In this document: in pieces, positions 1 to 64,000 of the stretch | Layout of the letters: every line of letters starts with the position of its first letter | Position numbering within the stretch: position 1 is the stretch's first letter | Source of the DNA: Pseudogymnoascus verrucosus | Lineage: Eukaryota | Assembly (NCBI GenBank): GCA_001662655.1 | Contig: KV460207.1 | Direction: 5' to 3' (one strand) | DNA: 64,000 nt | The notes under the pieces: generated by a model | What the model was told of the DNA's origin: nothing | Database searches by the model: none | The model's input: only the letters and a program-made list of their open reading frames with translations | Translations under genes and position numbers: made by a program

Positions 1-979
1 TTGCTAAAACATGGCATATCCACCAGGGGGTAACCAGGGAAAGTCTTGCCGTTACCACGTTGTTTGTCGTGGATCTATTCATAGGGTGTGGCGATAAGCA
101 AGTGGTGCGCCACATTTTTTGGCGATCAGTGCGGGGGTCTGCGCTAGGAGGTTGTCGTGGAGACGAAAGTTAAGTAATTGCTCCACATAAGCATCTGGCT
201 AGAATACTTGCAATCGCAGGTACTAAATATCCTTATCAGGCCCCAGCCGTAGGAGATGAGCAGTTCCACTATAAGGGTGAGTCTAGACTAGTAACCAAAA
301 GTCGAGGCAACCAAGGTCTAGGGGATTACGGGCTCGAGACTGAATCGTGACTAGGAACAAAATGGGCACTGAAACAGCAAGAATGATCTCAATGTGTAGG
401 ATAAAGGCGGCATTGTCTATGTGGCTGGAAACCCCGCACTAGCTACGGGCTATGCAAGCCACAAGGTTTGTAGCTACATTAAATGCAGATACATATTAAT
501 AGGGCCCAAAAATCATGATCTACTCCCTGCATGTGGGCTATCATGATGTGGATCTATCAAGGTTGCACTGTGGGTGTGGCACCCTCTTCTCTCTATCATG
601 GATTCTAGCACATTGCACGCGTCTAAAGAAGCTCTGGTCGCTTCTTTTATGACGTCTCTGACGCCATTACAGGGCAAATATAGGGTAGAACAGGGATTTA
701 ACAAGCATCTAGATCAATTGATGTGATGTCACTCAACCAGATTCTTAGAACTTGAAAGCCTCGTGGCGAAAAGGAAAGGCTAGTTGTTATCATCGAGGCG
801 GACTTCATAAGAAGGCGTGGGCTCATCACCTAACACACTTATCATAAAACTTCAACCAAACGCACACAGCTACGAAACAACTACTGTACGAACCTATTAT
901 ACCATATACACGCCACATTACTCATAGCTACAACATAACTTATACTTTGAGCTCTACATTTATAAAACAAGTGGCAAAC

Positions 980-3245
980 ATGACGGACGTTAAGCAGCAC
1001 TCGTTCAACCCTTCGCAGAAGTCTGGATTCGACGGCTCTGTAAAGAACATACAAAAGAAGACATCAGAGACTCAAGAGCAAGCACCTAGCGAAGTCGACG
1101 ATGTAGAGAGCCGTGCGGGCACAGAGTCTGTGGGAGGCGAGTCGCAGGCCATACAAGCAGGAAGCGTCGATAACGAAGGACATGTTATTGACGCCGATGG
1201 TCACATCATCGGGAACGTCACAGGGGAGAATGCATCACAGCTTGAGGGGTCTATCGTAGATCAACAGGGTGATGTGATAGATACCGAAGGAAATGTCATT
1301 GGAAGTGCGGAGCCACAGGAAGCCGGTGAAGCAGAAACCCCCGAGAAAGATCTTCCGGACGTATCAATCCTTGAGGGAAAGAAGGTAAACAAGGGAGGAA
1401 ACGTCGTTGACGACAGCGGCAAACTATATGGACGTATCGTCGACGGGGATATTTCTAAGTTGGTTGGAAAGAAGGTGGATTCCAGAGGAAAAATCTGGAA
1501 CGATTCAGGAAAAGTCATTGGAAGCGCGGAAGTGATACCCATCGATGAACGAGATGAGTCCTCTGGTGCACCCTTCGAAGATTTTCCCAATGCCGTCGTC
1601 AACAAGGACGGAACCGTCGCCTCGGATGGCCAGGTAGTTGGGAAGCTCGTTGACGGCGACGCTAAGAAACTCTCTGGCAAGAAGGTCGACAAGGATGGCG
1701 AGGTCATTGATAACGTCGGGAACGTTGTAGGAAAGGCTGAGCGATGGGAAGAAGAAGATGCCCCTGAGCCAGAAGCGGCCGATTTATCTTCTTTAGCTGG
1801 CAAGCGAGTGAATAAGCTAGGTAACGTGGTGGATGGCACAGGTGCCATCTATGGAAGACTCGTTGAAGGCGATCCCAAGAAGCTCGCAGGGAGGATGTGC
1901 GATAAGAACGGAGATGTTAGAGGCGAAGGTGGCGATGTTGTCGGCCGCGCTGAATTGGTTCCCGAGAGCGAGCGTGAAGGCATGAAGCAGGGACCATTTG
2001 CGGACTTCAATGGCGCAACCGTGAAAAAAGATGGCAAGGTAGAAGCTAGTGGCACAGTTGTTGGGCGTCTCATCGAAGGAGACGCAAAGAAGCTGTTTGG
2101 AAAGCCGGTGGATGCCGACGGTGACGTATTAGACTCCAATGGCAATCAGCTGGGGAAAGCTGAGAGATGGGAGGAACCCGAGAAAGAGAAGTCGAAGCAC
2201 GCAGCATCAGGCTTGAAGGTGAACCGCGAAGGGAACGTCGTGGGCGAAAATGGAGATACTATCGCCAAACTGACAGATGGTGATGTGAGCCGCTGTGCAG
2301 GTAAGGAGATTGATGACGATGGCGATGTCGTTGATGGAAAGAACCAACGCATTGGATCCGTCACACTCCTCGCAGATATTCCAGCCCCTGAGGAGCCCAA
2401 GGAATCACCAGAGGAAGCCGAGAAGCGCAAGCAGACGGAGCAAGACAAAAAGCTCGCCGCTCAGATGGCCACCTGTGTCCAGCAGTCACTGGACAAGATC
2501 CAGCCAATCCTCAAGATGATCACCGAGGTAAGCAAGCCGTTCCCTGCATACCAGTATTAAGCTAACAAAAGTAGGCTATTGAATTAGCCGAACGCCAGCC
2601 TAAGGAGGAACTTGATGAGCAGAAACTTGTCGACACTGTCAAGCCACTCCTCGAGCAAGGCGGCGAGATTTTGCAGGAAGCCAATGGTGTAATCCGTGGC
2701 CTTGATCCTGATGGAAGGATTCAGGCAAATGCCAAGCACAAGAGCGCCTCCCGCGAGGCAACACCAGAGGAGCACCGTCTTGCTGAGGTGTTGAAGGAGG
2801 TGAGTGTTATGAATATTTATATAATTTCTATAATGCTAACATTGAGATAGTTGACTGGCAGCGTGAGCCAGACGATTGAGGGGGCTAAGAAAAAGGTGGC
2901 GGGCATGCCCCACGCAAAGAAAGAGCTGAACCCACTCTGGGGTCTCCTTGCAGGTGCGTAAAATCTATCACATGTCTGAGTTCGGATGCTAACCTGTGTA
3001 CAGAGCCACTTGGACAAATCCTTGCTGCCGTTGGATTACTCCTGTCTGGCGTTCTTGGTCTAGTCGGCAAATTGGTATGTTTACTCCTGCAACATATGCG
3101 GAAGAACTACGCTAATATATTATAGCTTTCTGGATTAGGACTCGGTGGGCTGCTTGACAATCTTTTGGGCGGACTAGGGATTAAGGGCATCCTCGATGGT
3201 CTTGGCCTTGGGTCACTCACGAAGTCGTTGACGGGAAAGAAGTAG
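980..3245 (+). CDS. Repeat-rich hydrophilic protein (DUF3659/LEA-domain-like repeats, with a helical and Gly/Leu-rich C-terminus); 5 exons
   Basis: Long ORF with repeated 'G.VVD..G..vG.l.eGD' units. ATG at 980. GT-AG introns at 2528-2574 and 2800-2850, plus two more near 2955-3003 and 3075-3125. Spliced exons read AIELAERQPKEELDEQKLVDTVKPLL... and end at TAG 3243-3245. Confidence 0.8.
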
Positions 3246-4257
3246 ATGCTTCTTGTGTACTTCTTACCAAATTGCTAGTTTAATGTAGAATCTTACGAAT
3301 TGTAATTGTTTGCTACAACGAAACCTATTGATATTAATTGTGAACTGCTGTAATCTACTGCCGCTGGTTATTCGATTCAAATATATTGTGTTTGAAACTA
3401 CGTTAAATTACATAATCTTAGCCATTTCGCTAGGATTTAAAATCATTGCGGTAGGTAATGTATTTATTATATAATTAAATGCTATATGCTACGCTAAATT
3501 AGATAAGCTATAGTATAAAAAGGCAAGTTGTAAGAAAACTAAGGCGTTAAAATCGATCTTGAGCTCGCTCCTAGCAACATCATCATTATCCTTCTCATCA
3601 TCGCCCCTCTCTCCATCCCATCCCCTCTCCTCAACCTTCATCCCCCCTATATTCCCCTTGTATCCCTTTGTATCCCATCCCGCCCCCCCCGTCCCCCGTC
3701 TGCTCTCCACCACCCTCATCTCACGATCTACCGCTTCGCACCCCACCCCCAACCCCACCGAAATGCCCCCCCCCCTTCCCCCACCACCCACTCTCTAGGT
3801 CAAATACTCTCCCTCTACTGGATATTTCTCTAGCCCCCATCCTACCGAGATAGAGGCCTAGAGATAATATCCGCGGCTGTCATGCGCTCTGACCTCATCC
3901 CGAGGATAGACTTTCTCCCTCCGGTTCAAGTACTTGGTAACTAACTCGTCGGCAGACGCTAGATTTATGATTGCAAACCTAAGTAACTAGGAGCGCACCG
4001 GGAAACTTGAGTGGCTGTAGAGCCGAGACGTTCCAAAGTTATAAAGTTAGAAGTGAGAAATTGAGAGCACAAGTCTCCCAGCCAATATCTTTTGTCCGAT
4101 TTCGGACTTGTACATGTTTCGTAGGTCAGTCTGCTAGTCATTGAGATATTTAACCAACAACGTCTTCGTGGCAGTTGACCAGGAGCGTGTCGCTAGATCC
4201 GGGGTTGCCTTGTCGGCCTGTCGGGCCTCGCGGCTCCCGTCGTGACTATTCTCTACG

Positions 4258-5750
4258 ATGAGTCGGATGACAAGGACATTGCGAACTTGCGAAACCTGTG
4301 TTCACTGCGTACAGTGTGATGAGAATTTTGAGAGGGTTGGTTTTGTCATTAAAGCGCCTGCTCAGCCTAATCCTATCATCCTCGTCAAGACCAGAATGCA
4401 TGATAGCAATCTCATCGTATATGAACTACCATCTCCCAAAACTCTGCTGATAGCGGAATATCCTCCACAAGCAGCAACTTCTCTCTCCTCTCCTTAGGCG
4501 TTGCTGGAAAAACGTATGTTAAAATTTCATTCAACACATATCTGAGCTTTGGCGAGCCATAAGATAAAAACTCCATGTTCTTGAGGCCAGTCTGGATGTC
4601 CTCTGGGTCTCCCTCTCTTCTATCGAGGCCAATTACGTCGAAGGCGTTCAGTCGTGGCCTGCAAGACTAGCCTTGCGAAAGATCTGCTATAATCGCTCTA
4701 AGTGAGTAGAGATGTAGGAGTCTGAAAGATAATGACTGGTAGGTTGATCGAAATCGAGGGGTTCTGAAATCGTGAAACACAAAGTAGTAGATTAAGGACA
4801 TAAATCCGAAAGATAGTAACTGGTAGGCTGGTAGAAACTGAGGGGCTCTTGACCACATGGGGACTTTGCTGAAGTCCAGCCATCCCACAACAAGGGGGAA
4901 AAAATCATAAGGGACGAAATTCCAGGCAGCGATTTCGACCCTGCCGATGCCCCTGACGACGTATCTAAATATGATTCTGACGGGCCTTCTCTCTCTTGGG
5001 CGCAACTAGAGAATATGACCTGGTCATCCTCCGGTTGTTGGATGAAGACAAAGATGAATATCAGGACATGGTCGGAGGTATCCATGATGATATCATCCCT
5101 GACTCTGACGACAAGAGTATTGTAGATGCTGATGCGGACTCTAATTATGGATTAGACGCCATAGACGGCGAATTGGGCACCGTCGACAAGACATTCTCCG
5201 GTGTTCCGGTCCAGATACCTCACGTCGAAACCGATGTGACAGATTCTAGACCCGTGTCAGAGGTATACTGCAGGGGTTAGAGGATTTTGCCCGCAAAATC
5301 AGATATGATAAGGCACAGGAAAAGCCAACGTATCCGTTGAGCTTTAGCTCTGGTCTATCCTCCGTACTATATCGACAGAATAATTCATGGTAGTCTATAG
5401 GGCTGCCGTCCTCGAGAAAGTCCAATTGGTGCTCGGAAGGGAAACTCCGACGCCGGAAGCAGTTATAGCATTGGCTAGGTACTGGAGGCGCCATAAGAAC
5501 GGAGGCGTGTATGTAGATTTAGCATATACGAAATCAAGCAATGACCATGCATGCTATATTGGGTCTACTACTCGTGAATTCTCCAAGCGGATAAGGGGGC
5601 GTTTAAGAATCTTAAGTAAATATACTATACCATCCAAAACCACCGCCCTTATAGTTGGAGATGATGAATATGCTGTGTGTAGAAATGCTAGATACGATAA
5701 AGATTAAAGGTGAGAGTTAGCAATTATAAGAGTTGAGAACTTCGACAGGC
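4258..5750 (+). pseudogene. Decayed coding region containing a GIY-YIG-like nuclease motif
   Basis: Short same-strand ORF fragments (4258-4497, 4996-5280, 5387-5707) broken by stops and frameshifts. The last fragment contains GGVYVDL...CYIGSTTREFSKR, which fits the GIY...YIG...R signature. Confidence 0.45.
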
Positions 5751-5859
5751 CCTGTGCTGTCGTGCGCCCTGGGTAGTCGCTCTCCCTACTGTAGTTTGGA
5801 AACGTCACTGATTATGAACCCATTTTTTATTTGTAGCTATCTTGCTATTAATCGTCCGT

Positions 5860-6185
5860 GTTGGTCGCTCTCTACAACTATGGTTTGCAACGTTGCTCTG
5901 TCAAACTAGATTGTTAACAGGCTCTAATATGAGGACGGCGAGTCTAAGTAATCGAAGACCAGTGTTTTAGTTGTAGTAATTATAAACCTATAGCTTATTT
6001 ACAGCCACTATGCGATTTATCGCCCTTGTTAGTTGCTCTCCTTCATTGTCGTTTGCAACGTTACTCTACCGAACTAGATTGTCGATAGGTGCGAATATAA
6101 AAATTGCAACTCTAAGTGATTAAGGACTAATGTTTTAGTTATAGTGATTATAAACCCTTATTTTTCTTATGGCTACTGTGCCATT
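5860..6185. repeat. Degenerate ~168-bp tandem duplication
   Basis: 5860-6020 and 6028-6185 share the blocks gtttgcaacgtt(g/a)ctct, aactagattgt, tctaagt, tgttttagtt.tagt and attataaacc. A partial third copy lies near 5770. Confidence 0.75.
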
Positions 6186-6480
6186 GCGCATGTAGGGATA
6201 ACAATTCTGGTATTTGCGCTAAAGTGATTCATTCTAGCAGGACTTATAAATATTGTCTTGAAATCGTTTTAAAGCCTACGTCCATTTACTGTGCCATTGC
6301 GCATAATGAGCTATAAAACTCGAGCATTTGCGCTAAACAGGTCTTGATTTACTGTGCCATTGTGCATTATTAGCTATAAACTCGAGAATTTGCTCTAAAC
6401 TGGCTTTGATTTACTGTGTCATTGCCCATTATGACCTACAAATGTGACATATATATCATTTATACTCGAGATTTTTGCAC
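6175..6480. repeat. Array of ~60-bp degenerate repeats (actgtgccatTGCGCA..agctataaaac..tttgcgctaaa)
   Basis: Four to five copies, starting near 6175, 6287, 6350 and 6411. Confidence 0.75.
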
Positions 6481-7220
6481 TCTTTGATCTCGGCGTCGTC
6501 GAAGATACATGCAAATCCGATAATAGACGCTGAATTCTCAACTGGATCATCGACAGGCGCGAATATGAAGCCCCAAAGTCCCCCACACTACTTCCGGCCC
6601 CAAAGTCGCCTACAACCTATCCATATGTAGAGGATGCAGATGAGGATATGTCCAGCGTTCCTAATCTCGCAGTTGAAAGTAACAACGTCTGCGACTTTCA
6701 CATCCTCGCCATCCAGGAACAATAGTAAGAAGATAAACGATAGCGAGAAGAGCAACGACACCAAGAAGATCAATGGCAGCGAGAAGAGCAACTACAGCAA
6801 AAAGAACCAAGCAACAGCAAGAAAGAACCAAGGAGTACCGCTAGCAAGGAGTATCGATCCCAGCACCCAAGTCTTCAAAGCGCATAGCACAGTTCTGCAA
6901 CTTGAGGGCAGTACTGTTTACTAATAAAGTTGCTGTGCCAACGAGGATTCAGAGTGCGAAAACGCTTTGTGGGAAAGGCAAGTACACGACTACCAAAATC
7001 CGGCCGAAGATTGAGATGTCGTATCCCAGAGCGTCGTGGAGAAAGCGGGGATACCATCATTGACAGACAAGGTATTTCCGTCGTCCCACAAAGCAAGACT
7101 GGGAAAGTTTTACATGGCCAAGCCAAGGTAAGTACAGGACTACCAAAATCAAACCGTGGGTAAAGAGCTCCCGAAATTTGATATATCGATCACATTATGT
7201 GCCCAATGCCAAAGGGCAAC

Positions 7221-7240
7221 AAAAAAAAAATGACAAAAAA
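7221..7240 (-). terminator. RNA polymerase III oligo-T terminator of the 5S gene
   Basis: Plus-strand A6 and A10 runs sit immediately downstream of the 5S 3' end as read on the minus strand. Confidence 0.75.
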
Positions 7241-7302
7241 CATACAACAGTGGGTATTCGCTGGTGGCCACCCACCCAACTACTAATCCACCGATCTCAA
7301 GC
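7240..7302 (-). rRNA. 5S rRNA gene, 3' half (interrupted)
   Basis: Minus strand reads GCTTGAGATCGGTGGATTAGTAGTTGGGTGGGTGGCCACCAGCGAATACCCACTGTTGTATGT, a typical ascomycete 5S 3' half, followed by oligo-T tracts. Confidence 0.93.
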
Positions 7303-7976
7303 ATCCACTTGCTTTTTACTTCGGCCGGCCTAGTGGGTGAGCCCTTGCTGCCTTAAGGGGTGAAGCGAGGGTGAGCAGGGTGTGAGCGGGGTGAGGGGAC
7401 GCGATGATTTCGTGTCATTATCGCGTCAACGTCGTAATAGTACCGGAGTGTAGCTGTTTTAGTTCACGTACCTTGTTCAGCCTTGCGTTATCCCACCAAA
7501 GACCGTCACTAAACTGAGGGGCACAGTACACATCAGCCTCACTAGGCAGCATTCTTCAAGTACGTATGTGAAGTTGGGGTACAATACAGTGACTAGAGAT
7601 ATAATTTGCCTATGTGATTGGGGATCGCTGTGTTCTCAATAGTTATCTTATTTCGACAGAGGCCTAGAGCTTCTAGTCGAATTTAATAATGGAATAGCGC
7701 TATGCAACGCAGGTGAGGCGCCTGGCTGCAGCTGTTAGGACGTAGATGGCTGAAACAATTCGGAGCTCATATTTGGATTGCGCACTTAACTCACGTTCAA
7801 AGAGGTTTCTAATATCTGTTCCACTATCCTCTTGTAGACCACCTGCCACGCTGTCTCCCTTGCTCTTAATTAAGCATTTTTCTCAACTATGGTTCGTCTG
7901 TTAGACCAAAAACAAGTAACTCGAGTGGGAAATCGACAGAATTAAGCAGTTGACCTATACAATTGAGCCCTCTACT

Positions 7977-9629
7977 TCAAACCTGTTCATGATCTAACAC
8001 AGAGTCCTCATCAACAGTAAACTTCTCCCCATTTTCTGACATGCGGTTGACAGACAGGCGATGGTTTGCCAGGACATCGCCATTTCCAGCGGCCTTGTAC
8101 GTAGCCTCCATTTTGGTATAAAGCGGGCTGCTACTCTCGAACATAGCCTCGATTGATTCGAGGGAACGACCTGCAGTCTCGGGATAGAGGAAATAGACGA
8201 TGGGGCACCAGAGCAGATTGAGGCCGGCGAAGAGGAAGTAGGTGCGCGACTCGAGGACCCCGAACATGATAGGGTTTACGAGAACGGTCATACCGACGCC
8301 GATGGCCCATCCCGTGATTCCAAAGCCGTTGCCTTGGGCGCGCATCTCGGAGGGGAAGATCTCAGTAGGGATGAGGAATGCGACGGTGCCCCAAGTCGAG
8401 GCATAGATCAAGTTAAAGAGGAAGAGCATGGTGACAGCTGCCGGGGCGATTTGTGCGGCTTTGCTAGGATCCGCACGTGAGCCTTCGTACAAAGCGGCTG
8501 CGACTAGGTTCACGAGGAAGAGGCCGAAGGCGCCGCCGATTAGACACGTACGCCGACCAAGACGGTCTACGATCTGTGCGGATATTATGGTGCCGACTAT
8601 ACCGATGGTGTTGAGGCCTCCGGCAAGACCGCTCTGCTTGACAGAACTGTATCCGGCTTGCTTCAAGAGAACGGGACTGTACGCTGTCACCGCGGTAATT
8701 CCGGTCCATGAAGCCATGATTTGCAGAAAAAGACATAGCCATGCACGGCGACCCAGGTGAGCACCGTTAGTAGCGCGGCCGAGGAGGACCTTTGCGAATT
8801 GGACAGGGGAGCTAGGCTTGGATTCTTCGGCAACAGCGCAAATTTCAGCGAATTCCCTCTCGACATCTGGGCCCTTGTTGCCACGGATATGCTCCAAGAC
8901 CTCCTTAGCCTCATCAAGACGGCCGACAGAGGCCAGGAAGCGAGGAGAGTCGGGGAGAAACTTGATGCCAACCATCAGAGTTATAGCAGGGAGACACTGG
9001 AAAGCTAGGAGAAATCTCCATCTGACCTCTGAATAGCCACCGTCGACGAATGAGAGGCCAAAGTCAAGCCAGTAGGCTACGGAGATACCCAGGTAGTTTG
9101 CGATGAAGACGTATCCAAGGAATCCACCACGGTGGCCCGCAGATGATACTTCGGCGATGTAGACGGGAACGATGGCAGTCAATGCTCCGGTGCCCAGGCC
9201 CGTAACGACACGGGCAACGACAATGAAGTCGGAGCTCTGTGTGGCGGCCTGGAGGGCACCTCCGACCAGGGCGAATACTGCTGCGATGAGGAGACCGTTA
9301 ATACGACCAATGCGATCAGCGATCCAGCCGCCGACGAATGCTCCGACGATGGCGCCTAAGTAGTAGATAGAGACGATGCCGCCTTGGTGAGTGGTGTCTG
9401 TGACTGTCCCATCTGGAAGTCCAATGCCGACCTCAGCTACGTAGTTGGGCGAGGCATTCACGCCTCCCATAACACCTGTAAGGTTGGTTGTTAGTGACCA
9501 GGACATATATTTCTGGTCGAGAGACTCACCTTGGTCATATCCCTCGAAAAAAATGGCAATGAGAGAGAAAGTCTGAATGAATATGGAGAGCTGTTTGGGC
9601 GACAGCTTCTTCCAGAAATGTTGAAACAT
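7977..9629 (-). CDS. MFS sugar porter (sugar/inositol transporter family)
   Basis: Motifs FFEGYDQG, ADRIGRI, RVVTGLGTG, PDSPRFL, VDRLGRR and YPETAGRSLE, with about 12 hydrophobic segments. One in-frame 54-nt intron at 9476-9529. Confidence 0.93.
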   Translation of the reverse strand: MFQHFWKKLSPKQLSIFIQTFSLIAIFFEGYDQGESLDQKYMSWSLTTNLTGVMGGVNASPNYVAEVGIGLPDGTVTDTTHQGGIVSIYYLGAIVGAFVGGWIADRIGRINGLLIAAVFALVGGALQAATQSSDFIVVARVVTGLGTGALTAIVPVYIAEVSSAGHRGGFLGYVFIANYLGISVAYWLDFGLSFVDGGYSEVRWRFLLAFQCLPAITLMVGIKFLPDSPRFLASVGRLDEAKEVLEHIRGNKGPDVEREFAEICAVAEESKPSSPVQFAKVLLGRATNGAHLGRRAWLCLFLQIMASWTGITAVTAYSPVLLKQAGYSSVKQSGLAGGLNTIGIVGTIISAQIVDRLGRRTCLIGGAFGLFLVNLVAAALYEGSRADPSKAAQIAPAAVTMLFLFNLIYASTWGTVAFLIPTEIFPSEMRAQGNGFGITGWAIGVGMTVLVNPIMFGVLESRTYFLFAGLNLLWCPIVYFLYPETAGRSLESIEAMFESSSPLYTKMEATYKAAGNGDVLANHRLSVNRMSENGEKFTVDEDSVLDHEQV

Positions 9630-9870
9630 AGCGAGGTAGGGGGCAGTATCGATTGTCTAGAACCAAAAGGATGTAATTGATGTGTTGTACAGTACGTACA
9701 GAGTCGGCCTTTAAAAGGAAAACGAAGAGCGAACGGGGTGTCCTTTAAATACTCCATGAGATGACAGTTTACATACTCTCACACACGGCAATAAGGGAGT
9801 AACATGAAAGCTGAACTTGTGATCCTCACTTTTTGTGAGTCGGTCATCCTCTCTCCACACTTTTACTTGG

Positions 9871-9959
9871 AGATCCGGAGAACTGGAGAATTGTGGAGAT
9901 GGGTGGGTGTGGCAGGGTGTGGCAAATACATCTCCACAATTCTCCAGTTCTCCGGATCT
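9871..9959. promoter_or_regulatory. Perfect 31-bp inverted repeat in the divergent promoter; each arm holds three SYGGRG (CreA/Cre1-type) motifs
   Basis: agatccggagaactggagaattgtggagatg (9871-9901) and its exact reverse complement (9929-9959), with a 27-nt spacer. The arms contain CCGGAG, CTGGAG and GTGGAG. The repeat is certain; the regulatory role is inferred. Confidence 0.55.
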
Positions 9960-10371
9960 GCACGAGGATAGCCATTGGCTGTGCAGACTCCCGTGTTATC
10001 CCATAAGCGTTTACACGTTTAACCGTCTAAACAGTTTAAACATTTAACCGTTTAAGCATTCAAGCGGGTTACAATTTCGCCCATATGCAATACTCCGAAG
10101 TCCTTGGCAAAGCCAACCTCGATGATTCAAGGACAAGTTGCGAACAGCCGTAAGCATTAAGACCACTTTAAAGCGTAGAATGGGAACCCACTGACTATCT
10201 TTTTCACATTATTCATGATTTCGGTTATGTACTGCCTTTCTTCCCCCTTCTTTTATCTCGACATCAAATCAAGTATATATTGACTTAAGCACCATCTTTC
10301 TAAGTCTCTCTAGTTTTTGTATATACCACAATTTATTCATAGCGGGGACTCCATAGAGCGGTAATATAGCA

Positions 10372-11790
10372 ATGCCCTCTTCAACTACAAACGGAGCCAG
10401 CAACGGCTACGGAAATGGCAGTACAAATGGCATCAATGTGCCGTCCGATGCGGCGTTCGACTTGACAGTCCTCGGCTTGAACAGCGGGACTTCCATGGTT
10501 AGTTTCCACACTGTTATATCACCGCCGGTACATGCTGACAGCAGATTTTAGGATGGCATCGACTGCGCACTCTGCCGATTTCGACAGGAGACGCCCAGCT
10601 CTCCAATGCAATTCGAGCTGTTGAAATACAGCGAAATCCCTCTCGAGCCGGTAATCAAGAAACGAGTCATGAATATGATCCTTCACAATAAAACCACACC
10701 AGAAGAGCTATCGGAAGTCAATGTGCTACTGGGAGAGACATTTGCGTCTGCAGTCAAGGAATTCACAAAAGAACATGGGCTTCAACTGACAGATATTGAT
10801 GTTGTTGGTTCCCACGGACAGACTATTTGGTTGCTATCAATGCCAGAGGAAGGACAAGTCAAGTCTGCTCTCACAATGGCCGAGGGATCATTTATCGCAG
10901 CACGTACCGGTATTACAACAGTCACGGACTTCAGAGTCTCAGATCAGGCGGCTGGACGCCAAGGCGCACCTCTCATCGCCTTTTTCGACGCCCTGGTACT
11001 TCATCACCCCACTAAACTACGAGCTTGCCAGAACATCGGCGGCATCGCTAATGTGTGCTTTATTCCGCCGGATCACCAAGGTGGCGTAGACGCTTGTTAT
11101 GACTTTGATACGGGTCCTGGGAACGTTTTCATTGATGCCGTAGTACGTCACTATACAAATGGTGAGCAGGAATATGACAGAGATGGAAAGATGGGCAAGG
11201 CTGGGCAAGTGGATCAGGAACTTGTGGACGACTTTATGAAGCACAAATACTTTGGTCTGGAGCCACCGAAAACCACAGGGCGGGAAGTTTTTCGAGACAC
11301 ACTCGCCTTCGAATTTATCAAGAAGGCAGAGCAGAAGGGGCTGTCACCGAACGACGTGGTGGCGTCGATTACTAGAGTTACTGCACAAGCTATCGTTGAT
11401 CACTACCAACGTTATGCGCCATCGCAAAACATCGACGAGATTTTCATGTGCGGCGGCGGAGCATACAACCCAAATATCGCAGCGTTCATCCAAAAAAATT
11501 ATCCGAATACTAAGATCATGATGTTAGATGCCGCTGGTATTCCAGGGAGTGCAAAGGAAGCAATCACCTTTGCATGGCAGGCTATGGAAGCTGTCGTCGG
11601 ACGCTCCATCCCAGTTCCGACCAGAGTCGAGACAAGACAGGAGTATGTTTTAGGGAAGGTGTCTCCCGGCAAGAATTATAGAGAGGTCATGAGGAAGGGA
11701 ATACTCTTTGGTGGTAAGGCGGATCATCTCAGTCCTGTAAAGGAGCTGGTCAACTACGTTGAGGGGAAGGTTTTCGATAACAAGTGGTGA
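10372..11790 (+). CDS. lgk: Levoglucosan kinase (AnmK/LGK family anhydrosugar kinase)
   Basis: ATG at 10372 and intron at 10498-10551. The spliced protein has [79 protein letters not shown] and CGGGAYN. These closely match the Lipomyces starkeyi levoglucosan kinase sequence as I recall it. Confidence 0.88.
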
Positions 11791-12081
11791 CGAGATGTTG
11801 GGTGACTGTTTCGTATTCTGTGTAATTTAGTGATTACTTTGCGTAGGTAATTTCTTCGCTTGTGAAATACATACATATACGTTAATATAATGACATCTAT
11901 CTCGTCTCTCGGGCCATGCCTCCAAAGCACACGTCGCATGGATTGCATCCGATATGCATCCGATATGCGGGGTAAACCGCACTAGAAGCGGGACGGAAAA
12001 TAGTTCCGGAACAAAGGTTACAGTTAGCACAGCTAGAAATGAACTCTTCGATTGCGCAATCTTCGCGGCTACGACCTCTTA

Positions 12082-14464
12082 ATGCAGCAAGCTTCTGCCT
12101 CTGAGCCTATAGTCCTAGATTCAATGAATTCAATGAACACCGCTAATACAGAGAGATTAAATGCAAGGCCATCAAAATCTCCCTTTGATGTGGCTCGGCC
12201 GAGGAAGCTAAGACGGGTTACAAGAGCATGCGATTTTTGCCACAGACGGAGCACCCGATGTAAACAGAGTCAAGACGATAGCCGATGTCAAAACTGTCTA
12301 GATTTTGATATTGCGTGTACCTTTGAGAGACCGGCGAGGAAGCGAGGAAGTAAGCGGCAAGGACAGGCGCAAGTGGACGAAGATGGGTCTCCATCCGGAG
12401 AACATGCAAATCTACTCCTACAGATGATGAACAGTCAGGTTCATGATGATGAAGCGTACTCCCACGACGAAAGGAATAAGAGAACTGCGGAGGCGTTGAT
12501 TACATTTCCATTAGCGACAGAGTACAGAGACATGGTGTTAGACAACCCTGATATAATTCAAGATCTCGTCAGTGTCTACTTCGAGGTGGTTTATCCAATG
12601 TAGGTCATGGCTTCATCTGTCTGTACTCTATTATGCTTTACCTTGAAACTATGAAGCTGAGGCCTAGAAAGTTAACTTTCTCAGATTTCCTTTCTTTCAT
12701 CGTCCAACTTTTCTCCAAAAGATTACCATGAGAAGGTACCTTTCTGATCGAGGACTGTTCGCTGTTGTTATGGCTATTTGTGCTCTTGCATCTGCTCGGG
12801 CTCGAGATGGAGCACTTCTTCCAGGTCAATGGGAGCCGTCCCATTTCCGCCATCCCTCTTCAGAGTCCTTCTACTCAGCTGCGCGAGATGTCACTCCGCA
12901 TCTCAATCTCAGTGCGATGGAAGGCATTAATTGGATGCGGATGTGTGCCCTGCTATCACTTCTCGGGATTCAAAATGGAAATATTAATGTTATGCATCAG
13001 TATCTTGGTCTTTATCATACTTTGGCAGCTATAGATGGCTTGCACGACGAGAAAAACTGGCCAAAAGATATTAGCATTATTGAGATTGAGGAGAGAAGAA
13101 GACTGGTAAATGACATCTTACTTTCCTGTTAAAAATTGCTAATGGTCCTATAAGTTTTGGTCAATGTACACATTAGAGGTCTATTCTTCCCTTGTCTGGG
13201 TTGGAATTACCCGCTGCCGACAATCGCAATGTCGGGTGTTTTATCCTAGTGAAGTGGATGACGAACGCTTTTCTGACGAGGATTTTTCAAACTTATTACC
13301 ACAAAGATCTCCGCATCAAGGAGTTGAAGTAAGGCCAGGGCCGGCCATTGACACCTCCTCTTGGCTTCATGGTTGGAACTTCACGACAGATCTTTACGTA
13401 GTCCTTGAACATGCCATGGACGGCTTTCATCGCCGCCGACCACGAACAATAGCACATTTCTCGCCCAATAATATGTTCAATAGGGTCGCGCCATCGCAAT
13501 CTACGGTTTTGGATAAAGTCATGTGGATGCACCAGCAATTACCAGACAGATTCAAGGAAATACAGTCTGTGACATCTGACACAGGAGAAGATAGGCTGAG
13601 CTTCCAGGCGGCGAATATCGCTGCAACACTGCAAGTAAGTCATCCACATCAACAAGAAATAGCATGATACTTACGTTTATAAAGCTCGTTAGAATGGTGT
13701 TGTTTACAGCAGAAGAAGCAACTGTAGACCAAAAGTGTGCCATTGCCCGCGAACTGCTTGATGGATTCGCCCAAGTGCCAGTGTTCTTCCTAAGAGCAAT
13801 TTCGTCACCATTAGTATGTTTGATTCTAAAACTTCAGGCGTATCGCTAACAGTTGTAAGCTTTATCATTTAGCAGGTATCGGCTCCATCTTGGGTTCCGT
13901 CATGGAAGGCCCACTTTCAAAATCTTCCTATTTGCAGGCTAGGACCGTATTGTAAGCATCTTCCATCTCAATCAAGGCTAAACATGGCTCATTGTATACC
14001 TCATTAGACTTTCGATGGCCGACCTCCTGGCCAGCCTCGAGATAGGCATGACGCGAACCTCTGGCGCAACGCAGCGTCTCCGGTCACAAGTAACCCGGAT
14101 CGACGAGTATATGGCAGCACAGCAGCAACAAAATTTCGCACAATCCCCATCAGCACTCCCGTCATGTGTTCCGAGCATGCCGCATTCAAATCTACGTGAA
14201 CATGTCGATATGTTTCAAGAGGAGCAACAACAATCTCGCAGAGGAGTTCAGCAAGTAGGATACGAATTTCCTTCAAATTCCCAAGGCACAGGACATTTGG
14301 GGAATAGGCAGGACTACGTGCAGATTCAAATGCCGACGGAGACATATAATTTCAAGGGCATGCCTAGTGGAATCGATGGTCTAGATGAGACTGGTCAGCA
14401 GTTACAGTTTCAACTGCCGCCAGGGTTATTGGATGATTGGCCGTGGCTTTTTGATATGGCGTAA
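12082..14464 (+). CDS. Zn(II)2Cys6 fungal transcription factor with a fungal-specific middle domain (about 6 exons)
   Basis: RACDFCHRRSTRCKQSQDDSRCQNCLDFDIACTF zinc cluster, followed by YFEVVYP|..FFHRPTF and EERRRL|FWSMYTLEVY. GT-AG introns start near 12600, 13106, 13634, 13813 and 13952. Acidic C-terminal tail LDDWPWLFDMA. Confidence 0.9.
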
Positions 14465-15039
14465 GGATGTAAGTATGTAAGAGTAGTGTAGGTCACCTGC
14501 GATCTATCATATAGAGTTTGTTTATTTACGCATGGAGCAGGTATGAAAGGGGGCTTAGGTATTGACCGTGATGGTATAATCTATCATATATTGTTCTATT
14601 AGTTTTGATAGCCTTGCCATAACCGCCTTGCACAGCAGACACGCGCGTTACCGGGATTTTTCTTCTGCTCTCAGTCTGTTATTGTTATTCCTTATCACGG
14701 ATGAACCCGCTGACCCTGATAATCCTCAACACTATGATTCTCTAGCTGTTCTACCAGACAGGAAAGTGAAGAATCGACATTTTCCGAAGTCAGGACGTAC
14801 TTTTGGCAAAGCTTGATTATCGATTAGGCGGAGCTACAGAGATATGGAGAATCTGGAGAGCCTAGGTATTAGACAATTTCACGTTGAATTAATATCAAAG
14901 AGTTGCAGCAAGTGCTCCTTCATCGTAACACACGGTACATCTTCAGCGTGTATGCTCTTCTAAGACCTACTATCTTGCTGCTGGAAGGCTGCATTACAGC
15001 CCCACCAGTCAAGCAAGTTTTGAATATTTCTTCTCGTGT

Positions 15040-15370
15040 TCAGCTTGTTTGAACACGAATATCCTCTAGACAGACCAATAGTGCCCTTCTCTCAGCCCAG
15101 TCCACCAAAGCGTATCCTGCCATGTTCAGTAGCTGGACCGCCGTTGCCCAACTGATGGCATGGCGATTGTCGATGCTATTTGCAACAACTCGAGTTGCGT
15201 AAATCCGTGCAATTTCCCCTTGCCCGTTCGAACCTGCTAGCTCTTTCTTGGCAGCTGCTCTCTGGCAGAGAGAGGATGAGAAGGAAATGAGCGAGATTGA
15301 ACATTTGCATCGCTGCGCGGACAGTTTCATTGATGTAGAGACTGATAAGAAAAGGGTTCCCGTCATTCTC
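15040..15370 (-). pseudogene. Fragment resembling the C-terminal part of a fungal transcription-factor domain
   Basis: ARIYATRVVANS...WATAVQLLNMAGYALVDWAERRALLVCLEDIRVQT, with no recognisable 5' part. The similarity is from memory only. Confidence 0.35.
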
Positions 15371-15496
15371 TAGGCTTGCATAGGTAACTAAAGGCTGACA
15401 CTCTAATGGTTGATGTTGTTCGTCCGCTTACAGATCTTGCCAGCCTGTAAATCTTTCTTGAGAGAATGTAATCTCTTTGCGGACTTAAAGGAAGGA

Positions 15497-15972
15497 CTAT
15501 ATGTTAATTAGAGCTGCAATAAGAGAGGGTACAATGCATACACTAGCAGCATTACTAACGACATTCTTGTCTATCTTAGACTTTATAATGTGGTTTTAAT
15601 AACCTGAAAATCTGAACTAGATATTGACCACACTGTCAACTGTTAGAAGTTCGCTAATTTGACCATGTTGTGATGAAGCATAGTATTTAACAAAGTCTTA
15701 GTATAGGTTGCTATCATGCTATAGCAGCGCCTTCTCTAGACACTTCACAGCAAGAAACCTAATATCTCCATTAGTAGCCTGTACACAGTGTTAAGTCTCA
15801 CGTACCCTTAAAATATAATTGCTACTTCCACGTGCTTGTTTTTAGTAGCGTTAGTGAGAGTGTGCTGTTCAATATAGGTTTTCACGTTCTGTTAATTAGG
15901 TGTGAGCTCTGCAGAAAATATCCTTGCTTCTTTGCCATATTAATATGATCCTGTATATAGAGTACCTTCCAT
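15497..15972 (-). pseudogene. Truncated, RIP-mutated Starship captain (DUF3435 tyrosine recombinase)-like N-terminal remnant
   Basis: TATAAA near 16065 and ATG at 15972. Exons 15972-15806 and 15758-15542 are joined by a GT-AG intron (15805-15759), and a second donor GTATGC lies at 15541. The translation ...Y*DFVKYYASSQHGQISELLTVDSVVNI*FRFSGY*NHIIKSKID... fits the captain pattern F..Y.....G.I...PT..SV...W..F once TAG/TAA are read as mutated TGG. Confidence 0.6.
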
Positions 15973-16310
15973 CCTATTATAGCAGGAAGTAGGTCCTTGA
16001 AAAGGAGATGAGAATGTTGTAGATAGCAGACTGCGAAAAGTGAAGGTGGTGGGGGGTCTGCCTTTATACTACTTTCAAGCCTCACCCACGCTCACCTAGC
16101 CATGGCCATCTAAAGTCGCGGTGCATCGCGTTCATCGCGTCCATCGCTTCTCAATACGAGATCCACACCTTGCGTTGTTGATGTGGTCGCCGTCACGTAG
16201 CTGAGGGAGATAACCGGATTATCGTAAAAGCATCAAAAACTTGAGGCGGCGACGCTCAGATTTGACACTATGCCTATTGGCACGATTGAGAGTAAAAAGC
16301 AAGTAGATTA

Positions 16311-16371
16311 CAAGCTTGTGTATGGCAGAGCGGACGGGATGCCCAATTCTCTTGAGTCTATGGTCGTATGT
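16311..16371 (-). rRNA. 5S rRNA gene, 5' half (interrupted)
   Basis: Minus strand reads ACATACGACCATAGACTCAAGAGAATTGGGCATCCCGTCCGCTCTGCCATACACAAGCTTG. Joined to 7297-7240 it gives a 119-nt 5S with helix I and helix II pairing. Confidence 0.93.
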
Positions 16372-17072
16372 GATAACTTCTCTCTTGCTAGGGTATAAGT
16401 ACTGTTAGGCGCTGAGGTGTATGACGATTTCGACAGAGGCCCCCGGCCGAAGGTTTGGATGTTGTATCCCAGAGCACCGTGGAGGAATCGGCAATACCAG
16501 AATTGACAGATGATGAGTTGATTCGATTTCATAAGGCTAGTCTTGGGAAATACTATCTAGCTGAGCCAGGAAAATTCGAAGCTGAATGGGAGCTCGCGAT
16601 TTCAGCGTGCAAGGGGAGAAGCCCCGTGTCACCGATTTTATTTCTCACCACCGCTCTCCTATCTCGTCGCCGCTCCATTTCTCGTTACCCGCTGCTTTTC
16701 TCACCCTCTACTCCCTTTTCTCACCACCCACCCCATTTCTCACCGTCAACCCCACTGTCTCGCTTCCACCCCCCCCATTTCTTGCTACCCCCTTCTCCGT
16801 TGTAGTCATTGTCATTGACTTCCCGGAAGAAGTCAATGACAATGACTGGTCGTGGAGTCCTATAGCAGCACTGAAACAATTCTCATCGTTGCCGTTGGAA
16901 AGCATCACTGCCCCAGGTATGAAGATATAGATCTCGAGCCATCATCGCCTGCCACCTTCAATCACAATCACAAGCACGGCATGTCACATAGCAAATCAAA
17001 AAATTGAACGTAAACTTCTAATTCATTCAACTAACAACATAAATCTAGTTCCTCATCTCCACACACACCTCT

Positions 17073-18643
17073 CTACAAACGGCTCTCCTTCTGCGGCGCG
17101 GCGTTCTTCTCCGTCGCCGTCTTAATCGCCTCACCCAGCGCCTTATCCACACGTGAAAACATCTCGTAAGTGCGCTGTCTCGTATCCTCCCTCGCCGCCG
17201 ACAAATGCCCCGAGACATTCCCAATAAAGTTAGCCTGCTGCCCCTCAGTGCGTCCAAGGACATCCCACAAGCCCTTAGCCTGCACGTAGTCCTCAGCCAC
17301 AACCTCATTCAGGTGCATGACCGCTTGGGCGGACCACTTCTGGTGGGGGTCGTTGGTGATGGGGGAGTGTTGCTTGTATGTCAGAGTGCGGTAAGAGGAG
17401 GGGTAGTTGGGGTTAGCGCCGTAGTTCCCGTTGACCGCCATCGCGCCATCGCGCTGGAAGGGGTTGAACGCGTGGAGGGGCGCGTTGACGGGGATCTGCT
17501 GGTAGTTGACACCCAGGCGATGGCGGTGGGTATCTGGGTAGGAGAAGAGGCGAGATTGGAGGACAGGGTCGGCGGAGGGCTCGACGCCAGGGACGAGGTG
17601 GGAGGGGGAGAAAGCGACCTGTTCGATTTCGGCGAAGTAGTTCTCGGGGTTCTTGTTGAGGGTGAACTTGCCGAAGGGGCGGAGGGGGACGTCCTTCTGG
17701 GGCCAGACTTTGGTGAGGTCGAAGACGTTCCAGCGGAACTTCTCGGCTTGCTCGGGCGAGAGGACTTGCACGTAGACAGTCCAGCTGGGGTAGTCGCCCT
17801 TCTCGATCGACTCGAAGAGGTCTTGGGTGTGCCAGTCTGGGTTCTCGCTGGCGAGCTTGCCGGCTTCCGCATTGTTGAAGGTCTTGCTGCCTTGGTCGGT
17901 CTTGAGGTGGACTTGCACGTAGTTGAAGGTCCCGTCGGGCTTGTGCCACTTGTGGGTGTGGCCCGAGTAGCCGTTCATGTGGCGGTACGAGTATGGGGTT
18001 CCGCGGTCAGAGAAGAGGTGCATGACCTGGTGGATGGCCTCTTGGTGGGTGGAGAGGTAGTCCCAGAACATGGTGGCGTCCTTCAGGTTGGTTTGGGGGT
18101 TGCGCTTCTGGGTGTGGATGAAGAGAGGGAACTTTCCGGGGTCGCGCAAGAAGAAGATGGGTGTGTTGTTGTAGACCCAGTCCCAATTGCCCTCCTCGGT
18201 GTAGAACTTGATGGAGAAGCCGCGGGGATCGCGAGCAGAATCTGCGGAGCCCTTCTCACCACCGACGGTCGAGAAACGGGTCACGGCCTTGGTCTTCTTG
18301 CCAACAGTCTTCAACATGTCGACGACGGTGATATCAGAGACTGGGAAGTATTAGCTATTTGCCATTCTCATTTAAAGCCTAGAAGCAACTTACTATCATG
18401 TGTAACCTCGAACTCGCCATAGGCACCGGCACCCTTGGCGTGGACAACGCGCTCTGGGATACGCTCGCGGTCGAAGTGAGCGAGCTGGTCGATTAAGTGG
18501 AAGTCCTGGAGAAGGAGCGGGCCATTCGGACCTCCTGCTCTTTGGTAGGCCTCGGCATGGTGAACTGGAGCACCGCTGGATGTGGTATAGGTGGGTTGTT
18601 GGTTGTACTTGAAGGTGGAGGCGGGCGACTCGTCAGAACCCAT
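17073..18643 (-). CDS. Small-subunit monofunctional heme catalase, probably peroxisomal
   Basis: [38 protein letters not shown] and [14 protein letters not shown]. Intron at 18341-18393. C-terminal SRL is a PTS1-type signal. Confidence 0.96.
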
Positions 18644-19779
18644 GGTTGCTCTGGTTTGTTGCTGTGAAGCGGATATATGAGAGTAGGTTATAACTTCTTA
18701 TACTTGTATGAAGTCCAATGAATGAAAGACTTATTCAGATATGAGAGAAGAGACGAATAAACGGTGAAAGAGATGATTATTCTAGGTCAAACAGAGATGA
18801 ACGAGGGGAAAAAGAGGAAGAGAACGGTGAACGACGCAACTGTCTATATATATGGGAAGTATGGCGGAACCCGACTGGTACGTAATTGAGGTACCCTCGT
18901 TCTAGTATGGGGGGGGAGGGAGACCTGGGTCTCAGGGCGGGGTACCTCAGTGTTCAACCAATCAGAGCCGTCAATTTGCAAGCAACCGTCCGTAACCCTC
19001 TCGGACTTTGGCCAATGTAACCAAGAATTAATGACCTAAGGCCACAAGGCCACCACTCCTCCCCCGTTCAAACACACCTCTTACAGCTGTAAGAGTATCA
19101 TGATTGGTTGGTTTATTAACTTCCTCGGTCCTTGGCTGTTATAGTATCACAGCTGCATCCAGTAACCAGACCTGTCTCATAGTGCGAGTCGTGCTCACTC
19201 AACAGAATATTCCCGTGCAGTAGTACTATATTATATCCCTTGTGCCGAAGTTATACCAGCTATACCAGCTACCAGTAACTAAATTAATAGGAGTACGTAA
19301 CTTGGGGTAGTATTAGTATCCCTATACCGGTATGAGGAATGGACTCTTACTCTGTCTTCCTTCATTCTAACTCGGACACTTTCAGTCGGTCCTGTTCTAG
19401 CCTCTACTTCTTACCAAAGCAAGTTATATTACCTGTTGAGGAAAGAGACCCCGCACTCACCTTATTCCCGCCGCCCGGATGACGCCAGTCTCCGCCTTTA
19501 TCAAGCAATCCAGCGCCCGTGCACGAACGGGGTCCCGCCTACCTATCGTGGGAGTACTCCTATCGTGGTATGTAGTTCCGAGTCTAGGTTATACCACAAC
19601 ACTAAAAATGTGAGTGGGCTTCGGACCGGTGCTCTAGAACGCATGAGAGCTTTATAATCGTTGTGCGTTTGATGTATAATGTGATATGTAACAAATAGAA
19701 GAAGCTGTGGCGAGAATTACGCTGCGCTGAGGAATCCGGGCTTTGTTCCTCTGTACTAGTATGAGGGTTCTTAAAAGAA

Positions 19780-20730
19780 AATTGCGCATACGTCGGGTTT
19801 TATAGCCCGTTTTGCGCAATATACGATGTTTTTCGTGTTGAAGTCTAACCAACAGTCCCTGAGCCGGAACCAACCTAAGGATGGATATATGGGCTCTGTC
19901 TGTCCTCTATGCTAGCTAGTACGGACATGGTTTTGCGCAGTAATATAGTAATATGGGGCTATCAACGAATATATACATACATACATAGATATTGAATCCG
20001 TTCTGAATAAATTCGTTATACTTTCTTCGTGTTGAAGTCTAACCAACAGTCCCTGCCATAATCGATAACCAAGCTGCAATAAGGAATGGATATATATAGG
20101 CTCTGTCCCTCCATACTAGTATGAGGAAAAACGGGATTTTTTAAAAATTACGCAATTTTAAAGTTTTGTAGCTTGTTTTGCGCAAAACAAAAGAAAATGA
20201 GGCTATATTCACAAATACATCCATCATCCATCACTAATACAGTTTCAAAACGTCCAACCTTCGTTCTAAATTATAGAATTTGGCGCAGATTCGGGATTTT
20301 CTAACTCATTTTGCGCAAAACCTACAATAAAGATTTTAACCTTCGTTCTAGCTTGAAGAGGATTTGGCGCAGAATCCAAGTTTTATAGCTCGTTTTGCAC
20401 AATTCTACGATGTTGATCGTGTGCAGTTTTTGCGCAGCTTCCAGTTTTTATACCCCATTCTGCGCAGGATGCCAACAGTCACGGTTGACAGTAACGCTCG
20501 GTGGTAGTAACGTCCGCTGGCAGTAAAGCTAGTTCAATTTTGGCGCAGCTTCCGGTTTTTATAATCCATCTTGCGCATATTGCTAACAGTAACGCTGGCG
20601 GGCAGTGACGCTGGCAGAAACGCTTACTCGGCATTAGCGCAGACTCCGTATTTATAGTCCATCATTCTATGGATATTGCTAGTGCTACTAGTAACGCCAG
20701 CATTGGGCGCAGATTCTCACTTTTATAGGC
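19780..20730. repeat. Dispersed array of ~40-bp degenerate units (tttGGCGCAg..ttttatag...ttTTGCGCA), plus a duplicated segment
   Basis: Units near 19781, 20148, 20279, 20362, 20427, 20538, 20633 and 20702. The segment tcgtgttgaagtctaaccaacagtccctg occurs at both ~19833 and ~20027. Confidence 0.75.
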
Positions 20731-20842
20731 TACACCATCATACATAGTCTCACAAGATCAGTAGCTGCATCATTGGCTAACAAACGGTTTCATGCAGATC
20801 CAGCAGCGTCCGGACAGTAGTATACATCTCTCCAGCACCCCT

Positions 20843-21808
20843 CTACTGGTCCACCCACTGCGCCTTCGCCTTCTCCGCAAACGCCTTCATCCCGATCTTC
20901 TGATCCTCGCTACCAAACAAGCTGTGGAATACACGCCTCTCATAATCAATACCATCCCTCAGCGTCAGATCCTGGCTCTTGTTCACCACCTCCTTAGCCG
21001 CCTGCACAGCCACCTTACTGTACCCAGCAATAGTCTCGGCCGTGTCCAGCGCCGCCGTGACGAGCGCCTCGTAGTCCTTGAAGCTCCTAGCTGCCACGCC
21101 CCACTTCTCCGCCTCCACCCCGCTGAAGCTCTTTCCCGTGAGGATCAGCTCCATAGCCCTCGCCTTGCCCACCGCAGCCGTGAGACGCTGGCTACCACCG
21201 GCCCCGGGAATGGTGCCGAGCTTGATCTCAGGCTGTCCAAAGTTGGCAGTCTCAGTGCAGTAGAGGATATCACCCATGAGAGCGAGCTCGCAGCCGCCGC
21301 CGAGGGCGTGGCCGGAGACGGCGGTGATGAGGGGCTTGGAGAGGAAGGTGGTCAGGTCGGACCAGGACTCGATGAACTTCTCAGTGTAGGCCTTGGAGAA
21401 GGTGAGGGGGGCCATCTCCTTGATGTCTGCGCCGGCGGCGAAGGCGCGCTCGGAGCCGGTGAGGACGATGGCGCGGATGGAGGGGGAGGCTTGGAACTCG
21501 CGGAGGGCGTGGTTGAGTTCGGTTATGAGGGGGGTGGAGAGGGCGTTGAGAGCTTTGGGGCGGTTGAGGGTGACTAGGTCGGGGCGTTAGTTATATTTGC
21601 GTTTTCAGGTAGCTAATGTCTGGGGGATGGAGTTCATCTGATTGAATTGAAAAAACTTACTTTGTGCAACGCCCGCGCGCGGCTCGGATGTGAGGATAAG
21701 CTCATACTGCTGCTTTGCTGATGCTGAGAAAGGACGTGTTACTCTTGGCAGTGACGACGGTCTGAATTGGGAGACTCTGGGCCTCATACATTTGACAGTA
21801 TTCATCAT
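20843..21808 (-). CDS. Mitochondrial short-chain enoyl-CoA hydratase (crotonase family)
   Basis: LNRPKALNALS, AFAAGADIKEM, ALGGGCELAL and FGQPEIKLGTIPGAGGSQRL. Presequence-like N-terminus and intron at 21574-21660. Confidence 0.93.
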
Positions 21809-22253
21809 GATAGCAACTTTATATCTGACAACCTGGCAAAAATAATGTATAGTCGAGAAAAAAGCACTCCGGTAGAGAAAGTTGGAGTTTTGGAAGCTGT
21901 CTTAGCTTGGGTTCAGTCTTCCCCACCCGAGGATAGACGGGCCCCCGCGTCATCAGTACCCTTGTCAGCCGTCTTGAGCCGAAAACACGTGCTAATAGCC
22001 AGAAGCGCCAAAAAGCTACAGCCTGGCCAAGCCACGTGACTGGGAATTATGCCAAGAATAGCACAGCAAGTTCGCCATACGCCGCGTTGTCCTGTCCGGA
22101 TGTGGACGAGGGCAAGTGAATAATTTTGATCGAGTCTCTTCTTTGCGCCAACCACATTCTCTTGACGACCACGACGATTGAGCGCCCCGCGATACCTGCA
22201 GACTTTTGGGACTTTTTAATAAACGATTGTTAGCCAGAACACGATACGAGAAG

Positions 22254-22994
22254 ATGGATTCGATGGAGCCGGAGCAGACCCCTTTTGGGGCAGTGTCGGA
22301 GCAGACGTCACGGCTTCAGCGCGTGAGTGATGGCTGAGTGAACGACTGTTGTGTCGGAGCTGACATTTTTTGTTTCAGATATATCAAACATACCTCGACA
22401 AATCGACCCCATTTACGGCGTACAGATGGCTCGGGACGGGATCTCTCCTCGTCATCTTCTTCCTCAGGATATTCCTCGAGCAGGGATGGTACATTGGTTC
22501 GTCGCATACGCACTCTGATATCGGCTTGACCATGAGCTAACCGTCTATATAGTTGCGTACTCTCTGGGAATCTACCTCCTCAACCTCTTCCTCGCCTTCC
22601 TCCAGCCTAAATTCGACCCATCGAACGAGGCCATAGACAATGAGATGGAGGACGGAGAGGCAGGTGGCCTACCAACCAAGCAGGGCGATGAGTTCAAGCC
22701 CTTCATCAGAAGGCTGCCCGAGTTCAAGTTCTGGCACTCCGCCACCAGGGCCATCACCATTGGCTTCGTCTGCACCTTTTTCTCGATCTTCGACGTTCCG
22801 GTGTTCTGGCCAGTGTTGGTTATCTACTGGTTCATTCTATTCACATTGACGAGTACGTCTTCCTAGAACCCCCTATATTCGAGTGGAGTGCTGACGGTGA
22901 ACGAATAGTGAGGAGACAGATCCAGCATATGATCAAGTACCGCTATGTGCCATTCTCGTTCGGCAAGGCCAAGTACAACAAGAACAGCTCTTAG
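22254..22994 (+). CDS. RER1: Rer1 Golgi-to-ER retrieval receptor
   Basis: Spliced exons read [63 protein letters not shown] and [15 protein letters not shown]. Three introns. Confidence 0.95.
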
Positions 22995-23728
22995 ATCATC
23001 ATGGAAGCGGTTGGTGGATGGTCTCTGCACGGATCGACAAGAGTTGTGAGCTTCGCTGCTCGTGTATCATGTACTGGGTGACTTGATTGGGGTGAACGGT
23101 CAGACTGAGGCCGTTTGTATTGCACGGTATCACCGTTAACGACACTTTACATGGACTTTATGGGTCACATAGGGTCGGAGAACTGGCATAGAAGGCATGG
23201 GATTGTCCCAGCCGGTAGAGTGTTATTATTAATGGGATTAATGAAAAAGCCAAACTCAAGTATTCGTGCCACCAACAAGTCTTAAGAGACAGTCATGTGA
23301 GGATATACACCTCTGATAGAACTGATCTCTCTACCTCTTCAGAATAAGTGACTAGTTTATCGATTGCAGCCGTAAGTAGTTGAATGCCTTTGCTTTCATT
23401 ATAGCTGCTGTTGCATTACAGTCCCTGTTCAGACTTTTGGCCAATATGAGTAAATGTGTTGGTAAATTGTTCATACAGCGTAATTAAATATTAATTCAAG
23501 ATAATTACAAGTTATTACTCCTTCAACTTAGGCCACAAATTTATTCCTTTTAGTTGTGATGTTCGACGTCGTTCTTTGTGGTCCCTTTCCAGCCTTGCCA
23601 ACCACAATCAACGCTAACCCAATTGAGCACCGATTCAGCCAGAGCGCCTCAAATTACTTCCACCTCAGCCTCGACTGAACCAGAGCAAGAACCGACAACA
23701 CGACAATCGCTCTATCAATATAGCTGTG

Positions 23729-25202
23729 ATGGCTACCTCAAGTTCGCGCGGGCCAGATAGGTCAATCCACCAGGATTACATTGCGCGCATACGATACTCA
23801 AACACCCTTCCACCTCCACCAAACCCGCCCAAGCTTCTTGAGATCCCAAATACGGGCCTATCAAGTGGACAATACACAACTCCCGGTTTCGCATCGAGGT
23901 TGGCTCGCGAGCAGCCATTGAATATTGAGGCAGATGCGGAGCTTGGTATGCACATCGACCTGGTGGGAATGCCAGGAGTCTTCGACGGCGATGAGAGTTG
24001 TAAGTGCGCCCAATTCGTAGGATCCAAACCTCTTGGCTGACCGCATCGGAACAGCCATCCAAGCAGCCATCCACGCGCCTGCACCGCACCCACACGATCG
24101 CGCTCTTCTTCGACCCCTGAACTCGATAGGGAAGCCAAAGGTTGTAGACTCGGGCTCGTCCTTCCTCCGCCGCACGGAATACATCTCCAGCACGAAAGGG
24201 CGTATGGACGAACATACGCCCCAGAAGCCAGTTGTCAAGCGCGCGAAACCAGCAGACAGATTCCAACCACTCCCCAAAGACTTGGACAAGGAGGACCCAG
24301 AGTATATCCTCGCAGCTGTCCAGCGCTCTTTCGAAATTGCAGCAGCCAATGTCGCGAACCCTCTACGCCTTCGTCATCCTTCGAAGCGCAATGTCAAGCT
24401 TGTCTCGTCGCATCCTATGGTCCCAGACCTCGATGCTTTCAACGATGCCGGTGGATATATCACCATCAAATTCCAGAACAACCCCGTCCCACCATCCACC
24501 ACCTACGACAAACGTCTCGAATCAGGCATGCTCCGGCCCTTCGTCAGCTCCGAGGCCGCAAACGCCGCACACGAAAAGGCAGTCGCAGCTCACGAGCATG
24601 ATCCCAGCCGCAACCCGCACCCCGGCCCGAACCAAGACTACGAGTTCTTCCTGCCAGAGACCACGGTTGACGCCGTGAAGTTCAAGCGCAAGTCTGATGT
24701 GTACGACGCCGACGCCAAGAACGACGACGGGCTGTACACCTATACCAACCAAACTGGCGACAAGTGCTTCCGCTTCAAGCGCATTCGTGCATACGAGACC
24801 AGCGAAGAGGTGCAGATCCAGGGTGTGGATCGCTGGAACTCGGAGGTGGTTATCGCGGTCAATGATGGCAAGGATGGTGTGCACCAGCGCGCGGCATATG
24901 TGTACCCGCTGGTTCTGCGTACAAAGATCCGCCCGCAGCGAAGCAAGAATATTGATCGCCAGCGGTTTGGTGGCGAGGCGGAGGAGGAAGATACGGTGGA
25001 TTTCTTGGATGTGATGGTGAGGGAGCCGGATGAGAGTGAGGTCGCGTCCAGGAAGAAGTGGGCTGAGTTCCCGAATGGAGATGGGGAGGAGAGCGAGGAA
25101 GAGGTGGTGGAGGAGCCGAAGGGTGTGAACGGAAATGGGAATGGGAGTGCATCTCATAATGACCATGAGGTAGATGAGGATGCGGAGGCAGAGAGCGAAT
25201 AG
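23729..25202 (+). CDS. PAF1: RNA polymerase II-associated factor Paf1
   Basis: QDYIARIRYSNTLPPPPNPPKLL, ELGMHIDLVG and SFLRRTEYIS. Intron near 24000-24054 and an acidic C-terminus. Confidence 0.9.
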
Positions 25203-25584
25203 TTGGTGGAATAATTTGGTCCTCTATTTCGGACCATTCTTGTGATACTACAGAAGAGTGAGAGCATAGCATTAGGCGTCAGGTCAAAAACAAATAGGAA
25301 TGATCTAAAGGCGAAAAGGCAATAAATATACTCTATTTTCAAAACGTATCAAGGGTACTCGTGCCTCCCAAAGCGTGAAGAGGTTACTCTCGGCGGCACA
25401 CAGTGAAATATCCGATCTAAACGTAGATTATTATTATTTCGTCATCTTATTCAAACAGTAGCTGTTGCTACTTGAGCGCAGTATGGTATATATATGCCCC
25501 ATGCCCCTGTAATAGCCCTCATCTATCCTTTCATCATACATTCCCACCCCACCCCCCACCAACGCCTCGCCCCTCCAACCCCCA

Positions 25585-26212
25585 TCACGACTCCGCCTGC
25601 ACAGTCTGAACCAACCAATCCATGCCCTCGCTGACACCGCTCCCATCCACAGCACTGCACGCCACAATACTCCAGTTGCGGTCCCTCAGCTCGCCCAGCT
25701 TCAGCGCCTCGCTGATATCCCCCGCGCCCTTCGCACCCGGCTGGTCCTGCTTATTCGCAAACACGAGCAGCGCCGCATCCTTGAGCTCGTCCTCGTTCAG
25801 CATCGCGGCGAGTTCCTCAGCTGCCGTGCCTAGTCGCTCGATGTCCGTGCTGTCGATGACGAAGATGACCGCGGCTGTGTTGGCGTAGTAGCAGCGCCAG
25901 TACGGCCGGATCGAGGTTTGTCCGCCCAGATCCCACACGTTGAAGTTTAGATTCTTGTAGGTCACTGACTCGACGTTGAAGCCGATTGTGGGGATTGTTG
26001 TTACGACTTCGCCGATCTTGAGACGGTAGAGGAGGGTTGTTTTGCCGGCGTTGTCCTGCGCGTGCATGTGTTAGTCGTTGAGGGGTCAGGGGTGGGAGAT
26101 GCGCAACGGCGGAGGAGGGGGTTGAGGGGTAACATACAAGACCAAGGATTAGGATTCTGATTTCTTTCTTTGAGAAGAGGAGGCCAGACAGCCATGACAT
26201 CGAGTTCCCCAT
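25585..26212 (-). CDS. ARL1: ADP-ribosylation factor-like GTPase Arl1
   Basis: [38 protein letters not shown] and ANKQD. Intron at 26056-26137. Confidence 0.95.
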
Positions 26213-26850
26213 CTTGCTTGTCCCCGTGCCTGATCCCCTTTTACGCCGACGTAGCCTGTCTCAGCTGTTCCTGCGCGGTTTTTCAAGGTGTGATCGCGTC
26301 GGCTCTGTTGAAAAGCTGGTGAAGTTGGTCGCCGGTATCACAAAAGATCACAGTTTCCGCACAGGAATAGACGCGTATTTACTTAAGAAGAAAGTGGCAT
26401 AAAGGAGGAAATTCAAATCAGCCCCCAGATTTCTTGATGACCCTGGTCTAAAAGAGCTACACTACATTACTAACAAGGTGGTGAGGCACCAAGGCACGCA
26501 GGCTTGTATGGATCGGGAATGGTTCCAAATACGCCCGACACAGGGCGCTAGGCGCGTATCCCACCAGCGCGCTTAAGTGCCAAAGTGGACGACAATGATG
26601 GTGAGAGGGCAGGGTCGTCGAATAAAGAACTAGAAGGTGAATTGGACGTGACGAAACATATTCTATATCCTATCATACATAATTTAGCCGTCGCGTCCCT
26701 GTTTTATAGCCGACAGCCTCGTACAGCAGCATCCCGAGATAAAGGCATACTGTAATAAAACGCTTCACCGAAGACACGATACCACCGAGTTGGGTGTGGG
26801 CTTATTGTCGGACCAATTCACCTTGGGACTCATCAGTATAGTCGCACATT

Positions 26851-29265
26851 ATGGTGGGAAAGAAATCGGCCAAGGCCCTTCAGGTCGAAGAAGGTATGCA
26901 TTTGTCCTCACGGCCACGGTCACGGGACAGGACCTTACTGACGCGCTGCAGGCCTTGAAAGGACGGACAATGGCATGAAACTAACGAGTTTCCCTGAGGT
27001 CTCACAAATAAACCAAAAGAATTATTATACGTAAGTGGAAGACATTCTTCGTCTTCGAGATTTACGCGTTATATCATGGAAAGGCGTTTGATCCACCGTT
27101 CCCCCAAGCCAGCCCCGCCAACAGAGAGGCATCCATAACCCTCTTACCATGAGAGCTTATCCGATATCCATTCATGTTTGTCTCTTACTAATAAATATTC
27201 CAGGGAGTATATGAAGCGAGATGACCAGATTCTCCCCCTCCGCCTTCAAGCTGAGGCGAGTAGGGACAAGATGATCCGTACTGCCAAAGACAAGGATAGG
27301 GCTTTGGCGAGGACAGGTGACACAGATGTCCCCGCTCCCAATCCTGATGAAACCGAGTTTGGTGAGGAGGATGCCAATACAGGGGCGGACGGATTTGACG
27401 CGTCAAAGATCATTGCCATCCATCTCGGGAGTCAGAATATGCGTATCGGCCTCGCCAGCGACGCACTACCGAGGACTGTGCCGATGTGTACCGCATGGAA
27501 GATGCCAAAATGTGAATCGGACATCAAGCCGCCTATGCCGAAACGGCAGAAGATGACAGGTACTCCTGAAGACCAGTTTGGTGACGAGTGGGCGAAGAAG
27601 TATACGAAAATGTGCGACGATCTAAAGAAAGATATGCGGACAAATAAGCGCAAGGTCCTTCCCAACTCCAAGGAACTGGTAGTCAACTACAACAGGCGGA
27701 CTCCTCCAGAGAAAATTCCTGAGCACAATGACCCGGCAAGGATAGAGTGGACAGATATCGGTTTATCTAGTACATTCAACGGACTTGAGGCACAGAGGAT
27801 TCCAGACAATTCTGATCCCGCATATCGACTATTTTGGCCAATCCAGCACGGAAGGCTGAATGAAGAAGATTTCCCGAGCAAGGAACAGTTGAAGATGGCG
27901 ATCGATTCCATTATCACTGGAGCTTTAAAGACAGAGCTTAAGATTACGAAGACTGGGCAATGGAAGGACTACAGCTGCGTCCTCGTAATTCCAGATCTGT
28001 ACGATAAGAAGTTTGTCGAGATGATGTTGGAAATGTTCATGAATGATTATTCTTTCGCCAAGGTCGCCTTCATCCAGGAGTCTCTCGCCGCAAGCTTCGG
28101 AGCCGGCTACACATCGGCGTGCATCGTTGACGTTGGCGCACAAAAAACCTCCATCTGTTGCGTCGAAGACGGCCTCTGTATCGAAGACTCCCGCATCAAC
28201 TTGAAGTATGGTGGCTACGACGTGACCGAGACCTTCGTCAAGATGATGCTCTTCGACCACTTTCCCTATGCCGATATCAACCTTGCACGACGCTATGACT
28301 TCCTCCTCGCCGAGGAGCTAAAGATGAAATTCTGCACCATGAACCAAGCCGAAATCTCCGTCCAGTTGTACAACTTTCATCTTCGTGCCCCGTCCGAGTA
28401 CACCCGCAAGTACAACTTCAAGACTTACGACGAGGTAATCCTCGCGCCAATGGGCTTCTGCGACCCATCAATATTCGATAACTCGGCGAAGCTTAACGGT
28501 CGCCGCAAGCTCATCGACCGCTCCTATAACATCTATGACCCTGAAATCCCCGATGACCCTGTCTCAGCCGCACAGATTTCTATCCTCGCGGCCATCAAGC
28601 CCTCCGCCGCAGCTGCCCCTAAAGCCCCAGCCAACCCTGCCACCAACGGAGAAGGGACGGCGGCTGTTTCGACCCCAATGAAAGAGAAACCGAATCCCTT
28701 CAGCTTCCTCGGCGTCGACACACAGGGAACGCCCGGGACTTCGCATGCCGGCTCTCCTGCCCCAGAGGGCTCGAACACCCCCGCCGCGAACGGTGGCAGC
28801 CCGGCTCCTTTCCAATTTGGCGGTAGCGGCAGTGGAGCTCCTCAGGGCATATTCGTGCCCGACCCAGCGCACTGCTCGCAACGTGCTCTCGCTGCCGAGC
28901 GTGACTCCGTTCTTCCGATCGCGCCATTGGACACGGCTATCTTGACATCGATCACGACGGCAGCAAGAGGAGACGAGAAGAAGCTACGCGACTTGCTTGG
29001 CGGTATCATGATTATTGGAGGCGGGGCAAAGACGCCTGGGTTCGGGCCGTTCCTCGAGGAGCGGTTGAAGAGGTTGCGGCCCGATCTTGGGGATAGGATA
29101 TTGGTTGGGACGAGCCCCAGGGAGATGGATGGGCAGGTTGTGACTTGGAAGGGAGCGAGCGTTTTTGCGAAGCTTGTGGGGACGAATGATACGTGGATTG
29201 GAGGAACGGAATGGGAAAGGTTGGGGAGCAGGGTTCTCCATCACAAGTTGGCGTTTTATTACTAA
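26851..29265 (+). CDS. ARP8: Actin-related protein Arp8 (INO80 complex)
   Basis: Small 5' exons (MVGKKSAKAL..., ERTDNGMKLTSFP..INQKNYYT), then EYMKRDDQ, IHLGSQNMRIG, CIVDVGAQKTSICCVEDG and WKGASV. Confidence 0.92.
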
Positions 29266-29599
29266 AATTTGCAAAAGTGGGTAGCACAATCTAGAAAGGA
29301 AGGCGTAATGTATGATAAATGACATCGTGTGCTTTTTTATACGTGTATAGAGAGGATGGCTTCATTTGAAAGAACGCAGAAACGTGAAGTTGCGCGCAGG
29401 TGGGAACATGAACCTGGCCTTGTGCCTCAGCAGAAAACACAAAACTCCGCAACTTGTCAATGCGCGGGTACTTCTCTGAAAAATCAGAAAAACGACACAA
29501 CTGGGTATAATGCCAGAAAAAATGACGCTCCCCCGCCCCCTGACAGACTTCCCCAAACCGCCCATGCAGATGCTCAAATCATAACTCCTCCCAATGCAC

Positions 29600-31150
29600 T
29601 CAGTACTCGTCAATTGGCGACCATGGCTCGACGGGTTTCAGGGACATGTAATACTGAAATTCCCACTCGTCATCGTCCTTCTCCGGAACATAGGGCTTCC
29701 AGTCATCATCCATGTCCACGTATTCGGCGGCATTTTCTTGCTGGGAAAGTGGCTTTGTCTTGCTGCTGGTCGCTCCAAAGGGAACATTGGCACGGCCGTC
29801 TTCGCCAACCAGAGCAGCTTTCTTTCGGTGAGCGAGTGCATTCTTCTTGTAGTACGCCTTGCGGAATGCCATCTTGGCGCGCTGTTCTTCGTCATCGTTG
29901 TCAACCAGCATGGCGCGAGCTTTCTTGTACTCGACATCAAGGGCTATCTTGTAGTCCTCCCGGTCAAGAGCTGTGGTGAGTTCGTCCTCGGGGTCAGAAG
30001 GGGCCAAATGGCGGTCATTGTCGTCCTCGCCATCGTCGGATCCAAGAGCGGTGTATGCTTCGTGCGATCTGGCGTCTTTGCCAGGTTTGTCGCCGAGGCG
30101 GAGGCGCTCCAGGAATGAGTCCAGGTCGGTACTCTTGTTGGATTCCCCGCGCTTGGGGGGGTCGACGTTCTCGTAGCGTCGGCGCAGATTGGGATCGCTG
30201 GCCTTGCGCAAGTTCACTGGTTTGATTAGCTACTGTTGCATTCCTGTGCTCCGAGATTTGCAAAGCATGAGATCGAACACCAAGATTGGAAATGCGCAGG
30301 TCAACAGCTCAAGATCAGGGCATTGAATATAATATAAACACACAAGGCCATGACGGCCCAAATTTCAAAACCAAAACGCGCAGGTCAGGAACTCAAGATA
30401 GTAATACGAAGCACAGGGTGTATGGATAAGAATATGAATGTCAGAGCGCCAAAATTTGAACGGGCAGGCTAACAACTGAAGATCAAAACATCAAATATGG
30501 ACATATAAGTAAGAATATGAAGGTCAATGCCTCCAAATGGAAACGCGCAGGCCACAACTTGAAGCTCACAGAATGAAAGTTCAGGACTCACCATCCTGAA
30601 ACGCCTTCTTGGCGTTCATCACCAGCTCACCAACCATCCCGTCTCTGCCCCCCGTGGCCACTTCTCCGGGTCCCATAACCTCCAGATGGAGACCTGCCTC
30701 CTTCACCTCGACACCGTTCTCGTCAGAAGGTGTCATCTTGCTCTCGCGAGCAGGGTGTCCAACCCAGACACCTTCAGCCACAGAGATCCGTGGCGAACTG
30801 ACGGTTTTGGGTGCCGGGCAAAGAGGCAAGCCAAGATCCAGGCTTGAGACCGACGAAGAAGTGAGCACAAAGAGCAAAGGCAGGATGGTTGGTGTGGCTG
30901 GCCTCGGCTTTGCATCCGACAGTTTGTCGGATTCGGCTTTGGATAGGGGTGGCAGCGGGTTCGATTGCCTGTCGAGAGTGATGTTGTAAGAAAACACTGT
31001 CTCGCAAAAAGCTGTTGTTGGTGACCTACTGCTTGTTGGCAATACCTCCGGGGCCTGAGGACGCTTTTTGGGCGTCCTTAAGGAGGGAGGCGTGACCCTC
31101 TGGGTCAGAGGCCTTGCGAGCTCCGAAGCGAGACAGGACTGGACAACGCG
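29600..31150 (-). CDS. Orphan low-complexity protein (5' end uncertain) with a ~370-nt repeat-containing intron
   Basis: ORFs 31042-30581 and 30217-29600 join in frame through a GTGAGT donor (~30591) and a CTAAT...CAG acceptor (~30218), giving ...KKAFQD|VNLRKASDP... No recognisable domain. Confidence 0.5.
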
Positions 31151-31601
31151 GTTAAAGGCGTCGGAAACGGAAAGAGCAAAGACAGCACAAGAGTGTCCAA
31201 CTCAGATTTGGGCATTGTAAGCTTCTCAAAGCTGACTTGCAGAATATGAACCCCCTTTCACTAAAAAGGGGCGGAGAGTGAACCACTGTGTTCAGTCGCC
31301 CCAGAAACTCTGTGGACAGACAGTAAAAGGGTGAGGCTTGTAGGAGACTTTCTTTCTTTGAATAACATTTAAAGGGCATTTGAAGTATAGAAATCAGAAT
31401 ACTTACAAGAAAACGGAGCCATGGTTGTATAAACAGTCGTATCAGGAGGTTCAGTCACGTGTTCAGTCACGTGTGTCAAAATCATGAAGGTGGACAGAAA
31501 TATGAAGCATACGGGAATTGGTTTTGGAAAGCCATAGCACTAGCTAGGTGTCCACGTGATATACAATTCCTCCTTCATCCTTCCCTCGCGTGACGTAGGA
31601 A

Positions 31602-33233
31602 CTACGCGGCACCCTGGTTACCCCTCCTCCTATTCTCCCTCTGTCTCACCTCCTTCTTCACCTCCTTTTGCCTCTTCTTCCACGCCCGATTTGTCTCGCC
31701 CCTATTCTCATAAAACCACTTCTGGAAGTCTTGGTTTGGATCTGTCTCTTCTTTCGCATTTGGATCCGCTTTCCCAGACGCTCCTGCTTTCCTCGTGGGG
31801 CTGTCTGCGGTATTATAGTCTCCCTCGTCCTCTTCCTCAGCAGGCCAACTGAAGTGCTTCCTATGAGGATGTGCTGTATCCGGCGTCGGTGCAGCACTAC
31901 GCTGTCCTCTCGACGAGAACTCTTGTGTGGTAAATGGTGTCATAGGAGCAACAAAGTCGTCTACCTCGTCATCCTCATCGACATCAGAGTTATTTCCGTC
32001 TCCGAAAAATGTAAATGACGAGGCAGCAGGGGCTTCAGAAGCGTTTGCGCCCTGGTCGCGACGCCCGTAGAGTGCCTCAAGTGGGTGGATAGAAGCGGTT
32101 TCCTTGGACTTTAGGCCTGGTGGTGGCGGGATTGATATTGTGAGCCCATGAGATGGTGGTGGTATTGAGGGGGCGGCTGATGTGGCGGGTTGGTCTGGTG
32201 AGTTTGAAGATTGTGCTTCAGCTTCATTTTCGGATTCCTGCTCTGAGGCATCGTCGTCCTCATCTTCAGAAGAGGAGCCAGAGCTGGAAGTATCGGAAAC
32301 TTCTGCCGCAGCATCTTGCATGCTGGTGTCTGCGTCTTCCTCGGACTCCGACTTTTCCACAGGCTCGGCAGGCGGCAACCTGACCTTGTTCTCCTTCGCA
32401 ATTTTTTTTAACACATCAACGTTATGATTTGACTTCTTTGGCTCTCCCTCCACCACTTCTCCATTCTCATCCACCCAGCCCTTCCCTTCGACAAACTCCA
32501 CTGCTACTTTCACATTCCCCCCCGTGCTCTTCTGCCTCAAAAACGTTGCAAACTTTTCTGTCTTGGCAAATTCATGCAGAGTCACGTCTTTCCCGGCCTT
32601 TCTTTTCCTCCTCTCTTTATCCACTACCACACCCTCGATCCCCTTTGCAGGCAAGGCCGCTGCGATGGTCGGTGGCAACGTTGTTCGGAAAAGGCATTCC
32701 GCTTCAGTGGTATATTTGCTCTTCTCCCTCTCTTTCTTCTTATCCTTGCCCTCCTTCATCCTATTCTCTTTCGCTGCCTTCTTGGTAGCCTTCGGATCCG
32801 TCCAGCCGCGCTTGATCTGTCGATCCAGCACCTCGGCGCCCTTCATAGGCTCCTCGTGTCGCTTTCTCTTCTTGCTAGATTTCTCCTTCTTTTTCTTTCC
32901 CTCTTCCTCGGCACCCTCACCCCCATCAATCGCCTCCCCCCAAGCCTTCTCTCCTCTCGCCTCTTCAATTGCAATCTTCTTCCCACGAAGCAAAGCTCCC
33001 TTCAACTTCCTCTTTATCTTCCCCGCTTCCTCGGTGGGCAAATCCACAAACCCATACTCCTTTTCGGGAAACGCCTGCAGGGTATGGAATGAGATGTTTC
33101 GTGCCTTCGGTGCCAGCGATGGCGGCACAATTGCTGCCATTAGCGAAGCATTGAACGGCGTAATGTGAAGGCGTGAGTATCCTTCGTCCACGCCCGCCTT
33201 TGGGCCGCCCTTCTTATCGCTGATGGGCGCCAT
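31602..33233 (-). CDS. Nucleolar-type protein with an N-terminal RRM-like domain and Lys/acidic/Ser tracts (Nop8/SRP40-like)
   Basis: RLHITPF...YGFVDLP...KLKGALLRGKKIAIEEAR, and C-terminal FQKWFYENRGETNRAWKKR. Likely ATG at 33233. Confidence 0.75.
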   Translation of the reverse strand: MAPISDKKGGPKAGVDEGYSRLHITPFNASLMAAIVPPSLAPKARNISFHTLQAFPEKEYGFVDLPTEEAGKIKRKLKGALLRGKKIAIEEARGEKAWGEAIDGGEGAEEEGKKKKEKSSKKRKRHEEPMKGAEVLDRQIKRGWTDPKATKKAAKENRMKEGKDKKKEREKSKYTTEAECLFRTTLPPTIAAALPAKGIEGVVVDKERRKRKAGKDVTLHEFAKTEKFATFLRQKSTGGNVKVAVEFVEGKGWVDENGEVVEGEPKKSNHNVDVLKKIAKENKVRLPPAEPVEKSESEEDADTSMQDAAAEVSDTSSSGSSSEDEDDDASEQESENEAEAQSSNSPDQPATSAAPSIPPPSHGLTISIPPPPGLKSKETASIHPLEALYGRRDQGANASEAPAASSFTFFGDGNNSDVDEDDEVDDFVAPMTPFTTQEFSSRGQRSAAPTPDTAHPHRKHFSWPAEEEDEGDYNTADSPTRKAGASGKADPNAKEETDPNQDFQKWFYENRGETNRAWKKRQKEVKKEVRQRENRRRGNQGAA

Positions 33234-33876
33234 GTTTTGGTTGGTTGCGGGAAACGGATTGTGTCCTTTCGTCCCTCTTTGTAGGCAATCAGAGCGGCGC
33301 TCCGGAAATCGCAACCAGGGCAGTGGCGCGGAGAGATTTGGTGGGCGCTTGGAGGAGCTTGGGACAGCACAGAAACGAAAAATATCACGATAAGATAAAG
33401 TGTCGGTGCACGGGCCAAAGGTACCAGGAACCAATCAGACTTTAGCACTCCTTTGGACAATATGTTTGATAAAACAAACTATTTTTGGCTCTAAAGAATC
33501 ATGCCTGTTTGATGTGGCCTGTTATATTAATTTCCATATTCAGGTTTATCTCTCTGTTCCCTTCGTTATTGTTAGTTATAATTTAATTTGCTGTGAAGAT
33601 TCATTTTGTGGCCCTGCTTCGAATAAATTAATACTGGTACAATTCAAATTTTGCAACCAAAAAAATTAACATTTCCAAAGCCGTAACTTCATTTAGTATA
33701 TATACATGAAGTCCATATAATAAAATCCTCGAGGGGAGATTTGGATATTAATAAACTGCCCGCCCTAATATACACGTCCACAAGCCCCATCCCCATCATC
33801 ATTACCCATTGCTCTATCAAGCCATGAATGGCTGAGCAGCCGTACTCCGAATTAATTACAAAAATAGGTGTTTATA

Positions 33877-34939
33877 TCAATTGCTGTCCGATGCTTCCTT
33901 AGCAGCATCACGGACCTCCTTTCCGCTTGCTCTGTAGTAAATGTCTCCACCCCAGCGCATCGCACGTGCGATGGCGAGAGTTGGGCTGTCGATCGCTGGT
34001 CTGACATCGAGATAGAACACTGGCTCGCCTGCCTCATCATCCGGCGCCTCGTAGTAGTCAATCACGTATCTGACTTCGCTGGTTTTGTCGCCAATCTTTC
34101 GCTCCACATACCAGTCATGGCGATCGAAGGGAGGCGCGGTCCTAATGTTGTTGTTAGTACAGTGATAAGTTAAATCTTCACCTGGGATAACATACTTGAA
34201 CCTAGAAGGATAGATGCCACCCAAAAATTGGACCATCGCCGCCTTCGGTGTCATCTCCTTTGGCCGCCCTTGAAACCTCATCAACTTCGGGTCTGCCTCA
34301 TCCATAACGCCGCTCTCCACAATGCCCTGCTCTCCCTTCATACACTTCCTCCATCCATCGCCCAGGCCCTTGGCAAAAAGGCCCTCCCAGACGCGGATCT
34401 CGTTCCATGCGCCCTCATTCAAAAAGTTATGCACAGAAACCATGCTCGTCACATGCTCTGGATCCGTATCGTGGTATCCCTTGCGCAGCAGCGCATTGTA
34501 CATTTGCTGCGGCGAGGGGTACTCCCAGTTTCCACCGGTACCCTTCGGGATGGTCGACGGCTCGCGCTCAATGTCCAGCGCTACGGTCTGCTTCTCGGCG
34601 CGCTCCTGTGAGAGGTCGGAGAACATGAAGTTGAGAGGATTGTACTTGGAGAGTTTCTCCGTGGTAGTGGGCTTTCGTGGCTCGGAGGGGACGGCTGCGC
34701 TACCGCTCGGGGGAGTGTAGGGGCAGGCGGATTCCTGGGTGACGGGCGCTGGCGCGGGCTTGAGGGCATCGGCGGACTTTTGGTGCATGGGACATTCTGG
34801 CTGTAATGATATTAGAAACGAAGAATCGGAGTATGGAGTTCGCGACACTTACCGGAGGGCTGCGGCTTTTATCGATGGAGGAGGCGTTGTGGTGTGTTGG
34901 GGGCGTCGCAGGCGCTTGGTCTGCCCAAAACCATCCCAT
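33877..34939 (-). CDS. CYC3: Cytochrome c heme lyase (holocytochrome c synthase)
   Basis: MGWFWADQ N-terminus, CPM/CPY heme motifs, [38 protein letters not shown] and LDVRPA. Two introns. Confidence 0.93.
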
Positions 34940-35509
34940 GTTTGCGATATGACGAGTAGAGGTACGTTAAAGATTATAAGTCGTCCAGATTCAAGATGGA
35001 CGAACTGCGGGATAATGCGAATATGCGAATAGGTTATGGGCGTGGAATGAAGGCAAATAGCGAAGGGGATGAAAGTTTGTCGAGTCCCCGGATTTAAATT
35101 CTGCCATTTTGAACGCCAATTGCGGCATAGATTGGTTAATCAACGCCCCTAACAAGGCTATCGGACGAAAAAGTTAAAGGCTATTTACAGTGCACACATG
35201 TAGACGATGGAGATAATATTGAATCTAGATTAAATATTAAATATTGTATTGTTTAAACATGATACTGTTCATTTTGCGCCTTGTTTACCTACAGCCGTTA
35301 TCATTGCACGTGTTAAAAAGTTATTTTCGTTGATCAAGGGCCTCCCGACACTGGAACATCGGCCTAGTACCTGCCTGACGTCACGGCCTGAAGTCGGTAC
35401 TCCACTCCCGGATGACAGCACTTCTATCGAGAATTCTACCGCGGCGCATTCATGGAGAGCGGTTGATTCTTTCTTTAGGCCAGCCCATGGTCATCATCTT
35501 TTCGCGGTG

Positions 35510-37673
35510 ATGAGGCCTATTCTTTCGTTCAGCCGACTGTGTCTCCGGCAAGGTCTATCACAGATTCGACCCTCAATCGCCCGTCAAGCCCGCACCTACG
35601 GGACCACCGCGAACCGCTTTGCGACAGCAAGAGCCCAATTCCGTCGGCCACCGAACAATGGAGGCAAACTGCTGCTGGCCTCGGTGGCAGCGTTGACGCC
35701 CGCGTTTTTCGTGCAGCTCTCCGAGCAGGATAACGATGGCACCGACAATACCGGGGAGGAACGGATGCTGGAGGCTTCGCGGGAGGAGATAGAAAAGAAG
35801 CTGTCTGACGACGACGAGGGGATTTTCCGGATATTCAAAGGCATAATTCTCTTCCTCGACCTGAATATATGGGAGCCGCTGTGCACTGGGTTCAGATTCC
35901 TGCACTTGGTTATAATATTCGTCCCTGTGATCGCTGCCGTGCCTTTGATTTGGATTGGACAGAGACAGGCCGAGCAAGACCACGAGAGGTCGGGAACGCT
36001 ACTATGGTATCGATTCCTCGTCAACTCGATGGAGCGCGCCGGCCCAGCTTTTATTAAAGTATGCCTCTATTCGTCGTCCCTCCAGGCTATGCTAACAATA
36101 CCCAGCTAGGCCAATGGGCCGCATCCCGTTCCGACATATTCCCAACCCAGATGTGCGAGATGATGTCCCAACTACACTCCAACGCACCCGCACACTCTCT
36201 CCACGACACAAAGCGCATCATCCGACGCGCCTTCGACCACCGCCCATTCGAAGATATCTTCGAGGAGTTCGAGGAGCAGCCCCTCGGCGTCGGCGCAATC
36301 GCGCAAGTCTACAAAGCAAAGCTAAAGCCCGACCTCGCCGTGCCAGGCGACCCGGATCTGGCTGACCACATCGAGTTCCGCAAGACCGTGCGCCATAATG
36401 TGGACACCCTCATCAAGAAGACCCCGCAGCGCGTGCCGTCCAACTACGTCGCGATCAAAGTGCTGCATCCAGGCGTCGAGCGCCTCGTGCGCCGCGACCT
36501 GTGGATTATGGGATTCTTCGCTAGCGTACTCAATGCGATTCCTACGATCGAGTGGCTCTCTCTACCCGACGAAGTATCGCAGTTTGCGTCTATGATGCGC
36601 CTCCAACTGGATCTGCGCATCGAAGCTACCAATCTCCTCCTTTTCCGCCGCCACTTCGCCGACCGCACCACGGCGTGGTTCCCATACCCCCACACGGCCT
36701 TCACAACTCGCCAGGTCCTCGTCGAGGAGTTCGCCCAAGGTATTCCCCTCGCGGACTTCATGGAAAACGGCGGCGGCGTCTTCCAAGAGGCCATCGCGAA
36801 CGAAGGCCTCGACGCCTTCCTACGCATGCTCCTCATCGACAACTTCGTCCACGCCGACCTGCACCCCGGCAACATAATGGTGCGCTTCTACCAGTCATCA
36901 AAACCCCACCTCCCCTTCTCAAGTAACGGCCCCGACCCCGCCACCGCCACGGACGTCACCGAGACAGTCCTAGAGCGCCTCCGCCCCTACCGTAAACGTC
37001 GCGACAAGACAGGCTGGGAAGACGAGCTCGCGCGCATCGACGCCGCTGGCTTCCGGCCGCAGTTGATATTCATCGATACAGGTCTCGTGACGGAGCTGAA
37101 CGCTACGAACCGCCGCAACTTCCTCGACCTCTTCAAGGCGGTCGCAGAGTTCGACGGTTACCGCGCGGGACACCTCATGTGCTCGCGCTCGCGCCAGCCC
37201 GAGGCCGTGCTAGATCAGGAAATCTTCGCGCTGAAGATGCAACATCTCGTGCTGTCTGTCAAATCACGAACACTGGCGCTGGGGAGCATGCGTATAGGAG
37301 ATATCCTGCATGAGGTTCTCCAGATGGTGCGCGCGCATCACGTGCGCATGGAGGGGGACTTTATAAATGTCGTTCTCAGCATCCTGCTCTTGGAGGGTAG
37401 TGGTAGGCAGCTAAATCCGGATATCGATTTATTGTCTAGTGCGCTGCCGATCCTGAGACAGCTCGGGGCGCAGAGTGGTGGTGGGATGCTGAGACAGGGG
37501 GATTTCAGTATGTTGAAGGTCTGGGCTGGGTTGGAGGCGAGGAAGTTCATGCAAGCCAGTGTTGAGGATGTGAGTTTTCTTCCGTTTTCTGTGGAGGTTT
37601 GATGGGGGTGGTTGCTAATATTCGATAGGTTGAGCGTGCGGTGAAATATGACCAGCTCTCACCGAATGTATGA
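35510..37673 (+). CDS. ABC1/UbiB-family atypical kinase, mitochondrial
   Basis: GPAFIK|LGQWAASRSDIFP, PLGVGAIAQVYKA, VAIKVLHP, FVHADLHPGNI and FIDTGL. Introns near 36059-36105 and 37570-37629. Confidence 0.92.
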
Positions 37674-38149
37674 GTGGCTACATTATGGATATTTAATTGG
37701 TAAGTAGGGTATAACTGCACGGTGCCGGCAATACGGTCGGGGATATGTATATAGGCGTTTTGGTATAGGCATTCATCTCAGGTTGGCGAGAGGAAGGGTG
37801 GTAAGGGGATAACATAGTAATGTAAATACTCCACTATATATAGACGAGATAGACGGGGAATACATATATACCCATGAGAAATGTACAACAGGCAACAGCA
37901 AGTAATCTTCACAACACACAAACAAGCAAAAGAGCAGTCTTTACGATACCATCTATCAATTTACCCCCCCCAGAATCTGGTGATATACAGAAAAAACAAA
38001 ACACGATTCTATCCACATACCCAGAGCCAACGCCACATCCACCCCCCCCAGTCAAATTACCCATATCACCCCCTCCCATAACCCACACCTAATTACCCCC
38101 CTTACCACCATCCATCACAACCCCACTAAGAAGACAAGCAAGACAAACT

Positions 38150-41100
38150 TTACATCCTCCCCTCCACCTCCCCCACCACCTCCCCAAACACATCCGCGAC
38201 CTCCACCCCAACGCGGCTACGATTCCACTCCCCCCGTCCCTTCCACAAACACTCCATCATCTCCCGATACGCCATCTCCAGATCCTCAACACCCCACCCA
38301 TCTGTCCTGTTGACAAACATCTCGAGAAGCTGCGCTAGGTACACCTCATCGATGATAACCTCCTTCTGGCTACTCGCCGCCACGCTAACCACTTGACTCG
38401 GTTCCCCAGCCGTGCTAGCTAGATCCTGGTCCGAACCAGCATGCATGCTCGGGTAAGCAGGCGTAGGCGCGCTAGCACCACCAGGTTGCGACGGCGCCGA
38501 CGTGGAGTGCGACACCGATGCCGACGACGCGGTGGGTGGTCTTCCATGAACCTGGCTGTGCACCCAATCCTGGCTCTGCGTATCAGGGAGCTGGCTATCC
38601 CCGTCACCATGACCATGAAGATGCGGGCTATACTGCTGACTCCCACCATGGCCGTTCGTAAGCTGCGTACTCTTGTCACCAGAGGACTGCTCGGTTTTGC
38701 GTCCCGAGGTGGTGGTCGAGGCGTCGTTGAAGAGGGCGGTGGGGGACATGTCGTGGGGGAGGGATTGGAATGCGGAGCGTTGGCTGAATTGGCTTCCTTG
38801 CGTGTTTAGTGCTGAGGGCATGGAGGTGCGGGAGCGGAAGAGGGAGCCGCCGGTTGTGGCGGGGGGTGGGGGCATGTTTTGCGAGTCGAGCTGGGATGCC
38901 TCGTCTGTGCCGCCCATGGCTACGTCGTCGCCGCCGCTGTGGCGTGTGCTTGGCAGTGACGAGCCGTTGCTGAGACGCTGCTCGCTTGATAGGGAAGAGT
39001 GCGTAGCCGTCCCGTTGGAGAGGGAGGTAGGCGTGCTGAACAACCCTGGAGCGCGGGATTTTGGCGTTGGCATCCCGAGGACGATGGGCTCCTCCCTTGA
39101 TCCTTCAGCGGGGATATCTGAGCCAATGAGGATGGCCTCCTCCTCAGCGCGCTTGCGATGCTTCTCAGCCTTCTCCTTGACGCGCTGGAGCTGTCGTTGA
39201 TACACGTTTTCGCAGTCTGCGACGACAGGATTGGCCTCGATGAGCGCGAGGTCGACCTCGACGTTCGCGAGCAGCTCCTTTCCTCTTAACGCACGCTCCT
39301 GGTCGCCGGTGTTCTTCATGTCCTTCGCCAGTCTGCGAATATCGGCTACGAAGTCCTTTGGACGCGCGTAGAACCCGTTGGACAGCCTCTCCTCGATAGT
39401 CGTCGTCTCGAGGTTATAAAAGAACTTCCCCGTCGCACTATCCCTCAGCCCAGACACGCCTTCCTTATCCACGTCAAGCTCGTACGGACGGAACTGCACA
39501 ACGTCCGGTCGTACGTAGTTGGGATCTTGTTCGTCATAGAGGTACTGAATGACGGATTGCGGGACGGCAGGGTTGCGGAACTTGCGGTACTTCTTCTGGA
39601 TCTGGTCCATGATAGGCTGGATCATCACCTTGAGGGTGTTGAGGGTCTGGCGGTCGCGCTGCTTGAGCGCCTTCGTCTCTTCCTTGGTAGGGACGCGGGG
39701 AGGTGGCGGAGGCGCGATAGCGAGTGTGTCAAGCTTGCGCAGCTTGCGGTTCACAGGATCAGGGAAATCAGTCGGTTGTTTCTTGATGTAGTCGATGATG
39801 TTCTTGAAGAAGTCCTCGCGATTGTGCTGCATAAAGTTAGCAAAAGTGTCCCCAACAAAACCACCCTCCCCAGGATGTAGGACGATGCACTTACCCTCGT
39901 CGGCTTCGTGATTAAGAAGCGGTTCTTCTTGGTGAACCCAAACAAATCCCGAATCATCTCCTGACTCGCCTGATCAGGCTCCGCATCGCATATCCCAAGC
40001 ACCAGCACCGGATCCGTGGGCGGGATTCCCCTCAGCAGCCCCAGGAAAGTGGTGATCGCCGAGTCGCTGAGGGTGTGATACCATGTATCCACTCCCGGCA
40101 AGAAGATCACACTCGGCTTATGCCTCTTGACCTCCGCAAACAGCTGCACGATCGCCGTCTCCGCCGACCTCGCTGAATCGCTATAGATAGTCGGCAGATC
40201 GAAACTCTGGACGTGCAGACCCTCAAAGTGGTTAAGAAGCGCAGACCCAAGGTACCCCTGCCCCATCCCAGGATCTCCGCCGATGAGCAGTCTTGGGCGG
40301 AATACACGCGCCTTCTCGAAGTCCTGAGCTAGCGTCTCTCGGCCAAAGCCCGCGTCCGCGTCCTCATACTGCTCGTACAGTGCCTCCTGGAGCGCAGTGG
40401 TCTTCTTCTTGATTGGAATCAACCCATCCAGCAGCGCCTCAATAGACTTCAACTGGTCGCGCAGGAGTGGCTCAACAGCCTTCGGTAAGGGCGCTGCGCC
40501 AGACGACGTCGCACGCTCGGAGGAAGGCACCATTTTCTTGATCGACAACATGAAGTCCTTAGCCGTGATCTTGATCTTATCCGGGTCAACGATCAACTTA
40601 TCATTCGACGAGTAGATCTGCGGGTACGTGCGCTGAATCGCGTTCAGCGCCGCCTCCGTGCAGAGCGCGCGCAGATCCGCACCTCCATACCCCTTCGTAA
40701 CGTGCGACAGGCTGTCCTTGAACTTATCATCCACGCCCCAGTCGCGGGTGTGGATGTCGATAATGGAGCGCCTCCCCTCGATATCCGGTAGGGGGAAGTA
40801 GAACTCGCGATCGAAACGACCCGGACGTCGCAGCGCAGGATCGATGTTATCAGGCCTGTTGGTCGCACCAATCACGATAACTTGTCCACGACCATCCATA
40901 CCGTCCATAAGCGCGAGCAGGGTGGAAACGATGGAAGCGTGGATCTGCTCCTGCTTGCTTGAACGCACAGGCGCGAGACCATCAATCTCATCGAAGAAAA
41001 TGATACTAGGTTGTGTCTTCCGCGCCTCCTCAAACAACAGCCTGAGCTGGCGCTCCGCCTCTCCGACCCACTTACTCAGTGCATCAGCACCTTTACGCAT

Positions 41101-43161
41101 GTAGAAAGTGATCTTGCGACCCCCTGACCCAACACTGGCCGCGAGTGCTCGAGCAAGAAGCGTTTTTCCCGTACCAGGAGGGCCGTGGAACAGCACACCT
41201 CGAGGAGGCGTGACGTGGAACTTAAGGAACAGCTCCGGGTACAGCAATGGCATCTGAACCATTTCCTTAAGCTGGTCAATGTGACCCGCCAACCCACCGA
41301 CCTTACTGAAATCAACATTCTGGTCCACACCAAGCGGATCCGCATCAGCAAGAGCCTTCTGGCTCTTGATCTTGCCGAGATTATTTGGCGTCCCCCCAAC
41401 AGCCGCCATGGGTTCGCTGGGGTTCGTTTGTCCGAGACCAGGGAGAAGACCAGCAGGCATGCCAGTCGTAGGCGTCATACCAACATTGCCCGCCACGCCA
41501 GTAGGTCGCGCCAGATTCTCATCGTCACTACTATCCGAGTCGGCACCTCCCGCAGCGCCCGTCCCCCACGGTCCAGGACCTGTAACAGGAGTTGGGCCAC
41601 CACCACCACCAAATGGTCCATATGTCGTATGCAGCGTGCGCTCCCATTTCGCCTGACTGCCCGTATTGCGCTTACTCCTCCCCGACGGCGCAGGCGCAGC
41701 ATCCTCGAGGTCCTCATCCGCAGCATAAATCTGGTCCATAGGCTTGATAGTGTAGTCGACGCGTTTGCGCTCACGGCGACCCATAGACTCGTACAAGATT
41801 TCCGGGTCACGACGCGCTCTTGGCCGACGCCGACCATTTGCTTTCAGCTCCGCGGCTTCCTCGAGAAGCTCGTCGGCATCAAGGGCCTCGGAGTCACCGT
41901 CGGAATCGTCGCGTCTGCGGGAGCGCGAGCTCTTCGATTTACCGTGGGCGCCACGGCCGCGACGAGGGGTGGAATCTGTGTCATTGTCGCTTCCCTTGCG
42001 CTTACGAGGTGAGGCGTCGGAGGCGGAGATATCCTCTTCGGATTCTTCATTGGGCTCGAAGTCGCTGGTCTGCTCGAGGCCAGCCTTTTGAGGTTGAGTG
42101 CGTTTCCGGAGACGTCTGCCTCCGGGTGGTGTACTGGGTTCGCCCTCGACGGTCTCCTCGACGGTTTGCTCGACGTTCGTGGCTGTCTGGGATACACTCG
42201 TCCGGTTAACACGCGTACGCGAGACCGGTAAGTCATCATCCTCATCATCCTCCTCCTCATCATTAGCCCCATCCCCAGCAGCAGCAGCCGGAAGTTCCGC
42301 CAAAAGATCCCCCGTCCCCTCATCCTTCTCCGAAAAAGCCTGCGTATCATCCTTCGTAGCATGACTATCCCCAATCTCAATATCCCCCTTCGTCTCTTCA
42401 TCAACCTCCATCGCCTCCCCCTCCGCATCCTCCTCCCCCTCCTCAGGAACAGTAGACTCATGCGAGGCCTCCAAAATCGTCTCCCCCACGGGCATCTTAA
42501 GCCCCTTCCCGCCCCTCATAGGCCTCAACGCCTTTGAAGTCTCAGGCGTAGGCGATTCCCCCTGCACAACAGCATGTCTCCCCGAATTAGACAGCGCCAC
42601 AAGCCCCTCATCCACCTCCTCCGTATGCGCCCTCGTATTCCTCCTCGGCCGATTCGCCGCCGTCGTCGGTTCCGCGCTCGCGCGCACGCTGCCCGCGCGA
42701 GTCGTTCGCTTCGAGCTCGGCACGGGAGTCTTGACTTTGAGTGTAATCATCATTTTCTTCGGGCTTCTGTTCTTCTTTGGGGCGATATCCTCCTCCTCCT
42801 CATCCTCATCATCGTTGTTGGTACCCACATCCTCGACATCACTCTCGCTCTCCTCATACTTAACGCTCTTCTTCACAACCCCCCGTAACGGCCTCCCCGT
42901 CTCCGTCCTCTCCGGCTCCTCCTCCTCCTCATCGAAGCTCTGGTCGAGCAGACTGTCATCCGTGAGATCGTCATCATCATCATCGACGTCCGACCCGCGG
43001 TATTTCGCGCGCTTCTTCTTCTTCGCGCTCGCGCCGCCCTTGGATTTGGAGCGCCCGACGGACTTGCGGCTCGTGCGGCGCTCGGGGCCGGACTCGTAGT
43101 CGTCGTCGTTGGAGTCGGATTTGTTGGGGTCGAAGTGCTCGAGTTTGCGCTTGACGGGCAT
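38150..43161 (-). CDS. YTA7: AAA-ATPase/bromodomain histone chaperone Yta7 (ATAD2 family)
   Basis: Acidic N-terminus, GVLFHGPPGTGKT, FYMRKGADALSKWVGEAERQLRLLF, FFDEIDG, RRPGRFDREF and a bromo-like IEERLSNGFY segment. Intron at 39827-39894. Confidence 0.93.
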
Positions 43162-45609
43162 CGTGGCGGTGTGTGGGTGCGTGGGTGATGCTGTATTGTG
43201 ATGTGGTGTGGCGGAGAATAGAGTGTGTCGGACTCAGTTCGATGGATGGGTGTTCAGCTGTGCTGCATCGCAGGAGCGAGTCTGATGGGAGGAGGGAGTT
43301 AGCACAGTGTATCTCCGTATCAAGATCAATGACAGTAAACGAAGTGAAGGAAGGTAAACCCACAATTTCCGTTCGTAGAACTCTTCTCCAACCTTCGTGG
43401 CGCGTACCTCACTCTCCCTTTGTCAACCTCTCAATCCTCCCAAACCGCGCTTCCACCGAAATCGCGTATACGCTGAATCGCCAATAATCCCCCCTAGCAC
43501 ACTAGACCTCCAATCCAAACGCGCCTCAAGAATAGGTATCAACAACAAAAAGAACTCAAAAGAACCTCACAAGAAATCGCCTCCGATCCGGCTCCTATCC
43601 TTGGGACAAATTGGACTCTTGGGAGTTCGATGGATCGCTCGTTCTGGCTCATCCCTCAGTCGCGTTTGTCGGTTGGGCGGCCTTTCTCGCTTAAGGCACC
43701 AAGGCAGGAATTTGAAGGGAAATGACGCTAGTGAATCGCTAGTGGCGATTGAGGCGGAGACATTTTGCGCGAAGTTGCTATCGACGATTCCAAGACTCGG
43801 ATGCGATGGTCATGATGCTCATCCAAATTCCCTCCCTACAGCTTCAAATAATCTCTCAATCCCCTCAATTTCCCCCCGGAGGCATGCGACGGGCATTAGG
43901 CTCCGATTTTGAGGCATTTTCGCCACGGCCGAAGGGGATATTTACGCCTTGCAGGACTCTCTAATTCTATTATTCTTTTTCATCTCGACATGCCATCCCC
44001 AGGTTCAATGGACCTAGTGCGGCTCGAAAGCTTAATTCTTGGTGACAGGCCGGATCGTGCATGGCGCGTGTGGTTCCTGACCACTTCGACCGCCGCATAT
44101 CACGTGGTAATATGCACCCTTTCATAGATCAGATTAACCCACCCTGATCCCTAAATATGCAAGACCCTAATATCGTTGGGTTCAAGGTTGACGAGGTTAT
44201 TTATTGATTTTGCTATTGGGAGATGTAGATGGGGTATCGATTAATGACAGCGTCTATGATCCTCCACCAGGTACTGGATGGCCCGCATACATTACACACT
44301 ATATCTTTAAAAGCTCCCACCACCATGGTCAGTTAGATTACACAACCCCATAAAACCAACCCAGGCCGCTGCCATCTCCCCCAGAATTCCCTCATCATCA
44401 CAATCACAACGTGTTCCATACACACAAATCACGTGAAACAACCCCATATCCAGTTCAACGCTCAAAAAAAAATGTGCAAATCCGGATGCTTAAGATTCCT
44501 AGCTCCGGCACTTCTCTCTAATCTCTCTCTCTGTCCCATCTGCCTGACTGCCACGCTCTGAACTGCTCTTCTTGAAATGCTCAAATCAACCAACTACGCA
44601 TCCATTCGCCGCCACATATTACTTTCCACCCCGTCTTCACCGAACAAACCAGCCCATTCCATTCAGCTCATCCACACTCGACCCAGTGACTCCATGTACC
44701 CCTTCCACTCACTCCCCACCACTCCAGTATCCACCCTTCTTTCCATCGTCATCCTGCTCATCCTCGCTCCCAAGCTGCCCAGTCAAGCAAGCAACGAGAG
44801 TCGAGAAAGCCGCCACCCCTCAAAACAACAACGAAACAACGGAACCCAGAGGAGAGTGGGGAAAACGGATTACTCGGCCAGACAAGTAAAACAAACAAAA
44901 AGATAAACAACGCTCAGAATGTTGGATGATCAGACACGGTTCCCGGCGCACACACGGACATGAGGTTGTTGTTGACTAAAAAAAACGCGCGAACCGCGAA
45001 GAGATATAGGTGTGTGGTGGTGTTGTGGGAGATGCGAGTAAAGTTGGGTGTTATGCTGGTGTGTCGAATCGTAATGCCCAAGGAGAGATATGAGGAACGT
45101 CGCTATCATCATGCCGCTGTATTGAGTTTTCCGCGAGGAACGAAAAATAAAAATCAAGTATAGCCAGTTTCCTCCCAACCACCACGTAATTCCCTTCCTT
45201 CGATCGATCGATCGAAAAACAAAGACGACCAATTTCAAATCTCCCCCTATTTCATGAATCTTTCTCGCCAGCCGGCCACCAACGGAAAAAAAACACAAGC
45301 AAGACGACGCAAAAACGAACCATAATGAGAAAAGCAAAGTGTGGAGGAGTGTGTAGGGAAGTCATCCAAATGCACGCAAGAAAAAAAAAAAAAAAAAAAG
45401 GTAAAAATCGCTCAAAAGGTGCTGTTTCTCTCTGTTGCGCCCATTACACCCCGCAAATGCCCATGGAAAATAAAACAAAACGACGTTCGATAACGAAAGA
45501 TTTGACGCCTGACTTTGAGAAAAGGAAAAATAAAGCGCGGGACGTGAAAACGTTGCCGGCTTTGGTAGAGCAGAGAACACCACCAATTTTAGTGTAGTCG
45601 TGATGATCG

Positions 45610-48187
45610 TTAGAAAAAGTGCGTATATATTTTAGACGTCTCGTGGACTTCCATTTCCTGGAGCAATAAAGTCAGTAACACTTTCCATGAAAGAAAGAGG
45701 GGGTTAATAATCTTACCATCTTGAACGTATTGAGCTCCTCCTTGATCTGCTGCGCGAGCATCGGCGTAAGACGATTGCATGTGGCAATCTCTCCACGGCG
45801 ATCATACTCCGTGCTTGCCCATGTATCATGATAGTTCGCTGCGTTCTTCCACGAGATATTGCGTTTCGCAGCAGGAGTCGCAGGCGAGCTCTTGGACGCG
45901 GTGCCCGTGAAGCGCAGCGCGGACATGAAGTAGTCCTCGCCGTTGAGTGTGACCGACTCGGTGCGGCGGTGCCCGTGCACATCGGAGTTCGGGGTGCTGG
46001 GCGCGGAAGATGGTGGCGAGTCGTCGACGCTGGGGATCTGTGGGAGTCCAAAGTTCGGCGTCTTGTGGTCGACTGGAAGAACGACAGGAGATGAGCTTGT
46101 GGAGTCGGTACCAGAGCGCTTGAGGATGCCCTTCTTGACCGAGGCAAGGACCTCAGCACGCTCTTTGTCGCCTCCTCGGATGCTACGTCTGTGTGCAGAG
46201 TCGGATCCGATGGAGACGTTGTCGGTGCTTCCAGAGGCTCTGCCGAGATTGATTGGAGCTTCGAGAGAGCTGGTGTCTGGCTCTTGGCGACTAGTGACGC
46301 CGCTTTGGTCCCGAACAGAGATATTGCCGTTGGATTGTGGGCGCTCGGCCTCGACATTCACCATGGACACTTCTCCTGTGGTTACTTGTGGCAGCGCGGA
46401 GTCTGCAGCTGGGACACCAATCACCGACTTCGGCCTGAAGAGACCAACAAGCGAGCGTGTAGATTTCTTCATTCCCTTGCCCATCTTTCGAATCATGATC
46501 GACGCAGAAGAAGCAGTGGACGAGATGGACAAGTTGTCGGTCGAACCCGAGAAGAAGTTGCCCTGACCAGAGTATATGCCTGACCCAATGCCACCCTCCT
46601 CCTGCTTCCGGGCAATTCTTGCCTGCTCAGCCTCTTGATCATCTTGGTATGTCTGAAGACGTGCGGCGTCTTCGGTGTGGTTTGGGTTCGTCTCTGCCGA
46701 GGCCTTTCGAAGTTCAGCCGCGCTGCCAAACGAGAAGGCTCGTCGTAATCGCGATGGCTTCTTCCCTCCCTTCGCATTAAGCGCAGCCAACTGCTTCGTA
46801 GCAGGGCTTTGCGGTCGCGATACATTTGTCTTCTCCGGTGTGTTGGTGTTGAGAGCAGCAGTGACTGCGGAGGCAAATGTATCCTTGGTGGTGACCGCCG
46901 ACTCGGTACTCATCGTCGGCTTAGAGAGCGGGGAGGGGTTCGCTGTGCGCTTTGTCGCATCGGATGAGGAACCACGGGCAGGAATATTCACGACCTGAGG
47001 TTGGTCATGTTTCAACGACCCAGATCCTGCAACGGTTGACGAGGCGGGGTTTATTCCTGCGGTTATCACGCTTGAATCTCGCTTCGGTCCCTGCCAACAT
47101 ATATGTTAGCGTATATACACTAGCAGGGGCAGCCCCATCACGATTGGTGGGGATAAATCTAGTCGCTCATGTATGCAAGAAGGGGCCTGCCATGTATGGG
47201 TAAACTTACGGGTGCTCTTGGCTCTGAATGACGAGTCGCGGGGATCGCCTCGTATCGCTCTGTCCTCCCAGGCGAAGATGACGGCCGAATGGTCGGGTAA
47301 CTTGGCTTCTGGTATGGATCATTTCGAAGTTGTCCTTGTTGGCTGAAATTTTCCAGTTTCTGCGCCTCGTTGTTGAAACCCTCAACGGTGTGGATGCTGC
47401 GGCGGCGTGAGCGATCTTCTTTCGCGTGTCTCCGGAGATACATGTCGTCTATAGCACCACGGGATCCGTTGAGTAGCGTATTTCCGGAACTGAAATTCGG
47501 CGCTAATATCTGGGGTGCTTGGCCTTGTTGGTGAACTGGTGCTGCATTTGAGTTGGCCAGGGGTGGTGGAGAAGGCAGAGTGGGAACTGTATCAGCACGA
47601 CGGTGGGCAGGGCGGCGGTAGCGATCTGGTGCAGCCTTTGTGGGGGTCGATGGGCCGCTGCTACCAACACTGGATGAAGGTGTGGACGTAATAACTGTAG
47701 GCAGAGGACGAGTGAGAGTAGTTTCCCATGCCTGAGTAGTCACTGCTCCTCCACTGTTAGAAGTTGCATCACTTGCCGAAGAACCCGAGAGGTTGGACGA
47801 CGACGATGAAGTCGTTGTAGACACAGAGGCGGGTGCTGGATATCTAGAATGACGAGCACTGAGGTGACCTGTAGAAACTGTAGGGACAGTCGGGGCAGAG
47901 GCGGTTCTGTATTGTTGCCTGGGGTTGGTCAAAGCTGGCGTGCTAGTGAAAGCATACGGAGCTATTGGTGCCATAGAAGAAGTATGTCCACGATATGTAT
48001 TGGATCCAGCACTGCCTGACCCTAAGCTGTGGTAGCTATTGCGGTGGACGTTCGTAGAGCTCTGGCCGTATTGGTGAACCTGACTCTGAGCAGTGCTCTG
48101 GAGGATGCCAGAAGCCGAAGCCGGGCGAGATTGCAGCATAATGGCAGGAGCTGACTGTTGAGGAAACGATTGAACCATGGCAGCCAT
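45610..48187 (-). CDS. Bni4-like Ser-rich protein with a C-terminal PP1-binding domain
   Basis: C-terminal YHDTWASTEYDRRGEIATCNRLTPMLAQQIKEELNTFKM|EMEVHETSKIYTHFF. Two introns (~47094-47208 and ~45658-45716). Confidence 0.8.
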
Positions 48188-49782
48188 ATTGAGATCGGTA
48201 TACTGGGGGTGTGTGCTGTGGCCAGTGAAGGCTTTCAGCTGTATGATCGTGGTCTATTGGGGTCGCATTCGTGTACGGGGGATATGCTGGAGTATCGAAA
48301 GAGAAGGCAAGAAATAGCAAGCCTGGATCGGAGATTGTCAGTAAGGTTGTGCTGTATAGGTCTGTGGCACGATGACGAATAAAACAGCGTTCAATGTGGT
48401 ACAGTGCACCTCGGGGACAGCTTCTGGAACGAAAACGCGTCGTCAAAGGGGAGATAAGGAGGACATGAGCGAACGAACCTTCTGGTCAAATGATGCCACG
48501 CCAAAGGTATTATAATCGAAGTAGGCTATCAGAAGCACAGTGAATGTATAGTAGCGAGTGTTGGTGAAGATTTGCCGGAGAGATTCCTGCTCGTTTCCAG
48601 GCAGAACACACTGTTACCGTGAGTCTTGTCTTCGGGGGGTGGTGCCTCCGGTGCTTGCCGACCAGGATGATCGAGTAAGAGGATCAATGGAATCCAGTCG
48701 AGATGACCTCAATGCCTTTTTCGAGATGAAGGCTGTTACGGAGGTCGAGATCGATGAAATTCGGAATCGGAACCGGGGGTAGAAGAGGGCGAAACGAGGG
48801 AGTTTGGTGGAATGGGTGAGCGACAGAAACGAGTACAATCCGGTAAATAAAACAGGGATGGGGTGAGGAGGAGGGGGGGGGATAAAAGAGGGCGAGGTTA
48901 TAGAAGAGAATAGAATTAGGGCAGCACGAAGGGGTATGGGGGAGGGGGAAAGGGGAAAGGGGATAGAGAAAAGGATGAGGTCGAGAGGAGGAGTAGGTTG
49001 GAGAGAGAGAAAGTTGTCGACGACGACGATGATGAGGATGAATTGAGGAGAGGAGGCACACAGAAGTAGAAAGTGTGGTGTCCAAGATCACAGGCACAAA
49101 CACGCACACACACCTATTTTACTACCAACAGTACTAACACCACCACGCCCACCACGCCCAGCACACACAACCCACCACCCACACAGATATGCAAGTACCT
49201 TTCGTATGAAGTACAGACACTAAGAGTACTTTTGTTTTGCTACTACTTTAGTACTACTCTACTGCTACTCTACTACTAATCTACTCTGCTAATATTCTAC
49301 TACTCTGCTAATACACTCCGTACATACTCTCTCTACACGAGAGGGAAAGTACAGATCTGGATATCTGGCCGTACTTCTAGGCAGGGGTTTAGTGCAAGTT
49401 ACAGTACACGAAGTACATTAATAGCATCAGCGTGGTACATTCGCGTCCATGTGGACTCCTCTTGATGCTAGACCGATGCAGGCTGATGGACATAACTAGG
49501 AGGTTCTAGAGGTGCAGGATTATTGTGCAGGACTACTACTACTACTACTGGCGTGCAGGCTGATACACGCCGATGATGCAAGGCAGGAGAAATAAATACG
49601 ACCATAGCATCCAGAGCATCGCCGACTAACGGGATGATTGGCTAGAGGGGGGGTGTTGAAGATGTAGAATAAACACAGAAAACGCCAAAAATACGCCTCC
49701 GTAAACAGCATAAACGGAATAGACGGGAATAAACACAATAAATGGGGGCATAAATGGAGACGCCAACGCCTCATCGGGCTAT

Positions 49783-49812
49783 TGTTAGTTAGTTGGTTAG
49801 TTAGTTAGTTAA
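49783..49812. repeat. (GTTA)n microsatellite
   Basis: gttagttagttggttagttagttagtta. Confidence 0.8.
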
Positions 49813-52800
49813 GCATGACGCGCTAGAGTAGTGGGAAAGTACTTTTGCGGAGAGTGCTGATCGCGATGGGATGGAAGTACTACTCCACTACTAGAAACCT
49901 TCAGTAGTAGTAGAGGGAGGAGTAGGAGGCAGTGAGGATGGAGATAGGGGGGGAAATAAAATATTATGCAGGAGAGAAAAAAAAGTAGTATGTAAACACA
50001 ACAGCTAAATATCTATAGTGTAGAGTAGTTAGTTAGTGTATGTAGCTGTCGTACTCCTATCTGAAGCCGCGTATGAGCCTCAACAGACTCCATCACCCGT
50101 ATCCTCCCTTTCCCACCATCCACCACAAACATACCAACCACAGTACGCAAATACAAAAAGCAGGCACAAGAATACCACCACCACTGAATTACAGCGTCCT
50201 AAGCGGCTACGTACTTCCCACCTTGCCCCTTGAACATCCCATCCCCAATCCATCCCAGCTAACTGTACATCCGTACATAACATACGAAATCCCCGCCGCC
50301 CACACACACCGTCGCTCATCCCGGGCCGTTCATTCGCTGCATCCGGCATGGGTCTCCGTAACAGAAATCCCCACATTCTGAGGTACGACGCGACGGTGCG
50401 GTGGCTTCTACTCGTATGGCCGTATAGTATGGCGGGCCCGAGGGGGGGTAACTGGATGGGGAGTAGTGCGCTGTGTGTGCTATATTCGGCGGCGATGCGT
50501 GGAGAGATTTAGAGGGGGATGGGGGTAGGGAGTAGGCGGTAGGGAGAGACAGGAAAGACAGACTGGAAGACATAGCAATAATACAATACACAAGAACACA
50601 GAGTAAAATAGAGACATCTCTCTTTCCAAGTACCCAGCCAGCCCGGCCTAGACAAACAACACAGCAGCATGACGACCAAGTTGTGTCGTGCCACCGACAG
50701 CTCACCAAAACTCCACCCTAAGGACTGGTTCGGCTAAGATTGGGGAAAAGGAGCAAGGACAGCAAGATTGAGTGCGATTCAATGGGTTGGCATATATATG
50801 TACTATACTATACTATACTACCATAACAGGATTGCATAAACCATCCTCTTCCTCAACCACTCTCCATCCAGCAAACCACAGTATCTCCCCTCAGCGCATA
50901 ACGATATCCCCATCTCTCCACGCAGTCCACCCCACAGCGTGGTACTCCCCCCCAAATCGCTCGAATCACAACCTCTAAACCACTCCGTCCTCCACTCCAT
51001 GAAACACGAGCTCCTCACCACTACACATTTTACAGTACAGTAGTATAGCATGACGCGTGTGAACTTACTGACCCACCCCCAACTCCCCCTCCACCACTCC
51101 CTAACAGAACACACACACAGCGCGGTGGTGGGTGGAGCAAACCCAAGTCCAAGACTCTCTGCGACGGCGACCTCCTCCCACTAGCCCACCCCCCCTAATG
51201 ACGCACCACCGCCCCAATCAACGCGCTGAGGGACCTTTATACAACCCGTCCTGGGGCGGGCGGTGATCTGGAATCTCTGTCTCCTAGGTGGCTGAGTGGC
51301 GAATGCAATGCTACGCTGCGGTGCGGCAGCGGGCGGCGTGCGTGCGTACAGTCGTGCTAGGAATGCAGCCTACGCACGCTGTGGAGGGGCTTACTACAGT
51401 GATGTGCAGGATAGTTACAGAGGTAGTTATCGCCGATGGAGAGAGAGGGATGCAAAGGCTCGGAGGCTCGAGGCACGATGGGCCTTTTTTTTTTTTTTCT
51501 TTCTTTCTTTCTTGCTGCAGCTATCCATTCATCCCACCCCACTGTCACTACTCGTCCCGTCCGTAGGGGTTACAGAAAACACGCTTAGGACGCGACTATA
51601 CACGACTATAGTAGATAGCTCTACCCCCGAACTCCGCCTACGCACGCGCTTCGCTCATGTAAATATTAGGATGGATTGATTTCATCTCTCCCGTCTCTTT
51701 ACAAGACAATCGCGTACACCACCCTAACTGAACCTCAGGAGTTCGCGACGGGCGGGTGCTATGTTATGCGGGGCGATTGATTGATTGGTAAGATTTTGTC
51801 CCCGGTCGATCTTCGTGCTAGCTCGGCAGCAGCAGCGGCGAAGTGATGATGCGCAGCGAGAACGCCGACCGAGTGAGACATACATGGGCGCTGCTGCGTA
51901 TGTGTGTGTGTGGTGTGGTGCAGGAAGCAGGCAGGTAGGTAGGTCTTAGACATACATACAGAGGCGTGAGTTAACGGTTGCAGAGTAGTGGCGGCTTCTG
52001 CTACTAGGAGCAGCTAGGCCCTGGTGGCGGGTGGGTGAGGGACTGGTTGGTCGACGGTTGTTAGGTCAGATGCGATGCATCTGCAGCCCTTTCGTGAGGA
52101 TGTCTTACTTGGGGTGTATTAACAGATACGACACGGCTACGGCTACGGAGGAAGTTTGAGGGGGAGTGCTCATGTCCGACTTCTCCGTCCCGTGTCTAGG
52201 AAGTGCGTGCTGCTCACCATGGTGACTTCTTTTTGGGATTTAAGAAACTCGCTGGTGCGTGAGACAAAATGACAATTTAACGCACGCCTGAGCCACACCA
52301 CACACACACTCAATACCACTCTCCTCAAACAGCCACTCCTCCTAATACCTACCCCGCCCACCACGACTCTAGGATCAGAGTCGTCTGTGTCTGTGAGCTT
52401 GCCCGCCATGCAAGGGAGGCGCAGAAACAGAACAGTCCGCCGCGCCGGGCTACGACTTCTAGCAGTAACAATTTACTTACCCCTATTCTCATCCCAACCC
52501 ATTCCTCGCTCATCTCGCCCAGCGAGCGGCGCTCGGCTTACTCGCATGCGCGGCATAGCGTAGCGTACTATAGTAAATTATCAGCACCAAAGCGTTAGGT
52601 CCCTCCGGACGTGCATTACGCCAGCGTGAAACACCACCATATTACGAATGGTACGAAGTACGCTCGCGAGCGCTCCCCCACACACAACCACCATCCACGA
52701 GCCGGACAGTTCGGCGATGACGATGGTGGTTGAACTCGCTAGTAGAGTAGAGCTTGGAGTGGATACCTATCTCATCTCGATCGTGGAGAAGGAGGCGTTT

Positions 52801-53079
52801 TTTGGTTTGGTCGATTGCAGATTATAGTCGATGTGACAGATTTGTATTATGGTTTTCTCTCTCCCCCCCCCTCGTCGACAGACTTCGAGAATGTAGTTCG
52901 CAGGTGAGATTGTTTTCTTTTGTTTGGGTTTTTTTGGGCGGGTTAATTTAATATACACCGAGGCTTGGCCGGCGGTTCGATTATTGTATTTGGTAGTGTA
53001 TTGTGACACTGATCGACGCAGGCGAAACTACTTTAGGCATGCCTCTTGATCCTGCGAATACTGGTACCTGCCTGATCCT

Positions 53080-53103
53080 AGAGTGAGTGAGTGAGTGAGT
53101 GAG
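53080..53103. repeat. (GAGT)n microsatellite
   Basis: gagtgagtgagtgagtgagtgag. Confidence 0.8.
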
Positions 53104-53800
53104 GGAGTGTTTAACCTGGCGCGAACTGCAATTTGTCAACACCAGTAAGGCGAGAGATCACAGAGAGAGAGGGAGCGGGTAGGGAATCAGAGATAGATTA
53201 ACAACAGCGGGAGACCCTGAGATCTCATCTCGTCATGCTAGCCGTAATCCTGGCTCCTTAAAGGGGGAAGGCATATTACTGAGGGGTAATCTTATACTCT
53301 ATCTATCTGACGGATCTCCCTCCGCCCCTCTCTATAGGAGGGAATAAGGACAGCCAGCCATGCCATGGCAGAGTTTGGACCTCCATCAGCCATGCACACC
53401 CATGGAATACCAATATTACCACCACAACCAGCCCTCCTCCATGGCCAATGTTATACAGAGTAGCATTGCATTCACAGTCTCTGAAGCGGTGTCATCCTAA
53501 CACAAAAATGTATTACCCTGAAACAATACACCTTAATATCCTTAATATCGAGTCTGAGCCTGCCGCGCCCGCCGCGCCCACCAGGGTTACATCGGGACCA
53601 ACGCGTTCCGAGACATCCCGTGTCCAAAAAAACCGTCTCTTGGCCGATTGAACAGCTCACGTGATTCAGCCTCGCCATGACTAGGAATTTAAGGTTTAGC
53701 GCCTCTAGCGCTGGTCAGCCTTGTGAGCCTTCTTTGGGGGACGCGAGTGTAGAGGCGAGGTATTGCGACGAGCATCACTTGCGCATATAGCACGATCACA

Positions 53801-54925
53801 ATGGCGCCTCCTATAATCGATGAAATCGTCGAAGACGAAAACTACGCCTCCTCAGAAGACGAGGATTTCGTCCCCGACGAGGCACCCGCTGCTGTCGCCT
53901 CAGCATCCGAGTCTGAATCCGAAGCCGAAGGCGAGGGCGAGGGCGAAGCACCAACTGAGGCGAAGAAAGGGAAGCCTGCTACGAAAAGGAAACGTGCAAA
54001 GCAACCTGCGGGTGAGGATGCGGAGGATATAGGGTTTGAGAATTCGGGAGATGAGGCGATTATTGGGAAGGGGTTGAAGAAGCAGAGGAGGCGGCGGAGG
54101 AGGGGGGAGGAGGAGGAGGAGGATGAGGGGGGGGAGGGGGGGTTTGTGAAGACGAGGAGGATGGCTGCTGCTGCGTAAGTTCTGCTCTTGTGGGATAAGC
54201 CGTGGTGCGGGAGATGGATAGTGCTAACTAGATATAGAGAGGAAGAGCGCGCACCACTTGCAGATACGAAAAATGCGACTGTAGATGTCGACGCGCTATG
54301 GGCATCCATGGTATCCGGATCACCCAAACAACCCACCGAACACACCCCCCTACCTCCCTCCGACACCCAAGCCCTCGACACCGTCGGCCCGGTATCAAAA
54401 ACCGCCGCGGCGGCTGCGTCGGCCCTCACGACACTCCCGGGCCCGAATGGGGATGACACAGTGACAATCCAGCGCACCTACAATTTCGCGGGCAAAGTGC
54501 ACACGGAAACAAAAATCGTCCCCCGCGACTCCGCCGAAGCACGGCTGTACCTCGCCTCCAACCCCTCCCCCACCACAGACGCGCCCACATCCACCTCCCC
54601 CCCTAGGCGGCCCACCAAACTCGCGCGGCGCTCTATGTTCGAACCCGTCATCGATACTGGGCCGCCGCGATCGGATTTAAAGTTGGGAGTAGGGATGATA
54701 CGGGAGAGATTGGTAGCGCAGCAGGAGGTGGAGAAGGGGAGGAAGTTGAATACGGTTGAGAAGAGTAAGATGGATTGGGCTGGGTTTGTGGATAAGGAGG
54801 GGATTAGGGAGGAGTTGGAGGTTGCGGAGAAGGGGAAGGGGAGTTATTTGCAGAGGAAGGAGTTTTTGGAGAGGGTGGAGGGGAAGAGGGAGGAGGTGCG
54901 GAGGGCCACTGTTGGGAAGTTGTAG
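53801..54925 (+). CDS. SWC5: SWR1 complex subunit Swc5 (BCNT domain)
   Basis: N-terminal YASSEDEDFVP, RTYNFAG and C-terminal KLNTVEKSKMDWAGFVDKEGIREEL...SYLQRKEFLERVE. Intron at 54175-54237. Confidence 0.92.
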
Positions 54926-55334
54926 GGCGTTGGTTAGAGGGTGAGTGGGGTGGGTTTGGAGTTGGAGTTGGGGTTTGGGGGGTTGCATTGGGGGTGGGGG
55001 TTGAATGTGGGATTATGGGTAGAAATGTATATTTATAATACGAAGAGTTTGCTACACTTGAAGGAGACAATTACATATGAACGGAGTCGTTATAATATGT
55101 TCACCTATGCCCCAGGGGCGGCAACTTCAGCCTCGCCACAAGGCTCGCGCACAGACCACATCTCACAAAAAATAATTACTCACCTCGGCCACTCCAAAAA
55201 TCCTCAAGGTCTCGAAACCCTCACCCCTCCCTCCAACTCTCTTCCCGGTTCCAACAGTGGCGTCCATTCCAAGAATCCTCAGCGCCTGTGCAAGGCGCAT
55301 CCTCTCCTCCAGCACGCTACGATCCACCCGAACA

Positions 55335-57249
55335 ATGGCAACTGCAACTACCAACGGCACGCGCGGCGATGCGACGCCGGCGGAGTCGATGCAAACACCC
55401 ACCGAAACCACCACCGCCGCAGAATCCCCCAAGCCGACGAAACTCCATGGCCGCGCCTTCTACGAAAGTATAGGCAGTCCCAAGTTTGTCCTCGCTCCCA
55501 TGGTTGACCAATCTGAATTCGTAAGCCCCCCCATTCCTCCCCAAACATCACCAACCAGCCAGCTAACTCCCCCACCAGGCCTGGCGCATGCTCACCCGCA
55601 CCTACATGACCGCCTCAAGCACCAAAGACCTCCTCGCCTACACCCCCATGCTTCACGCGCGCCTCTTCACCACCACCGAAAAATTCCGCTTCAACCACTT
55701 CCAACCCACTCGCTCTGGCCTCCCGACCGTTCCTACCTCCGCCCCTCCTGTTTCGTCGACAGACACCTACCTCGACGGACACCCCTCTATCGACCGCCCG
55801 CTCTTCGTGCAGTTCTGCGCGAACACGCCGGAGGATCTGCTGGCGGCCGCGCAGTACGTGGCGCCGTTTTGTGATGCGGTGGATTTGAATCTCGGGTGTC
55901 CGCAGGGGATTGCGAGGAAGGGGGGGTATGGGGCGTTTTTGCAGGAGGATCAGGAACTTATTTATAAGTTGATCAATACACTACATACCGGCCTCGACGT
56001 GCCGGTGACGGCGAAGATACGCGTGCTTGAGACGCGTGAGGAGACGTTGGCGTATGCGGAGAAGGTTTTGAGCGCGGGGGCTAGTATATTGACTGTTCAT
56101 GGGAGGCTGCGCGAGGCGAAGGGACATAAGACAGGATTAGCGGATTGGGCGGCGATTCGACACCTTAGGGATAATCTGCCGAAGGAGACGGTTATCTTTG
56201 CCAACGGGAATATCCTCTCCCGCGGCGACATCGAGAGGTGTCTTGAAGCCACAGGCGCGGATGCCGTGATGAGCGCCGAGGGGAACTTGTACGATCCTGC
56301 TATTTTTGCCGAGGCGCCCGAGGTGGGGGAGGAGGGGTGTATGTATTGGAGGGGGAGGGATGGGAAGGGGGGGTTTAGGATGGATGAGGCGCTGAGGAGG
56401 TATTTGGATATTCTGTATAAGTATGTGCTTGAGCAAGCGCCGCCGGCGAGGAAACCGCTTTATATCCCTGGCCAGGCAGCGGCGGGTGCGAGGGATCCTC
56501 CGACGCCTGAAGCGAGCGATGAACCGCCGCGCAAGCGCGCGAAGACTGGTGCTGAGCCTCCTGCTGAAACCACGGCGGTGGAGGCAGCGACTGAAGCACA
56601 GCCTACCGCGGCACCAACTACGCAGACGCCAAATAAGAAGCAGAAAAACGCAAACAAGAAACAGAAGCGCGAAAAAACATCTAGCCCCAACCTCCTCGCC
56701 ATGCAACCTCACTGCTTCCACCTCCTGCGCGCGCTCGTCTCGAAACACCACTCCGTGCGCGACGCCCTAGCGCGGAGTCGCCCGGGGGACATGGAGGCGT
56801 ATGAGGGGGTTCTGGCGATGGTGGAGCGGGTTGTGGAGGAGGGGATTAGGGAGTACGAAGCTACGGGGGGGGCGAGCTATCATGATGCGCTGGATAAGGA
56901 GGGGGAGGGGGACGGAAATGTGCTGTCGGCGGTGGGGTATGAGGGGTTAGAAACGGAGGGGGAGGTGGAGGGAGGGAAGGCGGTGGAGTATGAGACGAGT
57001 GTTAAGGCGGTGAGGGAGTGTAGGAGGCCGTTTTGGGTGTGTCAGCCGTATGTGAGGCCGTTGCCGATGGAGGCGATGGCGAAGGGGAGCTTGACGATGA
57101 GTAAGAAGGAGTTGGCGAAGTTGAAGGAGGGGGAGAAGGAGGTGGTGATGGGGATGGGGGCGAGGAGGAATGATGGGAGGCAGAATGGGGGAGTGAAGCA
57201 GGGGGAGGAGAAGAAGGAGGAGAAGCTGGAGGAGAAGAAGGAATTGTAA
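55335..57249 (+). CDS. DUS1: tRNA-dihydrouridine synthase Dus1
   Basis: KLHGRAFYESIGSPKFVLAPMVDQSEF|AWRML, DRPLFVQFCAN, DLNLGCPQGIARKG, TVHGR and FANGNI. Intron near 55521-55579. Confidence 0.92.
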
Positions 57250-58134
57250 TGGGATTTTCATGTGGTTGGTAGTGGTTGGTGGTGGTGGTGGAAGAATAGG
57301 ATCTTCATGTGGTTGTTGACGGTGGTGGTGGTGTGTAGATACGTGGGGGAGTGGAACGTGACCCCATGGGGATGGGATTTTTAGTTAGAGGTGGCCTGGG
57401 AGGGTGTGGTGGGGGTTGCGGATCGTGTGGAGGTTGGGTAGGGATGTGTTCCCAGTTGTCGTACAGTACGGCGACGCCGAGTGCGAGTGCGACGACAGAC
57501 GGCAGACAGATAAGACGTGGATTCAAGCGCTGAAATTCACAAGGGAGGGGGAGATAAGAAGGAGGGCAGACAAGACAGAATATAGACGGATGGGAATTTC
57601 TGTAACATCTAACCAACCCATAGACACATATACAAATTATTGTACGTAAACAACTAGCGCAGCACCGGCAGATGCCACTGTTGATCTTTGTTCAACGTCG
57701 ACGATCCCAGACAAATTACATTGGAGGAGGAAAGGAAAACAACATGCATAGGTGATCACGTGTCCATGTTCCTGAACCGTACGCACAGTAGTAGTTTACA
57801 GCTGCTGAAGGTGGAGATACAAATCTTACCCAATTTTCTCCATACAATACAGGGTACAGCAGCACGTCTTTGCAAGTATCCCCAGCTAGCTCGGTGATAG
57901 TGGAGTTGTTTTTTCCTTACCAGTGGAGTTTAGCGTCATCACGGTCGCCCCTTCCCAGTGTCAGAGACATACCAAGGACATCCTAACACCCGCCAAAACA
58001 TACCAAGATGCTATGCACCTTCCATGTTCCGCGTTTGCCCCCCACTATGCTAGGAGGCCTACGTAGGGGAGTACGAGGATAAGCGATGGGACTGGCGATG
58101 AGCTCGTGTGATGGCCTCGGTTGGTTGGTTGGTT

Positions 58135-58780
58135 TACTTATGGGTTTGTTTGGGGGACTATCTATGGGCTCGTGGCTTTCTATGGGCTCGTGGCGTTCTA
58201 TGGGCTCGTTCGGGTGACTATGGGACTCTCTGTGGCCTCTGTATGGTTTACTATGGGTTTGTTTGGCTTTTCTATGGGCTCGTTTGGCTTCTATGGGCTC
58301 GTTCGGCTTACTATGGGACTCTCGGTCGTTTCTCTATGGCTAACTTCTGTACTTGCTCTAGGGGCTAATCTTTACTTGTTCTGCGTGCTCCAGTGTCTAA
58401 GAACCCCCCTAACGACTTCCTAAGTCTCCTAAACACCTTCTAAAGTCTCCTAAGAACTCCCTAAAGGCCGCCTAAGGGCCGTCTATAGATCACCTAGGCA
58501 TGATTTACGACGATCCATTCCCAACCGATGCTCTCCCTATGGACAACCCAGACATTATTTATGGGCAGACATGGTCAGTTCAACGGTTAACCTATACCTT
58601 CTCTTCCGGCCTATACGACTCTCAACGGCCTCTACGGCCTCTCTATGGACAACCTCAAGAACCCAAACATCTACCCTCGAATCTCTCTACCTTCTCTATG
58701 GACAACCCATACTTTTACAATATTCAAAAGTGTAAAATGTACATCACCTGTGGATTATCCTTCGACGATCTATGGATTAA
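58135..58780. repeat. Degenerate minisatellite cluster (CTATGGG-core ~20-bp units, CCTAA ~10-bp units, CTCTATGGACAACC units)
   Basis: About 10 ctatggg(c/a/t)t units at 58137-58340, cctaa-rich units at 58403-58480, and ctatggacaacc at ~58537, 58644 and 58696. Confidence 0.75.
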
Positions 58781-59224
58781 TCTAAATCCTCCCTATTCTC
58801 CCCCCACGTGAAATGCGGCATAATGTCGCTATACCATGCCACTCTATAGGGCATAGTCGTCTTCTCGGCGCTGCCTTGTACTTATCTTAACCATACAGAT
58901 AGCCTCGTCATTGCCCGAAATGGCTTGGTCACCTTTTTCCCTCGGACATTATCTTTTAGCCCGCTTTCACTTTTTCGTCCATTCCACTTTCCATGTTTTC
59001 AATCAACCACCCATGCCAGCCCGCTATTTTTCCCTTCAGAGCTTTCCTTGGCGTCGCCGTCAGATCTTTTGTACCATGTTCCTCTTCTGCCTCATTTCTT
59101 TTCCCTTTCCTTTCTTTTAATCTACTGTTTTTTTGAATATCAAAACCCTCTATTTATGTCCAAATCCACATAGATTTCCTGGAAAACTCCCGCTCGTGTT
59201 GCGCATTCACAACAGCCCGCCAAG

Positions 59225-60937
59225 ATGGCCAAGGATACAGCACCCGGTGATGTCATCTCCCCGTCCGCCGGTAGCTCAGACGGTCACATCGTCCGCCACC
59301 GCACCCGTAGCATCGGACATCTCTCCACCAACAACGGCCCCGACGGGGCACGCTCGCTCTCCAACGACTCCCAGGACGGCGCCGACAGCGACGATGCCCA
59401 GCTCCAGGCCGAGTTCGGGTACAAGCCCGTCTTCAAGCGCGAGTTTGGCTACCTCTCCACCTTTTCCTTCGCCGTGAGCATCTCGGGCCTCTTCGCGACC
59501 ACAATGACTACCTACTCCTACCCGCTGGCTGCTGGCGGCGCTGCGGCGGCGGTGTGGTGTTGGTTGATCGCGGGGTCCGGGTGCATGTGTCTCGCCTTCT
59601 CTGTCGCGGAGCTGGTCTCGGCGTACCCTACGTCTGGCGGACTGTACTACACGGTGTCGCGCCTGGCGCCGAAGAAGTACGTGCCGGTCATATCGTGGAT
59701 CACGGGCTGGATCAATCTGCTCGGTCAGATTGCTGGTGTGGCCAGTTCAGAGTACGGTGCCGCGCAGATGCTGCTCGCGGCCGTGGCTATGGGCACGGAT
59801 TTCAAGTATGAGATTACGGAGAATACGACGGTTGGCGTTATGGCTGCATTGACCGTTCTCACGGGTCTGGTCAATTCGCTTTCCACGTACTGGATTGAGA
59901 AGATGACCAAGGGTTATGTTATCTTTCACATTGCTGTGCTGGTGTCTTGCTGTATTGCTCTGCTCGTCAAGACGGAGAACAAGAACACGGCGAGCTTTGT
60001 CTTCACAGAGATCGAGTCGAGCTCTGGATGGCAGCCAAAGGGGTTCTCATTTTTGTTCGGCTTCCTCTCTGTCGCCTGGACCATGACCGATTACGACGCC
60101 ACGGCGCATATCACTGAGGAGATCTCGAACCCCGCCAAGAAAGCGCCCTGGGCCATCTCCGCCGCCATGACATTCACCTACATCGGCGGCTTCCTCTTCA
60201 ACATCGTTCTCGGCTACTGCATGGGCCCCTCCTCGGCCGACATCCTCAGCGCCTACCAGCCCGTCGCCATGATCTTCTACAACTCCCTCGGCAAGGCCGG
60301 CGGCATCTTCTACACCGTCTGCGGCTTCATCATTATCAAGTTCGTGTGCTTCACGGCCCTCCAAGCCACAGCTCGCACCTTCTTCGCCTTCTCCCGCGAC
60401 CGTCTCATCCCCTTCTCCCCCGTCTGGACAAAGGTCAGCTCCATCTCCGGCACGCCGCTCACCTCCGTCTGGCTCAGCGTCGTCCTCTGCATCCTGATCA
60501 ACCTCATCGGACTCGGCTCCTACACCGCCATCTCGGGCGTCTTCAACGTCTGCGCCATCTCCCTCGATATCTCCTACTGCATCCCCATCGCCTGCAAGCT
60601 GATCTTCGGACAATTCAAGCCAGGCCCCTGGCACATGGGACGGTACTCAAGGTACATCAATATCTGGGCGTGTATCTGGACCGCGTTCGTGAGCGTCATC
60701 TTCGTGCTGCCGACCGCGTACCCTGTTGCGGCTGATACGATGAACTACGCGTGCGTCTTCTTGGTTGCGATCTTCTTCTTCGCGTACTTGTACTGGATTA
60801 TGAGGGGCAAGCAGTTCTATACTGGTCCGATTGTGGAGGGCTATGAGGCGCCGCAGGTGGCGGGGGAGGGGGAGGAGCGGGAGAGTGGGTTAAGTGGGGA
60901 GTTAGCGGGGGAGAAGGTGGGGGAGAAGGTGGCCTAG
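59225..60937 (+). CDS. APC-superfamily amino acid/GABA/polyamine permease
   Basis: FGYKPVFKREFGYLSTFSFAVSISG, AELVSAYPTSGGLYY, DYDATAHITEE and FAFSRD, with about 12 TM segments. Intronless. Confidence 0.93.
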   Translation: MAKDTAPGDVISPSAGSSDGHIVRHRTRSIGHLSTNNGPDGARSLSNDSQDGADSDDAQLQAEFGYKPVFKREFGYLSTFSFAVSISGLFATTMTTYSYPLAAGGAAAAVWCWLIAGSGCMCLAFSVAELVSAYPTSGGLYYTVSRLAPKKYVPVISWITGWINLLGQIAGVASSEYGAAQMLLAAVAMGTDFKYEITENTTVGVMAALTVLTGLVNSLSTYWIEKMTKGYVIFHIAVLVSCCIALLVKTENKNTASFVFTEIESSSGWQPKGFSFLFGFLSVAWTMTDYDATAHITEEISNPAKKAPWAISAAMTFTYIGGFLFNIVLGYCMGPSSADILSAYQPVAMIFYNSLGKAGGIFYTVCGFIIIKFVCFTALQATARTFFAFSRDRLIPFSPVWTKVSSISGTPLTSVWLSVVLCILINLIGLGSYTAISGVFNVCAISLDISYCIPIACKLIFGQFKPGPWHMGRYSRYINIWACIWTAFVSVIFVLPTAYPVAADTMNYACVFLVAIFFFAYLYWIMRGKQFYTGPIVEGYEAPQVAGEGEERESGLSGELAGEKVGEKVA

Positions 60938-61462
60938 GGGGGGTTGATGGAGAGGTTGGTCCGTGCGTTGGGCTTTGGCTAGTTGTGGTGGAAAGGGGGT
61001 CTCGGAGAGCGAGGCTTGTGTGTTTATATTTATTCCCCTGTATGATAGATTAGGTTTACGAATTGAGTTTCATTGCCATCAATGGGGTAGAAAAGAGGTG
61101 TTTGTGCTGCACATGAATCGGAATTTGGAATAGCAAAGCTCACAGGATGGTTTACCCATGTTATGTGTATGTCGACTATGGTAAACGATGGCGAAGAACC
61201 TACCTACTTACCTAGAAGTGTGAACATAGGACAGAGACGAAGTGAAGGATGACATGTGAGGTGGTGAGAAAGACGACGATGAGAAATAAGAGAGGTGGTG
61301 AGAAGTAAGCGGGCGGCGAGAAAGGCGAGGACGGTTGGGAGAAAGAGGGTCGACGACGCATGCTTCAGCGGGTTCTTGGGCATCGGCGCCGTTGGCTATG
61401 CATGCGCGCACAAGGGGGATGTTCGGGAGGGGAGATGCATGATACTACTTACCTTACTACCA

Positions 61463-63338
61463 TCAATATTCCACAGCTTTAATCTTACTCTCATCAACAT
61501 GCCACATCCCCACCACCAACTCCCTCGCCTTCTCCAAATTCACCCCCTCAATCCGTCTCTGCACCTCCTCCCTACTCCTCTCCACCTTCTCCGCCACCCC
61601 CTCCCACTCCAATCTCTCTCCTCCCTCTAACTCAACACCCACCAACTTTCCCCCTCTCTTCCTCACAACGCCATCAACAATCACCGTTTCCACATCCCGC
61701 ACACCACTATGTCCCACAACAGCAACAACAGGATCCCAAGAACTCACCCCCGCCATCCCTGGAGTCCTTCCGTCGACCACCACTAGATCAGCTAAATACC
61801 CCTCCCTGATTCTCCCAATCTTATCACCCATCCCCACCGCCCTCGCACCGCCCACAGTGGCGAGATTAAACGCTTCTCTTGCTCCTCCTACCAGTTTCTG
61901 GGGAAACTCACCTTTGTCTAATAACGCGGCGTTGGTCTCTTGTCTAGCAAGCAACAGTGCAGCACGCGCTTCGGAAAGGATGCTAGACCCGCAGAAGGCA
62001 TGACTGTCTACCCCCAGTGAACCATGGACGTCAGAGCGCAGCGCAACAGGCCATCCAAGCGCAGTCTGCGCCTCTGAAGACGGTGTAGAGGAGACATGAA
62101 CTTTAGCAGCGTGAAGCACGGCGTGTTCAGCAAACGTAAGATTCGTAGCATGAGACAAAACAATGTCCGGCCCCAGTAACCCATAAGAATCCAAAAGTTC
62201 CACCGTAGACGCCTTCCCAAAAACAGGATTCTTCGCAACATGCGAAGTAATAACCTTCACCCCCGCCCTCCGGAACCGCTCAAAGATCCCGATGACAACT
62301 TCCTGAGGGAGGAAGTAGAGGTCAAAACCGAGACCGATGGTGAGGCGGCCGTTGGCGTGGGGTTGGGACTTGGCAAGGGACTCGAGTTGATCTAGGGACC
62401 AAGAAGAGAGGATATCGGATGAGGGGACGACGGTGGAGACGGTCCAGGAGGTTAGGGGGACGGAGGGTGTGGCGTAGGCGTAGGTGGAGCGGAGACCTGA
62501 GGCGGTGGTTGCGGATAAGCATTGAGTTGCTGGGGGATGTTAGTGTGTGTTGCGAGGTAAAAAGGGGAAGGAGCGAAGGGGTATGGCTGAAAGGGCAGGA
62601 ACGAGGGAGATGAGGTAAGAGTAACTGAGGTAAGAGCGAAGGAGTCAAGAACGAGTGAGGAAAGAACGAGTGGAGAAAAATGAGGTGGCAGGAGCGAGGA
62701 ACAAGAGCGTGGGGACAAGAATGAGGCAGGGGCAATCGGGTGAGAGCTAGGAGGCAAGAATGAGGGGGGAAGAGCGAGGAGGCAGGAGCGAGGGCATAGG
62801 AGTTTGAAGAGGCATGTGCGATAGGACAAAAGTGAAGAGGCAGGAGCAAAGAAAAAGCAAGGCAAGAGCGACTCACCATGTTCGGGGGTGTAGTTGCCGT
62901 GCGAGTGGTCAAGGACATATGTGGTTCCCGCATCGATGGCTTCAAGACAGCCGGCTAGTTGGCCCCAGAACATGTCCTCTGGCGTGAAGTTGTAACTCTG
63001 CATATTTCCTACTCCATCCCGAGATTAGTATTTTGCTCATCATGTGGGGATTATGATGCTACAGTACCTGCCACCATATAGTCCAGCAGCGTCTCATCCA
63101 TATGCCGCCCCTTCAACTGCGTCTGCCATAGGTGATGATGCGTATCAATGAAGCCAGGGGAAACGATCTTGCCCTTGCAATCGATAATCGTAGTGCCTTG
63201 TGGCACCTCTATACCCGTCGCGATTTTTGCAATCAGGTTCCCTGTGACGAGAACATCAGTGTCACTGAGTGCAGTCACATAGTCTTCATCGTCGTGGTAT
63301 AGAACCGTTCCGCCCTGAAGGAGGATACTTGAGGTCAT
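61463..63338 (-). CDS. Metal-dependent amidohydrolase (MTA/SAH deaminase-like family)
   Basis: IVSPGFIDTHHHLWQ, IDAGTTYVLDHSH, LSHAT, SLGVDS, ATVGGARA and GRIREGYLADLVV. Introns at 63009-63067 and 62530-62876. Confidence 0.9.
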
Positions 63339-64000
63339 GGTGAATGGTTTATACTATATGTAACCTTATAATTGATTCAATTTACTTCTTAGTAGCGGGC
63401 TTCCAAGGGGACTTTATATACGGAACGGTTACACGTAAGGGACACTCCATGTTCCTTCGTGTTATACAGATATTGATACAGGTATTATATTTGCTGACAA
63501 GGGATTAATCCGCCAGGGCGGCGGAGCCGATGAGTATATTCACATGCCTTCAAGATTTGATTCAGTTCTATGACGAGTCCATTTGACAGTGACAGGGCTT
63601 TAAACTAGTAAAGTCGTGTTCTGGGCCCGTCGAATGCCAAAGCTGGGCCGGCAATAGGAATCTCGGAATTCATGTCTCCAGTTTTCTGTCAAATGGATTT
63701 GATGTAGCTGGTAGATTTCAATCGGAATTTTGAGCTGTGAAGCCCGAAAGGCCGAGTGTTGGGTAAGCTGAGCGGAATTAAGTGCTCCTAGGCCCCGAAT
63801 TCCGATGCCGATCTGATGGAAATTGTTATTAACTTCGGAATATCCGGCTTATAGAAAAGTTTAAAAAGCTCTATATACTCTTCGTTTGCCAGATTCCGGT
63901 CTTCAGCGACCCCTTGGATCCTTATAAGCGGCTTTGGATCGCATACGTCAACACAGCCCTTGGAGTTCCGCAATTCCGCAACTCGTTCTCATCACGCCAT

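Follow-up and report, generated by a model that had tools for sequence, protein, structure and literature searches.

Mobile elements that enter 5S rDNA and other small RNA genes

Among the closest described systems are Starships, fungal elements whose captain, the first gene at one end, is a DUF3435 tyrosine recombinase. In the largest survey, 5S rDNA makes up 23% of 222 curated Starship sites, at five or more positions, and the curated Starships in 5S rDNA have boundaries of direct repeats (DRs) and terminal inverted repeats (TIRs), DRs of 6-16 bp and metabolic cargo (PMC11162782). Starships in that survey range from 15,020 to 511,117 bp, the smallest being 15,020 bp (PMC11162782). The Voyager insertion lies 20 bp from the start of the 5S gene (PMC9156397), and the Osiris DR, gggtg/tgggtg, lies within the stretch ...ttagtagttgggtgggtg... 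(PMC12153272 Table S4). Orphan captains are about 18 times more numerous than bounded elements (10,212 captain genes vs 559 elements), and the Pseudogymnoascus genomes of Table S8 hold 11-33 Starship-type YR genes each, with no resolved element (PMC11162782).

ToxhAT is a hAT-type element with an 8-bp duplication; it is not known to be specific to 5S and is known to ride inside Starships. Enterprise has a palindromic target and a 5-6 bp DR (PMC8092012). Dada transposons (Dada-5S, Dada-U6 and Dada-tRNA) enter small RNA genes, with 5S families in fish and relatives reported in fungi (PMC3706591, PMC8869645).

A 5S gene split by a precisely bounded insert

We analyzed a window of 64 kb (the whole stretch of DNA under study) in which an earlier note had placed two halves of a 5S gene on the minus strand, 9,008 bp apart. 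Infernal cmscan, run in truncated mode on stretches that end at the junctions, bore out this placement. The 5' half matched RF00001 model positions 1-61 (16311-16371, minus strand; 18.6 bits, E 0.067 in a 110-nt stretch) and was cut off at its 3' end. The 3' half matched model positions 57-120 (7239-7302, minus strand; 25.9 bits, E 7.4e-4 in a 103-nt stretch) and was cut off at its 5' end. Both halves match RF00001 as truncated hits that fall below the gathering score of 38 bits. The 64-kb window yielded no RF00001 call at the gathering score and, at E<=10, no 5S-like match beyond the two halves. The features of the locus are listed in Table 1.

Table 1. Features of the split 5S gene and its insert (window positions)
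Feature	Position	Strand	Basis or remarks
T-rich run past 5S 3' end	7218..7239	-	read directly; probable Pol III terminator, from its position
5S 3' half, same gene type (positions 57-119)	7240..7302	-	cmscan RF00001; starts with GCTTG copy 7302-7298
Insert, non-autonomous TIR-bounded cargo element	7303..16310		9,008 bp between 5S halves and duplicated GCTTG
Left TIR, 18 nt	7303..7320	+	repeat search, 94% complementary to right TIR
Left arm, non-coding	7321..7783		multi-copy in relatives
MFS sugar transporter	7980..9656	-	open frame, 559 aa; Pfam Sugar_tr E 9.2e-92, MFS_1 E 1.1e-31
Palindrome, 95 nt	9868..9962		34-nt arms, 97% complementary, 27-nt loop
Levoglucosan kinase (predicted)	10372..11790	+	454 aa; exon 1 10372-10497, intron 10498-10551, exon 2 10552-11790
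Zn2Cys6 fungal transcription factor, several exons	12043..14464	+	Pfam Zn_clus E 3.1e-4, Fungal_trans E 1.4e-5
Right arm, without recognisable gene	14465..16290		outer part from ~15500 multi-copy in relatives
Right TIR, 18 nt, 1 mismatch	16291..16308	-	then TA (16309-16310) before duplication
5S 5' half (positions 1-61)	16311..16371	-	cmscan RF00001; ends with GCTTG copy 16315-16311

Model positions 57-61 are common to both halves and correspond to a duplicated GCTTG (CAAGC on the plus strand; 16311-16315 and 7298-7302). This 5-bp duplication lies inside the target site, a perfect 8-bp palindrome, CAAGCTTG, at 5S positions ~54-61. The CAAGC duplication and the 119-nt length of the rejoined gene had both been claimed before, and both are correct. 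The rejoined 5S folds into the canonical 5S shape at -35.6 kcal/mol; its fold-energy z-score is -1.26 (200 shuffles), and the energy by itself is no proof. Helix I (1-9/111-119) forms all nine of its pairs between the two halves, and helix II (14-21/58-66) forms 16-21/58-63 across the junction, so that the two pairings proposed in the earlier note are both found in the fold. Helix III (29-32/45-48) and the IV/V arm (67-110) complete the structure. Between them, the complementary halves restore helices I and II together with the three-way junction. These results confirm that the 5S gene is split by a precisely bounded insert near +57 to +61. From established knowledge of 5S genes, it can soundly be inferred that the insert would divide the internal Pol III control region of this copy.

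The two TIRs are complementary at 17 of 18 positions. The TIR pattern has just two matches in the window, a number reached by 0 of 100 shuffles, and the ends of the insert align over the 18 TIR nucleotides only (score 31; shuffle mean 17.6, maximum 27). Read in the 5S direction, the right TIR holds a T5 run. Direct repeats and TIRs thus stand at both boundaries, as direct repeats, often with short TIRs, do in Starships. The insert is genuine: a non-autonomous element with precise bounds that sits in 5S rDNA and carries cargo. The 18-nt TIRs are absent from the earlier note and were found here.

Cargo genes and the search for a mobility enzyme

The MFS transporter has homologues at 93-94% in the same genus and at 80% in Hyaloscypha. 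The 95-nt palindrome sits in the divergent promoter between the transporter and the kinase, and the relatives' contigs break there. The kinase matches Pfam AnmK (PF03702; E 2e-81) and the levoglucosan kinase of PDB 4yh5 (E 6.3e-214 over chain residues 26-438), with about four of five residues identical by a by-eye estimate from the alignment; its exon 1 shares 26 of 42 residues with the N-terminal end of a homologue of 454 aa. Judged by this full-length similarity to an enzyme characterized both structurally and enzymatically, we predict that it is a true levoglucosan kinase. The enzyme matched is that of Lipomyces starkeyi (PDB 4yh5 and others); unlike the Lipomyces gene, the kinase here stands alongside a transporter and a regulator, within the frame of a mobile element.

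The Zn2Cys6 gene comprises open frames at 12043-12603, 12668-13132, 13143-13667 and 13982-14464. In five named species the locus tags of the transporter and the kinase follow directly on each other, and the two genes therefore represent a conserved functional pair. From sequence, the cargo looks like an intact, complete and self-contained levoglucosan utilisation module, made up of a transporter, a kinase and a pathway-type Zn2Cys6 regulator. Accessory cargo of this kind is also a Starship feature.

We searched for an enzyme that could move the insert. Pfam detected no tyrosine recombinase (DUF3435) and no transposase in the insert's seven main ORFs, in 50 of the 100 ORFs of at least 45 aa that overlap it (at E<=1) or in 25 of the 49 ORFs of at least 180 aa across the window. 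In the right arm, the expected place of a captain, no Pfam match at E<=1 reached its cut-off; an Atlas search with the arm's 109-aa frame returned nothing, and no captain remnant was found among its ORFs, a search that a heavily broken remnant could escape. This copy would be either a derelict that has lost its enzyme gene or a cassette moved in trans.

Relatives' genomes and the origin of the insert

We compared the locus with four related genomes, which were independently sequenced. All four contain the 9-kb block as single-copy DNA, 0.6-1.1% diverged, and its interior 7.7 kb is single-copy in each. The right flank is the same in all four and ends within the 5S 5' half at 16346; occupancy of the same locus is traceable only up to contig breaks inside the 5S and the TIR. 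The left flank (5000-7164) had no cover at >=85% in relatives X3 and X4. We saw no empty site at the locus and no second copy of the block in any of the four; as contigs end in the 5S and the TIR, none spans the locus, either occupied or empty. The presence of the block in all four relatives, with no empty site seen, suggests that the insertion is old, with no sign of recent mobility. Because neither a second block nor an empty site was seen, the evidence that the 9-kb block moved as a unit consists of the TIRs and the duplication.

The ends of the element behave differently from its interior. The joint 7297->16311 (5 ambiguous bases) occurs in all four relatives at a depth of 671-1202, vs 22-54 in single-copy parts, and intact 5S genes of the exact rejoined form are therefore multi-copy. 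The element end regions are multi-copy as well: 4-10 contigs lie over 16264, and depth in the bins at either end is 2-3 times that of the interior. Just before 16311, six contigs each in X3, X4 and X6 continue differently, so this 5S site has been used repeatedly. Most other copies of the element part from the window copy at 16268 (six contigs each in X3 and X4), and the loose-end consensus before 16311 in these two genomes starts with the window's 16281-16290 and differs over the outer 20 nt. The multi-copy ends and the other sequences that abut the 5S at the same position point to a site-specific family. Because the family is site-specific, the same GCTTG on both sides is not proof that the halves come from one 5S copy. 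The earlier note held that a block shared by all relatives, with neither an empty site nor related ends elsewhere, would refute its reading; the block is shared by all four and no empty site was seen, but related ends do occur elsewhere.

The insert has features in common with Voyager (Macrophomina), Osiris/Enterprise-family elements (Aspergillus fumigatus) and the Arwing family: a Pezizomycotina host and insertion inside the 5S coding region. It further shares with Voyager-, Osiris- and Arwing-type Starships the fragmentation of one of many 5S copies, DRs with TIRs, and metabolic cargo. It differs in its site at 57-61, which is neither that of Voyager nor the GGGTG stretch of Osiris, and in its TIR sequence, which is unrelated to the Osiris TIRs (PMC12153272 Table S4). 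Its DR is 5 bp, vs 6-16 bp in 5S-targeting Starships, and its 9,008 bp fall under the published size range of 15,020-511,117 bp (PMC11162782). Unlike 5S-targeting Starships, it has no DUF3435 captain in the ORFs searched, and no presence/absence polymorphism was seen in the four relatives, whose contigs break at the 5S and TIR. In the portions searched of the PMC11162782 and PMC12153272 supplements, its TIR and DR matched no entry, so that no boundary in common with a named navis or haplotype came to light there. The Starship-like insertion proposed in the earlier note is thus upheld in its precise bounds, short DR, split near +57 to +61, cargo and related ends elsewhere in relatives, but not in enzyme (no captain in the searched ORFs), in size (below 15,020 bp) or in site and ends, which are unlike those of Voyager and Osiris.

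Like the insert, Enterprise and the Spok block of Podospora have a palindrome as target, one part of which is repeated, over 5-6 bp in their case (PMC8092012). As with Enterprise, whose end sequences persist as multi-copy repeats (bufo, schoutedenella) and which also has degraded small versions (e.g. a 5.5-kb version in a single strain of P. comata), the ends are found in many copies (PMC8092012). Unlike the insert, Enterprise lacks TIRs, targets RGGTAG outside 5S and encodes the Kirc recombinase (PMC8092012). With Dada, the insert shares a fixed position in multicopy small RNA genes, a short duplication, conserved subterminal sequences and, in other copies here, target flanks on one side only; Dada elements differ in their 6-7 bp duplication, subterminal inverted repeats in place of TIRs, DDE transposase and lack of host gene cargo (PMC3706591, PMC8869645). 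With no transposase domain in the searched ORFs, a 5-bp duplication and a clear TIR, the insert does not fit the Dada superfamily, and only the target habit agrees. ToxhAT (14 kb, wheat pathogens) is likewise small and TIR-bounded, with no working transposase and with host-useful genes (PMC12506042).

Our leading account, held tentatively at somewhat below an even chance, is that a cargo element entered the 5S gene site-specifically, most likely by a Starship-type enzyme, and persists as an old fixed insertion. A dispersed 5S copy in a Pseudogymnoascus-like fungus would have been hit at CAAGCTTG by an element whose mobile family enters 5S genes at this position. To judge from its anatomy, the element would have entered as one unit, duplicated GCTTG and left 18-nt inverted ends against both gene halves; we infer that a Starship-type tyrosine recombinase most likely mobilized it. 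The split would separate the C-box part of the internal Pol III promoter from the start site, the T5 run in the element end would halt any residual transcript ~17 nt past the break, and this 5S copy is presumably dead, a loss that the many intact copies make tolerable. The insertion would predate the split from the four related organisms and now behave as a fixed genomic island. The Starship identity of the insert is unproven and serves as a reasonable working model. Possible, but doubtful, is the more specific proposal that the insert is a mini-Starship. An orphan captain (11-33 per genome) would have acted in trans on this captain-less 9-kb cassette, which would have delivered the levoglucosan module and would be the first boundary-defined member of a Pseudogymnoascus family specific to this 5S position.

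Other origins would leave similar traces. The element may be a non-autonomous DDE-type transposon of a 5S-targeting family, with a Dada-like habit or from an undescribed superfamily, that acquired three host genes as in ToxhAT and was moved by an outside transposase making a 5-bp staggered cut in the palindrome. We consider this a serious though less probable alternative; the clean 18-nt TIRs, fixed short duplication and palindromic target are as it predicts, and the multi-copy short end fragments over 16264 suit DDE-type or MITE-like families at least equally. Dada provides a precedent for small RNA genes including 5S and for one-sided target flanks (PMC3706591, PMC8869645), and the loose-end consensus in X3 and X4 makes the conserved part subterminal, as in Dada. 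Against these points, Dada has 6-7 bp duplications and no TIRs where the insert has 5 bp and a TIR, Pfam found no transposase domain in the searched ORFs of insert or window, a limited literature search found no 5S-targeting DDE family reported for fungi, and three intact host genes with a regulator and promoters are an unusual DDE cargo.

The block may instead never have moved as a unit. Short elements would have entered the 5S first (one, or two in two copies), and nested insertion, gene conversion or a rearrangement involving copies of the element would later have brought the levoglucosan genes between their ends. Only the outer parts (~7303-7783 and ~15500-16310) are common to other copies in relatives, most of which diverge at 16268, and the interior is single-copy; close to where the arms end inwards, at 7577-7596 and 15527-15546, stands a direct repeat of 20 nt (80%), and site-specific insertion gives GCTTG at every 5S copy, so the perfect rejoin need not link the two halves to a single gene. 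Yet the sole two 5S fragments in 64 kb complement each other exactly, the repeat search found no second TIR or duplication layer at the inner edges, and a variable interior between constant ends is also normal for cargo-carrying elements; we judge later assembly distinctly improbable. The slimmest chance goes to unrelated 5S-like scraps or an assembly mis-join through repeated 5S: each half alone scores below gathering (18.6 and 25.9 vs 38), and 5S and element ends are repeats where short-read contigs break, but the halves complete each other and share five bases, all nine helix I pairs and helix II join one half to the other, a TIR stands at both junctions, and four independently sequenced relatives have the same interior and right flank to 16346.

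That mobile-element ends enclose an entire catabolic module for levoglucosan, the main biomass-smoke sugar, bears on the spread of patchy traits. If the mini-Starship proposal is true, Starship machinery also moves small non-autonomous cassettes, and many fungal solo captains and truncated 5S pseudogenes would be two halves of one system. Should the insert prove to be no more than an ancient fixed relic, it would remain a neat, if ordinary, illustration that 5S rDNA is a safe place for elements to land. The exact target site and end sequences allow complete assemblies to be searched for an autonomous partner, which bears on non-autonomous 'mini' elements in the Starship system versus a 5S-targeting fungal DDE family. 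Among the relatives, 578-nt contigs in X2 and X4 contain a second left-arm copy, ~12% diverged over 7512-7783 (32 differences, 6 gaps).

A 5S rRNA gene divided by a 9-kb insert

The split 5S gene described in the earlier note was confirmed. On the minus strand, the sequence at 16371-16311 resembles the opening 61 nt of a fungal 5S rRNA; that at 7302-7240 resembles the final 63 nt and has a T-run behind it. A whole-window Rfam scan returned no 5S at gathering thresholds, and a 10-kb scan by E-value detected the 3' part alone, weakly (18.8 bits, E 5.5). The truncated mode of Infernal became usable once the searched stretch was cut exactly at the junctions. Both halves then matched RF00001 (see table), and the five model positions common to them are the duplicated GCTTG, which bears out the two halves and the 5-bp repeat originally proposed. 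A permissive scan of all 64 kb found no further 5S-like stretch, so these are the only 5S fragments in the window. We joined the halves by script and removed one GCTTG copy, which gave 119 nt. The rejoined sequence folds to the canonical 5S three-way junction with both of the pairings named beforehand: helix I joins the outermost ends, and helix II spans the junction. Its fold energy is ordinary for its composition (z = -1.26), so the evidence for the split gene lies in the model match and in complementarity rather than in fold energy.

Features of the split 5S locus and its surroundings (window positions)
Feature	Position	Strand	Evidence or remark
Open frame, 570 aa	848-2557	+	six DUF3659 repeats and DUF6987 start (E 4e-117)
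Tandem-like repeats, left flank	5811-6442		diverged, 71-85% identical
26-nt repeat	6975-7000 / 7125-7150		92%
68-nt direct repeat	7000-7067 / 16443-16510		82% identical, blastn E 7e-13
5S 3' half	7239-7302	-	RF00001 positions 57-120, 25.9 bits, E 7.4e-4 (Infernal, truncated mode)
Insert	7303-16310		9,008 bp
Terminal inverted repeats (TIRs), 18 nt	7303-7320 / 16291-16308		17/18 complementary
MFS transporter, sugar-porter type	7980-9656	-	Pfam E 9.2e-92
Palindrome, 95 nt	9868-9962		34-nt arms, 97% complementary
Kinase first exon, 42 codons	10372-10497	+	26/42 identical to N-terminus of 454-aa homologue
AnmK-family kinase	10552-11790	+	Pfam E 2e-81
Zn2Cys6 transcription factor, several open frames	12043-14464	+	Pfam
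T5 run	16297-16301	-	in right TIR
5S 5' half	16311-16371	-	RF00001 positions 1-61, 18.6 bits, E 0.067 (Infernal, truncated mode)

The precise boundaries and short direct repeat of the earlier note stood, but the TIRs at the insert ends had been overlooked. Two additional bases, TA, separate the right TIR from the duplication. In the uninterrupted gene the target is a perfect 8-bp palindrome, CAAGCTTG, read at the junction of the rejoined sequence. At no more than three mismatches the TIR 18-mer has two matches in the window, both of them the ends, and at least two matches occurred in 0 of 100 shuffles. Gapped local alignment of 300 nt per end aligned the 18 nt alone (score 31, against a mean of 17.6 and a maximum of 27 for 300 shuffles), and a longer TIR was rejected because the alignment is confined to this stretch. 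These results show a unit bounded by inverted repeats inside the 5S gene, with 5 bp of a palindromic target duplicated. One hundred metagenome loci matching the 18-nt TIR pattern were dismissed as chance, since they have nothing beyond the 18-mer in common with window 6800-16800 (blastn E<=1e-3, 0 rows).

The internal control region of 5S genes includes a start site/A-box region and a C-box region. Because the break at +57 to +61 splits this control region and parts the two, the 5S copy is probably dead. The T5 run lies about 12 nt beyond the break in the 5S direction and would terminate a Pol III transcript begun at the orphan 5' half, yielding an RNA of about 78 nt. Pseudogenes made of a 5' half of 5S with a conserved 3' flank are reportedly described in older Aspergillus nidulans literature; our literature search found no paper on truncated 5S pseudogenes of this kind.

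The copies of the 68-nt direct repeat lie about 172 nt downstream and about 72 nt upstream of the split gene, and would have bracketed it about 430 nt apart before insertion. On the plus strand, the right copy falls within an open frame and the left copy contains a stop. The 26-nt repeat lies beside the 68-nt repeat.

A levoglucosan module as cargo

The insert's kinase matches the solved Lipomyces levoglucosan kinase over its whole length (E 6.3e-214) and is complete at 454 aa once the 42-codon first exon is included. By homology, it is predicted to be a true levoglucosan kinase. Its identity of about 80% to this yeast enzyme was considered as a sign of horizontal transfer and rejected: the best 120 homologues are 76-90% identical and come from Leotiomycetes, Eurotiomycetes, Dothideomycetes and two basidiomycetes, so the high identity reflects conservation and is not evidence of transfer. 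In five named species from two fungal classes (Recurvomyces mirabilis, Zasmidium cellare, Penicillium canariense, P. angulare and P. herquei), the homologues of the kinase and the transporter bear consecutive locus tags. This gene order indicates that the two form a conserved pair, or module, in which the transporter is plausibly a levoglucosan importer. No paper describing a fungal gene cluster around levoglucosan kinase turned up in the literature search.

The 95-nt palindrome lies in the divergent promoter between transporter and kinase and holds CCGGAG/CTCCGG motifs. The cluster's Zn2Cys6 regulator may therefore bind here; alternatively, the palindrome may be a small hairpin element that was inserted. 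Contigs of related genomes break at this palindrome, and its weak matches to miRNA models (E 0.4-2.8) merely reflect the hairpin.

The insert and its multi-copy ends in related genomes

A flanking haem lyase shares 92% identity with a protein cluster named Pseudogymnoascus sp. (next match 68%), and the second-best match of the transporter is a Pseudogymnoascus protein (93%). Relatives were found by a run search in which half the query was flank and half was insert; besides the likely source, it gave several genome-sized contig sets from differently labelled organisms. We aligned contigs from four of them (X2, X3, X4 and X6) to window 5000-19000 at >=85%. The insert interior is present as single-copy contigs in all four, with 50 differences over 8,754 nt in X2 (0.57%), 91 over 8,350 nt in X3 (1.1%), 97 over 8,626 nt in X4 (1.1%) and 61 over 8,139 nt in X6 (0.75%). 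The right flank is likewise present in all four, on contigs that end at 16346, within the 5S 5' half, and its divergence is of the same order as that of the insert (X2 0.08%; X3 0.7-1.6%). The left flank was found in X2 and X6; X3 and X4 have no cover at >=85% over 5000-7164, which is no proof of absence. This difference between the flanks suggests that the left side of the locus is fast-evolving or rearranged there.

Contigs break within the 5S and TIR sequences, so none spans either junction. The earlier note had proposed looking for an empty site with an intact 5S gene, and no contig in the four relatives shows the locus without the insert. Together with the interior's presence in all four, this indicates an old block common to all of them. 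That it occupies the same locus in each is the parsimonious view, short of proof, and on this view the element is an old one that is fixed in the four relatives.

The target and the ends behave differently from the interior. All four runs contain a joint that connects 7297 with 16311 and has five ambiguous bases, at a depth of 671-1,202 versus 22-54 for single-copy sequence (summed contig depth does not equal copy number). It represents many copies of intact 5S genes whose form is exactly the rejoined one. The bins 7335-7801 and 15741-16207 have 2-3 times the depth of the insert interior, and position 16264 is covered by 10 contigs in X2, 7 in X3, 6 in X4 and 4 in X6. A second copy over 7512-7783, about 12% diverged, is present in X2 and X4, and one over 15498-16054 in X3. 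The insert ends are multi-copy in all four relatives, which supplies the related ends elsewhere that the insertion reading had called for.

Other sequences adjoin 5S at the identical base as the insert in X3, X4 and X6: six contigs in each take another course right before 16311, with a few doing the same after 7301. In X3 and X4, the consensus of the loose ends before 16311 opens with the window's ten bases 16281-16290 and differs in the outer 20 nt. Six contigs in each of these genomes diverge from the window at 16268, and their consensus resembles the reverse complement of the left arm near 7330-7350. These consensuses are 30 nt long with agreement of 0.65-0.82, so their detail is a lead, not a result. 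A 21-nt motif from the loose ends had no ungapped match in the window at <=3 mismatches. As a lead, the ends point to a family that uses this 5S position repeatedly, conserved in its subterminal parts and variable in its outer tips and interiors.

Three observations concern the surroundings. Over parts of the catalase gene region (17106-18342), X3, X4 and X6 hold a second contig, 10-17% diverged, besides the close copy, which suggests a paralogous catalase. The left flank contains tandem-like repeats, and the 570-aa open frame near the window's start encodes an uncharacterised fungal repeat protein.

Mobility genes and candidate enzymes

We searched the open frames for mobility genes with Pfam. 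No tyrosine recombinase, transposase or other mobility domain was found among the 7 main open frames of the insert. Of the 100 frames of 45 aa or more overlapping the insert, the 50 in the arms and intergenic stretches were scanned and gave no mobility domain either (the other 50 overlap the three large genes). Across the whole window, 25 of the 49 frames with a length of 180 aa or more likewise gave none; these 25 are core genes of the ordinary kind, among them catalase, enoyl-CoA hydratase, Paf1 and haem lyase. The right arm (14465-16290, 1.8 kb) is the expected position of an inward-pointing captain, the DUF3435 tyrosine recombinase of Starships, and contains short frames only, the longest of 109 aa. 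Thus, the insert encodes no enzyme for its own movement, a result that covers open frames and that a badly broken captain remnant could escape. The enzyme that inserted the unit would either be encoded outside it or have been lost since.

The earlier note interpreted the block as an unusually small Starship, and this interpretation is partly supported. 5S rDNA is already known as a Starship landing site. In Pezizomycotina, the cargo elements known to insert within the 5S coding region, flanked by direct repeats and TIRs, are Starships, and our element resembles them in all these respects. It also resembles Enterprise, for which PMC8092012 describes a palindromic target, a 5-6 bp repeat and multi-copy repeats derived from the ends. 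For Pseudogymnoascus, the rows examined in Table S8 of PMC11162782 give 11-33 Starship-type recombinase genes per genome and no bounded element. The element may well work like a Starship. The precise bounds, short direct repeat, TIRs and cargo fit this reading, but the captain, the defining feature of Starships, is absent from the scanned frames, and we therefore do not file the element as one. It is indeed small, at 9.0 kb against 15,020 bp for the smallest reported Starship, but this size counts against membership. Its 5-bp duplication is shorter than the 6-16 bp given for 5S-targeting Starships. Voyager differs in inserting 20 bp from the 5S start and in its TIRs (PMC9156397), as does Osiris in site and TIRs (Table S4, PMC12153272). 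For a GCTTG/CAAGC repeat, the accessible portions of Starship supplements gave unrelated TIR strings only.

The leading alternative is a DDE transposon that is specific for its target. As described in PMC3706591 and PMC8869645, Dada elements insert in small RNA genes, including 5S in fish, have repeats conserved subterminally rather than terminally and have reported relatives in fungi; their duplications, however, are 6-7 bp and they lack TIRs, whereas the element here has 5 bp and TIRs. As a third possibility, the gene cluster may have ended up between element ends that were already in place, without ever having moved as one unit. Insertion by a site-specific family leaves an identical GCTTG at each 5S copy, so the perfect rejoining of the halves is compatible with this history and does not decide against it.

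Whether moved by a Starship-like or another enzyme, a captain-less, TIR-bounded 9-kb cassette at a different 5S position, in a genus without a resolved Starship boundary, was absent from the literature searched, as was such a cassette with a full levoglucosan module. For Starships in Pseudogymnoascus, the search found one review containing both words and nothing more. The importance of the element is limited by its age and probable fixation among these relatives; its clean anatomy provides exact handles, the target and the ends, for finding an autonomous partner.

The 109-aa frame of the right arm (15043-15369, minus strand) was rejected as a captain: it has no Pfam match and its best protein atlas score, 0.81, counts as unrecognised. 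We treat it as non-coding or as a decayed scrap. All four relatives lack one base at position 15223, within the frames at 15043-15427 (minus strand), and deleting this base would merge an 83-aa frame and the 109-aa frame into one longer frame. The window copy of this small unrecognised gene or scrap may thus be frameshifted.

Follow-up and report, generated by a model that had tools for sequence, protein, structure and literature searches.

At positions 7977 to 14464 of the window (the whole 64-kb stretch of DNA analyzed here), three neighboring genes lie between the two halves of a single 5S rRNA gene, which raises the questions of what these genes do and how they came to be there. Levoglucosan is a sugar set free by burning plant matter, and a sequence-only reading had interpreted the three genes as a levoglucosan utilization cassette delivered by a Starship, possibly horizontally. 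The reading that we favor, and hold to be rather probable, is that of a captain-less cargo element that carries a levoglucosan utilization cluster and sits in the 5S gene.

The locus encodes a predicted levoglucosan kinase, a sugar porter, and a Zn2Cys6 factor

The genes and the region between the first two of them are as follows:

7977..9629, minus strand: MFS sugar porter gene, candidate levoglucosan importer (532 aa; Pfam Sugar_tr, E 9e-92)
9630..10371: divergent promoter region of the porter and kinase genes (742 bp, ATG-to-ATG distance)
9868..9962: near-perfect palindrome within the promoter region (95 nt, 34-nt arms, 97% complementary)
10372..11790, plus strand: predicted levoglucosan kinase gene (454 aa; exons 10372-10497 and 10552-11790; intron 10498-10551)
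12082..14464, plus strand: Zn2Cys6 factor gene, presumed cluster regulator (698 aa, six exons; Pfam Zn_clus and Fungal_trans)

All three genes are intact and lie at the coordinates given earlier, and the length of the divergent promoter agrees with the ~740 bp at which it had been put. The porter gene starts with an ATG at 9629, ends with a stop at 7979-7977, and has a single in-frame 54-nt intron (9476-9529). Aligned with a 697-aa Pseudogymnoascus protein, the model of the Zn2Cys6 factor agrees in 608 of 701 columns. The promoter palindrome has a DNA fold of -41.3 kcal/mol (z -12.4); a motif search detected no motif common to the promoters that scored above shuffles.

The second exon of the kinase gene spans positions 13-366 of the 367 in the Pfam AnmK profile (PF03702; E 2e-81), and exon 1 contributes the LNSGTSM stretch that precedes the AnmK-matching part. 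Exon 2 aligns end to end with the Protein Data Bank entry 4yh5, "Levoglucosan kinase" (713 bits, E 6.3e-214), whereas the match to the bacterial AnmK 3cqy is far weaker (157 bits, E 4.1e-45). Identity to 4yh5 is ~75% (~309 of 412 columns, counted in the printed alignment), which bears out the likeness to the Lipomyces enzyme that the sequence-only reading had noted. In the same alignment, the DFDTGPGN stretch is identical in the two proteins, and it includes what we take to be the catalytic aspartate of the Lipomyces enzyme (Asp212). The enzyme from Lipomyces starkeyi (4yh5, 4zfv, 4zlu, 5bsb, and 5bvc) belongs to the same AnmK fold family, whereas the window kinase comes from a filamentous ascomycete (Leotiomycetes-like) and carries an N-terminal exon of 42 residues whose start is rich in Gly/Asn. 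Identity to the Mollisia scopiformis protein is 88%, and the family is 76-90% identical across classes. These comparisons support that the kinase is an orthologue of the characterized levoglucosan kinase, and like that enzyme it should turn levoglucosan into glucose 6-phosphate in a single step.

Acting together, the three products could provide a complete route. The MFS porter would import levoglucosan; the kinase would open the 1,6-anhydro ring and phosphorylate the sugar in one ATP-dependent step, yielding glucose 6-phosphate; and the Zn2Cys6 factor would most likely activate the divergent promoter when levoglucosan is present.

The three genes lie in a 9,008-bp insert that splits a 5S rRNA gene

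The trio is part of an insert of 9,008 bp that splits one 5S rRNA gene. Because the two halves of one 5S gene bound this insert, its limits can be placed at 7303 and 16310. The features at and near its ends are as follows:

7239..7302, minus strand: 5S rRNA gene, 3' half (Rfam 5S_rRNA ~57-120, 21.6 bits, E 0.011, flagged 5'-truncated)
7298..7302: direct repeat CAAGC, left copy (5 bp)
7303..7320, plus strand: left terminal inverted repeat ATCCACTTGCTTTTTACT (17/18 positions identical to 16291-16308 read in reverse complement)
7303..8001: left arm of the element (G-rich GGTGAG minisatellite at ~7335-7400)
14894..15484, minus strand: relic of a second Zn2Cys6 (Fungal_trans_2) gene (C-terminal third only, two reading frames)
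15487..16310: right arm of the element (C-rich CTCACC repeats at ~16080-16100, inverted relative to the left-arm repeats)
16291..16308, minus strand: right terminal inverted repeat (18 nt, then TA at 16309-16310)
16311..16315: direct repeat CAAGC, right copy (5 bp)
16311..16371, minus strand: 5S rRNA gene, 5' half (Rfam 5S_rRNA from position 1, 15.6 bits, E 0.43, flagged 3'-truncated)

The two 5S halves cover complementary ranges of the Rfam model in the same orientation and overlap by 5 nt. The 3' half, which includes the left CAAGC copy, is followed by a T-run on the minus strand, and the letters of the 5' half match the consensus to approximately position 62. The insertion lies in the mid-5S palindrome CAAGCTTG (8 bp), ~61 nt into the gene, with CAAGC duplicated; in intact 5S copies on relatives' contigs, 7297 joins 16311, CAAGC is present once, and its five letters fit either side. 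Read depth in four runs is 1,600-8,200 over the 3' half, compared with 20-170 elsewhere, and 2,900-8,400 over the 5' half; loose contig ends with varied flanks occur at 7236, the edge of the 3' half, and at 16371-16373. The score of the inverted ends was reached by 0 of 2,000 random window pairs, and their pattern occurs in the window at these two places only, with 0 expected.

The arms are 0.7-0.8 kb long and gave no Pfam match, on the left in ORFs of at least 32 aa, and no transposase relic was detected by Pfam within the element, arms and spacers included. In run X11 (see below), depth is ~4x single copy in the left-arm bin 7338-8004 and ~3x in the right-arm bin 15342-16008. Likeness to another coded organism, N, ends at 8002.

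The sole other coding remnant is the broken Zn2Cys6 gene. Its ORF at 15043-15369 finds 21 proteins (best E 7.7e-14), and of the eight matches scanned, five (four with lengths of 519-556 aa, the fifth of 427 aa) show Fungal_trans_2 across most of the protein, three of these five together with Zn_clus. Using tblastn, only approximately residues 314-511 of 519 could be mapped onto the relic, and nothing was placed further upstream. Since this remnant is broken, the trio was rightly described as the only intact cargo.

The trio lies elsewhere in two relatives

All of the population evidence was drawn from contigs assembled from short reads of coded organisms (runs X11, X24, and X4). In X11, both window flanks lie on one 69-kb contig, 2,268 bp apart compared with 13.75 kb in the window; in X24, they lie 3,826 bp apart on one 29.7-kb contig. 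The outer flanks are collinear in the two relatives, and in both of them the trio sits on different contigs from the one holding the two flanks. These empty sites are not base-exact: the intervening 2.3-3.8 kb could not be aligned with the window at ≥80%, and the 3.9-kb window stretch 3311-7236 is absent from both loci, which indicates that more than one event separates the loci.

The trio of X11 is ~97% identical to that of the window (78 of 2,545 and 163 of 4,931 letters differ), and its flanks are 91% (138 of 1,593 letters differ) and 86.5% (246 of 1,818) identical; in X24, identity is 89-92% for the trio and 85-91% for the flanks. Likeness of X11 to the element stops at 14861, and the X11 copy is therefore not identical in structure. 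Contigs of X11 also break within the promoter palindrome, at 9899/9931, and the palindrome is unaligned in X24. X11 and X4 contain multiple, differently arranged pieces of both arms and ends. A contig from the independent run X4 spans the left junction (7283-8382), no independent contig across the right junction was present among the matches listed, and the match to the 5S 5' half ends exactly at 16311 in 11 X4 contigs and 4 X24 contigs.

These comparisons show signs that the trio may have moved between lineages, and to this extent the proposal of a horizontal delivery holds up. A distant donor is not indicated because the kinase tree matches taxonomy at the class level.

A non-autonomous element that may be moved in trans

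In the reading that we favor, two pieces of a chromosomal cluster would have been captured within this fungal group, in an event that truncated the neighboring transcription factor gene now seen as the relic. The resulting 9,008-bp non-autonomous element, without a recombinase or transposase gene, would have entered CAAGCTTG in the 5S gene and duplicated CAAGC; its likeliest mover, acting in trans, would be a 5S rDNA-targeting tyrosine recombinase of the type of Starship captains. Starship captains are able to act in trans; no autonomous partner sharing the ends of the window element was seen. We give a site-specific, 5S-targeting tyrosine recombinase an even chance of being the mobilizing enzyme and regard a classical DDE transposase as a tentative candidate, with something else accounting for the rest. 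A whole nutrient pathway carried on a small element would be an example of pathway mobility between genome places.

If the mobilizing enzyme were a DDE transposase, the insert could be an ordinary non-autonomous class II element with captured host genes, for which the 5S gene was merely a tolerated landing place and the 5-bp repeat a true target site duplication from staggered cuts. The inverted ends and the short duplication fit such a transposon equally well, and the small size, the inverted G-rich subterminal repeats, and the multicopy arms in a relative also speak for it. We nevertheless consider this explanation unlikely: the insertion site is the center of an 8-bp palindrome in a conserved gene, breaks at precisely this base recur in several other 5S copies of relatives, and no transposase relic was detected by Pfam in the element. 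We also know of no DDE superfamily common in fungi that combines 5-bp duplications with site-specific entry into 5S genes.

The explanation has a precedent in ToxTA (formerly ToxhAT), which the parts of its literature consulted describe as a 14-kb non-autonomous cargo transposon of wheat pathogens, and hence as a mobile element of Pezizomycotina that has neither captain nor transposase. According to these parts, ToxTA is small, has inverted ends, lacks a working transposase of its own, carries host-beneficial cargo, takes varied positions between isolates, and occurs in more than one species in highly identical form. Likewise, the window element has inverted ends, a flanking duplication, and no transposase inside, and its genes lie at different positions in X11 and X24. 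The two differ in that ToxTA, as described there, duplicates TA (Tc1/mariner-like), has a virulence effector as cargo, and is itself carried within Starships, whereas the window element has a 5-bp duplication, is 5S specific, and carries a complete enzyme-transporter-regulator cluster.

The kinase-porter pair recurs across Pezizomycotina

In all 11 metagenome loci with at least 1.3 kb of upstream sequence, the kinase gene has a divergent porter gene on its upstream side; this count leaves out 12 further loci too short to tell. Among the eight named assemblies with comparable locus tags, five have consecutive tags for kinase and porter, and locus tags, shared contigs, and metagenome loci together place the two genes side by side in Eurotiomycetes, Dothideomycetes, and Leotiomycetes. 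In five of seven long metagenome loci, a relative of the factor is encoded no more than 10 kb away (it was not found within this distance in L003 and L019), and in six named assemblies it is next to the kinase or porter gene or two tags removed from it; one gene model fuses it with the kinase. The best factor matches of P. canariense and Cadophora sp. M221 carry distant locus tags. Gene order also differs, in that the metagenome loci place the factor beyond the porter and the window places it after the kinase. Because the neighborhood recurs in other genomes, the adjacency of the trio is more than chance.

The co-occurrence on which the sequence-only reading had staked its case is thus found, as pair or trio, in many Pezizomycotina and metagenome contigs. 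The cluster is not special to the element: the kinase-porter pair, in many cases accompanied by the factor, forms a chromosomal catabolic cluster that is widespread in Pezizomycotina.

In clusters of the quinate (qa/qut) type, the gene for a pathway-specific Zn2Cys6 factor adjoins those for the permease and enzymes under its control, and promoters are divergent. The window factor gene likewise lies near the porter and kinase genes, and it is presumed to control them; the window cluster differs from the quinate type in needing one enzyme only, and the position of its regulator gene varies between fungi. Substrate and ecological role are also in common with the bacterial levoglucosan dehydrogenase pathway LgdA-LgdB1-LgdB2-LgdC, in which, in the part of the source consulted, four enzymes convert levoglucosan to glucose by oxidation, elimination, hydration, and reduction (PMC7676230). 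The Lgd proteins described there are unrelated to those of the window, and that pathway has no kinase step on the anhydro sugar (PMC7676230).

At some loci, the immediate neighbors of the pair include a GH2 mannosidase-like gene and another MFS gene. These neighbors would fit a cluster that serves another 1,6-anhydro sugar or related compound, such as products of cellobiosan breakdown or an anhydro-amino sugar, with levoglucosan as a side substrate. The substrates of porter and factor are predictions, and the levoglucosan kinase assays described in the parts of the literature consulted are those of Lipomyces, Aspergillus, and Rhodotorula-type enzymes only. We regard this alternative as improbable: over its full length, including DFDTGPGN, the window kinase closely resembles an enzyme solved with levoglucosan, and the high identity of the family across classes argues for one conserved substrate.

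Comparison with Starships

Delivery by a Starship, as earlier proposed, is borne out insofar as the insert is mobile, with a 5S site, a flanking direct repeat (CAAGC), and 18-nt terminal inverted repeats. The Starship itself is not: the element lacks a captain, large size, and accessory genes. Using Pfam, we detected no DUF3435 captain (PF11917), the gene by which a Starship is defined, in the six exon-sized stop-to-stop frames of the trio; in 24 of the 109 window frames of at least 120 aa, including all of at least 290 aa; in ORFs of at least 60 aa at 2.5-8 and 14.4-24 kb; or in those of 32-59 aa in the spacers. Genes for DUF3723, FRE, PLP, and NLR proteins were likewise not found by Pfam in the ORFs searched across the window. 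At 9,008 bp, the element is below the smallest Starship in a 2024 survey, in which sizes ranged from 15,020 to 511,117 bp.

Starships nonetheless offer the closest parallels for the insertion site. Among 222 curated Starship insertion sites, 23% are 5S rDNA, and in Voyager and many members of the families Enterprise, Arwing, and Voyager, cargo is inserted in the 5S coding region, as here, with a direct repeat matching a 5S motif, inverted ends, and variable presence among relatives. The Enterprise repeat is 5-6 bp long and lies inside a 10-12-bp palindromic target, and the window target is also a palindrome with a 5-bp repeat. The direct repeats reported for 5S-targeting Starships are 6-16 bp, compared with 5 bp here, and the Voyager site lies 20 nt into the 5S gene, compared with ~61 nt in the window. 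Terminal inverted repeats and accessory genes are frequent in Starships, not universal, and many captain-type genes are listed for Pseudogymnoascus genomes. Between the ends and repeats of the element and the part of the published Starship tables consulted, a single 9-mer matched, as expected by chance.

Without a captain, the proposal of a Starship is refuted as it stands. A small Starship, or a piece of a large one with its captain outside the stretch, would account for the 5S insertion, the direct repeat, the inverted ends, and a site that is polymorphic among relatives; we consider it very improbable, since the captain would have to lie between 7303 and 16310, where Pfam detected none in the ORFs searched, the element is too small and has no accessory genes, and the outer flanks are collinear in two relatives.

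That there is no element, and a rearrangement or assembly join at 5S repeats placed the cluster between 5S fragments, is hardly credible: these repeats are dispersed (depth 30-100x single copy), break short-read assemblies, and can mediate ectopic exchange, but the fragments are exactly complementary halves in one orientation with a 5-nt overlap and matching inverted ends beside them, the X4 contig crosses the left junction independently, and the products of ectopic exchange among 5S copies would be intact genes rather than halves.

The levoglucosan genes lie on a 9-kb element in a split 5S rRNA gene

We aligned the contigs of four public short-read runs (X4, X11, X22, and X24) on positions 1-20000 of the window. 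Depth was 1,600-8,400 at ~7236-7302 and 16311-16373 compared with 20-170 elsewhere, and this excess was seen even in a run without the locus; the cover from X22 consisted only of the 5S pieces and a few short stretches. In the run contigs, the flanking letters varied outside 7236 and 16373, and 7297 was connected straight to 16311, with five letters fitting both sides. These positions correspond to two halves of a 5S rRNA gene, which score under the Rfam gathering score of 38 and were detected only by searching 111-nt stretches; Rfam gave no match in 1-24 kb at E up to 1 and none in the whole window at the gathering score. The features of the element and its boundaries are as follows.

Features of the element and the 5S rRNA gene halves
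7302-7239, minus strand: 5S rRNA 3' half (Rfam model positions ~57-120; 21.6 bits, 5'-truncated), followed by a T-run
7298-7302 and 16311-16315: direct repeat CAAGC, equal to the 5-nt overlap of the 5S halves
7303-8001: left arm, 0.7 kb
9629 (ATG) to 7979-7977 (stop), minus strand: sugar porter gene with in-frame 54-nt intron 9476-9529; 532 aa; Pfam Sugar_tr, E 9e-92
10372-10497 and 10552-11790 (exons), plus strand: AnmK-family kinase gene; 454 aa; Pfam AnmK, E 2e-81
12082-14464, plus strand: Zn2Cys6 factor gene, six exons; 698 aa; Zn_clus and Fungal_trans domains
15484-14894, in two frames: relic of a second Zn2Cys6 gene, between the three genes and the right arm
15487-16310: right arm, 0.8 kb
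16371-16311, minus strand: 5S rRNA 5' half (Rfam model positions 1 to ~62; 15.6 bits, 3'-truncated)

The two halves sum to 120 nt with a 5-nt overlap, and CAAGC is half of the palindrome CAAGCTTG in the intact 5S gene. The insertion site lies ~61 nt into this gene, and the insert between the CAAGC repeats measures 9,008 bp (7303-16310). Its ends are 18-nt inverted repeats matching at 17/18 positions, a score reached by 0/2,000 random window pairs; the 18-nt pattern has no further occurrence in the window, and a TA lies between the right inverted end and the right CAAGC. Because an independent X4 contig (~98-99% identical), spanning 7283-8382 with 20 nt of the 5S gene, the repeat, the end, and the arm, crosses the left junction, this junction is not an artefact of window assembly; among the contig matches listed, none crosses the right junction.

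No ORF of at least 32 aa in the arms had a Pfam match. Both arms have a short repeat tract, G-rich or C-rich, and the two tracts are mutually inverted. The relic ORF at 15043-15369 (minus strand) gave 21 protein matches (best E 7.7e-14). Eight of these 21 proteins were scanned for domains, and in five (519, 552, 427, 525, and 556 aa), Fungal_trans_2 covers most of the length, with Zn_clus also present in three of the five. Because only residues ~314-511 of 519 could be placed, in two frames and with nothing further upstream, the relic gene, as judged from the alignment, is cut and probably frame-shifted. Thus, besides the trio of porter, kinase, and factor genes, which the sequence-only reading had called the only intact cargo, we found just a broken second Zn2Cys6 gene and Pfam-less arms.

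The three genes encode a predicted levoglucosan pathway

The earlier coordinates for the trio (7977-14464) were right to the base, and all three genes are intact. The start codons of the porter and kinase genes are 742 bp apart, in agreement with the proposed ~740-bp divergent promoter. The spliced Zn2Cys6 factor model and a 697-aa Pseudogymnoascus protein have 608 of 701 aligned columns in common. Over its full length, exon 2 of the kinase gene aligned with the solved levoglucosan kinase structure of Lipomyces starkeyi (4yh5 plus four other entries; E 6.3e-214), compared with only E 4.1e-45 for the best bacterial anhydro-MurNAc kinase. Counted on the alignment with 4yh5, ~309 of 412 columns are identical, which bears out the close match stated earlier. 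The identical columns include the DFDTGPGN stretch, which we take to be the place of the catalytic aspartate. Based on sequence similarity, the kinase is a new member of this known enzyme family.

By homology, the porter would import levoglucosan, and the kinase would turn it into glucose 6-phosphate by the published one-step reaction; the Zn2Cys6 factor would most likely activate the divergent promoter. When 11 kinase-porter intergenic regions were compared by footprinting, the 7- to 9-mers in common were not above shuffles, and the 11 regions had no common CGG...CCG spacing. The middle of the promoter contains a 95-nt near-perfect palindrome (9868-9962; 34-nt arms; DNA fold −41.3 kcal/mol, z −12.4), inside which the contigs of one relative break and which is unaligned in a more distant one; the palindrome could be a small inserted hairpin or have a regulatory role.

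As reported in the parts covered here of a 2022 study on yeast engineered for levoglucosan (PMC9476349), uptake was a limiting step, and a Gal2 mutation was needed, with no native transporter used. The porter and the factor are named, testable candidates for a native fungal levoglucosan importer and its regulator.

The kinase-porter pair is conserved in other fungi

Kinase relatives are encoded in 23 metagenome loci. A divergent porter gene lies upstream in 11/11 loci with at least 1.3 kb of upstream DNA, the other 12 being too short upstream to show its presence; the porter of locus L016 is just 39% identical. In named genomes, synteny of the trio was judged indirectly, from locus tags and contig sizes. 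Kinase and porter have consecutive tags in five (Penicillium canariense, P. angulare, P. herquei, Recurvomyces mirabilis, and Zasmidium cellare) of the eight assemblies whose serial tags occur in both match lists, while the tags are not consecutive in P. manginii, P. brevicompactum, and Aspergillus hiratsukae, where the porter matches are weaker (67-68%). Ten further cases have kinase and porter proteins on equally long contigs.

A factor relative is present within 10 kb in 5/7 long metagenome loci (29-51% identical per exon; E down to 1e-49); none was found within 10 kb in L003 and L019. L008 and L015 gave the same figures and may be one organism. In the loci with a factor, it lies beyond the porter gene, whereas it follows the kinase gene in the window. 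Among named genomes, Leptodophora and P. macrosclerotiorum have the factor two tags away from the kinase gene. The factor adjoins the porter gene in Oculimacula, P. longicatenatum, and one P. angulare assembly and is two tags from it in a Pseudogymnoascus strain; in P. canariense and Cadophora sp. M221, factor and kinase genes are widely separated. In A. fumigatiaffinis, factor and kinase are fused in a single 1,014-aa gene model (P0270; AnmK and Fungal_trans domains), probably two neighbouring genes merged by the annotator. Thus, the trio does co-occur elsewhere; the kinase-porter pair is tightly linked and the factor loosely.

The neighbours of the cluster vary between six long metagenome loci, in which we found DUF3435 in 0/117 ORFs of at least 135 aa and no 5S gene. 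In two loci (L001, 11140-13875; L002, 5347-9718), a second MFS_1 transporter gene and a gene resembling GH2 beta-mannosidases come after the kinase gene, which hints that some fungi tie the pair to a wider sugar locus.

The kinase family is very conserved: the best 120 database matches, at 76-90% identity, belong to Leotiomycetes, Eurotiomycetes, and Dothideomycetes together with one lichen fungus and two basidiomycetes. The best named matches are Helotiales (Mollisia scopiformis, 88% identical). We built a tree from the window kinase and 44 named sequences hand-picked from the best 120; unnamed metagenome proteins were omitted, as were many near-duplicates from Aspergillus and Penicillium. 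The window kinase was placed in a mostly Leotiomycete group (support 89/95), and class labels changed 7 times on the tree versus 22.4 times when shuffled. Because the tree follows class, a recent import of the kinase from a distant class was dropped. The kinase of the basidiomycete Lyophyllum shimeji (P0068), 80% identical to that of the window, is nested in Eurotiomycetes beside that of Thermoascus (P0036; support 98/89), reflecting either a transfer into the mushroom or assembly contamination.

Among the matches listed, the named proteins closest to the porter and the factor come from Pseudogymnoascus. In one strain, the porter has 511 residues identical to a 522-aa model and the factor 493 residues identical to a 497-aa model; the factor is also 91-95% identical to two other Pseudogymnoascus proteins. 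The porter and factor tags of the closest named strain are two apart, and the genus is without a kinase among the best 120 matches (best 90%). It seems that the deposited annotation either lacks the kinase gene between these two models or has called it wrongly.

The trio lies elsewhere and diverges less than its flanks in a relative

In X11 (organism H), the left flank (6-3311) and the catalase flank (17064-18656) are on one 69-kb contig, 2,268 bp apart, and in X24 (organism N), they are on one 29.7-kb contig, 3,826 bp apart; the corresponding distance in the window is 13.75 kb. The DNA between the flanks in H and N is unaligned to the window, and the trio is found on contigs other than the flank-joining one.

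In N, a single 20.4-kb contig carries the porter-kinase pair (8002-11830) and, ~7 kb away and inverted relative to it, a block with the factor and the relic (11963-15486). Likeness to the window ends at 8002 and 15486, and the relic's protein homology also ends at 15486. From this, we infer a cargo put together from two parts of a chromosomal cluster of this kind, with arms that belong to the element itself. In H, the match begins at a contig end (7355), crosses the left arm, and extends to 14861; arm and cargo are therefore connected in H, and the right part differs.

Identities were calculated from differing letters over aligned length in short-read contigs. For N, they are 92.1%, 91.6%, 88.7%, and 85.1% in the trio and 91.2% (catalase), 84.9%, and 85.6% in the flanks; for H, they are 96.9% and 96.7% in the trio and 91.3% and 86.5% in the flanks. 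Thus, the flanks of H and N are equally distant from the window, while the H trio is about three times closer than the N trio, a pattern compatible with the element having been transferred or introgressed between lineages that had already split. In line with the earlier suggestion of horizontal delivery, transfer is hinted at by the ~97% identity of the H trio against 86-91% for the flanks; the kinase tree speaks against a donor from a distant class.

Parts of both arms are at 3-4x single-copy depth in H, where the ends are found in other joints and one 5S copy has, at the identical site, no more of the right end than its final 57 nt. The match to the 5S 5' half ends exactly at 16311 in 11 X4 contigs and 4 X24 contigs. 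Based on these contig ends and the partial right end in the H 5S copy, related inserts seem to use the same base in other 5S copies.

The element lacks a captain and may be moved in trans

Starships are defined by a captain, a DUF3435 tyrosine recombinase. Our Pfam scan covered the frames of the three genes, 24 of the 109 window frames of at least 120 aa (including all of at least 290 aa), and smaller ORFs of the flanks and spacers, and no scanned frame matched DUF3435, DUF3723, ferric reductase, patatin, or NLR genes. The halves of a single 5S gene delimit the insert, and so a captain cannot lie beyond its ends. At 9.0 kb, the insert is also below the smallest Starship, 15,020 bp, in the part of a 2024 survey covered here (PMC11162782). 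With no captain or accessory genes and this size, delivery by a Starship is not supported; of the earlier interpretation, the module and its mobility hold, and the Starship label does not. No RIP-like stretch was found in 1-24 kb using the TpA/ApT and (CA+TG)/(AC+GT) indices.

Despite the lack of a captain, the insert occupies a Starship niche. Inside 5S rDNA lie 23% of 222 curated Starship insertion sites, at five or more distinct positions, and Starship repeats at 5S sites match 5S motifs. Enterprise has a 5-6-bp repeat in a 10-12-bp palindromic target, resembling the 5-bp half-palindrome repeat here, while the Voyager site is 20 bp into the 5S gene rather than ~61 nt. In the part of the PMC11162782 supplementary tables covered, a string search found no repeat with the 5S motif, and comparison with the element ends gave one 9-mer match, to an Alternaria end, at about chance level.

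Because it has no enzyme of its own, the element would have to be moved in trans. We favour, with about even confidence, a 5S-targeting captain-type tyrosine recombinase as the mover because the site is specific and palindromic, because other 5S copies break at the same base, and because ends joined on a circle would give the layout of a recombinase core site, with two 18-nt inverted arms around the 7-nt TACAAGC as in a lox-like site. Moreover, action of a captain in trans has been demonstrated (PMC10104507, in the part covered), and captain-type genes are many in Pseudogymnoascus genomes according to the portion covered of supplementary tables S3-S4 of the 2024 survey (PMC11162782). The main rival, which we consider somewhat unlikely, is a classical DDE transposon of the ToxTA kind. 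As described in the part covered of PMC12506042, ToxTA is a 14-kb element that is likewise non-autonomous, carries cargo, and has inverted ends; in contrast to the CAAGC repeat here, it is flanked by a TA duplication.

With a captain-type recombinase as the mover, the element could be a natural captain-less 9-kb satellite of the Starship system that has a lox-like circle site, is moved by resident 5S captains, packaged a complete self-regulated levoglucosan pathway, and passed between Pseudogymnoascus lineages, a composite scenario that we advance tentatively. If a captain does move the element in trans, Starship biology would include a non-autonomous tier comparable to the miniature derivatives known from classical transposons, and fungal cargo transfer would be possible without giant elements. 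If the full satellite scenario is true, it would provide the first description of a non-autonomous element of the Starship type, as well as the first whole catabolic cluster as sole cargo of a small eukaryotic transposon.

The captain-less 9-kb cargo element in the 5S niche is a new form among known kinds of element (Starship, ToxTA). It carries a complete enzyme-transporter-regulator cluster without a mobility gene, in a 5S rDNA niche hitherto tied to giant Starships. In open-access and bioRxiv literature, we found, by titles and abstract openings of the papers listed, no levoglucosan kinase linked to a neighbouring transporter or factor gene and, by titles and abstracts, no non-autonomous Starship element of this sort. 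No paper there treats levoglucosan together with Starship, consistent with the earlier remark that such a cargo had not been described, and a search for a levoglucosan gene cluster and transcription factor in Aspergillus gave only an unrelated review. The words adjacent, cluster, and neighbor are absent from the covered part of PMC9476349, on levoglucosan transport in yeast. Thus, no description of the conserved kinase-porter(-factor) cluster was found in this searchable literature. Many strains of the source group, a cold-soil genus, have been sequenced, which makes presence/absence, levoglucosan growth, and excision directly testable.

DNA surrounding the element

From 17 kb on, the window contains ordinary housekeeping genes (catalase, Rer1, Paf1, Arf, actin-related protein, cytochrome c haem lyase, ABC1 kinase, AAA ATPase, Dus, and amino-acid permease). 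On the left, the stretch at 3311-7236 (3.9 kb) is poor in ORFs and contains tandem repeats of 168 nt and 62 nt at 5811-6442; it is present only in the near-identical X4 and unaligned in the two more distant relatives. The ORFs at 3.3-7.2 kb, including one of 119 aa, had no Pfam match and are situated outside the insert between the 5S halves. Two mutually inverted arrays, made up of 30-45-nt units in which TTGCGCA/TGCGCAA is frequent (families D1, D3, D4, and I3), are located at 19300-20730 and 6171-6442.

The gene at 848-3242 encodes six DUF3659 repeats and a DUF6987 tail (E 4e-117) and is the fastest-diverging flanking gene among the relatives (85-87% identity). Just outside both 5S halves, a 68-nt direct repeat (82% identical, E 4e-12) occupies 7000-7067 and 16443-16510; the right one falls within an open frame of 126 codons (16425-16802), and the left one resembles a broken duplicate. 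Finally, self-comparison identified a 44-nt palindrome (16804-16847; 91% self-complementary) between the 5S half and the catalase gene.

What the first reader, a model, noticed from the sequence alone, without database searches (positions are those of the whole stretch)
15497..16070. Hidden captain-like recombinase remnant at the element end
This remnant is not visible in the ORF track. On the minus strand, ~340 bp inside the right end and reading inward, there is a TATAAA, an ATG (15972) and two exons that keep one frame across a canonical intron. The translation DFVKYYASSQHGQISELLTVDSVVNI*FRFSGY*NHIIKSKID resembles the N-terminal region of DUF3435 captains. Established: captains are the first gene at a Starship's 5' end. 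The catalytic C-terminal part is absent, so the element is probably non-autonomous and would need a captain supplied in trans.
Basis: partly seen in the sequence, partly recalled or inferred. Interest (0 to 1): 0.75.

Follow-up and report, generated by a model that had tools for sequence, protein, structure and literature searches.

The report
Broken captain of a stranded mini-Starship
This is the broken first quarter of the recombinase gene that once moved a giant fungal transposon, left at the end of a 9-kb remnant that splits a 5S rRNA gene and still carries an intact set of genes for using the burnt-cellulose sugar levoglucosan; a mostly ordinary dead element whose interior is oddly flipped relative to its relatives.

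Summary
Confirmed, with corrections. 15977-15497 (-) is exon 1 to intron 2 of a Starship captain: residues 1-130 of DUF3435 proteins from Pseudogymnoascus (tblastn E 2.5e-16; profile E 1.2e-16). Two relatives are listed in starfish family 06 (Enterprise). The remnant ends before the PF11917 domain, so Pfam misses it, and the catalytic part is gone. It sits at the 5' end of a 9,008-bp element in a 5S gene, with a 5-bp direct repeat and imperfect terminal repeats. The cargo is a sugar transporter, the genome's only levoglucosan kinase and a Zn2Cys6 regulator. All three full-length sister captains found carry stops, and the same deletion junction occurs in four other organisms' runs: probably an immobile derelict, not a trans-mobilised element. 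Unexpected: of 57 classified split-5S junctions in this genome, 5 (4 loci, including this one) have the interior flipped at a shared 5-base block about 50 bp inside fixed outer ends. The scan reported a similar decayed 5S mini-Starship in another genome before.

The parts
7303..16310 (-). Whole element, 9,008 bp between 5-bp direct repeats; captain end at 16310
   Evidence: contigs of intact 5S genes skip 9,013 bases with 5 ambiguous letters in 4 of 4 runs
16311..16371 (-). 5' 61 nt of a 5S rRNA gene, ending in the palindrome CAAGCTTG; last 5 nt are one direct-repeat copy
   Evidence: 98.5% to an intact 5S on C57; coordinates
16259..16310 (-). Outer terminal segment 'A', the type that abuts the 5S 5' half; begins with the 18-bp core of the terminal inverted repeat
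   Evidence: A found at 37 of 38 non-intact 5'-half junctions examined; repeat alignment
16245..16258 (-). Start of the captain-end core (TGAGC block); inferred inversion point
   Evidence: homology to the C52, C25, C13 and C36 copies and to a contig in run X6 begins here
16063..16068 (-). TATA-like box of the captain promoter
   Evidence: aligned with the same motif in C52; function inferred
15806..15977 (-).
15759..15805 (-). Intron 1, 47 nt, GT..AG with a CTAAT branch-like motif
   Evidence: same position in C52
15542..15758 (-). Captain exon 2 (residues about 58-130), 4 in-frame stops
   Evidence: 52% to P0004, 48% to P0143; stops
15497..15541 (-). Intron 2, 45 nt; deletion breakpoint at or just after its acceptor
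   Evidence: an 88%-identical sister contig in run X6 aligns down to 15498 and runs on 1,631 unlike letters
14465..15496 (.). 1-kb unique spacer with no captain homology; probably flank captured with the cargo (inference)
   Evidence: single copy; no Pfam hit in 6 frames of 14902-15497; no blastn or tblastx hit to fetched loci; no Atlas lead
12043..14464 (+). Cargo: Zn2Cys6 transcription factor, several exons (start not fixed)
   Evidence: PF00172, PF04082
10372..11790 (+). Cargo: levoglucosan kinase (AnmK family), open frame, only copy found in the genome; start read by eye
   Evidence: PDB 4yh5 E 6e-214; PF03702; 1 match in the genome
7977..9629 (-). Cargo: MFS sugar transporter, divergent from the kinase
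   Evidence: PF00083 E 3e-91
7303..7352 (+). Far terminal repeat: outer segment 'B' (7303-7337) and start of the far-end core (TGAGC at 7338)
7240..7302 (-). Direct-repeat copy (7302-7298) and 3' 58 nt of the same 5S gene, followed by a T run

Best explanation
The stretch is a pseudogene: the promoter, two exons and two introns of the captain tyrosine recombinase of a 5S-rDNA-targeting Starship, probably of the Enterprise lineage, in a Pseudogymnoascus-like fungus. Shown: homology, gene structure, position as first inward-facing gene, direct and terminal repeats, split 5S gene, intact cargo, loss of everything from exon 3 on. Inferred history: (1) a captain-bearing element integrated at the AAGCTT site after nt 61 of a dispersed 5S gene, by recombination of a circular intermediate as shown for Hephaestus; (2) its interior was inverted by a crossover in the TGAGC block of the imperfect terminal repeats, at this locus or in a progenitor; (3) an internal deletion removed the catalytic domain, leaving the captain's first 130 codons fused to a transporter/levoglucosan-kinase/regulator cluster; (4) the stub decayed (lost start, frameshift, stops, mild RIP-like TpA excess) while the single-copy cargo stayed open. 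The order of 2 and 3 is unknown. The stub makes no useful protein; the element is most likely immobile and inherited vertically, and its effect on the host is probably the sugar-use cluster.
For: tblastn of 4 database relatives against the whole window: P0004 E 2.5e-16 and P0005 E 1.6e-8 at this place, the other two no hit here; P0005 carries PF11917 at E 6e-41. 68% and 66% nucleotide identity over about 760 bp to C52 and C25, which continue into full-length captains beside split 5S genes. Relatives OBT76035 and KFZ13483 are listed as fam06, the family of the Enterprise captain, in Table S4 of PMC11162782; that paper names Enterprise among 5S-targeting families. Motifs that I read by eye as the catalytic R, K, HxxR and Y all lie downstream of the retained part. 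Full-length sisters C52, C27 and C25 have stops in 5, 5 and 6 of 6 exons tested. Contigs of 4 of 4 laid runs (four organism labels, four studies) cross the deletion junction with 0.6-1.5% differences, similar to the flanks. TpA/ApT is 1.30 in the stub and 0.62-0.83 in cargo and catalase. Kinase, transporter and regulator occur together in 5 of 23 metagenome loci, with no captain hit in any. Derelict Starships with a pseudogenised captain and retained cluster are described in PMC11623301.
Against: No Pfam hit in the remnant itself. The top-ranked hit of the unbiased search with exon 2 was an unrelated 4,132-aa repeat protein (E 4e-16 summed over 13 stretches, 27% identity); 3 of 15 hits are such repeats, the other 12 look captain-like and 8 of them align to P0143 at 45-56%. 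The RIP signal is weak: substrate index 1.03, no C>T excess against C52, and one of four stops stands where a relative has Lys. No orthologous empty site was seen, and contigs break at the 5S halves, so the same locus is not proven; 2 of 4 runs lack the left flank. Both ends are intact, so immobility is not shown. The assembly has 151 contigs and the searches score only the best candidates, so an intact captain may be missed. Family 06 is assigned by proxy, not by the starfish profiles.
Confidence: 0.8

Rival explanations
1. One reading: a non-autonomous mini-Starship that moved, or can still move, after losing its captain, using a captain supplied in trans.
For: Both ends are intact. Trans complementation of Hephaestus is shown (10.1101/2022.08.04.502770). 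The genome holds several other short 5S-inserted elements of 3.4-13 kb with different open cargo and different amounts of captain end left. Two distant DUF3435 genes (C61, C46) look free of stops in exons. Runs X5 and X6 hold the element but not the left flank, which could mean another locus.
Against: Single copy of the cargo and spacer; all three full-length same-family captains carry stops; the two stop-free genes are only about 30% identical to P0143 and no 5S half or end motif was found beside them; divergence of element and flanks is alike.
Confidence: 0.13
2. The two ends are not one element: the captain stub and the far end come from two insertions in different 5S genes, joined by a rearrangement that trapped a host cluster. 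This would also explain the flipped layout.
For: The layout is the reverse of 52 of 57 classified junctions; the far-end core's best match is an element of another end subtype; the kinase is the host's only copy.
Confidence: 0.05
3. The stub is kept because it makes a short DNA-binding fragment that blocks captains of the family.
For: The retained part matches the position of the core-binding domain and keeps its TATA box; the break falls at an intron acceptor.
Against: Start codon lost, frameshift, 7 stops in either reading.
Confidence: 0.02

Closest known systems
Derelict Starships (Gluck-Thaler et al., 10.1101/2021.12.13.472469; Urquhart et al., PMC11623301)
   Same: Degraded or missing captain, cargo cluster retained, presumed immobile; stage 4 of the life cycle in PMC11623301.
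   Different: Very small (9 kb); both ends and the direct repeat still readable; captain cut at an intron rather than only point-mutated; levoglucosan-kinase cargo (0 papers for 'Starship' + 'levoglucosan').
Enterprise-family (fam06) Starships (PMC11162782)
   Same: Relatives of this captain are listed as fam06; Aspergillus members target 5S rDNA and Enterprise itself a palindrome; here the target is a palindrome inside 5S.
   Different: Direct repeat of 5 bp against 6-16 bp given for 5S-targeting elements; whether the AAGCTT site is one of the five mapped 5S sites could not be seen (Fig. 5C and Table S13 not available).
Arwing-family two-way insertion and the PEGASUS inversion (PMC11162782; 10.1101/2022.08.04.502770)
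   Same: Two orientations at one target; an inversion inside an integrated Starship.
   Different: Here the outer 50 bp keep a fixed orientation to the 5S gene and only the interior is reversed, at the same 5-base block in 4 loci. I saw only a legend line for the PEGASUS case.
Levoglucosan kinase of PDB 4yh5
   Same: E 6e-214 over all 412 residues of the main exon; far closer than bacterial AnmK (E 4e-45).
   Different: Activity not tested; anhydro-MurNAc or another anhydrosugar as substrate is not excluded.

Membership tests
Functional Starship captain (DUF3435 tyrosine recombinase) | PF11917/DUF3435 domain in the gene | tested here: not met
   No hit in the remnant; present in relatives and sister copies
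Functional Starship captain (DUF3435 tyrosine recombinase) | Catalytic residues of the R-K-H-R-Y set | tested here: not met
   Candidate motifs, read by eye in the alignment, lie downstream of residue 130; pentad as in 10.1101/2022.08.04.502770
Functional Starship captain (DUF3435 tyrosine recombinase) | Open reading frame | tested here: not met
   Start lost, +2 frameshift, 7 stops
Derelict Starship (deletion derivative) | Captain-derived sequence as first, inward-facing gene at the 5' end | tested here: met
   333 bp from the end
Derelict Starship (deletion derivative) | Short direct repeat at both boundaries | tested here: met
   5 bp
Derelict Starship (deletion derivative) | Imperfect terminal inverted repeats | tested here: met
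   17 of 18 at the tip; alignment of the first 83-86 bp reached by 1 of 2000 shuffles
Derelict Starship (deletion derivative) | Cargo genes | tested here: met
Derelict Starship (deletion derivative) | Empty orthologous site in a relative | tested here: inconclusive
   41 near-complete 5S matches elsewhere in the genome (40 of 171 candidates scored) and intact 5S contigs in 4 of 4 runs, none tied to these flanks
Derelict Starship (deletion derivative) | Immobility | not testable with these tools
   Indirect only:
Enterprise family (fam06) | Captain falls in the fam06 clade | tested here: inconclusive
   By proxy: 2 of 3 accessions looked up are listed, both fam06; exon 2 is 48% identical to one; starfish profiles not available
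Enterprise family (fam06) | 5S rDNA or palindromic target | tested here: met
   family tendency from PMC11162782

The most novel reading that the evidence does not exclude
This Starship lineage has a second, inner recombination site about 50 bp inside each end, at which its own captain repeatedly inverts the whole interior while the outer ends stay fixed on the 5S gene: an invertible Starship with two states, the captain reading with or against the host 5S gene. It would also run a swarm of captain-less 3-13 kb mini-Starships that carry different metabolic and defence genes into 5S copies. Support: all 5 flipped junctions switch at the same block, all fall in one end subtype (5 of 16 against 0 of 41; Fisher p 0.004 counting this element once, kin not independent), and flipped ends are not each other's closest relatives in short, weakly supported comparisons. 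Host recombination between the imperfect repeats, or one old inversion, explains it as well.
Probability: 0.2. Interest if true: 0.72.

Novelty: new member of a known kind. Interest (0 to 1): 0.42.

Why it matters
As a captain stub it is ordinary: derelict Starships are a described stage. It matters modestly in three ways. It shows a blind spot, since Pfam, Rfam and captain-first pipelines miss an element whose captain is cut before DUF3435 and whose 5S target is split in half. It links a conserved levoglucosan-kinase cluster, the host's only copy, to Starship delivery. And the dozens of junctions in one genome give a natural series of end variants, including the flipped interior, that makes the open question of how captains recognise ends and choose orientation in 5S genes directly testable.

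Tried and rejected
Rfam over 1-24000 found no 5S: the halves are too short. PF11917 and all Pfam on the remnant: nothing. AlphaFold model of relative P0143: mean pLDDT 42.6, too poor for a fold search, which I did not run; 'core-binding domain' therefore rests on position and on PMC11162782 Table S5, not on a model. The 109-aa frame at 15040-15369: no Pfam, no Atlas lead above 0.81. Idea that the element sits inside a separate small A+B insert in 5S: no such empty insert among the junctions examined, and A and B proved to be imperfect inverted copies of each other (0 of 2000 shuffles). Idea that B restores a copy of the 5S 5' half: not significant (p 0.74); A and B resemble the 5S 3' half only weakly (p 0.02-0.03, four such tests). 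No RNA holder listed, so expression is untested. Substitution spectrum against C52 and C25 did not show directional RIP. A full-length sister carrying the same cargo: none in 23 metagenome loci. Left flank absent in runs X5 and X6: no conclusion drawn. Literature searches gave no title or read passage on Pseudogymnoascus Starships, levoglucosan cargo or fixed-end interior inversion; the library lacks most subscription papers.

Full report
Observation. The frame from that ATG crosses the intron but has 7 stops in 128 codons, the first at codon 11. Pfam sees nothing in the remnant, and none of the 19 PF11917 matches in the genome is on this contig.

What it is. A DNA search of the own genome showed 16258-15498 to be 68% and 66% identical to stretches on C52 and C25 that continue into PF11917 matches. 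Reading C52 gives a full multi-exon captain with scattered stops. Its third exon retrieved 4 proteins among 22 candidates, all named Pseudogymnoascus; P0005 has PF11917 from residue 135 (E 6e-41). Against the whole window P0004 and P0005 hit this place (E 2.5e-16 and 1.6e-8); P0006 and P0007 did not. A profile of 11 database captains gives E 1.2e-16 for exon 2 and 4.5e-4 for the second half of exon 1, against 0.76 at best on the reversed window. An unbiased search with exon 2 gave 15 hits: 3 long repeat proteins, one ranked first by summing 13 weak stretches, and 12 short captain-like proteins, two at 77-79% identity; 8 of the 12 were aligned and match P0143 at 45-56%. So the stretch is codons 1-130 of a captain. 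The homologous start at 15977 reads ATA, exon 1 is 2 nt longer than in C52, and homology ends at the acceptor of a second intron at 15497, six positions before exon 3 of the reference. Two of three relatives looked up are in Table S4 of PMC11162782, both as fam06, which holds the Enterprise captain.

The element. A 5S rRNA gene on the minus strand is split after nt 61: 16371-16311 and 7297-7240, 119 nt together; Rfam missed both halves. Five bases of the palindrome CAAGCTTG are repeated at the two boundaries, and intact 5S contigs skip 9,013 bases in all 4 runs laid. The ends share 17 of 18 bases and align over about 75 bp (1 of 2000 shuffles). Inside lie a sugar transporter, an AnmK-family kinase and a Zn2Cys6 regulator with open frames. 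The kinase matches solved levoglucosan kinase at E 6e-214 and is the only copy found in the genome. Among 23 metagenome loci with a related kinase, 11 have the transporter beside it, 5 (two apparently identical) also the regulator, and none a captain hit. The best named relatives are Helotiales at 87-88%; none of the 120 listed of 632 is named Pseudogymnoascus, which suits acquired cargo but does not prove it.

Mobile or dead. Three full-length captains of the family were found (C52, C27, C25), with stops in 5, 5 and 6 of 6 exons; the other matches are fragments. Two distant DUF3435 genes on C61 and C46 look stop-free in their exons but are about 30% identical and have no 5S half or end motif in the stretches scanned. 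I laid 4 of the 24 listed runs, leaving out the probable source X1. In all four a contig crosses the 15497 junction, with 36 differences in 6,367 bases (X2), 24 in 1,603 (X4), 91 in 8,350 (X5) and 97 in 8,626 (X6), close to the divergence of the flanks. The deletion is therefore older than the split of these organisms. Contigs break at the 5S halves and two runs lack the left flank, so one shared locus is likely for X2 and X4 but not proven. Run X6 also holds a sister 88% alike that aligns exactly from 16258 to 15498 and runs on 1,631 letters beyond, marking both breakpoints. TpA/ApT is raised in the stub (1.30 against 0.62-0.83) but the substrate index is not lowered (1.03), so RIP is only suggested. 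Trans complementation works for Hephaestus and movement goes through a circle, so the ends might respond to a suitable captain; none is evident here.

The flipped interior. In the loci I fetched (a lower bound) there are 38 non-intact junctions at 5S 5' halves and 32 at 3' halves. The outer 50 bp depend on the half they abut: segment A at 37 of 38 5'-half junctions. Inner cores start with a shared TGAGC block. Of 70 junctions 13 could not be classified and were dropped; of the 57 left, 52 have the captain end at the 3' half or the far end at the 5' half, and 5 the reverse: both ends of this element, C33:316210, C25:11491 and C6:534753. All 5 switch at that block and belong to one subtype of outermost sequence (5 of 16 against 0 of 41, by a score cut-off that I chose). 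A 150-bp tree does not group the two flipped captain ends alone (support 0.83-0.88) and the three flipped far ends are not mutual best matches: weak hints of recurrence. A and B are imperfect inverted copies, so host recombination is a sufficient cause. Known parallels are two-way insertion by Arwing elements and an inversion in PEGASUS; neither passage describes fixed outer ends.

Context. Pairing by proximity 16 hand-picked 5' halves with 13 3' halves gave 12 pairings of 3.4-33 kb, three competing for one end. Of 26 loci compared with the C52 captain end, most keep only 97-683 bases; this one keeps 855. Several carry open genes (MFS, short-chain dehydrogenase, HeLo with NACHT-ankyrin, GH18 with LysM; 10 of 14 frames had a Pfam hit).

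Sources seen. PMC11162782: passages, section 23, supplement searches and parts 1 and 212; Tables S11-S15 and Fig. 5C were not available and bear on whether this 5S site is already mapped. 10.1101/2021.12.13.472469, 10.1101/2022.08.04.502770, PMC11623301, 10.1101/2024.06.28.601215: passages only; bioRxiv supplements are closed. 10.64898/2026.09.21.753150: parts 1-2 of 4. That levoglucosan comes from burnt cellulose rests on abstracts; RIP index thresholds and the 5S internal promoter layout are recalled. The genus is inferred from named homologues.

Verdict. A real captain remnant in a real, probably immobile 9-kb Starship derivative: a new member of a known kind, interest 0.42, with the fixed-end inversion as the lead worth following.

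Noticed in passing
G000 C1:564703-568135, C15:251884-256762, C21:454564-458854, C5:163448-169402, C63:148765-161783 (L198-L203): Other short captain-less elements between split 5S halves, each with different open cargo (MFS; dehydrogenase with DUF3425; HeLo plus NACHT-ankyrin; GH18 plus LysM).
   Followed up: partly
G000 C6:549856 (L193) and C6:534665 (L192); also table 5c: The same outer segment A also occurs just behind the terminator of a 5S 3' end, so a related subtype seems to use a second target downstream of the gene.
   Followed up: no
G000 C53:121686 (L118): Here the 5S sequence runs 19 nt past the usual site and replaces the outermost end segment, suggesting that segment is positionally equivalent to the 5S sequence.
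   Followed up: no
All junctions: The outermost 18-20 bp come in at least four subtypes that appear at both kinds of end, a natural series of end variants on one target.
   Followed up: partly
G000 C61:58600-60300 (L037) and C46:252000-254000 (L038): Two distant DUF3435 genes that look free of stops in exons; boundaries and family not determined.
   Followed up: partly
window 7000-7067 and 16443-16510: A 68-bp direct repeat (82%) lies outside the element on both sides of the split 5S gene; unexplained.
   Followed up: no
window 9868-9962: A 34-bp inverted repeat (97%) in the divergent promoter between transporter and kinase; possibly regulator sites.
   Followed up: no
window 15223: All 4 laid runs lack one base here, so the frames in the spacer differ from the window; strain change or assembly error.
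   Followed up: no
window 2850-7240: Left flank with gene-like fragments and tandem repeats (5811-6442); absent from 2 of 4 runs and without match in the loci searched; may be another insertion.
   Followed up: partly
window 19776-20727: Dispersed 29-44 bp repeats with a TGCGCA core between catalase and the next gene, similar in core to those at 6171-6442.
   Followed up: no
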